NCBI GenBank assembly: GCA_017654855.1
Contig: CM030335.1
Span: 1-64,000, forward strand
Origin: Podospora anserina
Taxonomy: Eukaryota
Length of the DNA: 64,000 nucleotides
Reading direction: 5' to 3'
The position numbers and the translations under genes were made by a program. The notes beneath the pieces were generated by a model. It was not told the DNA's origin and ran no database searches. It saw only the letters and a list, made by a program, of their open reading frames with translations. How positions within the stretch are numbered: the stretch's first letter is position 1; each line of letters opens with the position of its first letter. Shown here in pieces: positions 1 to 64,000 of this stretch.

Positions 1-125
1 CTCCTAACCCTAACCCTAACCCTAACCCTAACCCTAACCCTAACCCTAACCCTAACCCTAACCCTAACCCTAACCCTAACCCTAACCCTAACCCTAACCC
101 TAACCCTAACCCTAACCCTAACCCT
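1..125 (+). repeat. Telomere, ~20 copies of CCCTAA (chromosome left end)
   Basis: Perfect (CCCTAA)n run starting at the first bases of the window; the canonical TTAGGG telomere of filamentous ascomycetes. Confidence 0.99.
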
Positions 126-2610
126 ATAGCGGGCAGCACTTCCTTTAACATAATCATAGCGGTTAGTCTTATCATATCATTATATATATACAGCGGTTGG
201 TATGCTTTTTTCTGTCGGTACTTTTTTTAATATATTTATAGCGGTTAGTTTTATTATATTATTATATATATATAGCGGTTGGTATGCTTTTTTCTGTCGG
301 TACTTTTTTTAATATATTTATAGCGGTTAGTTTTAATATAATATTATATATATATAGCGTTTAGTATACTTTTTACTATTAGTACTTTTTTTAATATATT
401 TATAGCGCTTAGTCTTAATATATTATTATATATATATAGCGTTTAGTATACTTTTTACTATTAGTACTTTTTTTAATATATTTATAGCGCTTAGTCTTAA
501 TATATTATTATATATATATAGCAGTTATTATGCTTTTTACTATTAATAATTCTTTTAATATATTTATAGCGGTTAGTCTTAATATATTATTATATATATA
601 TAGCGGTTAGCATGCTTTTTACTATAAATATAGCGTTTAGTATTTCTTATACTATATATCGAGCGCTTAGTTTTTATTTATTATATATATATATATTGCA
701 TTTAATATTTTTTTTTTTTATATATAGCGGTAAGTATTTCTTTATATATATATATATCGGTTAATATATCTTTAGATATATATATAGCAGTTGATTTTTA
801 TATACTTTTATATATATATATATATATAGCGGTTTAATACTTTTTTTACTATATAGATAGCGCTTAGTTTTAACGTATCTTTATATATATTTTTAGCGGT
901 TAGCAATTTTTTCTATATATATATAGCGGTCAGCACTTCTTTCTATATATATATAGCGGTTAATACTTCTTTCCATATATTTATAGCGGTTAATCTTAAC
1001 GGATCTTTCTATATATTTATAATAATTAAAATTTCTTTTTATATATTTATAGCCGTTAGCATTTTCTTTATATATATATATAACTTAATATTCCTTTCTA
1101 TATTTATATAGCGGTTAACACTTTTTCCTTTTTATATATACAGATTACTATTCCTTTCTATGTTTCTATAGCGGTTAGTTTAACCTACCCTTATATATAT
1201 ATCGCGGTTAACACTTTTTTCTATATATATATACGGGTTACTATTCCTTTTTATATTTCTATAGCGGTTAGTTTTAACCTACCCTTATATATATATCGCG
1301 GTTAATACTTTTTTCTATATATATATACGGGTTACTATCCCTTTTTATATTTCTATAGCGGTTAGTTTTAACGTATCCTTATATATATATAGCGGTTGGC
1401 CCCTTTTTCCATATATATATACTAGTTTATATTCCTTTCTATATTTATATAGCGGTTAATTTTAATTAATATATATATATATATATTTTTTACCCTTAAT
1501 AGTCTTTTTATTTATATATAACAATTAATACTTTTTTTATTTATATATATACCGGTTAGTATTCCTTGCTATATATAAAGCGGTAAATCTTTATATATAT
1601 TTATAGCGGTTAACACTATTTACTATATCTATATAGCAGTTAGTATTTCTTTCTATATATTTATAGTAATAAGTTTTAATAGATCTTTATATATATATAT
1701 AGCGGTTAGCGCTTCTTTCCACATATATATACGGGTTACTATTCCTTTTTATATTTATATAGCGGTTAGTTTTAACGTATTTTTATATATATATATAACG
1801 GTTAGCACTTCTTTTCACATATATATACGGGTTACTCTTTCTTTTTATATTTTTATAGCGGTTAGTTTTAACGTATCTTTATCTATATATATCGCGGTTA
1901 ATACTTTTTTCCATATATATATACGGGTTACTATTCCTTTTTATATTTCTATAGCGGTTAGTTTTAACGTATCCTTATATATATATAGCGGTTAGCATTT
2001 CTTTCTATATATATATACGGGTTATTATTCCTTTCTATATTTATATAGCGGTTAGCACTTCTTTCTATATATAGATACGGGTTACTATTCCCTTTTATAT
2101 CTATATAGCGGTTAGTTTTAACGTATTTTTTTATATATATATATCGGTTAGTACTTCTTTCCACATATATATACGGGTTACTATTCCTTCTTATATTTAT
2201 ATCACAATTAGTTTTAACGTATTCTTATATATATATAGCGGTTACTACTTTTTTTTATATATATATAGCGGTTAGTACTCTTATTACTATATATATAGCG
2301 GTTAATACTTTTCCTTACGTATATATAGCGCTTAATACTTTTTTCCATATATATATACCGGTTAATATTCCTTTCTATATTTATATAGCGGTTAGCACCT
2401 TATTTACTATATATATAGCGGTTAATACTTTTTTTTTACGTATATATAGCGGGTTTAATACATTTATACTTATATATAGTTATTAGCTTTTATATAGTTT
2501 TATATATACGTATAGTAATTCGTGTTCCCTCTTACTAATATATAGTAGTTAGTCTTTATATATCCTTATATATATATATAGCGGTTCGGGTACTTTCCTA
2601 CTTATATATA
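126..2610. repeat. Telomere-adjacent degenerate minisatellite (~30-34-bp monomers in higher-order units)
   Basis: Dozens of tatatatagcggttag / atatacgggttact cores. Period is ~82 bp at 159-570 and ~94 bp (three monomer types) at 1201-1295 and beyond. Heavily RIP-mutated. Confidence 0.92.
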
Positions 2611-2964
2611 ATAATTATATATTCTTTAAATTTTTATATTATAATATATAGTTTTTTTTCGTTTATATATATTAAGTATTAATATTTATATATATATATA
2701 TATATATCAATCTAACTTTATTTATTTAATTTACAAAAAATAATAAATTTTATATTTTAAATTTATTTAATTAATAATTTTTTTTTACTATATATTATAC
2801 CCTTATTTAATTACTTCTTTCTTTCTTTCTTTATTAATTATTTAATTTCTTTATACTATTTAAAAATATTAATAAAAAGTCTCTTTATATTTATTAATTT
2901 CTTTTTTATTATAAAACATTATTATTTTTTTCGTAAAATAGTACATTTAAAGTTTTATAAATAT

Positions 2965-3335
2965 ATTTATATAAAGTTCGGCTATATTTTTAAAAGTATA
3001 AATAATAATATAAACTTTTTAAAGAATTCGGGGGTTTATAGGTTATATATATAAATAGTTTATTTTTAATATTTTATTTTAAATACGATATCGACTTTTC
3101 TTTTTTTATATTTTATATATTATACGTATATAGGCTATTCTAGCCCTCTAATCAGGCCGTTCCGGTACTTATTATATAGCTTGCGAGCCTATAATATCTT
3201 TTCTTTTTCCTACGTATAGTATAGCTTACTAGTAAACTCTTATTATATATATATCTTTATAATATTATAATTAATTTTATATATTCTTCTACTATCATAA
3301 TATAATATTTTTCTTTATTTTTACTTTTATTTACA
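2965..3335 (+). mobile_element. Diverged solo LTR of family B (same family as 27640-28002), inverted relative to the other copies
   Basis: tagccctctaatcaggcc...ttattatatagcttgcgagcctata (3141-3193) is the reverse complement of the LTR-B core at 27771-27825. Ends are approximate. Confidence 0.75.
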
Positions 3336-3380
3336 AAATATATATATATATATATTTTTTTAAAAAAAAAAACCGTAATA

Positions 3381-6300
3381 TTACTCTATCAACTTTAAAT
3401 ATCTCGTATAAATTTCCTCCCACACCTTAACCCAAACTAATACCATCACAAAACACTTAATATCCAATACTTTTACCCGTATAAGTAACCGATATACTAC
3501 CTCCATCTCGTTATCCAATATAACCCCGTATTTCTAATAAAGTGCCTTAATATCTTCTTTAAACCAACCCAAACCCCTTTTTTTAACTATAATTAACCTC
3601 ATTATTAATTTTATTCCGTACGAATAATCCTTCCTAAACTTATAAAACGAACCCTTATCTTCCCTTAACAGTTCCTACCGCCTATAAAACCTTTTTAAAA
3701 CCCTATACTTATTATACCCCTAGAAACCTCCGTTTAACTTTCGTACGGTACTTAAACTTAAACCCCTAACCCTTAAAAGCCAATCGCTTAACTCTACGCT
3801 TTTTTTCTAAACCCGTTTATCCTTAAGTAAACCCTTTAATATATATAGCTTTTCTAATCCACTAAGAAATTTAGTTAATTATAAAGTATTTTATATAATA
3901 CCGTAGAATCTATAAACCGTTAATTACTAAAATTCGTACCGTATATATTCCTCCCTAAACTCGGTATACTTTAAAAAATAAACTATATAATTTACCTATA
4001 ATTATAAAAACACTTTAGTTATAACCTCTACGTTTCGTACAATATTTTTCCTCCTTTTCCGCTTTTTTATAATAATTTAACGTTACTTTTTTTTATTAAT
4101 AATTATATCGAAAACCTATTTATCTATAGTCTCCGGGATTACCGTATAATAAAACTTATAAGCCTCCTCCTCTATTCGGAATAACTCCGTACGAGCCATA
4201 CTAAAAAACCGCTCTTTATATAACCTATATAACTCCTCGCCCTCCTTATACCCGGCCCTATCTATCCGCCCGTTTATTACCCGGGAAAAAATAATCCTAT
4301 AATATAAATTATTATTCCGTACGAAATACTTTATTTTTAGTAACGTTAAATCTATAACTCCGGTAATTAATTTTCCGGCCGTACAATTCTTTATAAAAAA
4401 AATTACCGATTCGGCCTTTACTCCGTTTTTCCCGGCTCGTCCGCTTTCCTAAATAAAATCCTTTAATATCTTTAAAAGCCCAGTATAAAAAATATATCGT
4501 ACGTCTAAAATATCGATACTAGTACCTAGGGCAGACGTTACTATAATAGTACTACCGCTTTTAATCTACCTTCGTATAATCTTACTTTTCTAGATACTCT
4601 CTTCTACACTATTATAGTATACTAAATATTTAAGTAAGTATAAAATAACTTTAGTAAAATTAATCGAAGGGAAATAAATAATAACCCTCGTACGAGGATT
4701 ACGGTTACCGATAGAGTTAACTTACTAGTAAAGGGTTTAGAAGACAGCCTTTTAATCCTTATACTTAACTATAAAGTACTTAATATTCGACCGGAATATA
4801 ATAAACCGTACGATAGTTACCTTTTACGAATTAAAATATAAACTTTTATAAAACCCTAATAAGTCCCGAGGTAGGAAGGTAGCTATTAGGAAGAGTAATT
4901 ATATCCCGATTAAAGCTATATATTAGCCGATTTGCCGGAAGAGTAATCGAAATTCGTACGATAAGTCTAAAATAATATAATACTTATTAAAAATAATCCG
5001 GTTAAACTATTATCGTACGTTAAATTTATTAACGAAAGTCTTAAACGTTTTAATATTAAAGGCTTTCGGGGTTATAAAAATAATTTAATTAATCGAAACC
5101 TTTTTAAAACTCTAAATCGTATAACTAATCCTTAATTCTTTATAATACCGGGCTATATCTTTTTATAATACTATAAAAGGAGAAATAATAATAATAACCC
5201 CGTCCTTCGTATAATAAATTAAAAATAAAAAAATAATACTTTTTTTACTACCTATCCCGGTAATATAAAGGATTAAGCTAAACCTTTATACGATAGAAGT
5301 TAATACCTCGCGTTAATTACCCTTAAAACTAATATTAAAGTTATTAAATATCTAACGGAAATAGCCCTTAATATTAAAGCTAACTAGGTACCGGAGTCGT
5401 CCCTACCGTACAGTATAACGTTAGTTCTAAAAAAAATTAGTTTTAATTTACTAGAGGGTTAAAGTATCGTCCGAGCCGAAAGTAAATAACTAATACCATA
5501 ACTAACTAAACTTTATAAACCGCTATTATCGTACAGTATACCCTAACCTTCCCTAATTAATATACCTAGCATATACTATTCTAATAATCCTTTCCGAATA
5601 GCCGGTTTAAGCCGTAATAATAGGATTAAAGCCCTTATTTTCGTTATCCTCGTCGCAACTAAAATCAGACCTGTTATAATTATCGGATAACGGTATTATC
5701 TTATTTTTTAATAAACTCTTTAGAATAAAATAAATAAAAAATTAGCGGGTAATACCTACGGTAATATAACGTTAAAGCCAAATATTAATTTTAAATCCGA
5801 AGTAGCGCTTTATATACGATACAAGGGCCCGGTTAACTTTATTAGACGATTATTAATTTTTTAGGTTACCGGAGGATATACTTTAGCCGGCACCCCTAAA
5901 CTTAATATTTTTAAATAACCGTATAAATTTAAAATCCTAAAAGAATAAGGTAGGGGTAAAAGCTTTATTAAACTAATATTATAAATTAAAGTAAAAAAAG
6001 TGGATAAGCTAGAGGTATTATATAACGTTTATACCTAGCTCCCTTAGGAAATAATAATAAATAACTTTTAACTATCCGGTATAGCTTAACCCTTTATTAT
6101 ACCGTAATACGATTACGACTATACCGTACTAAATAAATATATTTTTAAACTCTTTAACTAATATATTATAAAACCTTATATTTAAAAGCTTTATTGTACG
6201 AGATAGTAACCCTATTAATAAATAAATAATAATAAAAAGGAGGGATCGAAGTTTATTTACCCGGTCTAGGTACGATTAGGCCTCGGTCGTATAATAAATA

Positions 6301-8087
6301 TAACTATCGCCCTATTTTCTTAATTAAAGTTAAGTAAGGGAAGGATTTTCGGTAATTCGTTATATAATTTAATTTTAAAGCCGCTAGAAATATATATTGC
6401 TAGGATCGGAAAGAAAGGAATACCTAATTTTATTTTAATTTATATTATCCTTTAAATTATCCTAAGGAATTTCCGGGATAGGAATACCCGATATTAATAA
6501 GAAAGTTAAGTCCTAAACTATACAATTAATTTTATTAATTAAAATATATATTATCTCGGCCAGAGCGTTAATAGTAATAGAGATATCCTAATATATAATA
6601 GTAATACTATTAAACGTAAACCTACTTTCGGATACCGTAAAGCTATTAATAATTATACTATACGTATGAGCCTCTAAAACCTAGTTTATTGGTATAAGGT
6701 AATTACTTTAATAAACTTTAATTATAAACCTCGAGACTTTAGAGCGGACGATATTAAAGAAATTAAGTTTTTTACCTACTTCTTTTAGCCGGGTAAATTT
6801 ATAAAATAAATATTATATAATAAAGGCTTTACCGAGGGTAACGATAGTAAAGAGGAGTAATATAAAGTTAGACGGGGTATATTACTTTCTATTATCCTTT
6901 AGGGCTATAATAGTTAGGGCAAAGAGGAAGGCACTTTCGTATAACGACTATAGGAAAGGATAATCTAAAAGTCTAATAAAAAAATCGATAAGTACTTAAT
7001 TTAATAACTTTCTTCCGGCCTTATTACTACCGTAATAAAACTCCTATATTATTTATATAATAGTCTCTAAACTTTTTATTTAACTAACGTTTAAATCGTA
7101 CGGTAACCAATCCTATTAATCCCAACTCTATATATAATAAATATACTTAAAAATCCTTTTTTAAATAAAAAAGTATTTCTATATTATACGAAGGACCAAA
7201 TTATTATTATTAAAAAGCTTAAAAGGTTTTTAATTAATCGTTTTTTTATTAATTTCGAATAAAACCGGGTAACCGACTTTATCGGATAACGACCTTACTA
7301 TTATATCGGTAATAACTTAATTAATCCTCTCCTAAATTTTATAGAGGACCGTAAAAGTAATTAAATTCTTACCGTTTAACTATCCTTCGTTTAAATTAAA
7401 AAAAGTCGAACGATATATAGTTTACCGGTCTAAAAACCTAAAGTAATATACTTAACCCATTCTATTTAATTAGGAATTTAAAGCTAATCGTCCCTTATTT
7501 ACTATAATAATTATTAATATTTATTAAAAAATTAAATTAATTATATAATAAAATACTATAAACTACTCTTTTCGTTTTTAGGTTTATTATACGAGGTTAG
7601 GACTTCCGGCTACCGGCTCCGTTAATCGTACCTTAAAATATTTAATAATTAACCGGCTTTTAAAAAACCGTTAATAATATATTTTAATTATTTAAAATCC
7701 CTAATATTATTAAGCTACTTTAATATTTCTTCCTTTTATATTAAGGTTAACCTAATTATACTTCGTATAATAATGCTCCTGTATCGCCCTTTTAGTCCGT
7801 ACGATATAAGCGTAGGCATCGCACTTTAATCTATTAAAAAAAGGCTTCCCTAGTTCTAAAATTAAGTTAATTACCGTAAAAAGAAATATAAAGTTTATTA
7901 AGTTTTATTATTTTCGAAAAACTATTAATAAATTATTATACTCTCGTACAATATTTAATTTATCTATAACTATAATATCTTTATAAGATATATAAAGATA
8001 AGTAAGTACTTTATCTATAAGAATAGTTACCTTATATTTCCTATAAATAAGAATTTGAAAGCGGGAGATATAAATAAAAGGGTCCAT
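3381..8087 (-). pseudogene. RIP-inactivated telomere-linked RecQ helicase (TLH): N-terminal Zn finger/DUF3505-like region, tyrosine-recombinase-like middle region, RecQ helicase core and Zn-binding region
   Basis: Literal minus-strand translation: ATG at 8087 (MDPFIYISRFQILIYRKYK); C2H2-like KCDAYAYIVRTKRAIQEHYYTKY (~7830-7760); motif I LYITGIGSKKS (~5270); Ia GVIIIISPF (~5200); II RIIFNKYY = RIVFDECH (~5000); III LFLIATFLP (~4895); V-VI IVTSALGTSIDILDVR...*ESGRAGKNG (~4550-4420); GYKEGEELYRLY = CEEGEELCxxC (~4250). Many TAA/TAG stops derived from CAA/CAG/TGG. Transcribed toward the telomere. Confidence 0.93.
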
Positions 8088-8219
8088 TCTAGTATAGTAT
8101 TAATAGTAATATAATAGTTATATACGATACGAGATATTATTAAATTAAAGTTTATTAATAAGTTTTTTTGGAAAAGGATACCCTATTAAAGGTGGAGTGG
8201 GTTACGTATAAGTAAATAA

Positions 8220-8910
8220 AGGTAGTAACGTGCGGTTACCGGGGTCTAGGTCCCGTACGATAGTCAGGGCGTGCCTAGGCAGGAAGGTAGTAAAGTGCGG
8301 TTGCTAGTCCCATACGATAGTTAGGGCGTGCCTGGGCAGGAAGGCAGTAGCGTGCGGTTGCCGGGGTCTGGGTCTGCAAAAGCAGACCTTTTCCTCTAAA
8401 GCAGGCCTTTTCTTCTAAATCCCTCGACAGGCTAGCTGTATAATAAAGCTTTGTTATTCCGATCCAGGCGTCTGGGTCCCGTACGGTAGGCAAGGCTCGC
8501 CTAGGCACGAAGGCAGTGGCGTACGGCTGCGAGGATCTAGGACTATTTCTTTTAACTACCTCGACTACCCAGCTATGTAACAGAGCCTTATTATTCCGAT
8601 CCAGGCGTCTAGGTCCCGTACGGTAGGCAAGGCTCGCCTAGGCGCGAAGGCAGTAGCGTACGGCTGCGAGGATCTAAGACCATTTCTTCTAACTACCTCG
8701 ACTACCTAACTATATAACAGAGCCTTATTATTCCGATTAAAGCGTCTGGGTACCGTACGATAGTTAGGGCATGCCTCGGCAGGAAGGTAGTAGCGTGCGG
8801 TTGCCGGGGTCTAGGTCTATAAAGCAGGCCTTTTCTTTTAAATCCCTCGATAGGCTAGCTATATAACATAGCCTTATTATTCCGATCAAGCCGTCTAGGT
8901 GCCGTACGAT
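8220..8910. repeat. GC-rich complex tandem repeats in the divergent TLH/DUF3716 intergenic region
   Basis: ttattccgat anchors at ~8454, 8591, 8728 and 8877 (periods 137, 137, 149). ~60-bp subunits cgtacgatagttagggcgtgcctgggcaggaaggtagtagcgtgcggttgcc occur at ~8255, 8310 and 8755. Confidence 0.9.
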
Positions 8911-9256
8911 AAGGTTTAATTAAAAGATATAGATATTTAGTTCCCGAACGGTTATATAATAAGCCTATCGTATAATAAAATAATATAAATATCGTATAAT
9001 AAAATAATATAAATATCGTATAATAGAATATTATATAATAATAAAAAAGTATTATATAATTCTTATACGGGGTTTATAGATTTATCGTTTATTAGTATTA
9101 TCGCCTAAAAAGTAATACAAAGATCTTAAAGCATAATAACTAAGCGATATATACGGTCTTAAAGTTTCTAGAGGTATAAGTTTAATTCTAATTAAAGCCC
9201 TTTTTTAATAAACTTTTAATCGTACAAATCAATTAACTTTTAAACAAACATTTAAA

Positions 9257-9775
9257 ATAGCTTTTATCCTTACCACCCGTAACTCGTATAAAATTATCGA
9301 CACTAACCAGCCTTATATTAGGAGCCTAATAAACAGCTTCTATATTAATATTAATATATATCTTTCCCGTACGATAATACTTAAACTAATAAATATATAG
9401 GAGACACAACAAATAATTTCGGCTCTACCATCGGCCAATATCAAATACGTCCCCGGCAAAATAAAGGGGGTTAAGGTACTAACTCGTCCGAGCTACCTAA
9501 ATACAATTTTAATCTAGAGCCGTAATTCCGTAGCTACCTCTCCCTATACTACCTATACTAATAAGCCTAATAGAGGGCCGTTTAAGGATTATCGCACGAC
9601 AGATAGGTACTAGGGTAGTACTTATAGTAACTGTAAGTGGAGGGATTACGGTAATAAATATAGCTTCTATACCGCTAAACAAAGCGGTACTAAAGCCGAG
9701 GAAAAGAGCGAGGGAAATAAGGGAACGGCGGAAGAGAGCTAGAAGCCTATAATTATTAGTAATTCCGATAATTAA
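9257..9775 (+). pseudogene. RIP-inactivated DUF3716-like small Cys-rich protein (~172 codons)
   Basis: Single frame reads RPSYLNTILI*SRNSVATSPYTTYTNKPNRGPFKDYRTTDRY*GSTYSNCKWRDYGNKYSF. De-RIPed this is RPSYLNAILIQSRG..PCxxC..GPFxxC..WGGACGNCKWRDHGxxCS, the recalled DUF3716 signature. Start codon ATG->ATA at 9257; acidic tail ending in TAA. Confidence 0.8.
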
Positions 9776-9819
9776 ATAAATCGTATAATAATAAAAATCG
9801 ATTAATTTTATATTTTTTA

Positions 9820-12570
9820 TTTATAATTCTATACCGTTCGTACAATAATATACTTTATACTATTTTATACAGCTCGTTCAGGCAATTTTAATAATATCTT
9901 TATTTTTTATATTAATAGGAGAAATCCCATCGGATCGTATAATTTACTTTTCTATCACCCAACCTCACTTTACTATCTACGTACATTACCAGCATACTTA
10001 TACCTAACTTCACATCTTTTACTTACAATTCCACACCACTTATACGATAATACACCTTATACTATTCTATACAACTCGTTTAATTATTTTTAATAATATT
10101 TTTACTTTTTATTTTAATATAAAAAATCCTATCGGATCGTACAACTTACTCTTCTATTACCTAACCTCACTTTACTATCTATATACATTACTAACATACT
10201 TATACCTAACTTCATATTTACCATTCACAATTCCACACCACTCGTACGATAATACACCCTATACTATTCTATACAGCTCGTTCAGGTAATTCTAATAATA
10301 TCTTTACTTTTTATATTAATAAAAAAAATCCCATCGGATCGTATAACTTACCCTTCTATTACCCAACCTTACTTTACTATTTACGTACATTACTAATATA
10401 CTTATACCTAACTTCATATCTTTTACTTACAATTCTACACCGCTCGTATAATAATATACCTTATACTATTCTATACAACTCGTTTAAACAATTTTAATAT
10501 TATCTTTACTTTTTATTTTAACGGAAGAAATCCTATCGGATCGTATAACTTACCCTTCTATTACCCAACCTTACTTTACTATCCACGTACACTACTAGCA
10601 TACTTATACCCAACTTCATATCTTTTACTTACAATTCCACACCGCTCGTACAATAATATACCTTATACTATTCTATACAGCTCGTTTAGGCGATTCTAAT
10701 ACTATCTTTGCTTTTTATTTTAACGGGAGAAATCCTATCGGATCGTACAACTTACTTTTCTATTACCCAACCTCACTTTACTATCCACGTACATTACTAG
10801 CATACTTATACCTAACTTCATATTTTTTACTTATAATTCCATACCGCTCGTACGATAATATACCTTATACTATTCTATACAGCTCGTTTAGTTATTTCTA
10901 ATAGTATCTTTACTTTTTATTTTAATAGGGGAAATCCCATCGGATCGTATAACTTACTTTTCTATTACCTAATCTCACTTTACTATCTACGTATATTATT
11001 AATACACTTATACCTAACTTTATATCTACCATTTACAATTCTACACCGCTTATACGATAATATACCCTATACCATTCTATGCAACTCGTTTAGGTAATTC
11101 TAATAGTATCTTTACTTTTTATATTAATGGGAGAAATCCTATTAGATCGTATAACTTACTTTTCTATTACTTAACCTTACTTTACTATTTACGTACATTA
11201 TTAATATACTTATACTTAACTTTATATTTTTTACTTATAATTCTATACCGCTCGTATAATAATATACCTTATACTATTCTATATAGCTCGTCCAGGCGAT
11301 TCTAATACTATCTTTACTTTTTATTTTAACGGGAGAAATCCTATCGGATCGTACAACTTACCTTTCTATTACCCAACCTTACTTTACTATCTACGTACAT
11401 TACTAGTATACTTATACCTAACTTTATATCTTTTACTTATAATTCTATACCGCTCGTATAATAATATACTTTATACTATTCTATGCAACTCGTTTAAGCG
11501 ATTTTAATAATATCTTTACTTTTTATTTTAATAGGGGAAATCCCATCGGATCGTATAATTTACTTTTCTATTACCTAACCTTACTTTACTATTTATATAT
11601 ATTATTAATATATTTATACTTAACTTTATATTTACTATTTATAATTCCATACCGCTCGTATAATAATATACCCTATACTATTCTATATAACTCGTTTAAG
11701 CAATTCTAATAATATCTTTACTTTTTATATTAATAGGAAAAATCCTATCGGATCGTATAACTTACCCTTCTATTACTTAACCTTACTTTATTATTTACGT
11801 ATATTATTAATATATTTATACTTAACTTTATATTTTTTACTTATAATTCTACACCGCTCGTATAATAATATACTTTATACTATTCTATGCAATTCGTTTA
11901 GTTATTTCTAATAATATTTTTACTTTTTATTTTAATAAGAGAAATCTTATCGGATCGTATAATTTACTTTTCTATTACCTAACCTTACTTTATTATTTAC
12001 GTATATTACTAGTATACTTATACTTAACTTTATATCTACTATTTATAATTCTATACCGCTCGTATAATAATATACCTTATACTATTCTATATAGCTCGTT
12101 TAAGTAATTTTAATAGTGTTTTTACTTTTTATATTAATAGGAGAAATCCTATCGGATTATATAATTTACCTTTCTATTACCTAACCTCACTTTACTATCT
12201 ACGTACATTACTAATATATTTATACTTAACTTTATATTTTTTACTTATAATTCTATACCGCTCGTACAATAATATACTTTATACTATTCTATATAGCTCG
12301 TTTAAGTAATTCTAATACTATCTTTGCTTTTTATTTTAACGGGAGAAATCCTATCGGATCGTATAACTTACCCTTCCATTACCCAACCTCACTTTACTAT
12401 CCACGTGCATTACTAGCATACTTATACCTAACTTTACATCTTTTACTTACAATTCCACACCGCTCGTACGATAATACACCTTATACCATTCTGTGCAGCT
12501 CGTCTAGGCGATTCTAATGCTATCTTTGCTTTTTATTTTAACGGGAGAAATCCCATCGGATCGTACAACT
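9820..12570. repeat. Tandem array of ~14 x 202-bp units
   Basis: The atcggatcgt anchor recurs every 202 bp from ~9929 to ~12555 (10131, 10333, 10535 ...). Copies differ mostly by RIP transitions. Confidence 0.97.
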
Positions 12571-12673
12571 GAATTCTTTAACGGATCCTACCCCCTATTT
12601 CTAAAGTGGGGCCTTTTTTTTGGTGCGCTTTTCAACGGATTGTACTACAATCCATCGGAGAATAACTAATAGG
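12571..12673. other. Array end cap (~103 bp) with palindrome GGATTGTA-C-TACAATCC, copy 1
   Basis: Non-array sequence immediately after the last 202-bp unit. Homologous copies lie at 17369-17470 and 27178-27279 with the same right boundary. Confidence 0.9.
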
Positions 12674-15600
12674 TATTATAGGGCTTTTAGATTTATTATT
12701 ATATTCTATAAGCCTTAAACTTAAAGGAAAAGGTATAAGCTTAATATTAATATTAAAGTATTTAACGGCTTTATTAATATAGGCTTTTTAATAAAGTTAA
12801 AAGTAACGATTTAGTTTATTACGTTCGATTTAAATATTTAAAAAATAGCGAGCTAGGCCGAGATTTTTAATATCGTAATAGTTATTTATTACTTTTTTTA
12901 AAATTTAAAGCTATAAATATTATAGGCTTATAAGTAAATAATTATTAACGTAATTAATAAAAAAAATTATATAATTCAAATAAAAATAAATAACTATATT
13001 TAAAATTAATAGCCTAAAACCTAGTACCCGGGCTATTATAAAAACCTTTTATTATTATAAGTAAAATACTTACTTAAGGCTATAAAAAAACTTTTTTAAA
13101 AATATAATTTAGTTTTTTATAGGGTCCTAGCTAGCTCTCTTAAGTAGGATTATAGCGGCTAAACTACTATAAGAAAACTCGGTTAGGCCCTACGGAAGTT
13201 TAATATATATATCGAAATCGGTTTCCGAATTTAAAAAGGTTTCTACGAAATTTATTTACTTAATATCCTAATCGAATACCGTAATAATAATTAATATAAT
13301 CCTTTAAATTAGAGGGCCTATAGTAAAAATATAGGTTTATAAAAAATTAATTTTTAAGGTTTATTAAAATCCCCGGGTAATTAACCGTACTTTATACTTT
13401 ATTATAATACCTTACGGGTTTTTCTTTTCTTTAAAAACCTAACGATTAATAATTAACCGCTTTTTAACCTTTAAACGATTAATAAAGTAAAAGGTTTTTA
13501 TTATAAAGAACTATTATATTTCTATAAATATTATTTATAATTATTAATCTTTATTAGGGTGCTTTAAAATTTATTTAAAGGTATTAGGTTTTAAAAATAT
13601 AGCCGTAAATTAAATTACTAAAGTTTTTAAGGACCTAGAGACTAAATAACTAATAAATTTAATATAATTTATTTCGTCGATAGGCTTAAACTCCTTACGT
13701 TATTCCCGAATTACTTAAGGTAGTAGGATCTTAATAGTAATAAAAGGTATTAGAATTCCAGGATCCGGTATTTAAATAAAGTCCTCTATAGGGGTTTAAA
13801 TATTTAATTTATTTTCTAAGTTATTAAACCGGTTTATTACTTTTAATAAATTAATAGAGTTCGGTAGCCTTATAAATTAAGTTTTAGGATTTTCGTAGAA
13901 CTTTATAAAGTTAATTTAAATAACTTTATTTAGGCTTAAGTAAATTAAGTAAGTTTAATAGTTAAAGATTATAAGGAATTAGCCTTTAATTCCTTTAGGC
14001 GCGAGTTTCTTTTTTAAAACCTAGCTTTTAATAAAAATATATATTATAACCTTAATATTAATAGTTTTATAATTTAAAAGGTTAAATCTATAAGTTAATT
14101 AGTTAGGAAGTAATTTATTATAAAAAGATTAATAAAGCGTAAGTTCTTTAAAGGATTATACTATTTTATTAATAATTTTAATTATAAATTAAATAATATA
14201 GTTCTAGAAAGTAAGCGGGAAGCTTAAAGTAAATATTATAGCCCTTAATCGGTTAAAAATAATATAAATAGAACGCTTTACTAAACTATTTTAGTTAGGG
14301 GTTTTAGAATTTAAAATATTAAAGTTAATACTTTTTTTTACGAAATAGGCCTTTAAAAGTAGGATTTTTTTTCCCCCGTTATAATAGAAGTGCCCTAGGT
14401 ATTTATAAAGGGAGTTTTTTAGGCTTTCGATTATTAAACGGGCTTCTTAAACGGTATTTTTTTTTAATTTTAGGGGCCGAACGAAACGGTAACGGGTCTT
14501 CCGATCCACTAAAATAAAGGCGTAAACCTTCTTCGTAAATAAAAAAAGTTTAATCGAAATAATATTTCCTTTAATCCAGCTTAAGGTAAATAAAGGGTTA
14601 TTAACGACTTACCTAAAGGGCTTACGAAGGATTTTTACGGTATTATAGCTCTTATAAATAAAATCCTTAAACCGGATTTTCTATAAATTAAATATTCCTT
14701 CGGTAATTAAAAAAGTTTTTTTTAAAAAAGTAAAGCCTATATAACTTAACCGTATATATGAAAAAATAGTAATCTCGATAAATACTATTAAAGGTTCTTT
14801 AAAAGACTTTTTAAAAGGCTTTACCGGTAAAATAATTAATATTTAATCCTTAATTCCCTCTAGAATTTTAGAGGTTTTAAATTCCTTAAGGATCGTAAGA
14901 ATCTTAAAATCCTTTAAATTACTAGAATTTTTAATATAAGCGCTATAATTATATTAGTAACTATATTTTCCGGGGCGGCTCTTTCCTTTAACTTCTAAAA
15001 AAAATCTAGATTTATCGAAGTTAAGTAGGGTAATAAGTTTTTTATTAATATCGAAAATCTTTTAATAAAATAAAGCTCCTTTAAAATAATAAAAGCACTT
15101 TTTATTTATAATATTTAATAAGAAATTTAAAATATAAAGGGTTTTAAAAAGTAAAACCGTAAAATAATAAACCTTTTCGTTCTTAATTCCGGTATAGAAA
15201 TAAACTTTTATAGTACTTTAACTTACTAGGCTTATAGGGCTACCCCTTATTTAAACCGAGCTTAGGTTTTTAAGTATTAAAAAGTTTATAAAAAAGTTTC
15301 TTTCGTTATATATATAAACGGTAGAGCCGGTATTAAAAAACTATATATTTCGAAGGCCCTTATAAACGTAGGTTATAGGGCTTCCTTTATTAAAGGAGGG
15401 ATCTTTTAAGATATTATAGAATCCTATATTAAAATTAAAGTTTATTAGGAAGGAAACCTCTATAGTATCCGCTAAAGGTAAAAAGTTTTATAAAAAATAT
15501 TTTTTAGATTTATTTTTTTTCTTTTTTTTTTTCGAGCCTCCCGAGCTTTTTAAATCTATAAAGCCTTTAGAGTTTTTTAAACCCCTTAAACCCCTTAAAC

Positions 15601-17224
15601 CCTTTAAAAATCTAGAATTTTTAGGTTTATTTTTAGGAGATTTATCGTTTTTTTAGGCCTTAAAGTGCTAAGACTATAGGGCTATAAAAGCTTAAGTAAT
15701 TAAAGTAATTAAGTTCCGGGTTTCTATAAGAAAATTATTTTAAAAAAAGGAAAGATTAAGTAATTTAGCCGGGCTTAAATACGTTTAATAACGAATTAAA
15801 GCTCTATAGCGTTTATATTACTATAGAAAATTATATTTTAAAGTATTTAAATAGTAATTAACTTAATTAGTTTCCTAAATAATTATATTTAAGCCCTTAA
15901 GCCGAAAAATAAAAGTATTAAATTTAATATTAAATTCTATTACCGTAAGGGAATTATTAAATTTTAATAAATAGTAAAATTTATAAAGTTTATTCCGAAT
16001 AATTAATTAAGTTAGGGTATATTATATTTATAAGTATAGGAAAATAGTAGCCGGAGAGTCCTCTGTTTCGATAGTTTAAAAGGGACCTTACTAAAGAGTA
16101 TTCCGGATAGTAAGGACTAGGTAAGCCTTAAGTATATTTATTAAAGTATTAGTAACTTCGGTAGGTTTATTAATAAAGTTTAAGATCCTTATAACTTTTA
16201 ATTAAATAATAAAAGCCTAAATTTATTATTAATAATTATTAAGCTTTAAAAGTTTATTTTTTTAATTAACTAGAGGGTTTATTTACTAAAGTCCTTTATT
16301 AAAAAAATAATAGCCGTAAGCGGAGTAGGAGGTATCGATAATAAAGAAGCGGAGGTAGGTATAGCCGAAAGTATTAGTATAAAGGAGTTTTTTAAACGAG
16401 GTACTAAGTTTTTAATAGAAACTTATAACGTAGTAATTTTTTTATTTTAACGAATAATTATATCTTTTAACTTTTTTATAAATTTATTAAACTAGACTTT
16501 AAAGTAGGTTTTTAATTAAGTAACGATTTACTAACTTAAAGCGGTCGGGTCGATATTTAAAGGTAAGTTAGGAAGGGGAGGGACGTTCCCTATCTCTTTA
16601 TTTATTATAAAAAACGAAGGTCTAAAAAGTAGGACGTTAATTAATAAATATAAAATTAAGTATTTTAATTTTAGGGCTTAGTAGCCTATAAGAATAGAGT
16701 TTACGGTAAAAAACCGCTATAGGAACGTAAAATAAAGGAATTTGCTAAAATTTAAATATAAGTCCGGGCTTATAATTTATTAAAATATATCGTCGGTAGG
16801 CTAATTATATACCTTCTAAGTAGGTCGGAAGTAATTACTTAAAGACTTTGGGGTTCTTGGACTGCGAGGTACGACGGTGTGAGGTAGTACCGAAGGAAGG
16901 CAAGTATAGGGAACTATGCCCTACAAAAGTATAGTAAACTAGTATATTGATTTTGATTATCTAACTTAAACTTAAAAAAAAAAAAGATTATTCTAAATAC
17001 ACTGGGAGGGGAGCCTTTTATAGGTATCCAAAACCTTTTTTTCCTCCTTATCAATCCCCACAACTTCTACCAGTTCAGTTAGCCACAGTAGCTTATATAA
17101 AAACTTTGTAGTTCCTTATAACCGCTATGGGCGTTATGGGCGCTATGGCTTGAAGCCTTTGAGTGCTGTAAGCCACGAGAAAGAACATACTGTAAAATCC
17201 ACAAATAAGTGCTGTATTTTAACA
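12670..17224 (-). mobile_element. Copia (Ty1) LTR retrotransposon family A, 3'-truncated, RIPed
   Basis: Reverse complement of 29334-~33888. 5' LTR at 16778-17224 (447 bp, ends aaca on +). PBS GGTTATGAGCCC-like at 16766-16777. Breaks inside RT at the cap junction, so RNase H and the 3' LTR are missing. Confidence 0.93.
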
Positions 17225-17470
17225 CTTAACTTTATATTTATTATTTACTATTCTACACCGCTCGTACAATAATATATCCTATATCATTCTATATAGCTCG
17301 TTTAGGTAATTCTAATAATATCTTTTTTTTTTATTTTAATAAAAAAGATTTTATCGGATCGTATAACTAAATTCTTAACGGATCCTACCCCTTGTTTCCA
17401 AAGTAGGGCGTTTTTTTTAGTGCGTTTCTCAACGGATTATACTACAATCTATCAGAGAATAACTAATAAA
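17225..17470. repeat. Remnant 202-bp unit plus end cap, copy 2
   Basis: cttaactttatatt...atcggatcgtataact followed by aaattcttaacggatcctacccc...acggattatactacaatctatcagagaataactaataaa. Confidence 0.92.
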
Positions 17471-17548
17471 TATTATAATTATCGTTAGGTAGGAAAAACC
17501 GTATTAACGACTTTATTATAATAAAGTTTAAAGGCTTTTTAGGGATTT

Positions 17549-20500
17549 TATTATAACCCTAGTACAGGACGGTTATAGGGCTACAGGAATAAAAGGCTAA
17601 TCGGGAAAACGTATAGGGGAGCTAATTATAGTAAAAGTAAAGTAATTAATGTAATTAAGGCACTAAGTAAATTAAGTAAAAGTAATTAGTGTAATTAAGG
17701 TACTAAGTAAACTAAGTTAAGGTAATTAATAACTTTAGGAGACTAATTACGGCTTAATATAAGGACTATATATACAGAGGAACTGGCTAATATAAATAAA
17801 TAGTTCCGTAATATATAATTTAAATTTATATTTACGGAATTTAGTATTTATATTAAAATATTTTATTATATACTATTTAGTTACACTAAATTAATTATTA
17901 GAAATTACCTTTAACTAGTATCCTTTTTAAAGGTTCTATATAGAGGTTCGTTATACGTTATATACTTACTTTAATTTTATTACGGATAAAATAAAGGTAT
18001 TAAGTTAACGCTATAGCCGGAAACGTTAATACTTAAAGGATTTCGACCCAACTTACTATTAATTAACTTCTCGCTCGTATTTAAAAACTTAAAGATAAGT
18101 TACGCCTTTTTTATAATACCTTTACGTAAAAGAACGCTATACTCTATTAGGAAATTAATATTTTACGTAAGGAGGAAAAGTATATTAAGCTCGAAGTACC
18201 CGATTATTATAAAGGCGTAAAGGGAAAGATAGGAGGGTTCCTAATTTAATTTAAGGCTTATTTTCGGTACTACTTTTTTAATTTTTTAAACGAAGAATTT
18301 TAGGTTATATATATTACGTTCTGGCTTAAAGATAAAGTACTTATTTAGTTTAAGCCGATTTTAGGAGATTATTTCGATAATAAGTACGACGAGAGGGAAG
18401 ATATTACGAAAAAGTATTTTAAGTTATATAAAGGTTTTAAAGAGAAGATTAAAGAGGTATTTAAGGAATACGACGAGGGTAAGCGTACTTAAAAGCGATT
18501 GGTTAATTTTAAGTAAACTCGATTTATTATCGATTACATTATAGTATTTAAGATAAATATATTTTATAGTATAATTAACGATAAAGGGTTAATATAATTA
18601 TTTTATAATAGGTTTAAAGAAAAAATTAAAAATAAGTTATATCGAATAGAGCGACCGGAGATTATTAACGAGTATATTATAATAGTAGTTTGTATTAACG
18701 ATCGATAATATTAGTGCCGTAAAGAGTGTAAGGGTATATACGTATAAAAACCCTATTACTTTAACGATAAAAGAAAGAAACGGCCGTACGGGATTTACGT
18801 TTCGGGGATTATATATATATGGTTTATAGAAATTAATATTATTTAATAATAAAAGCTGTAAAGCTAAAGTAGAAATAATTTTAAGTATTTTAATTATAGT
18901 AAAGTAAAATACTTTAAGAAGGACTATAGGGTATTTAAGTAATTCGGATAGAAAAGAAAGATTATAGTAATTACTATATTAAAGGACTAAGAATTATAAA
19001 GGTTATAATTATCGGGTATTAGTAAAGTAAAGTAAAGAACCGTTATTAAATATATATATAAAAAAATACTAAATATATAAAAGACGGAAGATAGGAGGAA
19101 ACTAAACGGATATAATTAAAAAATTTTATATTATTAAATAACCTAAAGTAAAAGGATACTTTTAAACGATATAACCGTTTAGGAAACGATTTATAGCTTT
19201 TTACGGAAACCGGTAATTTTTAACGGATTACGAACGGTATTTTCGAAGGTATTAGTGTAAAGCGAAAGTATAGGATAACGATCCGGTATTCGTTAGCGAG
19301 GTTATTACTATATAGGGAGGAGGTAAAAGAAATAAATATTTTTAAATTATAGCGTATTAAAAAAATATTTAAGCTATAATATTAATAAACGGTAATACGG
19401 AAACGAATTTAATTTTATTATAGTTCGTATACTAGGTTAGAATACTATAGAAAAAAAAGAAGGAATAGATTGTTATATAAAAACTATTTCTAATATAAAG
19501 AGTTTATAGAAAAATATTACTTTTAAATATTATAATTAAAAGAAAAATAACTTTAATTATATTCGATATTATAAATATAGGACCCTCGAAGGATATAATT
19601 TTAGGGTAATTATAATATAAAGATTATAATTTAAATATCGATTGGAGGGATAGTAATTATTTATAATTAAAAAAGCTTTAAAAGTATTTAATTAACGATA
19701 GGAGATTAAAAGTATATATAAAATAAAGTATAAAATAAATACCTTCTACGGTATTACTATAAAGAACCTAAAAAGTAATAGTATATTCTATCGATATAGG
19801 CGGTAAGATCAAAGAAATAAGGTTAACGACGTTAGTGGAAATATTAAAGGTTAATAAATATATTTATTATAATAATATAGAAAAAGGTAAGAAAAAGGCG
19901 GTACTAGTAAAATATTAAGGATACTTAGCTTTTACGGTTAAATATTTAAAGGGGCTTTTAAAGCGAAGACCGTAGAATTACGAAATTAAGTTAAAAGAAA
20001 GAGCTAAGCTACGGCTATTTAAAGTTTACTATACTAATAATAAATAAAGTAACGAACTACGGAAATATTTAAACGAAAATTTTAAAAAAAAATATATTAA
20101 GGAGTCTATATCGCTAATAAAATACCCCGTATTTTTTATACTAAAAAAAAATAATAATTTATAATTATATATAGATTATTATTAATTAAATAATAAAATA
20201 ATAAAAAATAATTATCCGTTACTATTAATATTTAAGTTACGAAGTTAATTAGTAAAGGCGTAATACTTTATATATTTAAATATATTTATCGAGTACGCTT
20301 ATATATAAATTAAAGAAAGAAATAAATAAAAAATAATATTTTATATACCTTATAATTATTTCGAGTATTTCGTAATACTATTTAAACTAATTAATATACC
20401 CGCAACGTTTTAATTTTTTATTAACTATACGATTCGGAAGTACTTCGATAAGATAGTAATATATTATTTTAACGATATTTTTATTTATTTACGTACTTTA

Positions 20501-23500
20501 AAGGAATATAAGTAATATATATAAAAGATATTTAATATATTATACAAAACTAAACTTTTAATTAATAAAAAGAAAATAAGTTTTATATATAAAAAATAAT
20601 GTATTTAGAATATTTAATATTACTAAATAAAGTTTATATAGAATTTAAGAAAATTATAGTAATTAAAAATTAGTTTACGTTATAATTATAAATATATATT
20701 AAAGAATTTTTAAGGTTTATAAATTTTTACTAGATATTTATTCGAAGGTACGTAAGTATTACGTAATTATTTAATTATTTAACTAAGAAGGACGTAGAGT
20801 TCCGGTAAAGGTAGGAAGAAAAGTAGGCCTTTTAGGAGCTAAAGGAGGCTATTTTAAAGGATTTAGTACTTAAATTATTAAACTTTAATCGACTGTTCGA
20901 GGTTAAAGTAAATATATTAAACTATACGATCAGTAAATAATTAAGGTAGCGAAACGACGATAGTAAGTTATATCCAGTAATCTTTTTTTCGAAGAAGCTT
21001 AAAGAAATACGTTAAAACTATTTAATTTATAATAAAAAGTTATTTATTATTATCGAAGTATTTAAAGAATAAAGATTATACTTTAATAATATTAAATATA
21101 AAATATAGGTCTATACGGATTATAAAAATCTATAATATTTTATTATTACGAAGGTCCTTAATATATAATAAATACGATAATTAAAGTTTCTTTCGGAATT
21201 TAATTTTTAAATTAATTATAAAAAGGGTTCGGAGAATACTAAAGTAAACGTACTTAACCGGCGAACCGACTACTATAAGGATATACTTAAAGAGTTACTA
21301 TTATTATTTAAAGAAACGCTAAAAGGTATTTTTAAATATTTATTTTAACCGTAAATAAAGTATTACGTAGTATATCGTAAGTAAGTTACTTTTAATAATA
21401 AATATTAAAGAAGGCTAGGTAACGATATTATAGAGTAATATTAGTAAAAAAAATTAAAGTTATAAGGTATTTAAAGGGATAGTTAAGAAAGATTATAATA
21501 TAAAAATCGAATGTACGTAATGCTAAATAATAAAATAATATTAATAATAAAAATTTACGGATCGAAGTTCGGAAAATATATAAGTATCGCGAAGATTATA
21601 AAAAAAATTAAGTAGTACTTTAATTAATTAAAGATTAAAGACGACGTTAAAGAAGCTATTTAGTTATACTATATATACGAGAAAATAAAAGTTACGAAGT
21701 ATAAGCCTTATAGATTTTTAAAGATATTATTAATAGTAAAACGATTATAAAGTTTAATTATAATAAACTTTATTATTAAATTACTAAAATTAAAAAATAT
21801 AATAACCGGCGTTAAATATAATAATATATTAACGGTAGTTAATAAGCTTACTAAATAAATATATTTTTTACTTTATAAAGAAACCTAATCGGTAAAGTAA
21901 TTAATAAATATAGTATTATAGTATATTATATTAATATATATATAATTAAAAAAATTTATTACGGACCGCGATATTAAATTCGTATCGAAATTTTAAAAAA
22001 TATTAATAACGAGGCTAAAGGTAGTAAGTAAAGCGTTATCGGCCTATTACCCTTAAATAAACGGTTAAACGGAACGGTTTAATTAAATTATAAAATAATA
22101 TTTACGGAATTATATTAATTTCGAGTAAAACGATTAAATTAAACTATTATTTATAGTATAATAAATATATAATATATTACTAACTAAAACGATTAAAGCT
22201 ATACTGTTTTTCGTAAACTTTAAATATAAAGTAGACCTATAGTAAAAACTAAATATAAAAGTATTTAGGGCTAGGGTTAAAGTAAATAAACTATATATAT
22301 TGTATAGTAAATTTAAATAAGAATTAAAATTTATAAAGGAAAAAATACGGAAATACTATAATATTAAAAAGTTTAAGGGACTTTACTTTAAGGGGGAAAA
22401 TATAATATTCTTTTCTATATATAATTTACGTACTAAAAGATTTAGTAAAAAACTAGACTATAGGAGAGTAGGCCTATTTAAGGTTAAAATAAAAATCTTA
22501 AAAACGGTATTCGAATTAAAGCTACCTAATACGATACGTTTATAGTTATATACTTTTTATATTTTACTTTTAAAACCTATATTACCGGTAAGTAAAGTTA
22601 ATATATAAGTAATAGCGGAGAACGAAAAAAAAGAATATAATATAAAGAAAATATTAAATTTACGGTTTAATAAAAATTAATTAAAGTATTTAATTAATTA
22701 ATTAAGATATCTAGCTATAAATAATTTATAAAAACTATAGGTATATTTTAATTACTTAAATAAATAAAAAAACTTTTATTAATAATATTTAAACCGATTA
22801 AAATTTAAGTAAAAGAAATAAGTTTTTAAATTACCGCTAAATAGTAATAATATAGAAATTAAAAAATTTTAATAAAAATCGAACCTATATTTATAATATA
22901 ATAATTAACGTACTATATATTATACTATAAAATTAAAAAATATAAAGGGAATTAAATATAAGTAGTACTATGCGCTTTAACTACTTTAAAAAAAGGAAAG
23001 CGCGCCGCTAGCGGTATTTTAAATAACGAGGAAGGAAGGACCGGCTATATTAAAATTAAGAGATAGGTCGTCCGGCAAAAACTAACTAGGCTAGTTTAAT
23101 ATATCGGAAGCTTAGTTAAAGGAAAAGGCTAAAGAAAAATTAATAACGGAAAAAACTTACATTTCTTTTTATTTTAGATCCTTAATTACTCGCTCCTTAC
23201 GAATAACTAAGCGACGGAATTTAATAATTAAAACACAATACTAAATATTTACTTACGAAAGTTTCGAAGTAACTTATAATATAACCGTATAAACCTATTA
23301 TTTATTAATATTTAATTTTTTTTAATAATATAGGGAAGCTATTAACGCGGAAATAAAGTTTAAAATATTATAGTCGGAGCGACCGGAATATATATAGTAA
23401 TTATATTTAGAAGAGCGTTCGGAAGTGCGGTAATCGGGGATATTAAGGGCTTCGTAGGAAGAATAGGAAAGTATTTCGTTACTGAAGATAAAAGTAGCGG

Positions 23501-24080
23501 CTATAAGATTCTAACGGCGAAGGGTATTCGAAAGACCTTTTAGCGTAGATTTCTTAACGCGGTTAAATATTATGGAAGGATAGTAACGAGGGAGGAAAAC
23601 TTATTTAAAGTTATCGATAAGAGAGATAAACGAGCTAAGCTATCGGGGCGTTAGCCTAAAAGGGGGAGGATTATATTATAACCCTAATATAAAACGGTTA
23701 TAGGGCTACGGGAATAAAAGGTTAATCGAGAGAATATATAGGGAAGTAAATTATAGTAAAGGTAGAGTAATTAATATAATTAAAGTATTAAGTAAACTAA
23801 ATAGAGGTAATTAGTGTAATTAGGGTATTAAATAGACTAAGCCGAGGTAATTAGTAACCTTAAGAAACTAATTACGGCTTAGCATAAAGACTATATATAC
23901 GGAGGAACTAGCTAGTATAAATAAATAATTCCGTAATATATAATTTAAGCTTATATTTACGGAATTTAATATTTACATTAAAATATCTTATTATATATTA
24001 TTTAACTATACCGAACTAATTATTAAAAATTACTTTTAATTAGTATCCCTTTTAGAGGTTCTATATAGGGGTTCGTCACA
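17549..24080 (+). mobile_element. Full-length Gypsy/Ty3 chromovirus, crapaud-like, RIPed
   Basis: 407-bp LTRs at 17549-17955 and 23674-24080; 5-bp TSD GATTT; PPT aaaagggggagga. RT YFNDIFIY (=YLDDILIY) at ~20465; integrase YYP*INGQTER-like motif at ~22045; chromodomain relic at ~22630-22790. Confidence 0.95.
22900..23570 (-). pseudogene. Antisense accessory ORF of the chromovirus with a six-Cys (Zn2Cys6-like) motif, RIPed
   Basis: Minus strand reads ILSYSSYEALNIPDYRTSERSSKYNYYIYSGRSDYNI, de-RIPed MPSCSSCEALGIPDCRASERSSKCNHCVRSGRSDCDV. The 3' end is approximate. Confidence 0.6.
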
Positions 24081-24187
24081 GATTTATATATAACGCTTAA
24101 GGATTTTTTAAAGAAAATATTTATAAGCGTAAGTAAAGACCGAGCTAGTAAATTACTATTTAACTTTTAATTAACTTTAAAAATTAT

Positions 24188-24818
24188 TATTAGTTAGTAA
24201 GCCTTAATAGGCCTATAATATAAAACCTATATAGGGTTACTATAAAATACAGCAGTGCGCAAGCGGAAGCGGGAGGATACAACGGCAGTGCCGAAGGAAG
24301 GTAAAGCACTATAATACAGTAAAGTATAAGGAATAAAAATTGCTTTTATTACCCTTAGCTTTGGCCTTTAGCCTTAGCTTTAAGCTTTTGCCCTTAAGGA
24401 AAGAAAGAGAACTATTCTACAAGACAGAGGAGAGGTCTATATATAGGCCTTCGTAAGCCTACTGTAGGTCCTGTAGGCTCTAAAAGCCCCTATACCACTT
24501 TGGGGTATTTGGTGGGCTTAGGTGGGTCTAGTATAGACTCACGGAAATCTATAGAACTTTCGGCAGCAGAGGTGCCTGTAAATCACATTATTATAGTAAC
24601 TTACTACGTAAGCCTGTAGCCACTTTAGAAGGTTTTAGTATTTATTAACTAAGCCTTAGGCCACAGTAGCTCTGTAAGCCTTTAAGGGTCCCTTATAAAG
24701 AATATTCTAAAGGGATCTAAGCCGGGAAGTTCTATTACTACTTATAGCATTACTGCCCACTATAATATTAATCTGTAGGGCAGTAAGTAGGGCACTTAAT
24801 AGTACCTACACATTAATA
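24188..24818. mobile_element. Solo LTR family C (~630 bp)
   Basis: RIPed TGTTAG...CATTAACA termini; reverse complement of 27627-27639 + 40767-41376. Flanks do not form a TSD. Confidence 0.85.
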
Positions 24819-25152
24819 ATATAAAATAATGTAAATATAATTATAAATTATATACTATAGAACTATTTATTTATATTAATTAGTTCCTCCGTATATATAA
24901 ATCTTAAGGCCCTAAGGTACTCGCCCTACTACGGCCCCGATTACTTATAGTATATTATATCCTATAAAGTGTTTATCGTACTATACTTTTAATTACTCGT
25001 AGTATTTTATATCCTATAGAGTATTTATATATCTTAGCGCTATAGTACTTTCGTTTAACCCTAATTAACTATCTCCTAACTTTTTTAATAATTAGTTAGG
25101 GACGTCCTACGCCCTATATATAGCGCGGCTTACTATTAGCTTAATTATAATA
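24819..25152 (-). mobile_element. Truncated crapaud-like solo LTR
   Basis: Contains the conserved tagttcctccgtatatata core but a different variable half; cut on the left by LTR C. Confidence 0.75.
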
Positions 25153-25932
25153 AAAGGTTTATATATAGGCCTTCGTAGGCTTACTATAGGTGTAACGAAC
25201 CCCTATATAGAACCTTTAAAAGGGATACTGGTTAAAGGCTACTTCTGATAATTGGTTCGGTGCGGCTAAATAGCGCACAATAAAATGTCTTAATGTAAAC
25301 ACAAGATACCGTAAATATAAGCTGTAAATTGCATACTGCGGAACTATCTATCTACACTAGCCAGTTCCTCCGTATATATAGACCCTGTGCCAAGCCTAGC
25401 ACTGTCCTGGATCGATTAACTCGACTATCGATCCTATCGATACTGTCCCTTTTGGGATTGACCTCTTCTGGATCGATCCTCGATCCTAATAATCCTGCTC
25501 TAATTGGTCCTCGCTCCTGTATTAATGATTGGCCCGTAGTGCGCCCCGCGCCCTACCAAAGTGTTAAGCCGTGACAATAAGTCCTGTAGGCCCTAAAAGC
25601 CCCTATACTACTTTAAGGTATTTAGTAAGCTTAAGTGGGTTTAATATAGACTTACGGAAATCTATAGAACTTTTGGTAGTAAAGATACCCTATAAATTAT
25701 ATTATTATAATAACTTATTACGTAAGTTTATAGCTACTTTACAAACTTCTAATATTTATTAATTAAACTTTAGGCTATAGTAGCCCTATAAGCCTTTAAA
25801 GGTCCTTTATAAAGAATATTCTAAAGGGATTTAAGCCGGAAAGTTCTATTATTACTTATAATAGTACTGCCCACTATAATATTAATTTATAGGGCAATAA
25901 GTAAGGTACTTAGTAATACCTATATATTAATA
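25153..25932. mobile_element. Partial solo LTR family C, interrupted by a crapaud-like solo LTR
   Basis: 25153-25190 + 25577-25932 is colinear with 24431-24818. Confidence 0.85.
25191..25576 (-). mobile_element. Crapaud-like solo LTR, nearly un-RIPed
   Basis: TGTAACG...CGTGACA termini, 386 bp, TSD atagg/ataag. Retains many CpA/TpG dinucleotides. Confidence 0.93.
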
Positions 25933-26120
25933 ATTTTATATTTATTATATATTATTATCTATTATTTATATTATAATATATTTTATATTTTTTATATAGC
26001 TCGTAAAAGTAATTTTAATATTATTTTTATTCTTTATTTTAATAAAAGTTTTTTTAGTAGATCGTATAATATACTATTCCATTACTTAACCTTACGTTAC
26101 TATCTATATATATTACTAGC

Positions 26121-26451
26121 TATTACGGACCTAATATAAGTAGGGAGCGCGGGGCGCGACCTATTTAACTATTAGGAACGGAAAAGTAGGGAAGTTAAAT
26201 TATTATTAGCGCTAAAAGTAATAATCGATATTATTATTAATAATAATAATAATAAATAGGTTTATATATACGGAGGAACTAACTAACGTAAATAAATAAT
26301 TCTGTAATATATAATTTATAATTATATTTATAGTATTTTGTATTTATATTAAAGTATTTTATTATATACTATTTAGCTATACCGAACTAATTATTAAAAA
26401 TTACTTTTAACCTATATCCCTTTCAGAGGTTCTATATAGAGGTTCGTTATA
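26121..26451 (+). mobile_element. Crapaud-like solo LTR inserted in a 202-bp unit
   Basis: tattacgg...ggttcgttata termini, conserved 3' half, TSD ctagc/ctaat (RIP-altered). Confidence 0.88.
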
Positions 26452-26660
26452 CTAATATACTTACACCTAACTTTATATTTATTATTTCCTATTCTATACC
26501 GCTCGTACGATAATATATCCTATACTATTCTATGTAACTAGTTTAACCGATTTTAATAATATTTTTCCTTTTTACTTTAGTTAGAAAAATCTTATCGGAT
26601 CGTATAACTAAATTCTTAACGGATATTACTTACTTTACTATTTACGTATATTACTAGTAT

Positions 26661-27022
26661 TAAAATAGTAAGAAAATATATAAAATAATTATAATACTAT
26701 AAATATACTTTTAATAGGTCTCTAATAAATATATTTACGTAATAGTAATTCGCTTATAAGCCGTACTTTACGTAGGATAAAGAAAAAACACTATAGGCTC
26801 GCAGGCCATATAATAAGCACCGGATTAGCCTAATTAGAGGGCTAGAATTGCCTATACGCATATAAGGTATAAAATACGAAGAAAAATAAAAGTCGATGTT
26901 CTGTCTAAAATAAAATGTCCGAAGTAAACTACTTATATATATAGCTCCCCTGAACCCCTGAGTCTTCTGAGCGCCCCGCTTCCTTACTTATACTTTTAGG
27001 CCTATAGCCGTACCTTAAACTA
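26661..27022 (-). mobile_element. Solo LTR family B inserted in a 202-bp unit
   Basis: 362 bp homologous to 27640-28002; 4-bp TSD gtat/atat. Confidence 0.9.
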
Positions 27023-27440
27023 ATATATTTATACCTAACTTTATATTTACTATTAATAAATCTATAACGCTCGTACGATAATATACTTTATACTATTCTA
27101 TACAGCTCGTTTAAACAATTTTTATAATAGCTTTCTTTTTCGTTTTAGTAAGAAAAATTTTATTAGATCGTATAACTAAATTCTTAACGGATCCTACCCC
27201 CTATTTCTAAAGTGAGGCGTTTTTTTTAATGCGTTTCTTAACGGATTGTACTATAATCCATCGGAGAATAACTAATAGGATATTCGGCTATAAATAATTT
27301 ATAAGAATTAAAAGTAAATTTTAATTATTTTAATAAATAAAAAGTATTTTATTAGTAATACTTAAAACGATTAAAGCTTAAGTAAATAAAAGATTAGTAT
27401 TTAGGTTTATAGGTAATACTTATAAATCTAAATACCGAAA

Positions 27441-27510
27441 AACCTCGATAGAAATCGAACCTATACCTTTAATATAGTAATCGATATACTATATATTATA
27501 CTACGAGGTT
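27441..27510 (-). pseudogene. RIPed tRNA-like sequence, copy 1
   Basis: 70 nt bounded by a perfect 7-bp acceptor stem AACCTCG/CGAGGTT. T-arm ATAGG-TTCGATT-TCTAT (B box) and A-box-like TAGTATAAT. The anticodon loop appears to be 6 nt. Confidence 0.7.
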
Positions 27511-27639
27511 AATAAGTACGAAAGAATTTAAAATTAACTAATATTATATGCTTTTATTATAATAAAAAAAAGTCGAAAGTATATTATTAATAAAATAATT
27601 AATAAAATAATATTTAAATTTATAAATATTAATGTATAG

Positions 27640-30600
27640 TGAAATAGTGAGAAAACACACAAAACAACTATAACACCACAAATATACCCTTAATAGGTTT
27701 TAGAATAAATATACTTACGTGATAGTAACTCGCTCGCAGGCCGCACTTTACGTAGGATAAAGAAAAGACACTATGGGCTCGCAGGCCATATAATAAGCAC
27801 TGGATTGGCCTGATTAGAGGGCTAAAATTACTTACACGCGTATAAAGCATAAAATATAAAAAAAAGAATAAAAGTCGATAATCTATTTAAAATAGAATGT
27901 CCGAAGTAGACCGCTTATATATATAACCCCTAAACCCCTAAGTCTTTTAAGAGCCCCGCTTCCTTACTTATATTTTTAGGCCTATAGCCGTACCCTAAAC
28001 CAAACCTCCCTTCGTATTTAACTACTATAAACTAGTAAGTAAATACGTATATAAGAAAAAAAATCTTTTATAAATTAAAAAAAAAAAAAAATATCGTTTA
28101 ATAGAAAAAAGGAAAAGAAATATAATCTTACTATCCCCTTATTTATTTTCCTTTAATTAAAGAGAAAAACACCTTTACTTTTCGGATCTTAAAATATACT
28201 TCCGTCCCTATCGAATTATTATAATTAATAACCTAATAACCTCCTCCCTTTATCTCTAAGGAACTCTAGGAGCCTACTCCTATCCTATAAAATTAAATAT
28301 ATAATTAAGCGAAAGGTAGGTTATTAATAATCCTAAGTAATTATAAATAGGAGGACGGGTAATTATAGGTTTAAAGAGGAGTAACGAGTTTATTATTATA
28401 AAAGTACGGAATTTAAAGGGGGTTACTACCTTACTTAATTATTAAAAGTTATTTAATATATTACTTAATTTAAACCCTTTATAATTAAAGGAAAAATCTA
28501 TAATATATTTATTTTTTTTAATAATAATAATTAAAGTTAATAGAGAATTAAAGAAAGAAAAATAATAAGGAATTAGTAAAGATTTAAAAAGAAATAAGAA
28601 GGTATTTAATAAATTAAATCCTTCCGCGTCTATTAAGTCCTTTAGGCCCCTCCTCCTCTATTTCTTATTATACACCTTTTAATTAAGTTTATAACTTAAA
28701 GACTTTTTTATATAAGCTATTTATAACCTTATTATTTTTTTCCCTATAACGCTTACGGTCTTACAGTCTTTATAATAACGATCTCCTCTCTAAGCCTTTA
28801 TTACCGTTAAATCCTCTTCTTTACTATACAAAATACTTCCCTAAAAATAAATATAGTAATACTTTAAAACTTAAAAACTATATTCCTATACCCCGCCCTA
28901 TTTACCGTAAGCTAACCTCCTTACTTTTATATTAAAATTATAATAAAAAGCGTAACGGATATAAAATACTAAATAAAAAATAATATTAATTTAATACCCC
29001 TTTTAATTTTTTAATAAATTTATATAAATTAAAATATTAATAATAACGTCGTAAATATTTATTATTTAATAGTTTCCGTTATTAATATAAATAGGAAAGA
29101 CTTAATATTATTAGTTAAAAGTATTATAATTATTATTAAATAGGAAAAGGCGTATTAATAATTTTATTATAATAGGGTTTAAAAGTTTTCTAGGGATCTA
29201 TATATAACGTTTAAAGATTCTTTAAAGAAAGTACCGAAGAACGTAAGTAAGGACCGAGCTAATAAATTATTATTTAACCTCTAATTAATTTTAAAGATTA
29301 TATATAATATAAGTAAAGGAAATTATATAAATATGTTAAAATATAGCACTTATTTGTGGATTTTACAGTATGTTCTTTCTCGTGGCTTACAGCACTCAAA
29401 GGCTTCAAGCCACAGCGCCCATAACGCCCATAGCGGTTATAAGGAACTACAAAGTTTTTATATAAGCCACTATAGCTAACTAAACCGGTAGAAGTTATGG
29501 GGATTAATAAGGAGGAAAAAGAGGTTTTGGATACCTATAAAAGGCTCCCCTCCCAGTGTATTTAGAATAATCTTTTTCTTTTTTAAATTTAAGTTAGATA
29601 ATTAAAATTAATATATTAATTTACTATACTTTTATAGAGTATAGTTCCCTATATTTACTTTCTTTCGGTACTACCTTATACCGTCGTACCTCGTAATTCA
29701 AGAACCCTAAAGTCTTTAAATAATTACTTCCGACCTACCTAAAAGGTATATAATTAATTTACCGATAATATATTTTAATAGGTTATAAGCCTAGACTTAT
29801 ATTTAAGTTTTAACGAGTTCCTTTATTTTATATTCCTATAGCGGTTTCTTACTGTAAGCTCTATTTTTATAAGCTATTAAACCCTAAAATTAAAATACTT
29901 AACTTTATATTTATTAATTAACGTTTTACTTTTTAGGCTTTCGTTTTTTATAATGAATAAAGAAATAGGGGACGTCCCCCCCTTCCTAACTTACTTTTAA
30001 ATATCGACCCGACCGCTTTAAGTTAGTAAATCGCTACCTAATTAAAAATTTATTTTAAAGTCCAGTTTAATAAACTTATAAAGAAATTAAAAGATATAGT
30101 TATTTATTAAAATAAAAAAATTACTACGTTATAGGTTTCTATTAGAAATTCGGTACCTCGTTTAATAAACTCCTTTATATTAGTACCTTCGGCTATACCT
30201 ATCTCCGCTTCCTTATTATCGATACTTCTTACTTCGCTTACGGCTATTATTTTTTTAATAAAGGACCTTAATAAGTAAACCCTTTAATTAATTAAAAAAA
30301 ATAAACTTTTAAAGCTTAATAATTATTAATAATAAATTTAGGTTTTTATTATTTAATTAAGGGTTATAAGGATTTTAAACTTTATTAGTAAACCTACCGA
30401 AATTATTAATACCCTAACGGATATATTTAAAGTTTATTTAGTTTTTACTATCCGAAATATTTTTTAGTAGGGTCCCCTTTAAACTATTAAAGTAAAGGAC
30501 TTTCCGGCTATTATTTTCCTACGCCTATAAGTATAGTATACCTTAGCTTAGTTAGTTATTTAAAATAAGTTTTATAAGTCTTACTATTTACTAAAATTTA

Positions 30601-33600
30601 ATAATTTCTTTACGGTAATAAAATTTAATATTAAATTTAATACTTTTATTTCTCGACTTAAAGGTTTAAATATAATTATTTAAAAGATTAATTAAGTTAA
30701 TTACTATTTAAATACTTTAGAATATAGTTTTTTATAGTAATATAAGCGCTATAGAACTTTAATTTATTATTAAATATATTTAGGCCCGGCTAAATTATTT
30801 AATTTTTTTTTTTTTTAAAATAATTTTTTTATAAAAACCCGGAACTTAATTACTTCGGTTACTTAAGCTCTTATAGCCCTATAGTTTTAATACTTTAAGG
30901 TTTAAAAGAATAATAAATTTTTTAAAGATAAGCTTAAGAATTTTAGATCTTTAAGGGGTTTAGGGGGTTTAAGGGGTTTAGAGAACTTTAAAGGCTCTAT
31001 AGATTTAAAGAGTTCGGGAAACTCGAAAAAAAAAAAAAAAAAATAAGTTTAAAAAATATTTTTTATAAAATTCCTCGCCCTTAGCGGATACTATAGAAAT
31101 CTCCTTCCTAGTAAGCTTTAATTTTAATATAGGATTCTATAATATTTTAAAAGATCCCTCTTTTAGTAAAGGAAGCCCTATAATTTATATTTATAAAGGC
31201 CTTTAAGGCGTATAGTTTTTCGATACCGGCTTTACTATTTATATATATAACGAGAGAAATTTTTTTACGGACTTTTTAATATTCGAAAACTTAAACTCGG
31301 TTTAAATAGGGGGCGGCTCTATAAGCTTAATAAACTAAAGTACTATAAAAGTCTATTTCTATACCGGAATTAAAAACGGAAGGGCTTATTATTTTACGGT
31401 TTTGCTTTTTAAAACCCTTTATATTCCGAATTTCCTATTAAATATTATAAATAAAAAACGCTTTTACTATTCTAAAAGAACCTTATTTTATTAAAAAATC
31501 TTTAATATTAATAAAAAGTTTATTATTTTATTTAATTTCGATAAATCCGGATTTTTTTTAAAAGTTAAAAGAAAAAGCCGCCCCGAAAAATATAATTATT
31601 AATATAATTATAACGCTTATATTAAAAATTCTAGTAATTTAAAGGACTTTAAGATTCTTACGATCCTTAAAGAATTTAAAACCCCCGAAATTTTAAAAAG
31701 GGTTAGGGATTAAACGTTAATTATTTTACTAATAAAGTTTTTTAAAGAGTCTTTTAAAGAACCCTTAATAATATTTATCGAGGCTACTATCCTCTAGTAT
31801 ATACGGTTAAATTATATAAGCCTTACCTTTCTAAAAAAAACTTTTTTAATTACCGAAGGAATATTTAATTTATAAAAGATCCGGCCTAAGGATTTTATTT
31901 ATAAAAACTATAATACCGTAAAAATCCTTCGTAAGCCCTCTAAGTAAATTATTAATAACCTTTTATTTACTTTAAGCCAGATTAAAAAAAATATTATTTC
32001 GATTAAACCTTTTTTATTTACGAAAAAAACTTACGCTTTTATTTTAATAAATCGGAAAACCCGTTACCGCTTCGTTCGGCCCCTAAAATTAAAAAAAAAT
32101 ACCGTTTAAAAAACCCGCTTAATAATCGAAAGCCTAAAAAACTCCCTCCATAAATACCTAAAGTACTTTTACTATAACAGAGGAAAAAAAATCTTACTTT
32201 TAAAAGCTTATCTCGTAAAAAAAAGTATTAACTTTAATACTTTAAATTCTAAAACCCTTAACTAAAACGGTTTAATAAAGCGTTTTATTTATATTATTCT
32301 TAACCGATTAAAGACTATAATATTTATTTTAGGCTTCTTACTTACTTTTTAAAATTATATTATTTAATTTATAATCGAAATTATTAATAAAATAATATAA
32401 TTCTTTAAAGAATTTACGCTTTATTAGTTTTTCTATAATAAATTATTTCTTAATTAACCGGCCTATAAGCCTAGCTTTCTAAATTATAAGGCTATTAGTA
32501 CCGAAGTTACGGTATATATCCCTACTAAAAGCCGGGTTTTAAAAGAGAAGCTTGTGCTTAGAGGAATTAAAGGCTAGCTCCTTATAATCCTCGGCTATTA
32601 AACTTACTTAATTTATTTAAATCTAAATAAAGTTATTTAAACTAACTTTATAAAGTTTTATAAAAACCTTAAAACCCAGTTTATAAGGCTACCGAACTTT
32701 ATTAACCTATTAAAAATAATAAACCGGTTTAACGATTTAAAAAATAAGTTAGATATTTAAACCCCTATAAAGAACCCTATTTAAATACTGGATTCTGGAA
32801 TTCTAGTACCCTTTATTATTATTAAAATCTTATTACTTTAAGTAATTCGGGAGTAACGTAAGGAGTTTAAGTTTATTAACGAAATAAATTATATTAAATT
32901 TATTAATTATTTAATTTTTAAGTCCCTAGAAACTTTAGTAATTTAGCTTACGGCTATATCTTTAGAGCCTAATACTTTTAAATAAATCCTAAAGTACTTT
33001 AATAAAAATTAATAATTATAAATAATATTTATAGAAATATAATAATTTTTTATAATAAAGATTTTTTACTTTATTAACCGTTTAAAAATTAAAAAGTAAT
33101 TAATTATTAATCGTTAGGTTTTTAAAGAAAAAAAAAATCCGTAAGGTATTATAATAAAGTATAAAATACGGTTAATTACCCGGGAATTTTAATAAGCTTT
33201 AGGAATTAATTTTCTATAGACTTACGTTTTTATTATAAGCCCTTTAATTTAAAAAATTATATTAATTATTATTATAATATTCGATTAGAATATTAAGTAA
33301 ATAAATTTCGTAAAAACCTTTTTAAATTCGGAAACCGATTTCGATATATATATCGAACTTCCGTAAAGCTTAACCGAGTTTTTTTATAATAATTTAACCG
33401 CTATAACCCTACTTAAAAAAGCTAACTAGGATCCTATAAAAAACTAAATTATATTTTTAAAAAAATCTTTCTATAGCTTTAAGTAAGTATTTTACTTATA
33501 ATAATAAAAGGTTTTTATAATAGCCCGGGCATTAAGTTTTAAGCTATTAATTTTAAATATAATTACTTACTTTTACTTAAATTATATAATTTTTTTTATT

Positions 33601-36600
33601 AATTACGTTAATAATTATTTACTTATAGGCCTATAATACTTATAACTCTAGGCCTTAAAGAAAGTAATAAGTAATTACTATAATATCGAAAATCTCGGCC
33701 CGGCTCGCTATTTTTTAAATATTTAAATCGAACGTAATAAGCTAAATCGTTACCTTTAACTTTACTAAAAAACCTATATTAGTAAAGCCGTTAAATACTT
33801 TAATATTAATACTAAACCCATACCTTTTCCTTTAAACTTAAGGCTTATAAAATACAATAATAAGTCTAGAAACCCTATAATACCTATAAAGCAATACCTT
33901 TACTAATAACTAATCAATACTATTATATATACTATAGTCTAAACGAAGCCTAATATAGCCTTTAGTATTTAATAATTATTATAGTACCTAAAAACATTTA
34001 CTTTAATATACCTTAAAGCTATTAAATCCCTTCTTTCCTACCTATATATTACTATAGATTTAATTATTAATTACGGCTCGAATAAAGATTTAATACTTAT
34101 TAGGTTTACGGATAGTAATTAAACTAAATATAAAACTAGTATTAAATTAATATATAATTAACTATTTATATTTGTTAAAGGACCTATTAATTAAAAATCT
34201 AAGAAAGCCTTTATAATCTCTTTTAGTACCTTAAAAGCCGAATTTATAGGGCTTATAAAAGGTTTTAAAGAAACTATATAGCTTAAGGGATTATTCTAGG
34301 AGATCGGTAAGCCTATTTACTAACTTACCCCCCTATTATATAATAACAAAAGCTTTATTATTACTATCTATAGTAATAAATATAACCGCCGAATAAAATA
34401 TATATTTATTAAATTCTAAAGGATTAAAGAAACTATAGCTACTAAAGTAATTACTATTACTTACTTACCTATTAAGAAGATACTAATTAATAAGCTTACT
34501 AAAGCTCTTCCGGTAGCTCTATTTAATAGATTTATAAAGCTCTTAAATCTCACTAAACCGTTTTAGTTACCTACGTATTACGGCTATAAAGGGGGTATTA
34601 AAATATAATATTTATTTGTAGATTTTATAGTATATTCTTTCTTATGGCTTACAGCACTTAAAGGCTTTAAGCCACAGCGCCCATAACGCTTATAGTAGTT
34701 ACAAGGAACTATAAAGTTTTTATATAAACCACTATAGCTAATTAAACCGGTAAAAGTTGTGGGGATTAATAAGGAGGAAAAAGAGGTTTTGGATGCCTAT
34801 AAAAGGCTCCCCTCCCAGTGTATTTAGAATAATCTTTTTCTTTTTTAAATTCAAGTCAGATAGTTAAAATCAATATACTAATTTACCACACTTTTGCAGG
34901 GCATAGTTCCCTATACTTGCCTTCCTTCGGTACTACCTCACACCGTCGTACCTCGCAGTCCAAGAACCCCAGAGTCTTCAGGTAATTGCTTCCGACCTAC
35001 CTAGAAGGCATACAACTAGCCTGCCGACGACATATCTCAACAAAATATTATAAATATAAATCCGATTAAGGAGGGTTATTATTTTTAAACTAAAAAAAAA
35101 ATATTTAATAATATTAATCGAAAATTACTTTACGAAAGTAATATTAATTTAATCGGGCCGCCTTCCTATAATATAATCTCCTAAGTTAATAATTAAATTA
35201 AAACTAAAACGAATAGGCTAAAAAGTATTATTACTTTAAAGAAAGAAGATATTACGCGGGAGACTAAAGCTATAGACCCTATCGATACTTTAAAGGTACG
35301 CTTTCCAAATAATTTCTTTAACGAAATTATTAAAAAAACCGAATTTCTTAATAATAATAAAAAAATTTTATAATATATTATAAATAAATTTTATAAAAAA
35401 TATTAATAATATTATTTTATAAAAATTAAGAGGGAGTAATATATAATATAATTTATAATTAGAAGGTTATCGAGAGGGAAGTAAGGAATTTTTTTTTTTT
35501 TTTTTTTTAAAATAAAAAGTTAAAGAGGGAAAAAGATCTTCGGTAAATCTTTATTCTTTATTATTTATTTAATTTATAAAGTAAAATTATTAAATAGTTA
35601 CGTAAGCCGTTTAAGGAGGAAAGAGCGCTTTAATAAGTCTCCTTCCTATAGAGGTCTATAGGACTAGTCGCACCGTCCTATTCTCTAATTATAAATACCT
35701 ATACCAGTTCTCTTTATTCCCGCTTACTTTTAATTTTTTTTAATATTTATTAACCGTTTCCTTCTAATAACCTTTTCTTTAAAAAAACCTATTACTTTAT
35801 TCGATTAAACAGTTAACGACCTTACTACTTAAATATCTATAACCTCTTTTACTAAAAAACTTTTTAGTTAGTTCGAGGGAGTCTTTAACCTTATTACGTA
35901 CGACTAGTCCGAAGTCGCTATAGACCTTACTTAAAAGCCTTTACTTACTACCCTTACTTATCGTCCTACCGACCTTACTTATATTCTTAATAATTAAAGC
36001 GTTATTTATAAAAAATATATTTAAGTTCGGCGTCCTATTTACATTTATAACTCTATTATACCTAAAAGTATTAATATTTATTATAATATTTTTTTCCCCT
36101 ATTAAGCTACTCTTTAGTACCTTAAGATTTCTCCTTTAAATCCTAAATATATAGTTACTTCCCTTTACTTTAAATAATTTTTTTTAATCTAACGAAAAAG
36201 GGGGGTAAAAAAGAGTAATAATTATTTTTTAAGGATATTAGTATAAATAAAACTATTATTAATTATATTTTTAAAGTATTATTAACCGGTTCCGTTAAGC
36301 GGATTTTCGTCGAACGGTTTAATAGGTAATTCTTCGGGTATTAACTTTTCGAAATCGTTAAGCGGGCTTATTACTTTAAAGGTTTATTTATTTAAATTAC
36401 CGGGTTATTATAAGTACCGCCCCCTTAATTAAATTTAGCCTAATATTAATATATTGGATTTAGTTATATTAATCTATATAATAAATATAATTAAAGCTAT
36501 CGCTGGTCTTTCGTAATATTTTTCGATAGGACTAAAATTAAAGTAATATAATTATATTTCGGTTATATAAAAAGAAAGGACCTCGATTAAAAATATAAAA

Positions 36601-39600
36601 ATTATTAATATAAAAGTATTTATTATTTATAGTTTAATATTAATAAGGATAGCCTTTATTTTAAGGATTTTAATAGTAATAGGTTATCGAAGTTAAATTA
36701 TAATACTGTAAGTTTAATTCTTAATAATAAAAAAGTTAATTAGGATTAAAAGTAAGAAGAATAGCGGGCTAAATATAAAGAGTTTAGGAAATAATAAATA
36801 AATAAAAAGAAAGAGAAGAAAAAAGAAAAAGAATAGTTTTCTATTTCTTTAGATTAGAGGAAGGGGTATAAAGAGAGGAATAAATTAGAAAAAGAAATAA
36901 TAGGAAAAAAAAAAAAAATTTAAAAATTTAATATAATAATCTTTACCCTAATTAATTATTTTCTTTAGTATCTTTTTTTTTTTAAAAATAAATAGTTTCC
37001 ATAGCTCTATTCTTATAATATAAACTTTAATACCCTCTTAAAGAAAAATAATAATTATAACGCTTTCGTTATTATCTCCCCTAATTACCTAAAAAATCCT
37101 TTAATCTACCTTTCTTTAAAACTACTTTTATACTTTTGCCTTTCTTAAATCTCTTTTATACTTTAGTATTTTTCCGTTTTATCCAAATCTTCCCCCTAAT
37201 TATTATTCTCCTTAATATTTCTTCCATTATCTTTTTTTTTTATTTTTATTTTCTACTATATTTATACTTTCCTTTATTCTATTCCTAGGTACCTACTTAA
37301 CTTTCTTTAATCCTGGCTATATATCTATATCTTTTTTATTTATATATATATTTTTTAACCTAAAAAACTTTTTTACCTTATTTAACGTATAAGAAGCTTA
37401 TAATAATACCCTATCTAATATCTTTAGGAAATAGTAAGTATTATTTAGTTTAACCTTCTTTACTTTAAAAGGGCCGTCCTAGCGGTACTATAGTTTCCTT
37501 ACTATACTTATATCTAACTTTCTATCTATTTTATATACTAATACCAAGTCCCCCCTTTTAATTATATTATTCTTAAGCCTAATACTGCGAATCTCTTTTC
37601 TGTTTTTTCTTACCGCGGCTTTTTATCTTACTATACCAACCCTTTTAGCCACTAGAATTAGATTTATCTCTTGGGATTTTAATAGTTTTACCCTTACCTT
37701 TATTAAATCTATAGTCGCTCTCTCCTTCCAGTATCTCCCTGATCGGACGAGACTCCCTCCTTAACTACTTTTGGCTTCTCTTACGCGGGGGTGAGTACCA
37801 CTTTCGGATTTTCGGCTGAGGCTAAGTTATTTATATCCTTTTTCGGTAAATCCTCGATCCTTACTCTCTTCGCTCCTTACGCGCCTACCCCCACTTCCAC
37901 TTTTTAGTTATAGATAACCACTGGGGTATTATCGGAGCACTTTAAAATACTCCTAGGCAACTACTTCTCTATTGAGTAGCGTTATAAAGTATTCCTAGTA
38001 ATATAGTTACTAATTAAATTCTCGTTAAACGGTACGTAGGGTTTAAAGTACTTATAAAGCCTGTTTAACTTAATATCTATAGCCCTAACTATCTAAATAA
38101 CTATTTATTTCCTTTCTTTAATTAAAGAGACTTCGGGCCTATATCCCTTACCCTTACGAACTTCCCAGTACTTAGCCCATTTCTTATAAGCTTTATAAGC
38201 CTTATTTAGTTTTAATTTTAACGAAATTATAGTACGAACCAGGTCGCTAACCTTCCTTTTATACTACGCCTTTTTTATATCCTTTTAATTAAACTATACT
38301 TTTTTACTTTCCGGCCACTCCTTTTTACCGATATATACTTTACCTCCTTTAGTATAATATAATCTCTACGCCTTATTATATTCCTTTTTCGGATACTCTA
38401 TCGATTTAGCGTAATAGTTAGTCTTACCGTACTAGAAGTACCTTTTTAGTAGGGGAGGGCTATTACGGTACTACCCCTTTAATTTTCCGAACTAAATTTT
38501 AATATTAATAATAGGGAAAGTATTAAAAAATAAATCTATTTCCCTATTAAGGCTAATATTAAAATTTAGGGAGTAAAGTATTTAGTTTTTTAAATATTAA
38601 ACGTAGGTTTTTATTATCCTAAATTTATTATTTTTTAATATAAAAAAATTATTATAAATATTTACCTTTAAATACTATAATACTATCTCTCTATTTACTA
38701 TAACGTTAACCGCTATATATTAATTAAGTATCTCGGTCGCCTAATTAAAAATAATAAAGGAAAGTATAATAATTAATTTATTTTTTTTATAAATTTTTCC
38801 TCTTACATTATACCTATCTTCGATTATATTATTAATTTAATCGCTTTAAATAATAAAATTTATAGATCTTAAACGACGTTCGGATCCTCCTCGGTTAATA
38901 AGGATTATCCTTATTAATTCGGAGAATTTTATTTAAAAATAATTAATAACTTTAGTTTTTATTACTTCTTTCTCCTCGATCGGTATTTAAAAAAGTAATT
39001 TAAAATAATTAAAAATAACTTTCTTTAACTCGCTTATACCTTTAGAAATAACTTTAATATAAAAGTTATTTAACTCCCTATAAATATCTTTATTTTATCG
39101 GGGGTTATAGATTTTAAAAAGGTGTTTAAAGCGGATAATTAAGATAGGCTAAATATCGGTAGGTATAGGTAAATTTATATATTTATTAATTTATTTTCCT
39201 ATATCGAAGTTATATTAAAATTTAAATTTATAAACGTAAAAAGTAAATTCTACGATATAATACTCTTTATAAATATTCTCGAAATACTTTAAAAATTCTG
39301 TAAAGTACTTTCCTTTAAAATTACTTTTAAAACTAACTTTCTTTAGATTAAGGAATTTACGTTAAAGAAAATATATAAATATTATAAAATAAGGGGTTAA
39401 ATAATTAAATATAAAAGATTTTTAAAAATAGCGATAGTCGGGGTAAGTTTCTATAGGATATAGGTATCTGGGTTACTAAAATTAATATGCGAATTTAGAA
39501 AGAGGAGCGGGATATCCGGTATACCGAGTGGGAGGCGTAGTATAATTTTAAGTAATAGAATTTAGGTAGGTACGAAGTCTATTTAGTATATTAAGAGCGT

Positions 39601-40766
39601 TAAGTTTTATAGTCGGGCTACTTTAATTAAAAAGGGGGCGAGGGGTTTTAATATTTTTAAAATAAATATGGTTCGTAATCGGGGAAAGGACGAATAATAA
39701 TAATTTTAGGGACTTAGTTACCGGAATAACTATTTTTATTATAGAACGAGCCGTAGGAGTTTAATACCCCTAGTTATTGCTAGAAAGGTTAGCCGAAGCG
39801 ATAAGTAAAATATTATTAAATATATTAATACTTAATAATTATTATTATATTTATATTAATAATATAATTTTTTCTTTATATATATTATTAGAAATATAAA
39901 GACGGTTTTCCTTAATAATTTTAATATATAAATATAAATTATATTTATTTAGATTAAAGGGAAAGTATTTTTATCTCTTTATTTTTAAATTTTTAATATC
40001 CTAAATTAAATTAATTTAGAAATCCCTACGATTATTTACTATTATTAAATAATATATTAAAAGAATTCCTCCTAATTAAAAATAAGAAAGGACTTTAATA
40101 ATTAACGCGGAAATAAAATCCATTAATAAATAAATTTTAATTAATATTTTTAATTTACTTCCCGGTCCTATCCGGACTATATACTTAACTCTCTACTTGC
40201 GGGTAAAAAACTTAAAGTTTAGTCGATAATAAAAGAGCTTTATCCGATTAAATAAAGAAGAATCGTTTCTATTAAACCTCGCGGGATTTAATAAAGTTAT
40301 TGGTACTTATTATTGTTCGTAACTTCGCACTTCCTTTAATACCTAGGGCTTATAAATCTAGTTTGGACCCTAAACTTTACTTAACCCGGGCACGACCTCT
40401 ATTTAAAATAGTAAAAAAATATATAAAATAATTATAATACTATAAATATACCCTTAATAGGTCTCAGAATAAATATATTTACGTAATAGTAACTCGCTCG
40501 TAGGCCGCACTTTATATAGGATAAAGAAAAGACACTATAGGCTCGCAGGCCACATAATAAGCACCGGATTAGCCTAATTAGAGGGCTAAAATTGCCTGCA
40601 CGCGTGTAAGGCATAAAATACGAAGAAAAGAATAAAAGTCGATAATCTATCTAAAATAGAATATCCGAAGTAGACCGCTTATATATATAACCCCTAAACC
40701 CCTAAGTCCTTTAAGAGCCCCGCTTCCTTACTCATACTTTTAGGCCTATAGCCGTACCCTAAACCA
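27640..40766 (-). mobile_element. Gypsy family B LTR retrotransposon, internally deleted (non-autonomous), carrying a nested Copia
   Basis: 363-bp LTRs at 40404-40766 (5') and 27640-28002 (3'); 4-bp TSD gtag/atag; PBS T(G>A)GAGGTCGTGCCCGGG below 40403; PPT gaagggagg at 28005-28013. Gag knuckle YF*YGKTNYY = CFWCGKTDH at ~38440; integrase C-terminus GDLVLV...KL*YR*DGPFKV at ~37555-37465. Confidence 0.88.
29334..35042 (+). mobile_element. Full-length Copia family A LTR retrotransposon, RIPed
   Basis: 447-bp LTRs at 29334-29780 and 34596-35042 (TG...CA); TSD AAATA; PBS ggttataagcc; PPT aaaggggg. Integrase *NGLIKR (=QNGLAER) at ~32264 lies before RT KYKIRLITR (~33160) and YVNN (=YVDD, ~33604); RNase H GFTDSN* at ~34104. 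Confidence 0.96.
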
Positions 40767-41405
40767 GTAGGTACTACTAAATGCCCTACTTACTACCTTA
40801 CAGATTAATATTATAGTGGGCAGTACTGCTATAAGCAGTAATGAAACTTCCCGGTTTAGATCCCTTTAGAATATTCTTTACAAAGGACCTTTGAAGGCTT
40901 ACAGGGCTACTATAGCCTAAAGCTTAGTTAATAAATACTAGAACCTTCCAAAGTAGCTATAAGCTTACGTAGTAAGTCGCTACAATAGTGTGATTAATAG
41001 GGCACCTTTGCTACCGAAAGTTTTATAGATTTCCGTAAGTTTATACTAAACCCACTTAAGCCCACTAAATACCCTAAAGTAGTATAGAGGCTTCTAGGGC
41101 CTACAGGACCTACAGTAGGCCTACGAAGGCCTATATATAAACCTCTCTTCTCTCCTGTAAAATAGTTCTCTTTCTTTCCTAAAGGGCAAAAGTTTAAGGC
41201 TAAAGCTAAAGGTAATAAAGGCAATTCTTATTCCTTATACCTCACTGTATTACAGTGCTTTACCTTCCTTCGGCACTGCCGTCGTATCCTCCCGCTTCCG
41301 CTTACGCACTGCTGTATTTTACAGCAACCCTATATAGGTTCTATATTATAGGCCTATCAGGGCTCACCAGCTAACAATAAATTATATTTATAAACTTAAA
41401 TATAA

Positions 41406-41475
41406 AACTTTAATAGGAATCGAACCTATACTTTTAACGTCACGGCTAACGTATTATATATTATATTACGAGATT
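41406..41475 (-). pseudogene. RIPed tRNA-like sequence, copy 2
   Basis: 70 nt aligning without gaps to copy 1; T-arm ATAGG-TTCGATT-CCTAT; anticodon arm TTAGC-CGTGAC-GTTAA. Confidence 0.7.
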
Positions 41476-41569
41476 AAAAAATATAATAAAATATAAGTAT
41501 AAATAATATTACACGTTTTAATTACTTTAGGAAGTAAAAGGTATATTATTAGTAATCCCTTACGAAATT

Positions 41570-42259
41570 AAAAAGAAATAACCGGCTATACTAAAATCGA
41601 AAGAAAAGTCGGAAGGCTAATTATGGTTTAAAAACGGGTCTAAGACGTAAAGCAACTACGGAACGGTACTTTAGGCAGCGTCCGGCCGTATAGAAGTATC
41701 CGGTAAAGAACTAGGCGGAGCTGCAGTTATAGACTATATTATTTGGGTATCCTCCTCCTGGATACCCCGCGCGAAAGGATATTCCTTATATATACGAAGA
41801 GAGTAATATATTTATTTTACTCGAATAAACTTAATAATTAATTATAAAAGTTAGTTTTTAAACTTTTACTCTTTACGTTCGAGCCTATCTTACTTTACTA
41901 TCGTTCGGGTTACTATCGAGCGGTTAATTACGGAATAAAAAAAATATACTTAGGAACGGAACTAACGTTAAACCCGTTATACGGAATTTTATAGCGTATA
42001 TATTTAGCGTATCGCGAAGATCCGGAGGCTATAATATAAGAGATTCCGGAGGTAAAATAAATAAAGTACGGTATTACGGTAAAATTATAGTAGAAGATTC
42101 GTAAGGTAAAGCTAGAAAACTCTTTAATTTTATAATAATATTTCTATATACGATTAAATATAATAAAAGTAAAGAAAAGTAAGGAGAGAAAATTTACGAT
42201 ATTATTAGTAGTGGAAGAAGATTAGGCCGTAGGGGTTTTGGCCTTGAAAGGGAGTATTA
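41570..42259 (+). pseudogene. Probable RIP-degraded gene relic of unknown family
   Basis: Codon-like stretches (LQL*TILFGYPPPGYPARKD; VRYYGKIIVEDS*GKARKLF) with RIP-type stops; no recognisable domain. Confidence 0.35.
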
Positions 42260-42658
42260 TATTACGGTTTTAGAAAATAGTAGGGCTACGACGACTAATT
42301 AAGGCTGGACCGAGCGATCGAGCGAGGCTTATAGTCTAAGTAGACGGAACGGACTAATAAGATAGGGACCGGGGACCACGGCGGGGCTCACGGTCCACGG
42401 TCTAGTATCGGCCAATCAGGAGTAGACCGAGGACCGTCTATAAATCAACGGTCTACGGTCCTAAGGTCTATATATACGGAGGAACTAGCTAGTATAGATA
42501 GATAATTCCGCAATATATAATATAAGTTACAATCGTAGTATTTTAACTATTATAATTAAAATATTTTATTATGTACTATTTAGCTGCACCGAACTAATTA
42601 TTAGAAGTTACCTTTAACTAATATCCCTTTTAAAAGTTTTGTATAGGGGTTCGTCACA
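42260..42658 (+). mobile_element. Crapaud-like solo LTR
   Basis: tattacgg...ggttcgtcaca termini; conserved 3' half from tatatacggaggaact; distinct GC-rich 5' half; no clear TSD. Confidence 0.88.
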
Positions 42659-42689
42659 ATAGAGGTTCGCCACACACCTTATTATATTT

Positions 42690-43200
42690 AGTAAATAATT
42701 CTTTAATTTTAACTTCGAACTTCCGTTAACTTTAGAAATATTTACCTCTAATATCTTTTAAATTAGCGGCCTTAATCTCGAAATGACCGTTCATAACTAG
42801 CTTAAGCTATATTAATACTTTATCCTTAAATCTAAATACAGCGGATAATACTATAAACTTTTTACTAAAATAATATATTAAAATAATATTAAAAATAATG
42901 CTTAAATTATATAAAGAACCTCTAAGCTTTCCGTTTTTTTTACTATAACGCTCCGGTACCGGAAATTTAATTACGTAGTTGGGCCCTATATTAACTGCGA
43001 TAATATAATCCTTAGCCTATTGAGCTTTCTCTTCTAGCTCTTTAATTTATACGAGAAGCTAATTAAAAGCACTAATCTTTGTATAGTAGCTTATCCTTAG
43101 TATACAAGATAGCAAACATATTGCTTATATAAACGGGTTTTTAGTCAGCTCTACTAGTAGTAAAGTCACCTCTAATTTATCCGTAATAAAGTTTAAGCAA
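42690..43200 (-). pseudogene. Probable RIP-degraded gene relic of unknown family
   Basis: Minus frame IIRCI*I*G*SINIA*ASYERSFRD*GR*FKDI, where every stop is consistent with a Gln codon hit by RIP. Confidence 0.35.
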
Positions 43201-43203
43201 GTA

Positions 43204-43498
43204 TATAACGTATACCGAACCTCTATCTAAAATCTTTAAAAGGACTACTTAGTTGAGTATGCTTTTGGACAATCTTAATTTAATGTAGTTAAAGAGTAAA
43301 CAATAAATAGCTTATTAAACTATAACAGTCTTAATATCAACGAATATAATTTATAATTATACACTATAAAACTATCTACTAACTAGCTAGCTCCTCCGTA
43401 TATATAGACTATTAGACCGTTGACTGTGAGCCCCGCTCTAGTCTCCGGTCCAGCTATCATTAGTCCGCTTATCCTCCTTCTTATGTCAAACCGTGACA
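43204..43498 (-). mobile_element. Diverged crapaud-like solo LTR marking the edge of the RIP domain
   Basis: tataacg...ccgtgaca termini, ctcctccgtatatatagac core; the variable half resembles that of 42260-42658. Confidence 0.8.
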
Positions 43499-43872
43499 AT
43501 AAGCCCGAAGACAGAATATATCATATATCCTAGACTGGATTCTTATGTTTGAGAATAAGGTGCCTGCTAGGAAGTTTGCCAAGACAATGGTTAATCTCTT
43601 TGACCTGAAGCATGATATTCGCAGCAATGGTCCAAAATTGTCAGGCGAAGACTCAAGCAAAGGTTACTAGGTAGTCATGGGCCTGTAAATGGTTATGCGT
43701 ATTGACATACAATAGTCTGAGAATATCTAGGTACACGAGTCATGAGTTAATGGATTGCAATTGTAAAATTTGAACTTAGTTGATATCACCTTGAAGCGCT
43801 ACTAGACTAGTAATTCTACTACACATAGCTCCATCGTAAATACCCATGTGGTGGACGCCAACTGTGCCCACA

Positions 43873-44742
43873 TTACTTTCCTTCTGGGAAATCACTGATC
43901 TTGCTAATCTCTCTCCACTCCGCCAAATCCTCCCTAGTCTTATCCAAAGCCTTTCCAATCTCAGCCGTGGCATCACTGCCCAAGGCAAAGAATCCAGGCA
44001 GCTCCCTGCCCTCGGCAACACCAGTGCTGGTGACAACATCGTATATTACCTCAGCGCCCTTGACGGGGTTGCCGAGCTGAATACCGTTGAAGTCCTTGAA
44101 CGCCTGGTCGGCCTTGGCGTTGATTTCGTCGTACTCCTTCATTCTGGTGGAGGCAGGGGTGCCGCTTAAGTTGGCCCCTGGCTTGAGCAAGCTGGTCCGG
44201 AAGAATCCGGGCTCGATCAAAGTGTGCTTGATGCCAAAGTCCTTGATCTCCTCGGCAAGACCAATGCCGGCCCAGCGAAGAGCGGCCTTGGAGGCATTGT
44301 ACAGGTTGCAGCTGTTCATCGGGTACCATGCGGCCATGCTGCCGATGGTGACAAGCGTACCTGATCCTTGCTCTCTTAGTTGAGGAAGAACGGCGCGGTA
44401 GAGGTTCAGGGGGCCGAAGAAGTTGGCCTCAAACTGCTTGTACGTCTCCTCGGGAGTGGCTTCTTCGAGGGTGCCGGTCTGGACATAGGCTGCATTGTTG
44501 ACGACAATGTCGATAACGCCGTGGACGTTGACAATTTCGGCAACAGCCTTCTTCAGATCAGGGAGGGGCTTGTTGTGGTCAAGCTGGACAGCCGTGATGT
44601 TCTTGTGGGAGAGATCGACTTTGGCGGGGTTGCGGGAGGCAGCGAGCACCTTGTCACCGCGGGCAGCAGCGACCTTAGCAAGCTCGAGGCCGAAGCCGGA
44701 GGAGCAGCCGGTGATGAGCCAAACGCGAGAGCGGGGAGCCAT
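43873..44742 (-). CDS. Short-chain dehydrogenase/reductase (289 aa)
   Basis: TGCSSGFG Rossmann motif, NNAA, catalytic YNASK; intronless ORF. Confidence 0.96.
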   Translation of the reverse strand: MAPRSRVWLITGCSSGFGLELAKVAAARGDKVLAASRNPAKVDLSHKNITAVQLDHNKPLPDLKKAVAEIVNVHGVIDIVVNNAAYVQTGTLEEATPEETYKQFEANFFGPLNLYRAVLPQLREQGSGTLVTIGSMAAWYPMNSCNLYNASKAALRWAGIGLAEEIKDFGIKHTLIEPGFFRTSLLKPGANLSGTPASTRMKEYDEINAKADQAFKDFNGIQLGNPVKGAEVIYDVVTSTGVAEGRELPGFFALGSDATAEIGKALDKTREDLAEWREISKISDFPEGK

Positions 44743-45788
44743 TGTTGGATGATCTTGATAAGTTGATAAGAGTGGTAATTCTGGTCTTGTTGAGTGAGAA
44801 GTTGTTGGATTACTGAAAAGACGCCTGCCTTCATATCTGAAACAGCCACCGCCAGAGAGCCTGTGGGAAAGGCTACATCATTTCACCTATATTTGTTTGT
44901 GGGTAGTTACCTGGCTAGCCATACGTCACTTGTTCCTTTGTGATGAATCAGACCCTGAGATCTCCCTATCCCCTAACCCCGATCGCCGAAGTGGGACAGC
45001 CCCACTACTCCGTCCCGAAATGCAGGATCCCGCATTTAGCGCTGTGCTAAGTGTTACTTTAAATTGGATTCTGCGTCCAACACGCATTGTGGTGCATCTG
45101 CCCTCTACTGCCATTACGTCTATCTAGTCTTTCAAAATGCAGGTTGAGGAACGGCAGATGCAGGGAGAGTGCAGAGATTAACACCACTGCTCCTTGATTT
45201 CTCTTGCTAAACATCAAACAGAGCTTGCCACCATAGCAGGTTTTCCAATGGCTATGATGTCAGTGGTGACTCCTGGCCAATTGCATTACACGGTTTGATA
45301 GTTTGCCGTCAGGGCGTATCGCGGCGATTGTGATGGATTGTGTATTTTTCGGATCCTGATTTTTGACTGCCGATCAGCATGTGGTTTCGGTGTTAGAGGT
45401 GGGCATTACTGTTGATCTCGGCGCTCATTTTCTCGACTTAGTGTGGCTAACGATGCGGGGTCATGTATGCAGGGTCTGATTGATGTTTTGTCCCGTTGGC
45501 CCGTTTGCCAGCCACCTTCTTTGACAGGTCAATGCTATCCCGTCTAGAATAGTCCGAGGGTGACGCAAGAGAGGCTTCTTTAACTCCGGGTCGTTCCTGA
45601 AGATATAGGCATCTCCTGTTAACCCCCATCCTGTTAAAAGACAGGCGAGACAAGATCAGATCGACCACATCGGTAGCACCCAGTCAAGCAATCCTGCGAT
45701 CCGCTCTATCTGTACGCTTAAACCGATTCACATACGTTTTTCTTTCCCAGACACTAAGGTAGCCTTCTCTTCAACAATTCGCATCAAC

Positions 45789-46646
45789 ATGGCTGTCGCA
45801 AGAAAGGTCTGGCTCATTACTGGAACCTCCTCCGGTTTAGGCCAAGCCATCGCCAGAGCCGCACTTGCTAAGGGAGATACCGTCGTCGCCACTGCTCGTG
45901 ACCCCCGCAAGATCTCGGATCTCGCATCAGCGGGTGCCATCACCGAGCGACTCGATGTGACAGCTTCTGACGAGTCCCTTTCTGAGACTGTCAACCTCAT
46001 CGTTTCCAAAACAGGAGGCATCGACATTCTCGTCAACAACGCCGGTTACATCCTTGCCGGAGGTGTCGAAGAGGTTAGCCGTGACGAAGTGCAAGCCGAA
46101 TTCAACACAAATGTCTTTGGCCAGCTAAACGTCCTTCGCGCCGTGCTCCCAGTGATGCGCAAGCAAAAGTCAGGAGTGGTTGCGAACCTTGGGAGCATTG
46201 GCGGTTGGCGTGGCACCCCTGCTGCCGGTCTATACTGCGCTTCAAAGGCGTGTGCTGCCATCATCTCTGAGTCGCTACGTGCAGAGGTGGCCCCCTTGGG
46301 TATCCAGGTGACAGTCATCGAACCTGGCTACTTCCGAACCAACTTCTTGGCCCCAGGACACAAAGTCTGGGCCAAGAACAAGATCGAGGACATCGCCCCG
46401 GTTGTGGGAGCGACGAATGACGCGTTTGAGGCTTACGACCGCAAGCAGCCCGGTGACCCCGAAAAGGCCGCTCAGCTGATTGTGGAAGCCTTGACCGGAA
46501 CTGGTAGGGCCCAGGGACGCCCACTGCCTGCAAGGTTCTCCGTCGGGAGCGATGCTTATCAGATTGTTAGTGGTATCTTGGACAGTCAAAAGAAGGAACT
46601 GGAGGAGTGGAAGGACTTGAGCACTACCACCGATCACATAGACTAA
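45789..46646 (+). CDS. Short-chain dehydrogenase/reductase (285 aa)
   Basis: TGTSSGLG, NNAG, YCASK; intronless ORF. Confidence 0.96.
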   Translation: MAVARKVWLITGTSSGLGQAIARAALAKGDTVVATARDPRKISDLASAGAITERLDVTASDESLSETVNLIVSKTGGIDILVNNAGYILAGGVEEVSRDEVQAEFNTNVFGQLNVLRAVLPVMRKQKSGVVANLGSIGGWRGTPAAGLYCASKACAAIISESLRAEVAPLGIQVTVIEPGYFRTNFLAPGHKVWAKNKIEDIAPVVGATNDAFEAYDRKQPGDPEKAAQLIVEALTGTGRAQGRPLPARFSVGSDAYQIVSGILDSQKKELEEWKDLSTTTDHID

Positions 46647-47080
46647 GACGTCTTTTCTTTTGCACCATAGAGGTATTCATGGTATCCGGATATGTGGCTT
46701 CTTGGAGTTAGTGGTTACAGACCTATATCAGAGAATAAATCAATCTCACGTTATCTCACGGGACGTATTTGCAATTGTAGCATTAAGGCTTCCTTAACTT
46801 TGTTAAGACAACGAAGGGGCAGAAAAGACCTCTTCTACTTTCTTTTCTTGAACTAGAATTAGCAAAGAAAGTGATGGCATTGATCTTTCGTCTTGTTACG
46901 ACGGTTTGCTAGGTACCTTAGCTAAGGTACTTTGAATTCAGGTTCCAACACTGGGCAATTCATCCACTCAAAGAAAAAAAAGAAACAAAAAGCCAATACA
47001 TCCATTCGCAGAACCCCAAGCCAAGATTGAGATCCGCCTTCTAACTAGGTACCTATCTCACCCTTCTATGCGTACAAGTA

Positions 47081-50000
47081 TCACTCAAGAAACCCCGTCG
47101 CCTTCCATTTTCTTACATATCCTTCGACCACCTCTTTCGCAACCCCGCTTTCACTCTCCAGTGTCTTAGACACTGGTCTAGACAGCTTGGTGTCCAAAAC
47201 AATCTGTCCTTGGCCCAAGACCCGAAAGTCTTGTTCAAAAAAGTCTTTGAGGGAAGCACTGATTGCACCAGACTTTGTCGCAAGGACCAACCACTCTTCA
47301 AACGGCACAAGTGTACCGTCTACTCGACTTGGTTGTACGTCCATCTCTCGCCCCATGATTGCAATGATGTCTCTCATCGGCTGCCTGATCGGGTTTTCGA
47401 GATGCAGAAACGGTGGCAAGACTTGCGGCGACAGCAGCATCTCGGTAAGGGCTTGGGCTGCATGGTCTACTGGCAACCATGATACAGTCTAGATATGTTG
47501 TGTGAGTAATTGTACGGATTTTGAATCCAATATAAATGACTTACCCCCTCCAAGTCCGGCCAGACCCCCAGCTTCTGGCAGGCCTTCACCAACACCGGCA
47601 TGTGCTCCCCAGTCTTCCAAAGCCCACCCCCCTTCTTGTCTGTATCTGCTGGCCCTGACAGCTGCCCGATCCTGACAGTTACACTCTCGGCCTTATCGCC
47701 CTGTGACTTGAATACTTCGGCAGCCTCTTTCATTACGCTTTCGCAAACCCACTTTGCCTCGGCATACCCCATTTTGACCGGCGCGTCTGCTTCGACAGGG
47801 CCTTCCGGCACCGGTCCATCGCCATCGAAATAACGCACAGCGGCAATCGAAGAGGCAAAGACCATACGCACCCCAACCTCTGGTCGAAGGGAAGATGCCT
47901 TTTGGCAAAGCGACAAGAGGTCGCAGAGGAGGTCAAGATGCGTACGGAAGGAAGGCAGTGTGAGCTGAAAGTCCATGGGCCAGGCGAGATGGAGGATATG
48001 GGTAACTTCCGATGCGAGAGAATCCAGGGGAAGGTGGGTTTTGCTGTCAGAGTCGAGAAAGGTGATCTTGGACCAGGAGGCTTCCGGGAGAGGGGGGAGA
48101 CCAGCTGACGAGATGGTTTGCGTTTGGTAGCTTTTCCGAGGGTCGCCCGTAAGGGGAGAGACAGAAGCTGCTGCTCGAGAGCCGCGCATTAAACAGATTA
48201 TTTTTGTTACCGATGAAAAAGAAGACAAACGGGACAGAACATGGGCGCCAAGGCTACCGGTGCTGCCTGTCATCACGACAACGAGTGGGTTGGTGGTAGA
48301 CGGCCGGGAAGAATCGAGTCGTTGAACGTACTCATCCGCCAAAGCCTTCATCGCATCCGTTCGACTATTGGGCTTCTGGAGAGATTCAGTTGACTCGCCC
48401 TCCACCAATAGCGTTCTGATGGCATGAGAAAGCAGGCTCAATGTTGGGCGACGATACACAAACTCGGCCGTCAAGCTTTCTTCCTGGCAGTTGCCAGATC
48501 GTCTGAGGGAAGATGTGATCTTCCTTGCAAGCTTCAGGCTCTGTAACGAGTCCAAACCTCGTTCGAAAAAGTCATCCTCGCTCCCTAAACTGCCTGCCTT
48601 GAACGACGGACTGACCACGTCTCTCAAGAGCATTCTGAGGACATCTTCGACGTTGTCGACATCGAAAACCGCTCCATCGTCGCTTGATCCCTCTGCATCG
48701 ATAGCCTGGTAGGCTGCATCAATTTCCGCTCTGAACATTTCCGCCGTCTCCCTACGCATAACGCTGCCTTTATCTGACCTGGGTATGGTTTTGCCGTCTG
48801 TGACAAATATGATGGCATGTTTGGAGCTCACTCTTGCATGAGCATCCAGCGTCTCATTTGCTTCCAGAACCAGCGCCCAGATCTGCTCTCTCAGCACTTC
48901 CAGGTCTGTGGTGGCAGAAGGAGAGGGCTCAACTAGCACCGCCATTTCGAATCGACCCTGGCCGACACAGACAGCTGTCTTGACATTTGCATCACCAGTC
49001 AGAAGGTCCTCCAACGTCCTCGGCATAATCTTCTCTCCGGTTTTCAATACAATAACATCGTCCACTCTCCCCAACACTCTTACTTCCATGCCCTCCCCGA
49101 CATCGCAATCAGGATTTAACTGCATGTCATCTTGGATCTCAAAGTGCTTTCCTCCCCATCCACAGGGATACCCAATCAACCGATATGACTTTGCAGCTGG
49201 AGAAGCAGGACGCAATTCCAGCCCCAAGTCAGATCTTAGCCTCAAATACCGGTGGTTGTATCCAGTTCCTGGAGTGGGACAAAAGATGGGCGCAATGGCG
49301 CCTATTTCCGTGACACCATAGTGATTCAGCAACCTAACACCCTTTTCGACCAGGTTGTTGGCAACGTCAGGGCTCATTGCCCCACCCCCTACAGCGACAA
49401 ATTCCATCTTTCTCAGCAGCGCAAAGGCAGTGCTTTGTTCCTCGACGGATGGCAAAGAGAAAATATCCTGCAAAATTGAAGGGACGCTCATCAGCGACCT
49501 TGCTTTGGACGCTTGAAGGATCTCCAGAGTCGACTTTGCAGCGGGGATGATGGAAGAGGGCGGCAGACAACATGTCAATCCCACCGAGAGCGAGAGGGCA
49601 GGTGCTAGAAGTCCGAAACCGTGGTACAAGGGTAATGTTGAGAGGTTGACCCAGGAGGGAACTTCCGAAGACGGGAACTGATGACATGCGGCATATCCCA
49701 GCAGGTAACGATGAGGAACGGGGATGGGCTTTGGCAGTCCGGTGGTGCCTGATGAGTGCAGTATCAGGGCTGTGTGGCCCAGCTTGGATTCATCACCCAC
49801 TTCGGGGACAGGTGTCTTGGTATCGCCGTTGCTGTCCAGAAAGGCTTTATAAGGCTCAGTGGTGATGATCTTGGCAGCTGATGGCCCGCGTGCAATTTCG
49901 GAGCTGATTACTTCCGTGCGTTGTGACACGAGGAGAGTGCCCGCATTGGTCTTTTGGAGCAGATGTAAAATGCTGTGGGCTCCAAGTCTTGCCGATAGAA

Positions 50001-50409
50001 GAAGAGCGGGGATATTGAGACTCAACAAGGCGCTGAGGTGAATAAACAAACCGATGTCGCTCTCCATGTAAAGAGCCACCGGGCGGGCTTTGCTGGAACT
50101 TCTGTCGGCATGACCAGTTTGGAGCGAGGCACGAAGCCACTCTGCGCATGCCCCAATAGATCTGTCCAGCTGCGCAAACGTGACTGGTTGAATGATGTAT
50201 GACTGCCTCTCCCTGTTGCTGTTGCTCTCTCGACGATGACATTCGACCTGGTGGCTGAAGATGTGATTTGGGTTGTTGATGGCGTTGAATGCAATGAGCC
50301 CCGGCAGTGAGGAGATCTCATCCGGTTTGGCCGGCTTACCACCTCTTCTTTCTGGTGGAAGCGGGCTAAAGGCAGGCCTGACAAACTCTCTCTCCTCAAA
50401 GATTCCCAT
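47081..50409 (-). CDS. NRPS-like carboxylic acid reductase (A-T-R), ~1090 aa
   Basis: A domain HSSGTTGLPK, YGVTE, GRVDD; T domain GLDSL; R domain TGSTGSLG and YAEAK. One GT-AG intron at 47544-47489 joins ...WPDLEG to TVSWLPVDH... Confidence 0.95.
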
Positions 50410-51459
50410 AGTTGACTAGGTAGTTGCGCGTTGATCTAGGTTTTTGTGAGGCGGTGATGGGATTACAAAAATAAAGGACGAGTGACTGGAAGGCAAAAGT
50501 CCCTGTTTAGACCATGGTTTGATTCGACGAGAATCCCACATTATGAACCAAGTGGTAAACTACTGTTGCAACTCCGCAGAATGCTATTTGCGCAAGTAAA
50601 ACGCTCGGGCTTTGCTGTCGCCACTTTGCGGCGTGGTTGACAGACCGGAGTAGAGCCCACACAAGATCGTCACGACATCGGCTTCTCGGGGACCGGAGCC
50701 TGCCACAGTCACTTGTAAAGAACAGATTTGACGGCGATAGCGAGATATTTGGAAAAGCCATGTCTTTACCTCCGACCACGTCATATAGTCCAAAAAGGAA
50801 GGAGAGCCAAGATTGGGGGTTTAATGTGGGCTGCAGGGACCAGTGTAGTCAGGTCAGGCATACATGCAACCCGTCATGTAAACAATGAGGTCAAGCGGCA
50901 AAGTCGCAGGTGGTGCAACTATCTTGGCAAAGCTTGACCTGTTGCCCAAAGGAACAGTTGAGAGTGCTTCAACGAGGATGTGGAAAATGAGGGATGAGAT
51001 GGAACAGTCTGTTCTCCTCGTTGTCCTTGGCTGGAGCAACAATCTGATAGTCATGAGGTCTCAGGTTGGAGCCTCTGGAATTTATCATCTCTTTGTTGTT
51101 GGGAGCGTGAAGTGCTAACCTTTGACTATCGGCCGACTGTTTTTTGGCCGCCGAGTAGCGGCATTTGACTGGAATGGGTCACATTCACATGGTGGTATGG
51201 ATGGCGAGGGCCAGTTGCCCGCCATTTTCTGGAGTGGAGTACTCCCTCCCTTGGTAAAGCAGGATACCTTAAAGTCTGGCCTCTTCCCTGCTTTTTCAAC
51301 TTGCTTCTCCTCACACACACACACATCAACTGCATTCAAAAAGGGAGCATCTCTTTGGCCTTTTGCACTTGTTCTTTCAACATAGACTTAAAAGTATCTC
51401 GAGTTGTTCGCACAGCTGCCCTACCAACTTGGACAATCACCCATACAGTCTACCTTAAC

Positions 51460-54400
51460 ATGGCCGACGTACTGCTCTTCCCCGGCCAGGGGTCGACCTC
51501 ACACTTTTCAGACCACGAGACTATCCATCAAATCCTGGACCAGCTTGGACAAGAGCAAGCCGTCTTTGATGGTTTTGTCCAAAGCTGCAAAGATCACTTC
51601 CAAGAGGAATACAACGCCCTTTCTCCAGAAGATCAATCATCAGTTGGGAATCCTCAGGATATCACCGATTTTGTCCAAGACAGCAAAACATTTCTCACAC
51701 CACCACCAGCCCTGCAGTCTCACCCTATCTTTGAGACAACCACATTGTTCATTAGACAGGTCTTGGAACTGATGTTATACCAGTCCCGAAGTGACGGGTC
51801 AGATCAGCCCGTTGAAACAGCAGGCGTCTGCACAGGTGTCTTACCCGCTGCCCTTGCTGCATCTTACCCATCCTACCTGTCCCCGCAGTTCGTCCGGGCA
51901 GCCGCCCAGTCTTATCGACTTGCCTTTTGGATCGGTCTTAGAGTGTCTCAATTTTGCAGCAAAGCAGCTGCTGATACATGGCGCGATCTTCCATGGGCAT
52001 TAAGTATTTTTGGCTTGCCTGTTGACCAGGTAGAGAGGACACTCACCCAATACATTGACGAGATGGTATGGTACCTGATATCTAATGATCCTTACCTGGG
52101 TAGCAACTACTGACATGTGATGTATTTGTTTTTCAGAGCACTACGCCGACTCCTCGGATCTCTGCAGTCTTTGCTGCCGACAACATTTCCCTCTCTGGTA
52201 GCGGCCCATCGCTATCACAGTTCAAGACCATTGCAGCCTCACAGCATCCCTCAGCACATTTCCGATCACCTCACGTGCATGGTTACTACCACGGTGGCGC
52301 TGAGAGCGTTTGTCTGGTGAACCAAGTACTCCAGGACGTCCAAACAAGAGAGATCACCTTCCCTACCTGGCAATGCCTTCAAATTCCCCTTCGGTCCGTC
52401 GCTACCGGACAGTTACTTGATCCTATTGCCGCGGCCGCCAGCGGCTCCTCTCTTCTCGAAGTTGTCCTCCATAGCGTCTTTGTCGAAACTGTCGGATGGC
52501 TATACACAATCGGCTCTTTGACCCAATCACTCAGAGAAGGACTGGACAAGGATCCAGACACTCAATACAGGGTCATCGGCATGGGTCCTAACGCCGGCTC
52601 CTTGGTGAGAGACTTGAGAACGAGCATGCTAACTTCAAAAGTAAGCATCATCGAATCTTTTGGAGACTTTGCACTCAACAGCCCCCCCGAATCGTATGCC
52701 ATTGTTGGGTTGTCTGTCAACTACCCAAAGGGAAATGGCCTGGATGAGTTTTGGGAGACCCTGGTGAGAGGAGAATCCACTCTCTCTACTGTAAGTCAAC
52801 AGCAGTGATTGTGCACATGGCCTCGGCGCTAACATGAGACCAGATTCCTGACAATCGTTTCGACATCACCAGCTATGGAAATAAGGATGACGGCAAAGGG
52901 AAGCCAAAACCTACACCCAACCATGGAAACTTTTTGGATGACGCATTCAAGTTTGACGCCGCCTACTTCAACATCTCACCAAGGGAGGCAAAGTGCATGG
53001 ACCCCCAACAGCGCCTTCTTCTTCATGTTGCAGCAGGAGCTTTGGAAGATGCTGGCTACAGCCCCAACTCGACACCGACCTTCATCAAGGACAAGTTTGG
53101 AGTTTTTGTTGGTGTGGCTACAGGAGACTATGTTGACAATCTGAGGGAGGACATCGATGTTTACTACAGTCCTGGAACGCTCCGCGCCTTCCTAAGCGGC
53201 CGCATTTCTTATGCGCTAGGCCTCAAGGGACCATCGATAGTGTTCGACACGGCTTGCTCTTCATCCACGGTCGCACTGCACCACGCGTGCCAGTCTCTCA
53301 AGTCAGGGGAGTGCACGGTTGCCCTGGCGGGTGGCATAAATGTAATGTCGAGTCCCTACATGCACTTGGGGTTGTCTCGTGCACACTTCCTGTCACCCAC
53401 GGGTCAGTGCAAGCCTTTCGATGTTTCGGCGGATGGATACTGCCGAGCAGAAGGAGCTGGCCTAGTCGTCGTCAAGAAACTCTCGGATGCTATTCGTGAA
53501 GGGGACCACATCCACGGCGTTATTCGTGGAATGGGTCTCAACCAGTGCGGCACTGCCAAATCCATCACCCATCCAGACGCTGCTACTCAGGCCGAGCTGT
53601 TCAACGAAGTCCTCTCTCGCAACCACATCGACCCAGACAGCATCTCACTGGTAGAGACTCATGGCACCGGAACACAAGCAGGGGACTTTGCCGAGATTAC
53701 GAGTCTACAGTCCACCTTTGGCATGAGAGCTCCTGATAACCCCCTATACATCTCGAGTGTGAAGGGAAATATTGGTCATGCGGAAGCGGCATCAGGACTT
53801 GCTGGTCTGACCAAGTTGCTGCTTGCCATGAGGGAGAAGAAGCTGCCACCACAGGCATCTTTCAAGACACTCAACCCTCGGCTTAAGAGCATCCGGGAGC
53901 ACAACATTGTCATCCCCACCGTTCTGACCGATTGGACCACGAGAGACAAGACCCCAAGACGGGCACTCCTCAACAACTTTGGTGCTGCAGGCTCCAATGC
54001 CGCGCTGGTACTTGAGGAATACACCGGCAACACCCAGAAGCTGGTGAAGGCCGGTCGGAATAAAGCCGAGAAGGTGTCTAGATCGTCTCATATCCTCAAC
54101 ATCTCGGCCAAAACTCCGGCTGCACTGGAACATCTCAGAGAAGAGTACATCAGCTACATCAAGACATACCCCAATGTTAAGATAGAGGATCTGTGCTACA
54201 CAGCCACCGCACGGAAGAGAAATGAAGGATACGCCCACAGAATCTCCGTCCTTGGCTCCAACGTGCAGCAGCTCGAGTCGCAGCTGAGACAGGAAGCGGT
54301 CACCCAGGTCGCCAATCTCAAGGTTGCCGGTCACCGAAAGACGTTGTTTGTGTTTTCTGGTCAGGGTGGCATCTACGCCGGCATGGGTGGTGAGCTTCTG

Positions 54401-57400
54401 CTGACTTCGCCACGATTCCGATCTGCAGTGGAGAGGTGTGATGGAATTCTTACCGCAAATGGTTTCCCTGCTGTCTCGTCGTACCTCTTGGACTCGGAGA
54501 GCTGGAGAGCAGAACCCAAACCTGTGGTGGAACAAAGCGCCTGTTTTGTTATCGAGTACGCGCTGGCTCAGATGTTCATTCACTGGGGCCTCAAGCCGGA
54601 TGCTGTCGTTGGGCACAGCATCGGAGAATACGCTGCTCTCGTGACAGCGGGCGCCCTGACTCTGGAGGATGGCCTTTTGTTTGTTGCCAAGCGCGCCAGT
54701 TTGATGACAGCCAAATGCCCAGCTGCTTCGTCCGGGATGATGGCCTGCGCATTGCCGGCGCGTGAGATAGAGTGTCTCCTCTCACAACACGGGTTTCCAG
54801 CTCTTAGTGTCGCCTGCGAGAACAGCCCAAAAGATTCTGTGGTTGCTGGGTCTCTCGATGAACTCACCAGATTCGGTGAGTTTGCAAGGGCCAACAAAAT
54901 CAAGAATAAGTTGCTCGAAGTGGCCTACGGCTTTCATTCTCCTGCCATGGACCCCATTTTGGAGGAGATTGAAGCACATGCCGCGACTCTACGCCCCTGT
55001 CTGAGAGCAGAAGGTGCCGTCGACGTTGGCTTGAGCACTTATGGCAGACTCTTGGAGGCAGGGGAGCAGATCACATCTGCCTATTTTGCCAAGCAGACCA
55101 GGGGTACAGTGCAGTTCTCTCAGGTCGCACAGAAACTGGCGACAAAGCTGAACGGTAACAACGTGACGGTCCTTGAAGCCGGGTCATCTCCCATCACGCT
55201 CCCCATGGTGAAGGCAGCCTTCGACCCAAGCACGTCCCTTCTCCTTCCTTCTCTGCGTCCAAAGGATAAGCCATGGGTGGCACTGTGCACCATGTTGCGA
55301 ACGCTCTTTCTCCACGGTGTGCCTGTCAAATGGAGAGAGGTATACGACACTTCTAGCAGGATGTTGTACCCCTTCCCACAGTATCCGCTCTATGGCGCCG
55401 AGTTTCTCATTCCGTTTCAAGAGCTTAAGAATGAAGTCGAGCTGGAGGGCTCTCTCCCGGCTTCGCCAGAGCCCTTGTTCGAGTTTCTCACTTCTAGGGG
55501 GTCATCGCCCCCAGACAAGCCAGAAATCACGTCGTTTTCAACCCCAGTCAAGCAATTGGCGCCATTCATCAAGGCCCACGCAGTAGGAAACACTCCTCTG
55601 TGTCCCGCCTCGGTCTTCATGGAGTATGCGCTAGAGGGTGCTGTGGTGACGGACGATTCCCTTGCCAAAGCAACCATAGCTATGGAGGATATCACTTTCG
55701 ACAAGCCTCTTGTATACGACGACAACTCGCCACCTTCGGACCTGCAGCTACAGCTAGATCGCTCTCAGCAAGAGGGACAGATTTTCAGTTTCATGAGCGG
55801 AGCAAACCATGTTCACTGCTCTGGCACCCTTCGGCAAGCTTCGACCAAGTTTGTTTCGACCATCTTCTCACGCAAGGAAGCTTTTGTGAGACGTCAGAAA
55901 ATGACTTCGTTCGAGTTTGGCGGCCGAGAGAATGCTAACTCCTTTTCCTCGCGTACCATCTACGAGCTCATCTTCCCGCGTGTGGTCGCCTATTCAGACC
56001 CTTTCCTCACTTTGGACCGCCTTACGGTGAGCTCTACGGGTTTGGAAGGCTTTGGGCAGTTCCGCGTGAGTGGCCTATCACTCCAGGGCAGCTTTGTCTG
56101 TGCGCCCGCCTTCATCGATACCATGCTCCACGCCGCTGGGTTTATCGCCAACATCAAGGTCAATGACCAAACGGCATGCATCTGCACAAAGGTTGACCTG
56201 GCCATCTTACCAGAAGACAGCAATGATGTGTACGAGCGGGACCTGGACATTTACTGCAGTCTTGTGGACTTGGATGATGCCATTGTGGCAGATGCCTACG
56301 TGATGACAGAAGATGGCAAGGTGGTGAGTTGCGTGGAGGGCATGTCGTTCCGAAAGATCAACAAGGCTGGGTTCAAAGCAAGCCTGGCGAGGGCGGCAGG
56401 CAAGTCTGCTCCTGCAACGTCCAAGCGGGTAGCTGCTCCAGTTCCGGCCAAGAGAGCTCCTGGTCAGAAGCAGGAGCATGCTGCACGAGTTGAGCAGACA
56501 CGGCAGTCGCCCCACATTGAACAGACCGTTATGGCAATGATCAAAGAAGTCTGTGGGGCTGGCGATGACACCCGGATGAGTACTACTCTTTCGGAGATGG
56601 GCGTTGACAGTCTCCTGTTCATCGAGCTGGCCGACGCCATCAGGCGTCAGCTTCCCTCTCTCCAAATTTCAACACATGAACTCGAGGCTTGCAATGCAGT
56701 CGGAGATCTGATGAACGTCATCAAGAAGGCTTCTGCCTCCGGTGTCACGACGACGCACTCCTCGCCCTCCGTGTCCGAAGATGGCAGGGCGACCTTCTCT
56801 GACGCCTCCACGAATTCCATCTCTACGCCTGTCACACCTCCTGACGGCGAAGAGACCAGCATCAAAGATCTCTTGGAAGATATCTGCGGACTGGATATCG
56901 CGGGGGTGGACAAGACAGCCCCACTGTCTACTCTCGGGATTGACTCGTTGCTCTCTATTGAGCTGCAAGAGGAACTGCAATCCCGTCTTGGTCTTACCAT
57001 CGACAACGGCCATGAAGGCATATCCGAGCTGAGAGTTGTCGACTTGGAGGTGCTGTATGCCAAGAAGCTTGCATCTCATCGTAGCCAGGGGCAGCTTCAG
57101 GGATTGGGTATCCGGCACACCACCGGGACCACCCCACCCCCCCATGCTTCCCAACGTGGTTTGGAGTCGGGCAATGACAGTGACTTCCCCACTCAACTGC
57201 AGACACAACAGTCGGATTCTCCCAAAGCCCCGTTGTACCTGTTCCATGATGGCAGCGGGTTGAGTAGCATGTACCGCCACCTCGACAATCTGAACCGCAA
57301 CATCTACGGGATTTACAGTATCGACGGCTCACATCCCGCAGAGAAACAGGCAAAGACAATACAAGAGCTCGCAGCGCTCTACATAGACAAGGCAAAGCTG

Positions 57401-58067
57401 TCAAAGCAGCCCGAGATTCTCCTCGGTGGTAAGTTTCCCCGAAAAGCCGCCCCGTTCGTGACAGGTTTCTAACCCGTTAAAAATAGGCTGGTCCTTTGGC
57501 GGTGTGCTCGCCTTCGAAGTCTCCCGACAACTTCGCGCCCACCACCCCAACGTCACCGTCAAAGGTGTCATCCTGATCGACTCCCCCCTGCCGATCAATC
57601 ATGACCCTCTTCCTCAACAAGTCATTTTGCACGTTGTAGGCAGCAAAGGACGAGACTCTCCCCTGCGAAAGCAGATCCAAGCGCAGTTCTCACGCCATGC
57701 CGGCATGTTGGAACGGTACAGTCGGCGGCAACTTGAAGACATCAAGGGCGGAGGCGTGCCCTGCGCCATGCTCTTCTGCACCAAGACCATGAACACCGAG
57801 CAGGCATGCGGGGTAACGTATCCCTGGTTGAGTGATGGTGAGTACCGGTCCAAGGCGGTCGAGAGGTGGGAGACGGTCGTCGGGAGAAGATTGTTGGTTT
57901 TGGACCTGGACTGTAATCACTTTGAGGTTTTTGAGGATGGAAATGTGAGTGATTGTCAACAATACTTCGTTCTTTGTCAAGTGAAGAGATGCTGACGATC
58001 TGAGTAGATTGCTGAAGTATCAGAGAAGCTGGGGGGCGCATGTGCTTTGTTGGAAGGTCGATCTTGA
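51460..58067 (+). CDS. Non-reducing polyketide synthase SAT-KS-AT-PT-ACP-ACP-TE (orsellinic-acid-synthase-like)
   Basis: Exons 51460-52065, 52137-52790, 52844-57428, 57487-57944 and 58008-58067, all GT-AG. SAT FPGQG/GVCTG/HGYYH; KS DTACSSS, ETHGTGT, GNIGH; AT GHSIG; PT KAHAVG...DTMLH; ACPs GVDSL and GIDSL; TE GWSFGG...CNHF. No C-methyltransferase, KR or ER. Confidence 0.97.
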
Positions 58068-58464
58068 TTACCTCCTACCAGCTGGTACCGGGAACAGATT
58101 TTGAGAATGATTGTTGAAGAAAGTGGCTTGCCAGAGGGAAAAGAAGGGAGTAGACATCAAGGGTGGCAATTTCATATACATAGGCACCTCATATTCAATG
58201 TCGGACGAGTATGACCCTGTATGTAAGACTGCACATGGTTTCAGGTCCAACTGGTACAACGTGTAGGCGAACTATTGGGTGCGAGAAGCCCGTGCCACTG
58301 CATTGCGACTCTTGAGTACCTACACGCGTCTGTAAGCGGATATTCTAGCGATGTGAGGACGTTTGTGTAGTATTGAGTAGAGGTGACGCGTCAATTTCCG
58401 TACCCCGACGGAAATATTACTCTCCAGTCAACCGACTAACATTGCTAAGGTACCTAACCGATGA

Positions 58465-58500
58465 GTGTTGACAGCAGGGTCTCGGGCCTGCTGTCAACAC
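58465..58500. promoter_or_regulatory. Perfect 14-bp inverted repeat upstream of the monooxygenase TATA box
   Basis: GTGTTGACAGCAGG-(8 nt)-CCTGCTGTCAACAC; TATAAA at 58523; ATG at 58590. Confidence 0.6.
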
Positions 58501-58589
58501 CGAGGGCCGAGGGAAGTCCGTGTATAAAGGTGGTGGTGCACAGCGGCTTTCAGATGTCCCATCCTGTGCTCGATACCATCGCGTTCTCG

Positions 58590-59829
58590 ATGTCTACCCC
58601 ACATATTGCCATAATTGGCGCCGGCCCATGCGGGCTCACGCTCGCGCAGCTTCTCGAGCGCAAAGGAATCGCAAACTACATCGTCTACGAGCGAGATGAC
58701 AGCCCTAACTACAATCGTGCGGGGGGCAGCCTAGACATTCATCCCGAAACAGGCCAACGCGCCCTTCGAGAAGCCGGTTTATTCGACAAGTTCAAGGAGT
58801 GTGCGAGGTATGCCGACACTGCCTTTGCACTGGGCGACAAAAATGGCAACAGGATATTCCAAATGGGCGAAGGACGTGACGCCCCTGAGATCGACCGCGC
58901 CGAACTCCGCAAAATTCTGCTCGATGCTGTGCCCGAGGGCAAGATCAGGTGGGGGCATATTTTGAAAGAAGTGACGTTTGGAGATGATGGAAGGCCTCGG
59001 TTACGCTTTGAAAATGGGACAGTTTTGTCTGGGGTCAGGCTTGTTGTTGGAGCCGATGGGGCATGGAGCAAGGTGCGGCGGGTGGTAAGAAATCCCAGTC
59101 TCCTATCTAGTACCTATATACGACACTGACTACCTTACCTTCGTCGCCTAGATCACGAAAGCTACACCCCAGTTCGCTGGAAAAGCCTATCTCGAAGGAA
59201 GGATCCGCCGTGACAACCCACTCTACAAAACCATGGATGGGGAATTTGGCCCCGGAATGTACCTGGCCATCGGTGACAAAAAGATCACCATCACACAGAG
59301 GCAAGGCGACGGTTCCTACCGCATCTATTTTGGATTCCAAACTCCGGAGCATTTCTTCCGCACGCTCGACCTCCGAAACGTTGAAGCCATTCGCGAGATG
59401 TTGCTTTCTTCCAAGTATTATGGAGATTGGGCAGAGGGAACCAAAGACCTCATCCGCCACGCAACCGACTTCTGGGCTTGGTCGCTATACACATTGTCGA
59501 AAGAGGACCTGAGCTGGAAGTCAGTCTCAGGAGCAACCCTCTGCGGCGACGCTGCTCATGTGACCGTCCCGAATGGAGAGGGGGTCAATCTCGCAATGGC
59601 GGACGCGTTGGAGTTAGCCACCAGCATTGTACAGCACGGGGTCGAAGAACTAAATGAAGCGGTTGCAGAATACGAGAAAGGCATGCTCGGGCGTGGTGCT
59701 GAAACGATTGCTCAGGGGGAGATGATGACTGAAGCTATGTTTGTGGAACGACCAGAGATCTTTGTCCAAAAGTTTGGCCCGATCATGGGACTGAATAATG
59801 GAGCCGGTCAAGAAGGGCAGGTAAGGTAG
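58590..59829 (+). CDS. FAD-dependent monooxygenase (TetX/aromatic hydroxylase-like), ~390 aa
   Basis: IIGAGPCGL, GGSLD, VGADGAWSKVR, CGDAAH...GEGVNLAMADA; intron 59085-59151. Confidence 0.94.
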
Positions 59830-60379
59830 GTAGGTACCTTAGGTAGTAGGTAGAGCTGTTAGTCACCCGTAGACAACATGGATGATGAGGTTTGTTCATG
59901 ATTTCGAATCGGGTCTTCGTTCCTCCGGTTGAGGGTACATTCATTGCGTTCAATTCTTCCCCTGGTCTTCGCTACCTATTTTTTTGGAGAGGTCCCGCAT
60001 CGCCACTTCGCGTGGGTCTTGGCAATCCGGTGATGGTCTCACGCGTTCGGGATGGGCCGACCTGAAAGATGGCTAACAATATTGATGACATTGCTGTTGG
60101 CACAGGGCATCCCATTGCATCTCCTTGAAACAGATGACATCATTCCACCTCAATGGCGGATAAAAAAGTCCCGGAGCAGTGGATACTGCCGGGCCGCTCC
60201 ACATGCTAGCGCCCACGAAGTGGAACATCACCAGTTCTTCTCTTCTTCGAAACCGGGGTGGTGAATCTTGGCTCAGGGTCGATTTCAAAGCAAAGTGGGT
60301 CTTTTCGACGAGTTTCGGTCTGAAGTTTGGGTATAAAAAGACTTTGCTGATGGTCAAGAAGTATGTTGTAATTAACTAA

Positions 60380-61736
<1,357 letters not shown>

Positions 61737-62028
61737 GAAGAAGACCTCCAACACAAAGGACAAGATAACACAAATTTACTGGTCTGCATGATCACGCGGG
61801 TAGCGGTTGATGCTTCTGACAAAAAAGAGTACATTTTCCAAGAAGTTATTTTCAAGCTTTAACCCAAACATACCCTGAGCTCCCTTTGCTGTGTTGAAGC
61901 CCTGGAAGGCCTTTAAATGCCCGTCGAAGCCAGTGTTGAATGCCTACCTACCTGCCCGGCTCCAGTGTATCATGGTTCCCAACCATAACTCCACAACAAA
62001 TCATAACGACTAACTACATGTCTATACC

Positions 62029-64000
62029 TTATACCGGGACCAGAAAGCCATCAAAGTACCCCCCGATCTTCTCCGGCTCATGCGGAAACGCAGTCACCCC
62101 AACCCACAGATCAGGTCTGATGACCACCACGCCCCCCTTGGTATGGTTAGCCCCATATGTCGTGTGCGCATCTTCGTCAGGTTGCCTATCATCAAACACC
62201 ACCTTTGCTCCAAGCTTATGCGTAAGATCATCAAGCAGAGCGTCATCGCCTGCCTCAAATGGCATGCGTTTCACCACCACCGTCAAGGTAAACCTGTCTT
62301 GGCCACCATAACGAGTCCAGAAACCAGTCTTGCTTGACAGCACAGATGACAACTTTGCTATGTTGTTGCGGACCTGCTCTCCCCTAAATGAGGAACCGAA
62401 GACCAGGATGTGGAATTTCGGTGGTCCCTCGAACAGGTCGTAGAGATACCCGGTCTGGTTATCAGAAAAACAGAGACGGGGGTTGGGCGCCCTGACGCCG
62501 TTGTTGAGCTTGACCGGGGCCGGTGAAGAGAGGAGGGGGGCGGTTTGGGGAGCAATGGGAGATGTTGCGTAAGGGCAATCGACACCCAGGAGGAACTGCC
62601 CATGAGCTTGGAAGAACTTGGCGAGGAAGTTCAAGGCATCTTCTTGTGTTCGTGGAGGAGAATCTGCTGACGCAGAAGTAGACTCGACGTGGAGGTGGAC
62701 TTGCTTGCTGTCGCCGTTGGCGTCACTGCTGTGGCCGTTGACTCCGTTGGTGTGCCCGTTGGTGTGCCCGTTGGTGTGCCCGTTGGTTTGGTGGCCGTTT
62801 GCCTTGGAGCTTGATCCGAGCGCGTCAAAATTGCGAAGGTTGGGCACAGGCATGGCTGAACCAGTGACAAAGCGAAGGTATGCTCCCGAAACCTCAATTA
62901 CACGAACTGCGTGCTCTCTTCGCTCCAGGCTGTATGTTGGAAGAAGAGCCTGTGGATCAGCAAGGTTTTTGGCGGCGAGACCCAGCTTCCATGCGAGGTT
63001 GGCTGCATCGAGAATGGATGCATTTAGCCCAAATGCACCCATGACGCTATGGACGTGACTATTGCATGGTCAATCTTTGTATGGATAGGTAGTAGGCACT
63101 TGGTAAGAGATTACTCACGCTGCATCACCGACCAGGTGGACTCGGTTGTCATGGGACGAATAAGAACGAGCCACTCGCTCAGAGACTGTAAAGTTTTCGT
63201 GTTGTCAGTCCCGATAGACAGCTAGGGGCAGTTGAGACCAAGACCTACTCTTCCAGATGGCAAACCAACTAAGTGGTGCTGCAAACTTCAGCTTGTAAGG
63301 GGCAAAAATTCTGTTGGCTTGTTCCAAAACTTCTTCAGGGGTGACGGTCTCAATCTCGACGCGTCCGCCAGCCTCTGCAAATGATGCGTCACTTTGCTGC
63401 CTTGCAGCTGCGATGGGCCCGGTCTGCGAAACATCCAGCTGGGTGTACAATCTTGGCCAGGCGTTAGCTCATAGACCTTAACTTTCCCTCGATTGAATCA
63501 TAAGAGCGTACCTGATGTACCCATCTTCTCTTGGGATAATAACACAGCCTCCATGCTTGGAACTGATTACCGACCTGTTTCTGAGGTGTCAGCGCCCATC
63601 ACGATGCGCATACTAGGAGCCAACAACAAGGCATACCCGAATACCCAGGCGTGGGGGTAGTCAGTTTCAAAAACGCAGTCCATAATACCCCAGTAAATAT
63701 CTGTGCTGACACCATCAAACGGAATGCTCAAGCTTTTCCGGATGGAACTCGCAGCACCATCGCTTCCAACCAAGTATTTTGCGCGCACAATGTCCTCCTG
63801 TCCTGTCCGCTCATTCTTGACCGTAGCTCTGACCGGATATTCACCTTGGCCCTCTACCGTGTACTTGGACAGGATTCGTTCTCGCTCGACCAAGGACTTG
63901 TGCCTGGCCAAGTCCCGGATAAAGATTCGTTCGATCTGACCCTGCGTGATGATATGCAATCCTCGATAGCGCGAATCACACTGATGAGAACGGTTGAACA
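62029..64000 (-). CDS. Phenol-2-monooxygenase-like FAD monooxygenase (5' end outside the window)
   Basis: YLVGSDGAAS, GDAAH...GAFGLNASILDAANLAWKL, C-terminal VIRPDLWVG thioredoxin-like tail. Introns at about 63059-63118, 63187-63249, 63452-63511 and 63566-63635. Confidence 0.92.

Follow-up and report, generated by a model that had tools for sequence, protein, structure and literature searches.

A RIP-degraded DUF3716-family pseudogene head-to-head with a TLH helicase relic at a chromosome end of Podospora anserina

Results

A DUF3716 pseudogene divergent from a subtelomeric TLH relic

The first 64,000 nt of contig CM030335.1 of Podospora anserina (assembly GCA_017654855.1, positions 1 to 64,000; hereafter the window) contain a DUF3716-family pseudogene ~9 kb from a telomere of the TTAGGG type. 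The gene, for a small protein of ~155 aa, has no present function in the window and lies head-to-head with the relic of a TLH helicase gene. As a whole, the observations are best explained, with a probability that we put at about one half, by a RIP-killed DUF3716 partner gene of a subtelomeric TLH unit. The window begins at the chromosome end, since a telomere repeat (CCTAAC, 20.7 copies, Tandem Repeats Finder) occupies positions 3..126, with minus-strand TTAGGG matches at 8-121. The RIP-degraded TLH relic, assigned to the OrsD/DUF3505 + DEAD + Helicase_C type, occupies 3600..8087 of the minus strand (3′ end approximate) and would be transcribed towards the telomere. A divergent spacer of 1,169 bp from start codon to start codon (8088..9256) separates it from the DUF3716 relic, as the initial annotation had stated in placing the second gene in the opposite direction, ~1.17 kb from the TLH ATG. 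Within the spacer, 137-bp and 57-bp repeats form a GC-rich (51%) block (8200..8910). The DUF3716 relic follows on the plus strand as exon 1 (9257..9349, 31 codons, start codon now ATA), an intron of 51 nt (9350..9400), and exon 2 (9401..9775, 124 codons plus stop), the structure being given by alignment with the two-exon gene of metagenome locus L001 and with P0010/P0011.

A 202-bp tandem array of 13.7 copies (9803..12570) starts 28 bp past the stop codon of the DUF3716 relic and is the right-hand limit of the DNA assignable to the TLH/DUF3716 unit in the window. The array is similar to 17215-17477 and 27019-27284 and is a derivative of the LTR-like end of a Copia-like element, copies of which are found at 12669-17224 and 33887-29334, with an RVT_2 relic present. 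Repeats are also found beside the 3′ end of TLH, where 2937-3321 matches 26662-27054 and 40412-40714.

Assignment of the TLH relic rests on its helicase body. An intact helicase from locus L060 (OrsD + DEAD + Helicase_C) aligns through residues 376-1205 with positions 7004->4398 in one frame (E 2e-35), indicating a RecQ-like helicase core and an extended body of TLH type, and the Helicase_C domain is detected in the frame from 8087 at E 0.0023, its 18.6 bits falling short of the 23.5 cut-off. The gene is subtelomeric, as placed by the telomere repeat at 3-126, and multicopy, as judged from many diverged contigs in four runs. The ATG at 8087 is collinear with the starts of homologs. The direct N-terminal match is weak: hhalign against four intact OrsD N-termini gave a collinear alignment of 90-161 to 90-162 with a Prob of 4.9% and E of 0.008, and no Pfam match was detected to the N-terminal C2H2-type OrsD/DUF3505 region of the TLH relic.

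Family assignment and gene structure of the DUF3716 relic

Direct hmmscan against Pfam returned no family at E<=10, either with the read-through translation (stops as X) or with six frames of 8087-9790; the Pfam gathering score (22 bits) was not expected to be reached by a relic that is without five of six Cys. A word-indexed protein search with the relic likewise found no match. Nevertheless, the initial description of a DUF3716-like gene is borne out by homology. Exhaustive phmmer against 1.84 billion representative proteins produced 75 matches at E<=1e-3 and three at E<=1e-10 (best 9.4e-14); PF12511 (DUF3716) is present in all 75, in 74 of them at or above the 22-bit cut-off. With hhalign, the relic was collinear over 95 columns with a 35-sequence profile of its relatives, PF12511 proteins of filamentous ascomycetes (Prob 99.4, E 3e-21), and tblastn matches were found in 78 of 80 related loci. 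The nearest relatives are P0007 (E 9.4e-14) and the L001 gene/P0012, and in the phylogenetic tree the nearest is the TLH-linked L001 (SH-aLRT 96). Relic and relatives have in common an RPSY(L/I)NA.LIQSRG block, GPF, the motif C.NCKWRD, and the spacing of the Cys residues. In the relic, the Cys-rich core of DUF3716 and the conserved block, RPSYLN..LIQSR, both fall within ~9485-9670.

Gene structure matches that of the close relative L001 in intron site, start, and C-terminal motif. In both genes the intron, at 9350-9400 in the relic, follows ...(C/Y)-(T/I)-N codons, and its 3′ ends are similar (relic ...ACTAATAAATATATAG, L001 GCTAACAAAGACATAG). At 9257, ATA GCT stands opposite the Met-Ala start of the nearest relative, and the first five residues are otherwise identical or differ by C>T-type changes. 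The relic C-terminus ...IIISNSDN-stop lies opposite ...VVISSDEE-stop; the nearest PF12511 relatives share both the intron site and the hydrophobic-acidic C-terminus with the relic. Unlike them, the relic has lost its start, carries three premature stops, and has Tyr codons at five of six Cys positions.

The plus-strand frame 9257-9775 contains five stops in 173 codons, one in the intron, one the natural terminator, and three premature in exon 2 (9515, 9611, and 9740), whereas RIPed DNA of the window has a mean of 16.3 stops per 173 codons. Three or fewer stops occur in just 0.1% of 81,762 segments of 519 nt, and the segments concerned merge into five regions, including 9212-9739. The Cys-rich relic of ~172 codons in the initial annotation thus stands as a read-through frame at 9257-9775, and it is Cys-rich only once RIP is allowed for. 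Searches of the window with blastn, tblastx, and tblastn revealed no second copy of the relic. A reading frame that stayed open by chance in AT-rich DNA and happens to resemble the motif would agree with the empty Pfam scan and word-based search, but it is so improbable, against a best phmmer match of that strength in 1.84 billion proteins, 75 matches to a single family, an hhalign probability of 99.4%, and an intron position shared with a relative, that we reject it.

Inactivation by RIP

The conserved Cys pattern of the family is C-x2-C ... GPF-x2-C ... C-x-N-C-K-W ... C. In the relic, one of the six columns is still TGT (9632) and the other five are now TAT (9545, 9554, 9590, 9623, and 9659), each a single RIP-type TpG>TpA step from TGT; GPF, N-C-K-W-R-D, and the spacing are intact, and the ancestral Cys state is inferred. 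Of 19 conserved columns that have changed, 17 are explained by RIP-type change, and 12 of these stand in strict CpA/TpG context. RIP alone inactivated the relic: the start codon was lost, three premature stops arose, five Cys codons became Tyr, and no frameshift occurred.

The claim that the two genes are equally RIPed does not hold as stated. The DUF3716 relic (GC 37%, 3.3 CpA+TpG per 100 nt, and three premature stops in 155 codons) is less heavily mutated than TLH (GC 28%, 1.05 CpA+TpG per 100 nt, and 101 stops in 1,529 codons, or 6.6 per 100) and is approximately three times less RIP-saturated; unmutated genes of the window have 15 CpA+TpG per 100 nt.

Copy number within the species

Contigs from assemblies of four strains (four runs from four studies) were compared with the region. 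In each run, many diverged contigs cover every one of the 30 bins of 2700-9800, 3-22 contigs bear the other letter at the positions listed, and ~97% of the differences are transitions (1,358 transitions against 39 transversions in run X1). This continuous, transition-rich cover by many contigs indicates that helicase, spacer, and relic are all multicopy. Over the DUF3716 relic, 7-21 distinct contigs of 80-95% likeness were found at 9334-9743, a multiplicity at least that of TLH, and in run X3 the summed depth over the relic was ~1.5 times that over TLH, which suggests that some relic copies may lie outside TLH units. The repeat block at 8200-8910 has the highest summed depth and many joints at which contigs skip or go back, and its copy number differs among copies and strains. 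The proposal that the gene was multicopy together with TLH is supported by contig multiplicity in four runs; among the matches listed, with contigs of 200-900 nt, none bridges TLH and the relic, so linkage of the two in other copies rests on their similar multiplicity.

RIP can spread into adjacent sequence, and the relic, being less mutated than the flanking TLH, might be read as a single-copy host gene damaged by leakage from neighboring repeats. This reading is highly improbable, given the 7-21 distinct contigs over the relic in four of four runs, whose transition differences mark many diverged copies.

Neighbors of DUF3716 relatives in other fungi

The gene neighborhood was surveyed in 80 metagenome loci, which form 58 distinct groups, 40 of them with at least 2 kb of flank; TLH neighbors are given as raw counts, uncorrected for a background rate. 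TLH-type helicases adjoin DUF3716 in L001, L017, L060 (L058 being the same element), L063, and L073, or five of the 58 groups and four of the 40 with longer flanks. L073 alone has the divergent layout, its first ATGs ~2.4 kb apart; in L017 and L063 the genes run in tandem, DUF3716 lying upstream, and the two genes are convergent in L060/L058 and L001. Recurrence of TLH beside DUF3716 is thus observed at five distinct loci, but the head-to-head arrangement is not conserved (one divergent, two tandem, and two convergent), and both orientation and spacing vary among these loci. The TLH-linked DUF3716 genes do not form one clade, as the tree requires five changes for five rows, the same as shuffles. 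Tandem repeats near the DUF3716 genes of L060, L063, and L073 bear no resemblance to the 137-bp array of the spacer.

A mobile-element gene adjoins DUF3716 in 24 of the 40 informative groups. By distinct groups, the other neighbors are hAT (7), large RVT_2 elements (5), Gypsy (3), NDC10_II/Crypton-like genes (2), rva_4 integrase (2), and DDE_1 (1); over the 80 loci, hAT, Crypton-like, LTR, and integrase genes are commoner neighbors than TLH. A 3.84-kb unit of DUF3716 and an NDC10_II gene recurs in differing contexts, and in L018 and L051 the gene paired with DUF3716 has an rva_4 integrase core. For the Crypton-like unit, pN/pS among its copies is 0.5-0.98, which reflects decay after insertion and is uninformative on function. 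The two-gene module of the initial annotation accordingly survives as a pair that recurs in other fungi, but DUF3716 is not specific to TLH, having six other kinds of neighbor. In our reading, genes of this DUF3716 clade recur as accessories of mobile or multicopy DNA in fungi, TLH being one partner.

Protein features and possible DNA binding

The DUF3716 Cys-rich module presumably binds zinc and has an acidic tail behind it. A hydrophobic-acidic tail motif is present in 26 of the 75 phmmer matches, compared with 3.8 ± 1.7 in shuffled tails. Among solved structures, no DNA-binding fold matched the confident AlphaFold model (best Foldseek E 1.4; no Z>=2 in the wide VIA-align comparison), a result that does not show novelty of the fold. 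No longer, fused DUF3716 proteins were found, which is weak evidence. TTAGGG is not enriched in the window outside the telomere (69 matches against 77 expected), and the two spacer sites with TTAGGG may have arisen from TCAGGG through RIP.

The Neurospora crassa protein NCU05718 is reported to bind double-stranded TTAGGG directly (PMC4650311), and another report calls it the ortholog of a DUF3716 protein, Fusarium graminearum PSC58 (PMC10776026). By the latter report, NCU05718 and PSC58 would belong to the Pfam family of the relic. For the functions proposed in the initial annotation, in which the protein might bind zinc, DNA, or the arrays or might shield them from silencing, the one outside support is this TTAGGG binding. 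NCU05718 and the relic have a telomere tie in common, one as a TTAGGG binder and the other by its place 9 kb from a telomere and beside TLH, but NCU05718 and PSC58 are single host genes with a cellular role whereas the relic is a multicopy subtelomeric gene.

Discussion

The preferred reading is of one subtelomeric repeat unit in which a DUF3716 gene would have stood divergent from TLH, 1.17 kb apart, the unit being present in roughly 5-20 copies in the species and both genes having probably been destroyed by RIP because of that multiplicity. In a live unit the spacer may have served as a bidirectional promoter, and the DUF3716 protein may have been a DNA- or chromatin-targeting partner of the helicase that, by analogy with NCU05718 and TTAGGG, would recognize telomeric or element repeats and could dock through its hydrophobic-acidic tail motif. 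Yeast Y' elements are comparable TLH-containing chromosome-end regions. The TLH regions of Magnaporthe, Fusarium oxysporum (TLHcr), and Botrytis (BcTLH), in the accessible portions of their descriptions (PMC12857005; bioRxiv 10.1101/2022.03.07.483234), encode a RecQ-like helicase with N-terminal C2H2-type fingers, and the P. anserina unit resembles them as a subtelomeric multicopy unit with a RecQ-like helicase, often RIPed and with tandem repeats alongside. Those portions describe one gene per unit and mention no divergent DUF3716 gene. A DUF3716 passenger is known from another context: the class II IS3EU-type transposon REP9 of Zymoseptoria tritici has four genes, two of them with DUF3716 (PMC8232023). 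REP9 is alike in that DUF3716 is a non-transposase passenger of a multicopy element, but its partner is an integrase/transposase, whereas here the partner is a TLH helicase in a telomere-linked, RIP-dead unit.

The two genes might instead be neighbors by accumulation, a DUF3716 gene from its own or another mobile unit having landed beside TLH in a subtelomere rich in repeats and ordinary subtelomeric segmental duplication having copied both, with no functional link. We regard this as somewhat unlikely. It would suit the association of DUF3716 relatives with at least six other kinds of element gene, more often than with TLH; the variable layout and scattered tree positions of the TLH-linked genes; the lighter RIP and possibly greater abundance of the relic; and the LTR-derived array that abuts its 3′ end. 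Against it, the DNA from 8088 to 9803 and that adjoining it yielded no transposase, integrase, or recombinase relic, multicopy cover runs unbroken from TLH through the spacer to the relic, and the nearest relative, L001, is likewise TLH-linked. The five independent TLH adjacencies among 58 groups, an uncontrolled count, also seem too many for chance alone, given a gene family with a few dozen copies per genome. As for the source of such an insertion, tblastn with the large RVT_2-type ORFs found beside DUF3716 in loci L032-L080 gave no match in the window, and the Copia-like element to the right has its own LTR-like ends 2.6 kb away, so the relic is not assigned to that element, and we reject such membership as the main reading.

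It is quite improbable that TLH and DUF3716 are both cargo of a larger mobile element, Helitron-like or another giant, of which the pair would be a fragment. A Helitron-like element flanks all 14 TLH copies of a Botrytis strain (bioRxiv 10.1101/2022.03.07.483234), the ends of the unit are not defined in the window, and further repeats lie at the TLH 3′ end (2937-3321). However, the search of 1-13 kb detected neither a Helitron or captain-type recombinase gene nor any other gene of a large element, and none was found in the metagenome loci with TLH and DUF3716, though those loci are short.

A broader proposal than the partner-gene reading, and one that we consider unlikely as it stands, is that DUF3716 is an accessory factor common to unrelated selfish DNA (hAT, Crypton-like, IS3EU-type, LTR, and TLH units), whose small Cys-rich module, of a fold that matched no solved structure, would read element or telomere repeats and whose hydrophobic-acidic, SUMO-interaction-like tail would link the element to host chromatin pathways, so as to direct the element or to dampen silencing. 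On this proposal, TLH and DUF3716 together would be a telomere-targeted element complete in itself, and TLH would not be a family of host helicase genes.

TLH genes are long known and unexplained at fungal chromosome ends, where they are mostly described as lone genes, and a second gene that recurs beside them offers a concrete way to ask what DUF3716 does and whether a TLH unit is an autonomous selfish element that brings its own targeting factor. The case is made stronger by the reported binding of TTAGGG by one relative of the DUF3716 gene and by the presence of others in transposons.

A RIP-Inactivated DUF3716 Gene in the Subtelomere

The region singled out by the initial annotation comprises a 1,169-bp spacer and a 519-nt plus-strand frame (9257–9775) that holds 5 stops in 173 codons, against a mean of 16.3 in comparable 519-nt windows of the RIPed DNA. 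Three or fewer stops were found in just 0.1% of 81,762 windows, and these merge into five regions, including this frame (hereafter the relic) and the neighboring helicase. Scanning its read-through translation, and all six frames, against Pfam returned no match, nor did a word-indexed search of the relic against proteins. Exhaustive phmmer searching of 1.84 billion representatives detected 75 proteins at E ≤ 1e-3, three of them at E ≤ 1e-10 (best, 9.4e-14); PF12511 (DUF3716) is present in all 75 and reaches the cut-off of at least 22 bits in 74. Against a 35-sequence profile built from these matches, hhalign gave a probability of 99.4% (E 3e-21, 95 columns). On sequence homology we assign the relic to the DUF3716 family, even though it fails the family's own HMM.

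The nearest relative of the relic is a two-exon gene at metagenome locus L001, whose product is 96.6% identical to P0012, one of the phmmer matches. The L001 intron directly follows the ...C-T-N codons, and the relic has a 51-nt stretch (9350–9400) in the same place; the 3′ ends read ...ACTAATAAATATATAG in the relic and GCTAACAAAGACATAG in L001. The Met-Ala start of the L001 gene aligns with ATA GCT at 9257, and the relic C-terminus, ...IIISNSDN-stop, aligns with ...VVISSDEE-stop of the relative. Without the intron, the relic has 155 codons, three premature stops, and no frameshifts. Alignment to the L001 gene and relatives thus upholds the start and length originally proposed. No further copy of the relic was found in the window.

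The relic is a DUF3716 pseudogene inactivated by RIP alone. It is identical to its relatives in 23 of 42 conserved columns, and 17 of the 19 disagreeing columns are reachable via C>T or G>A changes, 12 of these in strict RIP context (CpA/TpG). The six conserved Cys columns comprise five with TAT (9545, 9554, 9590, 9623, and 9659) and one that retains TGT (9632); TAG at 9515 occupies a conserved Gln column, and TAC is found at two conserved His columns. The description of the gene as Cys-rich therefore holds for its pre-RIP state and not for its present codons. Tyr at conserved Cys columns was also observed in the database DUF3716 "proteins" P0008, P0009, P0016, P0018, and P0019, a group including the second- and third-best matches of the relic. 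These are gene models on RIP-affected copies, indicating that members of the clade frequently exist in several copies in other fungi as well.

A Divergent Arrangement with the Telomere-Linked Helicase

The relic lies head-to-head with a telomere-linked helicase (TLH) relic, 9 kb from the telomere, and the helicase (minus strand, 8087 down to about 3600) is directed at the telomere. Measurement of the spacer (8088–9256) confirmed the opposite orientation and 1.17-kb separation noted at the outset. The helicase frame from the ATG at 8087 gave a weak Helicase_C match (E 0.0023). Metagenome locus L060 encodes an intact 1,461-aa protein with OrsD/DUF3505, DEAD, and Helicase_C domains, residues 376–1205 of which align to 7004→4398 in one frame (E 2e-35); the 361 codons from 8087 to 7004 agree with the N-termini of homologs, and the match of the TLH N-terminus to four intact OrsD regions is collinear, if too weak to count. 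To call the two genes "equally RIPed" was an overstatement, since the TLH relic is far more degraded than the DUF3716 relic in stops per 100 codons (6.6 vs. 1.9), GC content (28% vs. 37%), and CpA+TpG per 100 nt (1.05 vs. 3.3).

The window starts at a chromosome end with 20.7 copies of the telomere repeat CCTAAC (3–126); beyond these, arrays of short period extend to about 2600. In the adjoining arrays (144–2617) the periods are nested (30, 60, 96, and 250 bp); every 30-bp unit contains ...TAGCGGTTAG..., and a similar GCGGTT(G/A)C core is found in the spacer repeats. Positions 1–44000 are AT-rich (GC 19–37% per kb, with the exception of 43% at 8–9 kb) and carry a strong RIP signature, with TpA/ApT of 1.3–2.2 and (CpA+TpG)/(ApC+GpT) of 0.1–0.6, compared with 0.59 and 1.32 in the gene-rich 44–64 kb. 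A Copia-like retroelement supplied, from its LTR-like end, the 202-bp tandem array of 13.7 copies (9803–12570) abutting the relic; the array units match 17215–17477 and 27019–27284. This element (12669–17224), with an RVT_2 relic at about 12748–13471 on the minus strand, has a second, inverted copy at 29334–33887 (87% identity), and a RIPed Gypsy-type polyprotein relic (20057–22665, plus strand) matches RVT_1/RNase H/integrase ORFs of metagenome loci L009, L015, and L023. Directly behind the RIPed subtelomere is an unmutated secondary-metabolite cluster (43873–63069) encoding a nonreducing PKS (SAT-KS-AT-DH/PT-ACP-ACP, thioesterase), a carboxylic-acid-reductase-like AMP-binding/NAD_binding_4 protein, two short-chain dehydrogenases, FAD monooxygenases, and an Old-Yellow-Enzyme-type reductase. 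The RIP signature and this cluster mark the source as a filamentous ascomycete.

Helicase, Spacer, and Relic Were Multicopy in the Species

Four studies supplied one sequencing run each under a single species label, and the contigs of these runs were compared with 2700–9800 at a likeness of at least 80%. All 30 bins were covered in each run, by 1,123 to 3,335 placed contigs of mostly 80–95% likeness, and the differences are nearly all transitions (1,358 vs. 39 transversions in run X1). Among the positions listed, alternative bases were carried by 3–22 contigs in the helicase, 6–21 in the AT-rich spacer (9147 and 9225), and 7–21 in the relic (9334, 9528, 9595, and 9743). This is the appearance of many independently RIPed copies, and the multiplicity is unbroken from helicase through spacer to relic: all three were multicopy in the species. 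In run X3 the relic exceeds the helicase in summed depth by a factor of about 1.5, depth not being equal to copy number. Within the spacer, repeats of 137 bp and 57 bp make up a GC-rich block (51%; 8200–8910) that is largely spared RIP decay, shows the peak summed depth of 2700–9800 in all four runs, and contains many copy-number joints in other strains. The proposal that the gene was multicopy together with TLH is supported by continuous multicopy cover in four runs; their physical linkage in other copies we infer, as none of the contigs listed (200–900 nt) bridges TLH and relic.

DUF3716 Genes Adjoin Helicases and Diverse Transposons

A profile scan of metagenome contigs yielded 605 candidate stretches, 434 of which were confirmed; the best 80 loci were retained, and the relic matches 78 of them. 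The 80 loci form 58 groups at 95% DNA identity, 40 of them with a flank of at least 2 kb; all 174 ORFs of at least 200 aa were scanned against Pfam, and the loci were also searched with helicases. TLH-type helicases recur next to DUF3716 relatives, and transposon genes do so even more often. The neighbor was a hAT transposase in 7 of the 40 groups, a large RVT_2 ORF in 5, TLH in 4 (5 of 58 with L001), Gypsy in 3, NDC10_II in 2, an rva_4 integrase in 2, DDE_1 in 1, and none of these in 16, as raw counts. In five distinct cases among the best 80 loci, the gene adjoining DUF3716 encodes an OrsD-DEAD-Helicase_C helicase; the pair is divergent as in the window at L073 (about 2.4 kb between first ATGs), on the same strand with DUF3716 upstream at L017 and L063, and convergent at L060 (the same element as L058) and L001. 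None of the 80 loci contains telomere repeats.

Eleven loci in seven distinct groups (L003–L008, L012, L053, L061, L064, and L072) have a hAT transposase gene at a distance of a few hundred bases from the DUF3716 gene, in most cases convergent with it, which looks like a two-gene hAT family. A 3.84-kb unit with DUF3716 convergent to an NDC10_II gene (L013:9470–13310; also L026, L031, L036, and L045) recurs in differing surroundings at about 95% identity, its copies having decayed in a RIP-like manner, with W>stop and G>E among the changes. We take NDC10_II to be a Crypton-recombinase-derived domain, and the unit is hence probably Crypton-like. Single ORFs of 1,560–1,740 aa always adjoin a DUF3716 gene (L032, L035, L033, L041, L071, and L080); they match RVT_2 weakly and gave no rve or gag match at E ≤ 1e-5. 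The L032 and L035 elements are mutual circular permutations (A-B-A, with DUF3716 within A), which places the DUF3716 gene within a terminal repeat unless the elements are arranged in tandem.

The main rival to a joint unit is that the DUF3716 gene belonged to separate mobile DNA that merely accumulates where TLH does. The variable DUF3716-TLH layout among loci and the lighter RIP load of the relic argue for this, as does a 104-column tree in which the TLH-linked DUF3716 genes are scattered rather than forming one clade. Against it, the relic, on a long branch of the same tree, pairs with its nearest relative, the TLH-linked L001 gene (SH-aLRT 96); other element genes adjoining the relic are absent, and the multicopy cover runs unbroken across TLH, spacer, and relic. 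We favor the reading that TLH and the DUF3716 gene would have formed one amplified unit, in which the spacer may have served as promoter for both genes and the small DUF3716 protein would be a putative DNA- or chromatin-targeting helper.

Properties of the DUF3716 Family

An AlphaFold model of the family member P0010, built on a 35-row alignment, is confident over residues 11–130 (block-mean pLDDT 85–96), delimiting a DUF3716-containing module of roughly 120 residues. No counterpart was detected among solved structures by Foldseek (best E 1.4), and a wide VIA-align search gave none with Z ≥ 2. Tails downstream of the domain, after the C..CKW motif, are acidic across the 75 phmmer matches; 26 of the 75 contain a hydrophobic core beside an acidic/serine run (e.g., VVISSDEE, IIVVSSDEE, and VIVLSDDE), compared with 3.8 ± 1.7 (maximum 8) in 200 shuffles, and ...NPIVL ends many other DUF3716 proteins. 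These motifs presumably resemble the SUMO-interaction consensus, and the relic retains the hydrophobic-acidic end.

In the available text of the relevant reports, REP9 of Zymoseptoria is an IS3EU-type transposon with DUF3716 in two of its four genes (PMC8232023), and Fusarium graminearum PSC58, which carries a DUF3716 domain, is described as an ortholog of Neurospora crassa NCU05718 (PMC10776026). Recombinant NCU05718 is reported to bind double-stranded TTAGGG repeats directly and to have no annotated DNA-binding domain (PMC4650311). TLH units are described, in the portions available, without a second gene of the DUF3716 kind (PMC12857005; bioRxiv 10.1101/2022.03.07.483234). The DUF3716 family, TLH units, RIP, and one transposon with DUF3716 genes are thus already known; new, within the literature searched, are the DUF3716 gene as a recurrent TLH companion and the breadth of its association across unrelated element types. 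As the copy in the window is dead, the interest lies in this pattern rather than in the locus.

What the first reader, a model, noticed from the sequence alone, without database searches (positions are those of the whole stretch)
12571..27279. The same array+cap terminus occurs three times, each fused to unrelated broken DNA: a record of serial chromosome-tip replacement
Seen: a ~103-bp cap follows the last 202-bp unit at 12571-12673, 17369-17470 and 27178-27279, always ending at ...GAATAACTAATAGG (RIPed ...TAAA in copy 2). Right-hand neighbours are the middle of Copia RT, the middle of a Gypsy-B internal region, and a tRNA-like repeat spacer. Neither retroelement has its missing part on the other side, and there is no TSD. 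Only the most distal copy keeps the full array, both genes and the telomere. Inference: telomere-minisatellite-TLH-DUF3716-array-cap (1-12673) is a discrete ~12.7-kb unit with one defined end. It repeatedly joined onto the subtelomere and deleted everything distal, leaving stumps of older copies. Together with the YR motifs this suggests a one-ended, telomere-carrying mobile element.
Basis: partly seen in the sequence, partly recalled or inferred. Interest (0 to 1): 0.93.

Follow-up and report, generated by a model that had tools for sequence, protein, structure and literature searches.

The report
Stacked stumps of telomere-helicase end units
At this Podospora chromosome end, a dead telomere-linked-helicase block with a fixed inner edge sits on two stumps of older copies, each joined to broken transposon DNA; this looks like a fossil record of repeated end loss and re-capping, of a kind already known in other fungi.

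Summary
The last 202-bp unit plus a ~102-bp cap occurs three times, always on the + strand. The copies are 80-83% identical, and 99-100% identical once C/T and G/A are merged, so RIP accounts for the differences. Homology stops within a few bases at 12673, 17470 and 27279. Each cap abuts internal retroelement DNA that is cut off on its telomere side. There is no target-site duplication and no missing half elsewhere in the window. New here: 5, 3 and 4 nt of microhomology at the three joints. The distal copy carries 9 RIP-type changes against 39 and 39.

The 12.7-kb unit runs telomere, minisatellite, RIP-dead RecQ-type TLH gene read towards the telomere, tandem arrays, sharp inner boundary. This matches TLH region I of Magnaporthe oryzae and resembles the TLHcr of Fusarium oxysporum. 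So "discrete unit with one defined end" and "serial tip replacement" are supported from within the window, but the kind is known.

DUF3716 and a tyrosine recombinase were not found. The cap has no telomere repeats at its edge. What fixes the donor end is unexplained; a Helitron-like terminus is a weaker rival.

The parts
3..126 (+). Terminal telomere repeat (CCCTAA) x20.7
144..2620 (.). Telomere-adjacent minisatellite (30/60/82/96-bp units, each with GCGGTTAG)
2937..3321 (-). Solo LTR of family S (inverted copy) between the minisatellite and the TLH 3' end
3380..8350 (-). RIP-dead RecQ-type telomere-linked helicase pseudogene. Measured: helicase core 4233-5375 and N-terminal part 6012-6995. 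The outer limits are extrapolated from 1409-1657-aa homologues.
8241..8911 (.). 57/137-bp (and 19-bp) tandem repeats just upstream of TLH. One motif recurs in the middle of the cap.
9803..12570 (+). 202-bp array, 13.7 units
12571..12673 (+). Cap copy 1 (youngest: 9 RIP-type changes). The last 5 nt, ATAGG, are shared with the Copia target (microhomology).
12674..17224 (-). Copia copy 1, cut just after RT. RNase H and the 3' LTR are missing. Its 5' LTR terminus (…TTTTAACA) lies in array 2.
17225..17368 (+). Remnant of array 2 (0.7 unit)
17369..17470 (+). Cap copy 2 (39 RIP-type changes)
17471..17548 (+). V fragment, left part (continues at 24086-24187). It is a copy of 29122-29301 and is the recipient DNA of joint 2.
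17549..24080 (+). Gypsy-A, full length. LTRs start at 17549 (5' LTR, extent ~17549-17955 inferred from the 407-bp 3' LTR) and span 23674-24080 (3' LTR). RT_RNaseH ~20818-21200, integrase SH3 ~22408-22582. An ordinary later insertion into V with TSD GATTT.
24086..24187 (+). V fragment, right part
25931..27177 (+). Array 3, about 3 units in three pieces (to 26120; 26465-26660; 27023-27177). It is split by two solo LTRs (26121-26464 and 26661-27022), each with a 4-5-bp TSD.
27178..27279 (+). Cap copy 3 (39 RIP-type changes)
27280..27617 (+). Recipient DNA of joint 3: a 5'-truncated piece of the 3' internal region of the Gypsy-A family, holding a tRNA-Arg-like sequence (27440-27510, minus strand).
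27618..40766 (.). LTR-bounded structure B (S2 27618-28002, S3 40403-40766, 90% identical) with Copia copy 2 nested inside (29334-35042, TSD AAATA). It holds the reference copy of V.

Best explanation
[quoted passage not shown] The layout is telomere, minisatellite, TLH read towards the telomere, compound tandem arrays upstream of TLH, then a discrete inner boundary (the cap).

I read the history as follows. The end of this chromosome was lost at least three times, each time by a break inside retroelement DNA that had settled in or beside the previous unit. Each time the centric stump was re-capped by a whole TLH unit from elsewhere in the genome. The unit was joined or copied starting at the same donor base, through 3-5 nt of microhomology (...ATAGG). 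Everything distal to each break was lost. What remains is 3 units plus cap (oldest), then 0.7 unit plus cap, then the full unit.

Shown: the fixed boundary, three different truncated recipients, microhomology at the joints, a common orientation, no TSD, the TLH identity and layout, and the lower RIP load of the distal copy.

Inferred: that the donors were other chromosome ends; that the process was end capture or microhomology-primed copying (MMEJ or BIR-like); and that the events happened at this chromosome end.

Unknown: what fixes the donor end. Candidates are a break-prone or fork-stalling site at the palindrome and T8 run in the cap, or a linear or circular free form of the unit.
For: - Three cap copies, all on the + strand, and no others.
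- Boundary sharpness: 0.86-0.91 identity on the left against 0.34-0.41 on the right, with background 0.305 +/- 0.058. The caps are 99-100% identical when transitions are merged.
- J1: Copia cut after RVT_2. The sister copy reads TTTATAGG|TATTATAGGG where the window reads CTAATAGG|TATTATAGGG.
- J2: V is a copy of 29122-29301.
- J3: homology to Gypsy-A 22703-23014 begins 4 nt inside the cap.
- Homology of the recipients reaches 5, 3 and 4 nt into the cap. The chance of this is about 0.032 x 0.164 x 0.067 = 3.5e-4, using frequencies measured in the RIPed block.
- The missing Copia interior is absent from the rest of the window.
- Ordinary insertions nearby do keep their TSDs despite RIP: Copia 2 AAATA and Gypsy-A GATTT, and two solo LTRs in array 3. 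The lack of a TSD at the caps is therefore meaningful.
- RIP-type changes against the inferred ancestor: 9, 39 and 39 for copies 1, 2 and 3 in 245 columns.
- TLH: E = 1.4e-25 to a 1657-aa protein with DEAD, Helicase_C, ResIII and PF12013 domains; 19 hits in all. tblastn maps the helicase core to 5375-4233 on the minus strand.
- The middle of the cap shares a motif with the 19/137-bp repeats next to TLH.
- Precedents, from passages read: the M. oryzae TLH region I array forms a 'near' boundary beyond which 7 subtelomeres turn into unique sequence, and TLH-ends diverge within 1-2 nt of each other (PMC1635262). F. oxysporum TLHcr are 6-13 kb, single or in arrays, full or truncated (10.1101/2024.02.27.582403). 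Failed telomeres in the blast fungus are repaired by duplicative capture of other subterminal sequence (PMC8381367).
Against: - No other chromosome end of this genome or of any relative could be examined. No genome is held, and a metagenome scan gave only 2 chance AT-rich hits. So 'unit present at many ends' and 'donors elsewhere' are untested.
- A BIR or end-joining process does not by itself explain why the donor point is the same to within 5 nt three times.
- Unlike yeast Y' and Fusarium TLHcr, there are no telomere repeats at the boundary. A RIP-tolerant scan gave 22 matches: 19 in the terminal tract and none within 4 kb of a cap.
- The cap end (palindrome GGATTGTACTACAATCC, then 12 nt, CTAA, T) also fits a rolling-circle transposon terminus.
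- Copies 2 and 3 have equal RIP loads, so RIP does not show their relative order.
- The TLH gene limits are extrapolated, and the TLH-specific motif and C2H2 fingers were not checked in the pseudogene.
Confidence: 0.55

Rival explanations
1. The array plus cap is the 3' end of a separate transposon, either Helitron-like rolling-circle or another HUH-type element, and is not part of the TLH unit. It inserted three times into retroelements. The element's own 5' parts and the distal halves of the targets were later removed by array-array ectopic recombination and terminal truncation.
For: - The cap ends with a perfect 8-bp-stem palindrome, then 12 nt, then CTAA followed by T.
- There is no TSD.
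- In the sister Copia the base before TAGG is A, so J1 fits an A|T target.
- A tandem array lies next to the terminus.
- For M. oryzae chromosome ends, the authors explain one-sided loss of disrupted transposons by ectopic recombination (PMC1635262).
Against: - All 3 copies lie within 27 kb of the telomere and point the same way.
- All three targets would have to begin with TAGG (or its RIPed form), which Helitrons do not require.
- No Rep or Pif1 domain appears in the parts scanned with Pfam: 2701-9800 in six frames, 12674-16780 in six frames, 17950-23650 in plus frames.
- The cap does not fold better than shuffled sequence: z = -0.39, -0.09 and +0.79.
- The cap shares a motif with the repeats next to TLH.
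- The layout copies the M. oryzae TLH region, where such arrays belong to the unit.
Confidence: 0.17
2. RNA-mediated terminal addition, of the HeT-A/TART or Zepp type, or like Ty1-mobilised Y'. A transcript running from the telomere side to a fixed 3' end at the cap is reverse-transcribed, primed by the 3' end of the broken chromosome through the 3-5 nt match.
For: - The geometry fits: a fixed end faces the centromere, older copies are truncated on the distal side, the order is head-to-tail, and there is microhomology without a TSD.
- Retroelement reverse transcriptases are plentiful nearby.
Against: - There is no A-run or other tail at any joint.
- No RT is found in the unit.
- TLH lies on the opposite strand, so the template would have to be a >10-kb antisense RNA.
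- The T8 run lies 50 nt before the end, not at it.
Confidence: 0.08
3. There is no special end. The coincident boundaries would come from unrelated insertions and deletions, or from misassembly of a repeat-rich end.
For: The region is a mosaic of nested and rearranged elements. This includes an inverted duplicate of 40579-41420 at 24152-25044.
Against: - Three boundaries agree to within 5 nt, and none of the three neighbours starts at its own terminus.
- The copies differ by 17-20%, mostly through RIP-type transitions, so they are not assembly duplicates.
Confidence: 0.04

Closest known systems
TLH region I of Magnaporthe oryzae (Rehmeyer et al. 2006, PMC1635262; passages and section 22 read)
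   Same: A telomere-adjacent unit with short tandem repeats, a RecQ-type TLH gene with compound tandem arrays upstream on the centromere side, and a discrete inner boundary. Beyond that boundary, different ends carry different sequence, and the point of divergence agrees to 1-2 nt. Transposons pile up proximally, and terminal truncation is frequent.
   Different: There, the boundary falls in the telomere-like CCTAACC of the 14-bp HAR-C unit, and the units are live and sit at many ends. Here the array unit is 202 bp and is followed by a 102-bp cap with no telomere motif at its edge. The gene is RIP-dead, only one chromosome end was seen, and older boundaries lie stacked behind the current one.
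TLH-containing regions (TLHcr) of Fusarium oxysporum (Salimi et al. 2024 preprint, 10.1101/2024.02.27.582403; abstract and sections 14-15 read)
   Same: Discrete 6-13-kb TLH units at most chromosome ends, single or in arrays, full-size or truncated.
   Different: TLHcr always have telomere repeats on both sides. Here the stumps are separated by broken retroelements.
Y' elements of Saccharomyces cerevisiae (as summarised in PMC1635262 section 22; the rest recalled)
   Same: A helicase-bearing subtelomeric unit with fixed ends, 1-4 tandem copies, and spread to new ends when telomeres fail.
   Different: Y' moves by recombination in the flanking TG1-3 tracts (recalled). Here the joints show only 3-5 nt of non-telomeric microhomology.
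Terminal retrotransposon arrays: Drosophila HeT-A/TART, Chlorella Zepp, MoTeR/FoTeR (named in PMC1635262 section 26 and in the PMC12857005 abstract listing; details recalled)
   Same: What it works like: a fixed end towards the centromere, distal truncation of older copies, and head-to-tail stacking at the tip.
   Different: No reverse transcriptase, no poly(A) or telomere-like joint, and the only gene lies on the other strand.
Helitrons
   Same: No TSD, a subterminal palindrome, and CTAA plus T near the end.
   Different: No Rep/Pif1 gene was found, the opposite end is unknown, TAGG is shared at all three targets, and the element is seen only at the chromosome tip here.

Membership tests
TLH-containing distal subtelomere unit (M. 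oryzae region I / F. oxysporum TLHcr / yeast Y') | Lies directly next to the terminal telomere repeats | tested here: met
   CCCTAA x20.7 at 3-126, with the unit following
TLH-containing distal subtelomere unit (M. oryzae region I / F. oxysporum TLHcr / yeast Y') | Encodes a RecQ-type telomere-linked helicase | tested here: met
   A pseudogene. Helicase_C E = 0.004, below the Pfam cut-off. E = 1.4e-25 to 1409-1719-aa DEAD/Helicase_C/PF12013 proteins. tblastn maps it to 5375-4233 and 6995-6012 on the minus strand.
TLH-containing distal subtelomere unit (M. oryzae region I / F. oxysporum TLHcr / yeast Y') | TLH-specific motif and C2H2 fingers in the protein | not tested
   The homologues carry PF12013, but the RIPed N-terminal part of the pseudogene was not aligned for these motifs.
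TLH-containing distal subtelomere unit (M. oryzae region I / F. oxysporum TLHcr / yeast Y') | Tandem-repeat block upstream of TLH that ends in a discrete boundary shared by copies with different neighbours | tested here: met
   Repeats at 8241-8911 and 9803-12570, then the cap. Three copies share one boundary with three different neighbours.
TLH-containing distal subtelomere unit (M. oryzae region I / F. oxysporum TLHcr / yeast Y') | Present at several chromosome ends of the genome | not testable with these tools
   No genome is held, and laying of reads gave nothing.
TLH-containing distal subtelomere unit (M. oryzae region I / F. oxysporum TLHcr / yeast Y') | Telomere repeats or a telomere-like motif at the inner boundary (Y', TLHcr, HAR-C) | tested here: not met
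   No (YYYTAA)3 match within 4 kb of a cap. CCTAAC occurs in 9 of 14 array units, but not at the boundary.
Helitron | Rep (HUH) plus Pif1-type helicase gene, or a related autonomous partner | tested here: not met
   None in the Pfam scans of 2701-9800 (6 frames), 12674-16780 (6 frames) and 17950-23650 (3 frames). The rest of the window and the genome were not scanned.
Helitron | 3' CTRR end with a subterminal hairpin, inserted between A and T without a TSD | tested here: inconclusive
   CTAA lies 4 nt inside the shared boundary. The palindrome is intact only in copy 1, and the fold is no better than shuffles. J1 fits A|T.
Helitron | Conserved 5' TC end | not testable with these tools
   No copy in the window shows an opposite end.
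Telomere-specific non-LTR retrotransposon (HeT-A/TART, MoTeR, Zepp) | Reverse-transcriptase or gag ORF on the element strand, with a poly(A) or telomere-like tail at the proximal joint | tested here: not met
   No RT in 2701-9800. No tail at any joint.
Tyrosine-recombinase element (Crypton / Starship) | YR (DUF3435 / integrase) gene within the element | tested here: not met
   No such Pfam match in six frames of 2701-9800 at E<=0.01.

The most novel reading that the evidence does not exclude
The Podospora TLH unit is, or was, a self-contained, one-ended, telomere-carrying DNA element. A function of the unit or of the host makes a free end exactly at the cap, and that end is attached to broken chromosome tips through a few bases of pairing. 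It needs no telomere-repeat homology and no reverse transcription. That would make it a DNA counterpart of Drosophila terminal retrotransposons, and a mechanistic explanation for the unexplained discrete boundaries of TLH regions in other fungi.
Probability: 0.2. Interest if true: 0.75.

Novelty: new member of a known kind. Interest (0 to 1): 0.42.

Why it matters
TLH units with sharp inner boundaries are described in several fungi, but how they reach new chromosome ends is not settled where no telomere repeats flank them. This window preserves three successive joints of one such unit to broken transposon DNA, readable base by base despite RIP. All three show a fixed donor base and 3-5 nt of pairing. 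If the same edge is found at other ends of Podospora genomes, it would give a concrete, testable model of chromosome-end healing by unit capture, and a first description of TLH units in Podospora. My four literature searches and a term search of the 2008 genome paper found no such description. If it is not found at other ends, the finding remains a tidy but ordinary fossil of subtelomere turnover.

Tried and rejected
1. Whole genome: none is held.
2. Sequencing runs for 9000-13500. Of 24 runs listed, 20 hold part of the stretch. Two hold half or more (0.73 and 0.61, same sample); the others hold 0.17-0.43. This might reflect presence/absence differences between strains at joint 1. None of the runs was laid, so it is no evidence.
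3. Laying contigs of four runs on 12230-28100.
4. Metagenome scan with a RIP-tolerant 32-nt cap pattern. It gave 2 contigs, both unrelated AT-rich chance matches: no BLAST similarity to the window, confirmed by reading them.
5. Earlier notes of this scan, by place, by sequence and by words. Nothing on this genome; only unrelated rotifer and Naegleria notes.
6. My own wrong turns:
   - I first took cap 2 to abut the first base of a Gypsy LTR, and cap 3 to abut the terminus of a SINE. Finer BLAST and alignment showed V between cap 2 and the LTR, with a clean Gypsy TSD. They also showed that the cap-3 neighbour is an integral part of the Gypsy family.
   - A supposed 16-bp TSD around the 360-bp insert in array 3 is really a 5-bp TSD of a solo LTR.
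7. Cap hairpin as a structural signal: no better than shuffled sequence.
8. Pfam on structure B: no domain in all six frames of both 35048-40402 and 28003-29333.
9. Names for the TLH homologues: none on record.
10. Javerzat et al. 1993 on Podospora telomeres: not held.

Full report
**What the window is.** It begins with (CCCTAA)x20.7 at 3-126, so it is a left chromosome end. The first ~44 kb have 19-37% G+C; the rest has about 50-55% and carries genes. No ORF longer than 138 aa lies wholly within the RIPed block; two longer ones start at ~43.8 kb, at its proximal edge. From 44 kb on lie a short-chain dehydrogenase, an NRPS-like reductase and a polyketide synthase. The reductase is 99% identical to a protein named from Podospora comata, and 77-88% identical to proteins of Cercophora, Triangularia and Apiosordaria. 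The window therefore comes from the Podospora anserina species complex. No whole genome is held for it.

**The observation.**
- Tandem Repeats Finder gives a 202-bp array at 9803-12570 (13.7 copies).
- The array ends at unit position 144. A ~102-bp cap follows.
- BLAST and a profile search with the cap find exactly three copies in 64 kb, at 12571-12673, 17369-17470 and 27178-27279. All are on the + strand and none has an inverted partner.
- A profile of the unit finds remnants before each cap, each ending at the same unit position.
- Over 245 aligned columns the copies are 79.9-83.3% identical. Summed over the three pairs there are 115 transitions and 20 transversions.
- With C=T and G=A merged, the caps are 99-100% identical. 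The divergence is therefore RIP.
- Identity is 0.86-0.91 in the 90 nt left of the boundary. It is 0.34-0.41 in the 90 nt right of it, against 0.305 +/- 0.058 for random pairs from the RIPed block.
- The boundary is real and sharp.

**The neighbours.**
- Joint 1. 12669-17224 is an inverted copy of 29334-33887 (87%). The full sister element (29334-35042) has 420-bp LTRs and a perfect AAATA target duplication. The copy at the cap lies on the minus strand. Its RVT_2 match ends about 75 nt from the joint. RNase H and the 3' LTR, 1161 bp, are missing, and the missing interior occurs nowhere else in the window. The Copia's other end, an intact LTR terminus, sits in the last unit of array 2.
- Joint 2. 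I first misread this joint. Finer comparison shows ~180 bp ('V', 17471-17548 plus 24086-24187) that copy 29122-29301. They are split by a full-length Gypsy (17549-24080; RT_RNaseH and integrase SH3 on the + strand) with a clean GATTT duplication. The Gypsy is therefore an ordinary later insertion, and cap 2 abuts V. The other copy of V lies 1.1 kb inside a structure bounded by two 365-bp TG...CA repeats that are 90% identical (27618-28002 and 40403-40766), and it continues leftwards with no likeness to the cap.
- Joint 3. 27280-27617 holds a tRNA-Arg-like sequence. It is colinear with the part of the Gypsy family that lies between the integrase and the 3' LTR (22703-23070, and again at 41377-41611 followed by LTR remnants). 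It is thus a 5'-truncated retroelement interior.
- So all three caps abut internal retroelement DNA whose telomere-side part is gone.

**The joints.** At joint 1 the sister Copia reads TTTATAGG|TATTATAGGG and the window reads CTAATAGG|TATTATAGGG, so 5 nt are shared. In the transition-merged comparison, the homology of the three recipients to their relatives starts 5, 3 and 4 nt inside the cap. Using frequencies measured in the RIPed block, the joint chance is about 3.5e-4. There is no TSD at any cap. Yet five of five ordinary insertions nearby that I checked keep theirs through RIP: Copia 2, Gypsy-A and two solo LTRs in array 3, in addition to... — more precisely, four insertions were checked and all four keep a TSD. 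There are no telomere repeats at or near any cap: of 22 RIP-tolerant matches, 19 are in the terminal tract and the other three are at 22265, 22478 and 36740.

**What the unit is.** A read-through translation of 4101-6200 (minus strand) finds 19 proteins of 1409-2861 aa. The best has E = 1.4e-25 and carries DEAD, Helicase_C, ResIII and PF12013 domains. Two of the hits are named RecQ or superfamily II helicase by their source. tblastn places the helicase core at 5375-4233 and an N-terminal part at 6995-6012. By extrapolation the gene ran from about 8350 to about 3380, towards the telomere. Just upstream of it lie 57/137-bp repeats (8241-8911), AT-rich short repeats, about 740 bp, the 202-bp array and the cap. 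A motif in the middle of the cap recurs in the 19/137-bp repeats. This ties the cap to the unit rather than to a foreign element. DUF3716 and a tyrosine recombinase were not found in six frames of 2701-9800 at E<=0.01.

**Comparison with what is known.**
- Magnaporthe oryzae (PMC1635262; passages and section 22 read). All TLH ends share the organisation upstream of TLH, up to a compound tandem array that ends 181 bp from the start codon. That array forms a 'near' boundary beyond which seven subtelomeres turn into chromosome-unique sequence. The ends diverge at the first or second C of the HAR-C unit. The authors compare this with yeast X/Y'.
- Fusarium oxysporum (preprint; abstract and sections 14-15 read). 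TLH-containing regions of 6-13 kb flank 79-92% of ends. They occur singly or in arrays, full or truncated, always with telomere repeats on both sides.
- Colletotrichum higginsianum (PMC5576322; one passage). Helicase-bearing subtelomeric repeats lie in one orientation between the telomere and unique sequence.
- Botrytis cinerea preprint. It links TLH copies to a 'Helitron-like' repeat, so named only for its helicase.
- The Podospora block is therefore a member of a known kind. Four literature searches and a term search of the 2008 Podospora genome paper found no description of TLH units in Podospora.

**How it most likely came about.** The simplest history reads from the inside out.
2. Transposons entered its array. 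Two solo LTRs with TSDs are still there.
4. A Copia entered the last unit of that array.

Each event removed everything distal. This explains why no recipient has its other half, why only the proximal parts of older units remain, and why all copies point one way. The RIP load agrees for the last step: 9 RIP-type changes in copy 1 against 39 and 39. It does not order copies 2 and 3. Duplicative capture of other subterminal sequence after telomere failure is documented in the blast fungus (PMC8381367; passages).

**What stays unexplained.** Microhomology-primed copying or end joining would give the 3-5-nt matches. By itself it does not explain why the donor point is the same three times. If invasion were random along a 12.7-kb unit, the coincidence would be of the order of 1e-7. 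In yeast and Fusarium, flanking telomere repeats explain the fixed edge; here there are none. Candidates are:
- a break-prone or fork-stalling site at the cap, which holds a 17-nt palindrome and a T8 run;
- a free form of the unit that ends there;
- a sequence-specific nick.

I could not test any of these.

**Rivals.**
- A Helitron-like terminus is the main one. The palindrome, 12 nt, CTAA and then T, together with the lack of a TSD, fit. If the element ended at CTAA, the TAGG would come from the target, as it does natively in the Copia. Against it: all three targets would have to start with TAGG; the fold is no better than shuffles; no Rep or Pif1 was seen in the parts scanned; the copies are tip-restricted and co-oriented; and the cap is tied to the TLH repeats.
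- RNA-mediated addition fits the geometry. It lacks a tail and an RT, and the strand is wrong.
- Chance or misassembly is unlikely, given RIP-diverged copies and three boundaries that agree.

**Limits.** Everything rests on one 64-kb window. The single read-laying run returned nothing. The run search shows only that 20 of 24 listed runs hold part of 9000-13500, with shares from 0.17 to 0.73. Unlaid, that is not evidence. The metagenome scan gave two chance hits. The key prediction, that the same cap marks the inner edge of TLH units at other ends, is therefore open.

**Verdict.** The kind is known and this is a new member of it. The feature worth following up is the set of fixed-end, microhomology joints without telomere repeats.

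Noticed in passing
window 43873-64000: The RIPed block ends abruptly at ~44 kb, directly against a secondary-metabolite cluster: a short-chain dehydrogenase, an NRPS-like adenylate-forming reductase (47470-50409, minus strand), a non-reducing-type PKS (52934-57472) and an old-yellow-enzyme-type oxidoreductase.
   Followed up: partly
window 24152-25044 vs 40579-41420: An inverted duplicate that includes the junction between LTR S3 and its flank. It is therefore a segmental (fold-back-type) duplication rather than a transposition. A second partial copy lies at 25577-25934 and abuts array 3.
   Followed up: partly
window 27440-27510 (minus); also ~22863-23070 and 41377-41611: A tRNA-Arg(TCG)-like sequence (Rfam 33.1 bits) sits in a stretch that recurs at the same place, between the integrase and the 3' LTR, in two other Gypsy-family copies. 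It looks like a conserved part of that retroelement family.
   Followed up: partly
window 144-2620: The telomere-adjacent minisatellite carries GCGGTTAG in each ~30-bp unit. This is a telomere-like GGTTAG in the orientation opposite to the terminal CCCTAA tract.
   Followed up: no
window 22265-22282 (minus): A three-repeat telomere-like tract (one mismatch to a RIP-tolerant pattern), in inverted orientation, inside the Gypsy-A interior.
   Followed up: no
window 26590-26625: An internal unit of array 3 carries the first ~16 nt of the cap and then resumes the normal unit tail. The last ~20 nt of the cap resemble unit positions ~120-143. The cap therefore looks like a variant unit bracketed by a short repeat ending in ATAACT.
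   Followed up: partly
window 2937-3321 (minus): A solo LTR of family S lies inside the terminal unit, between the minisatellite and the TLH 3' end. In M. oryzae this interval is reported to be almost free of transposons (PMC1635262).
   Followed up: no
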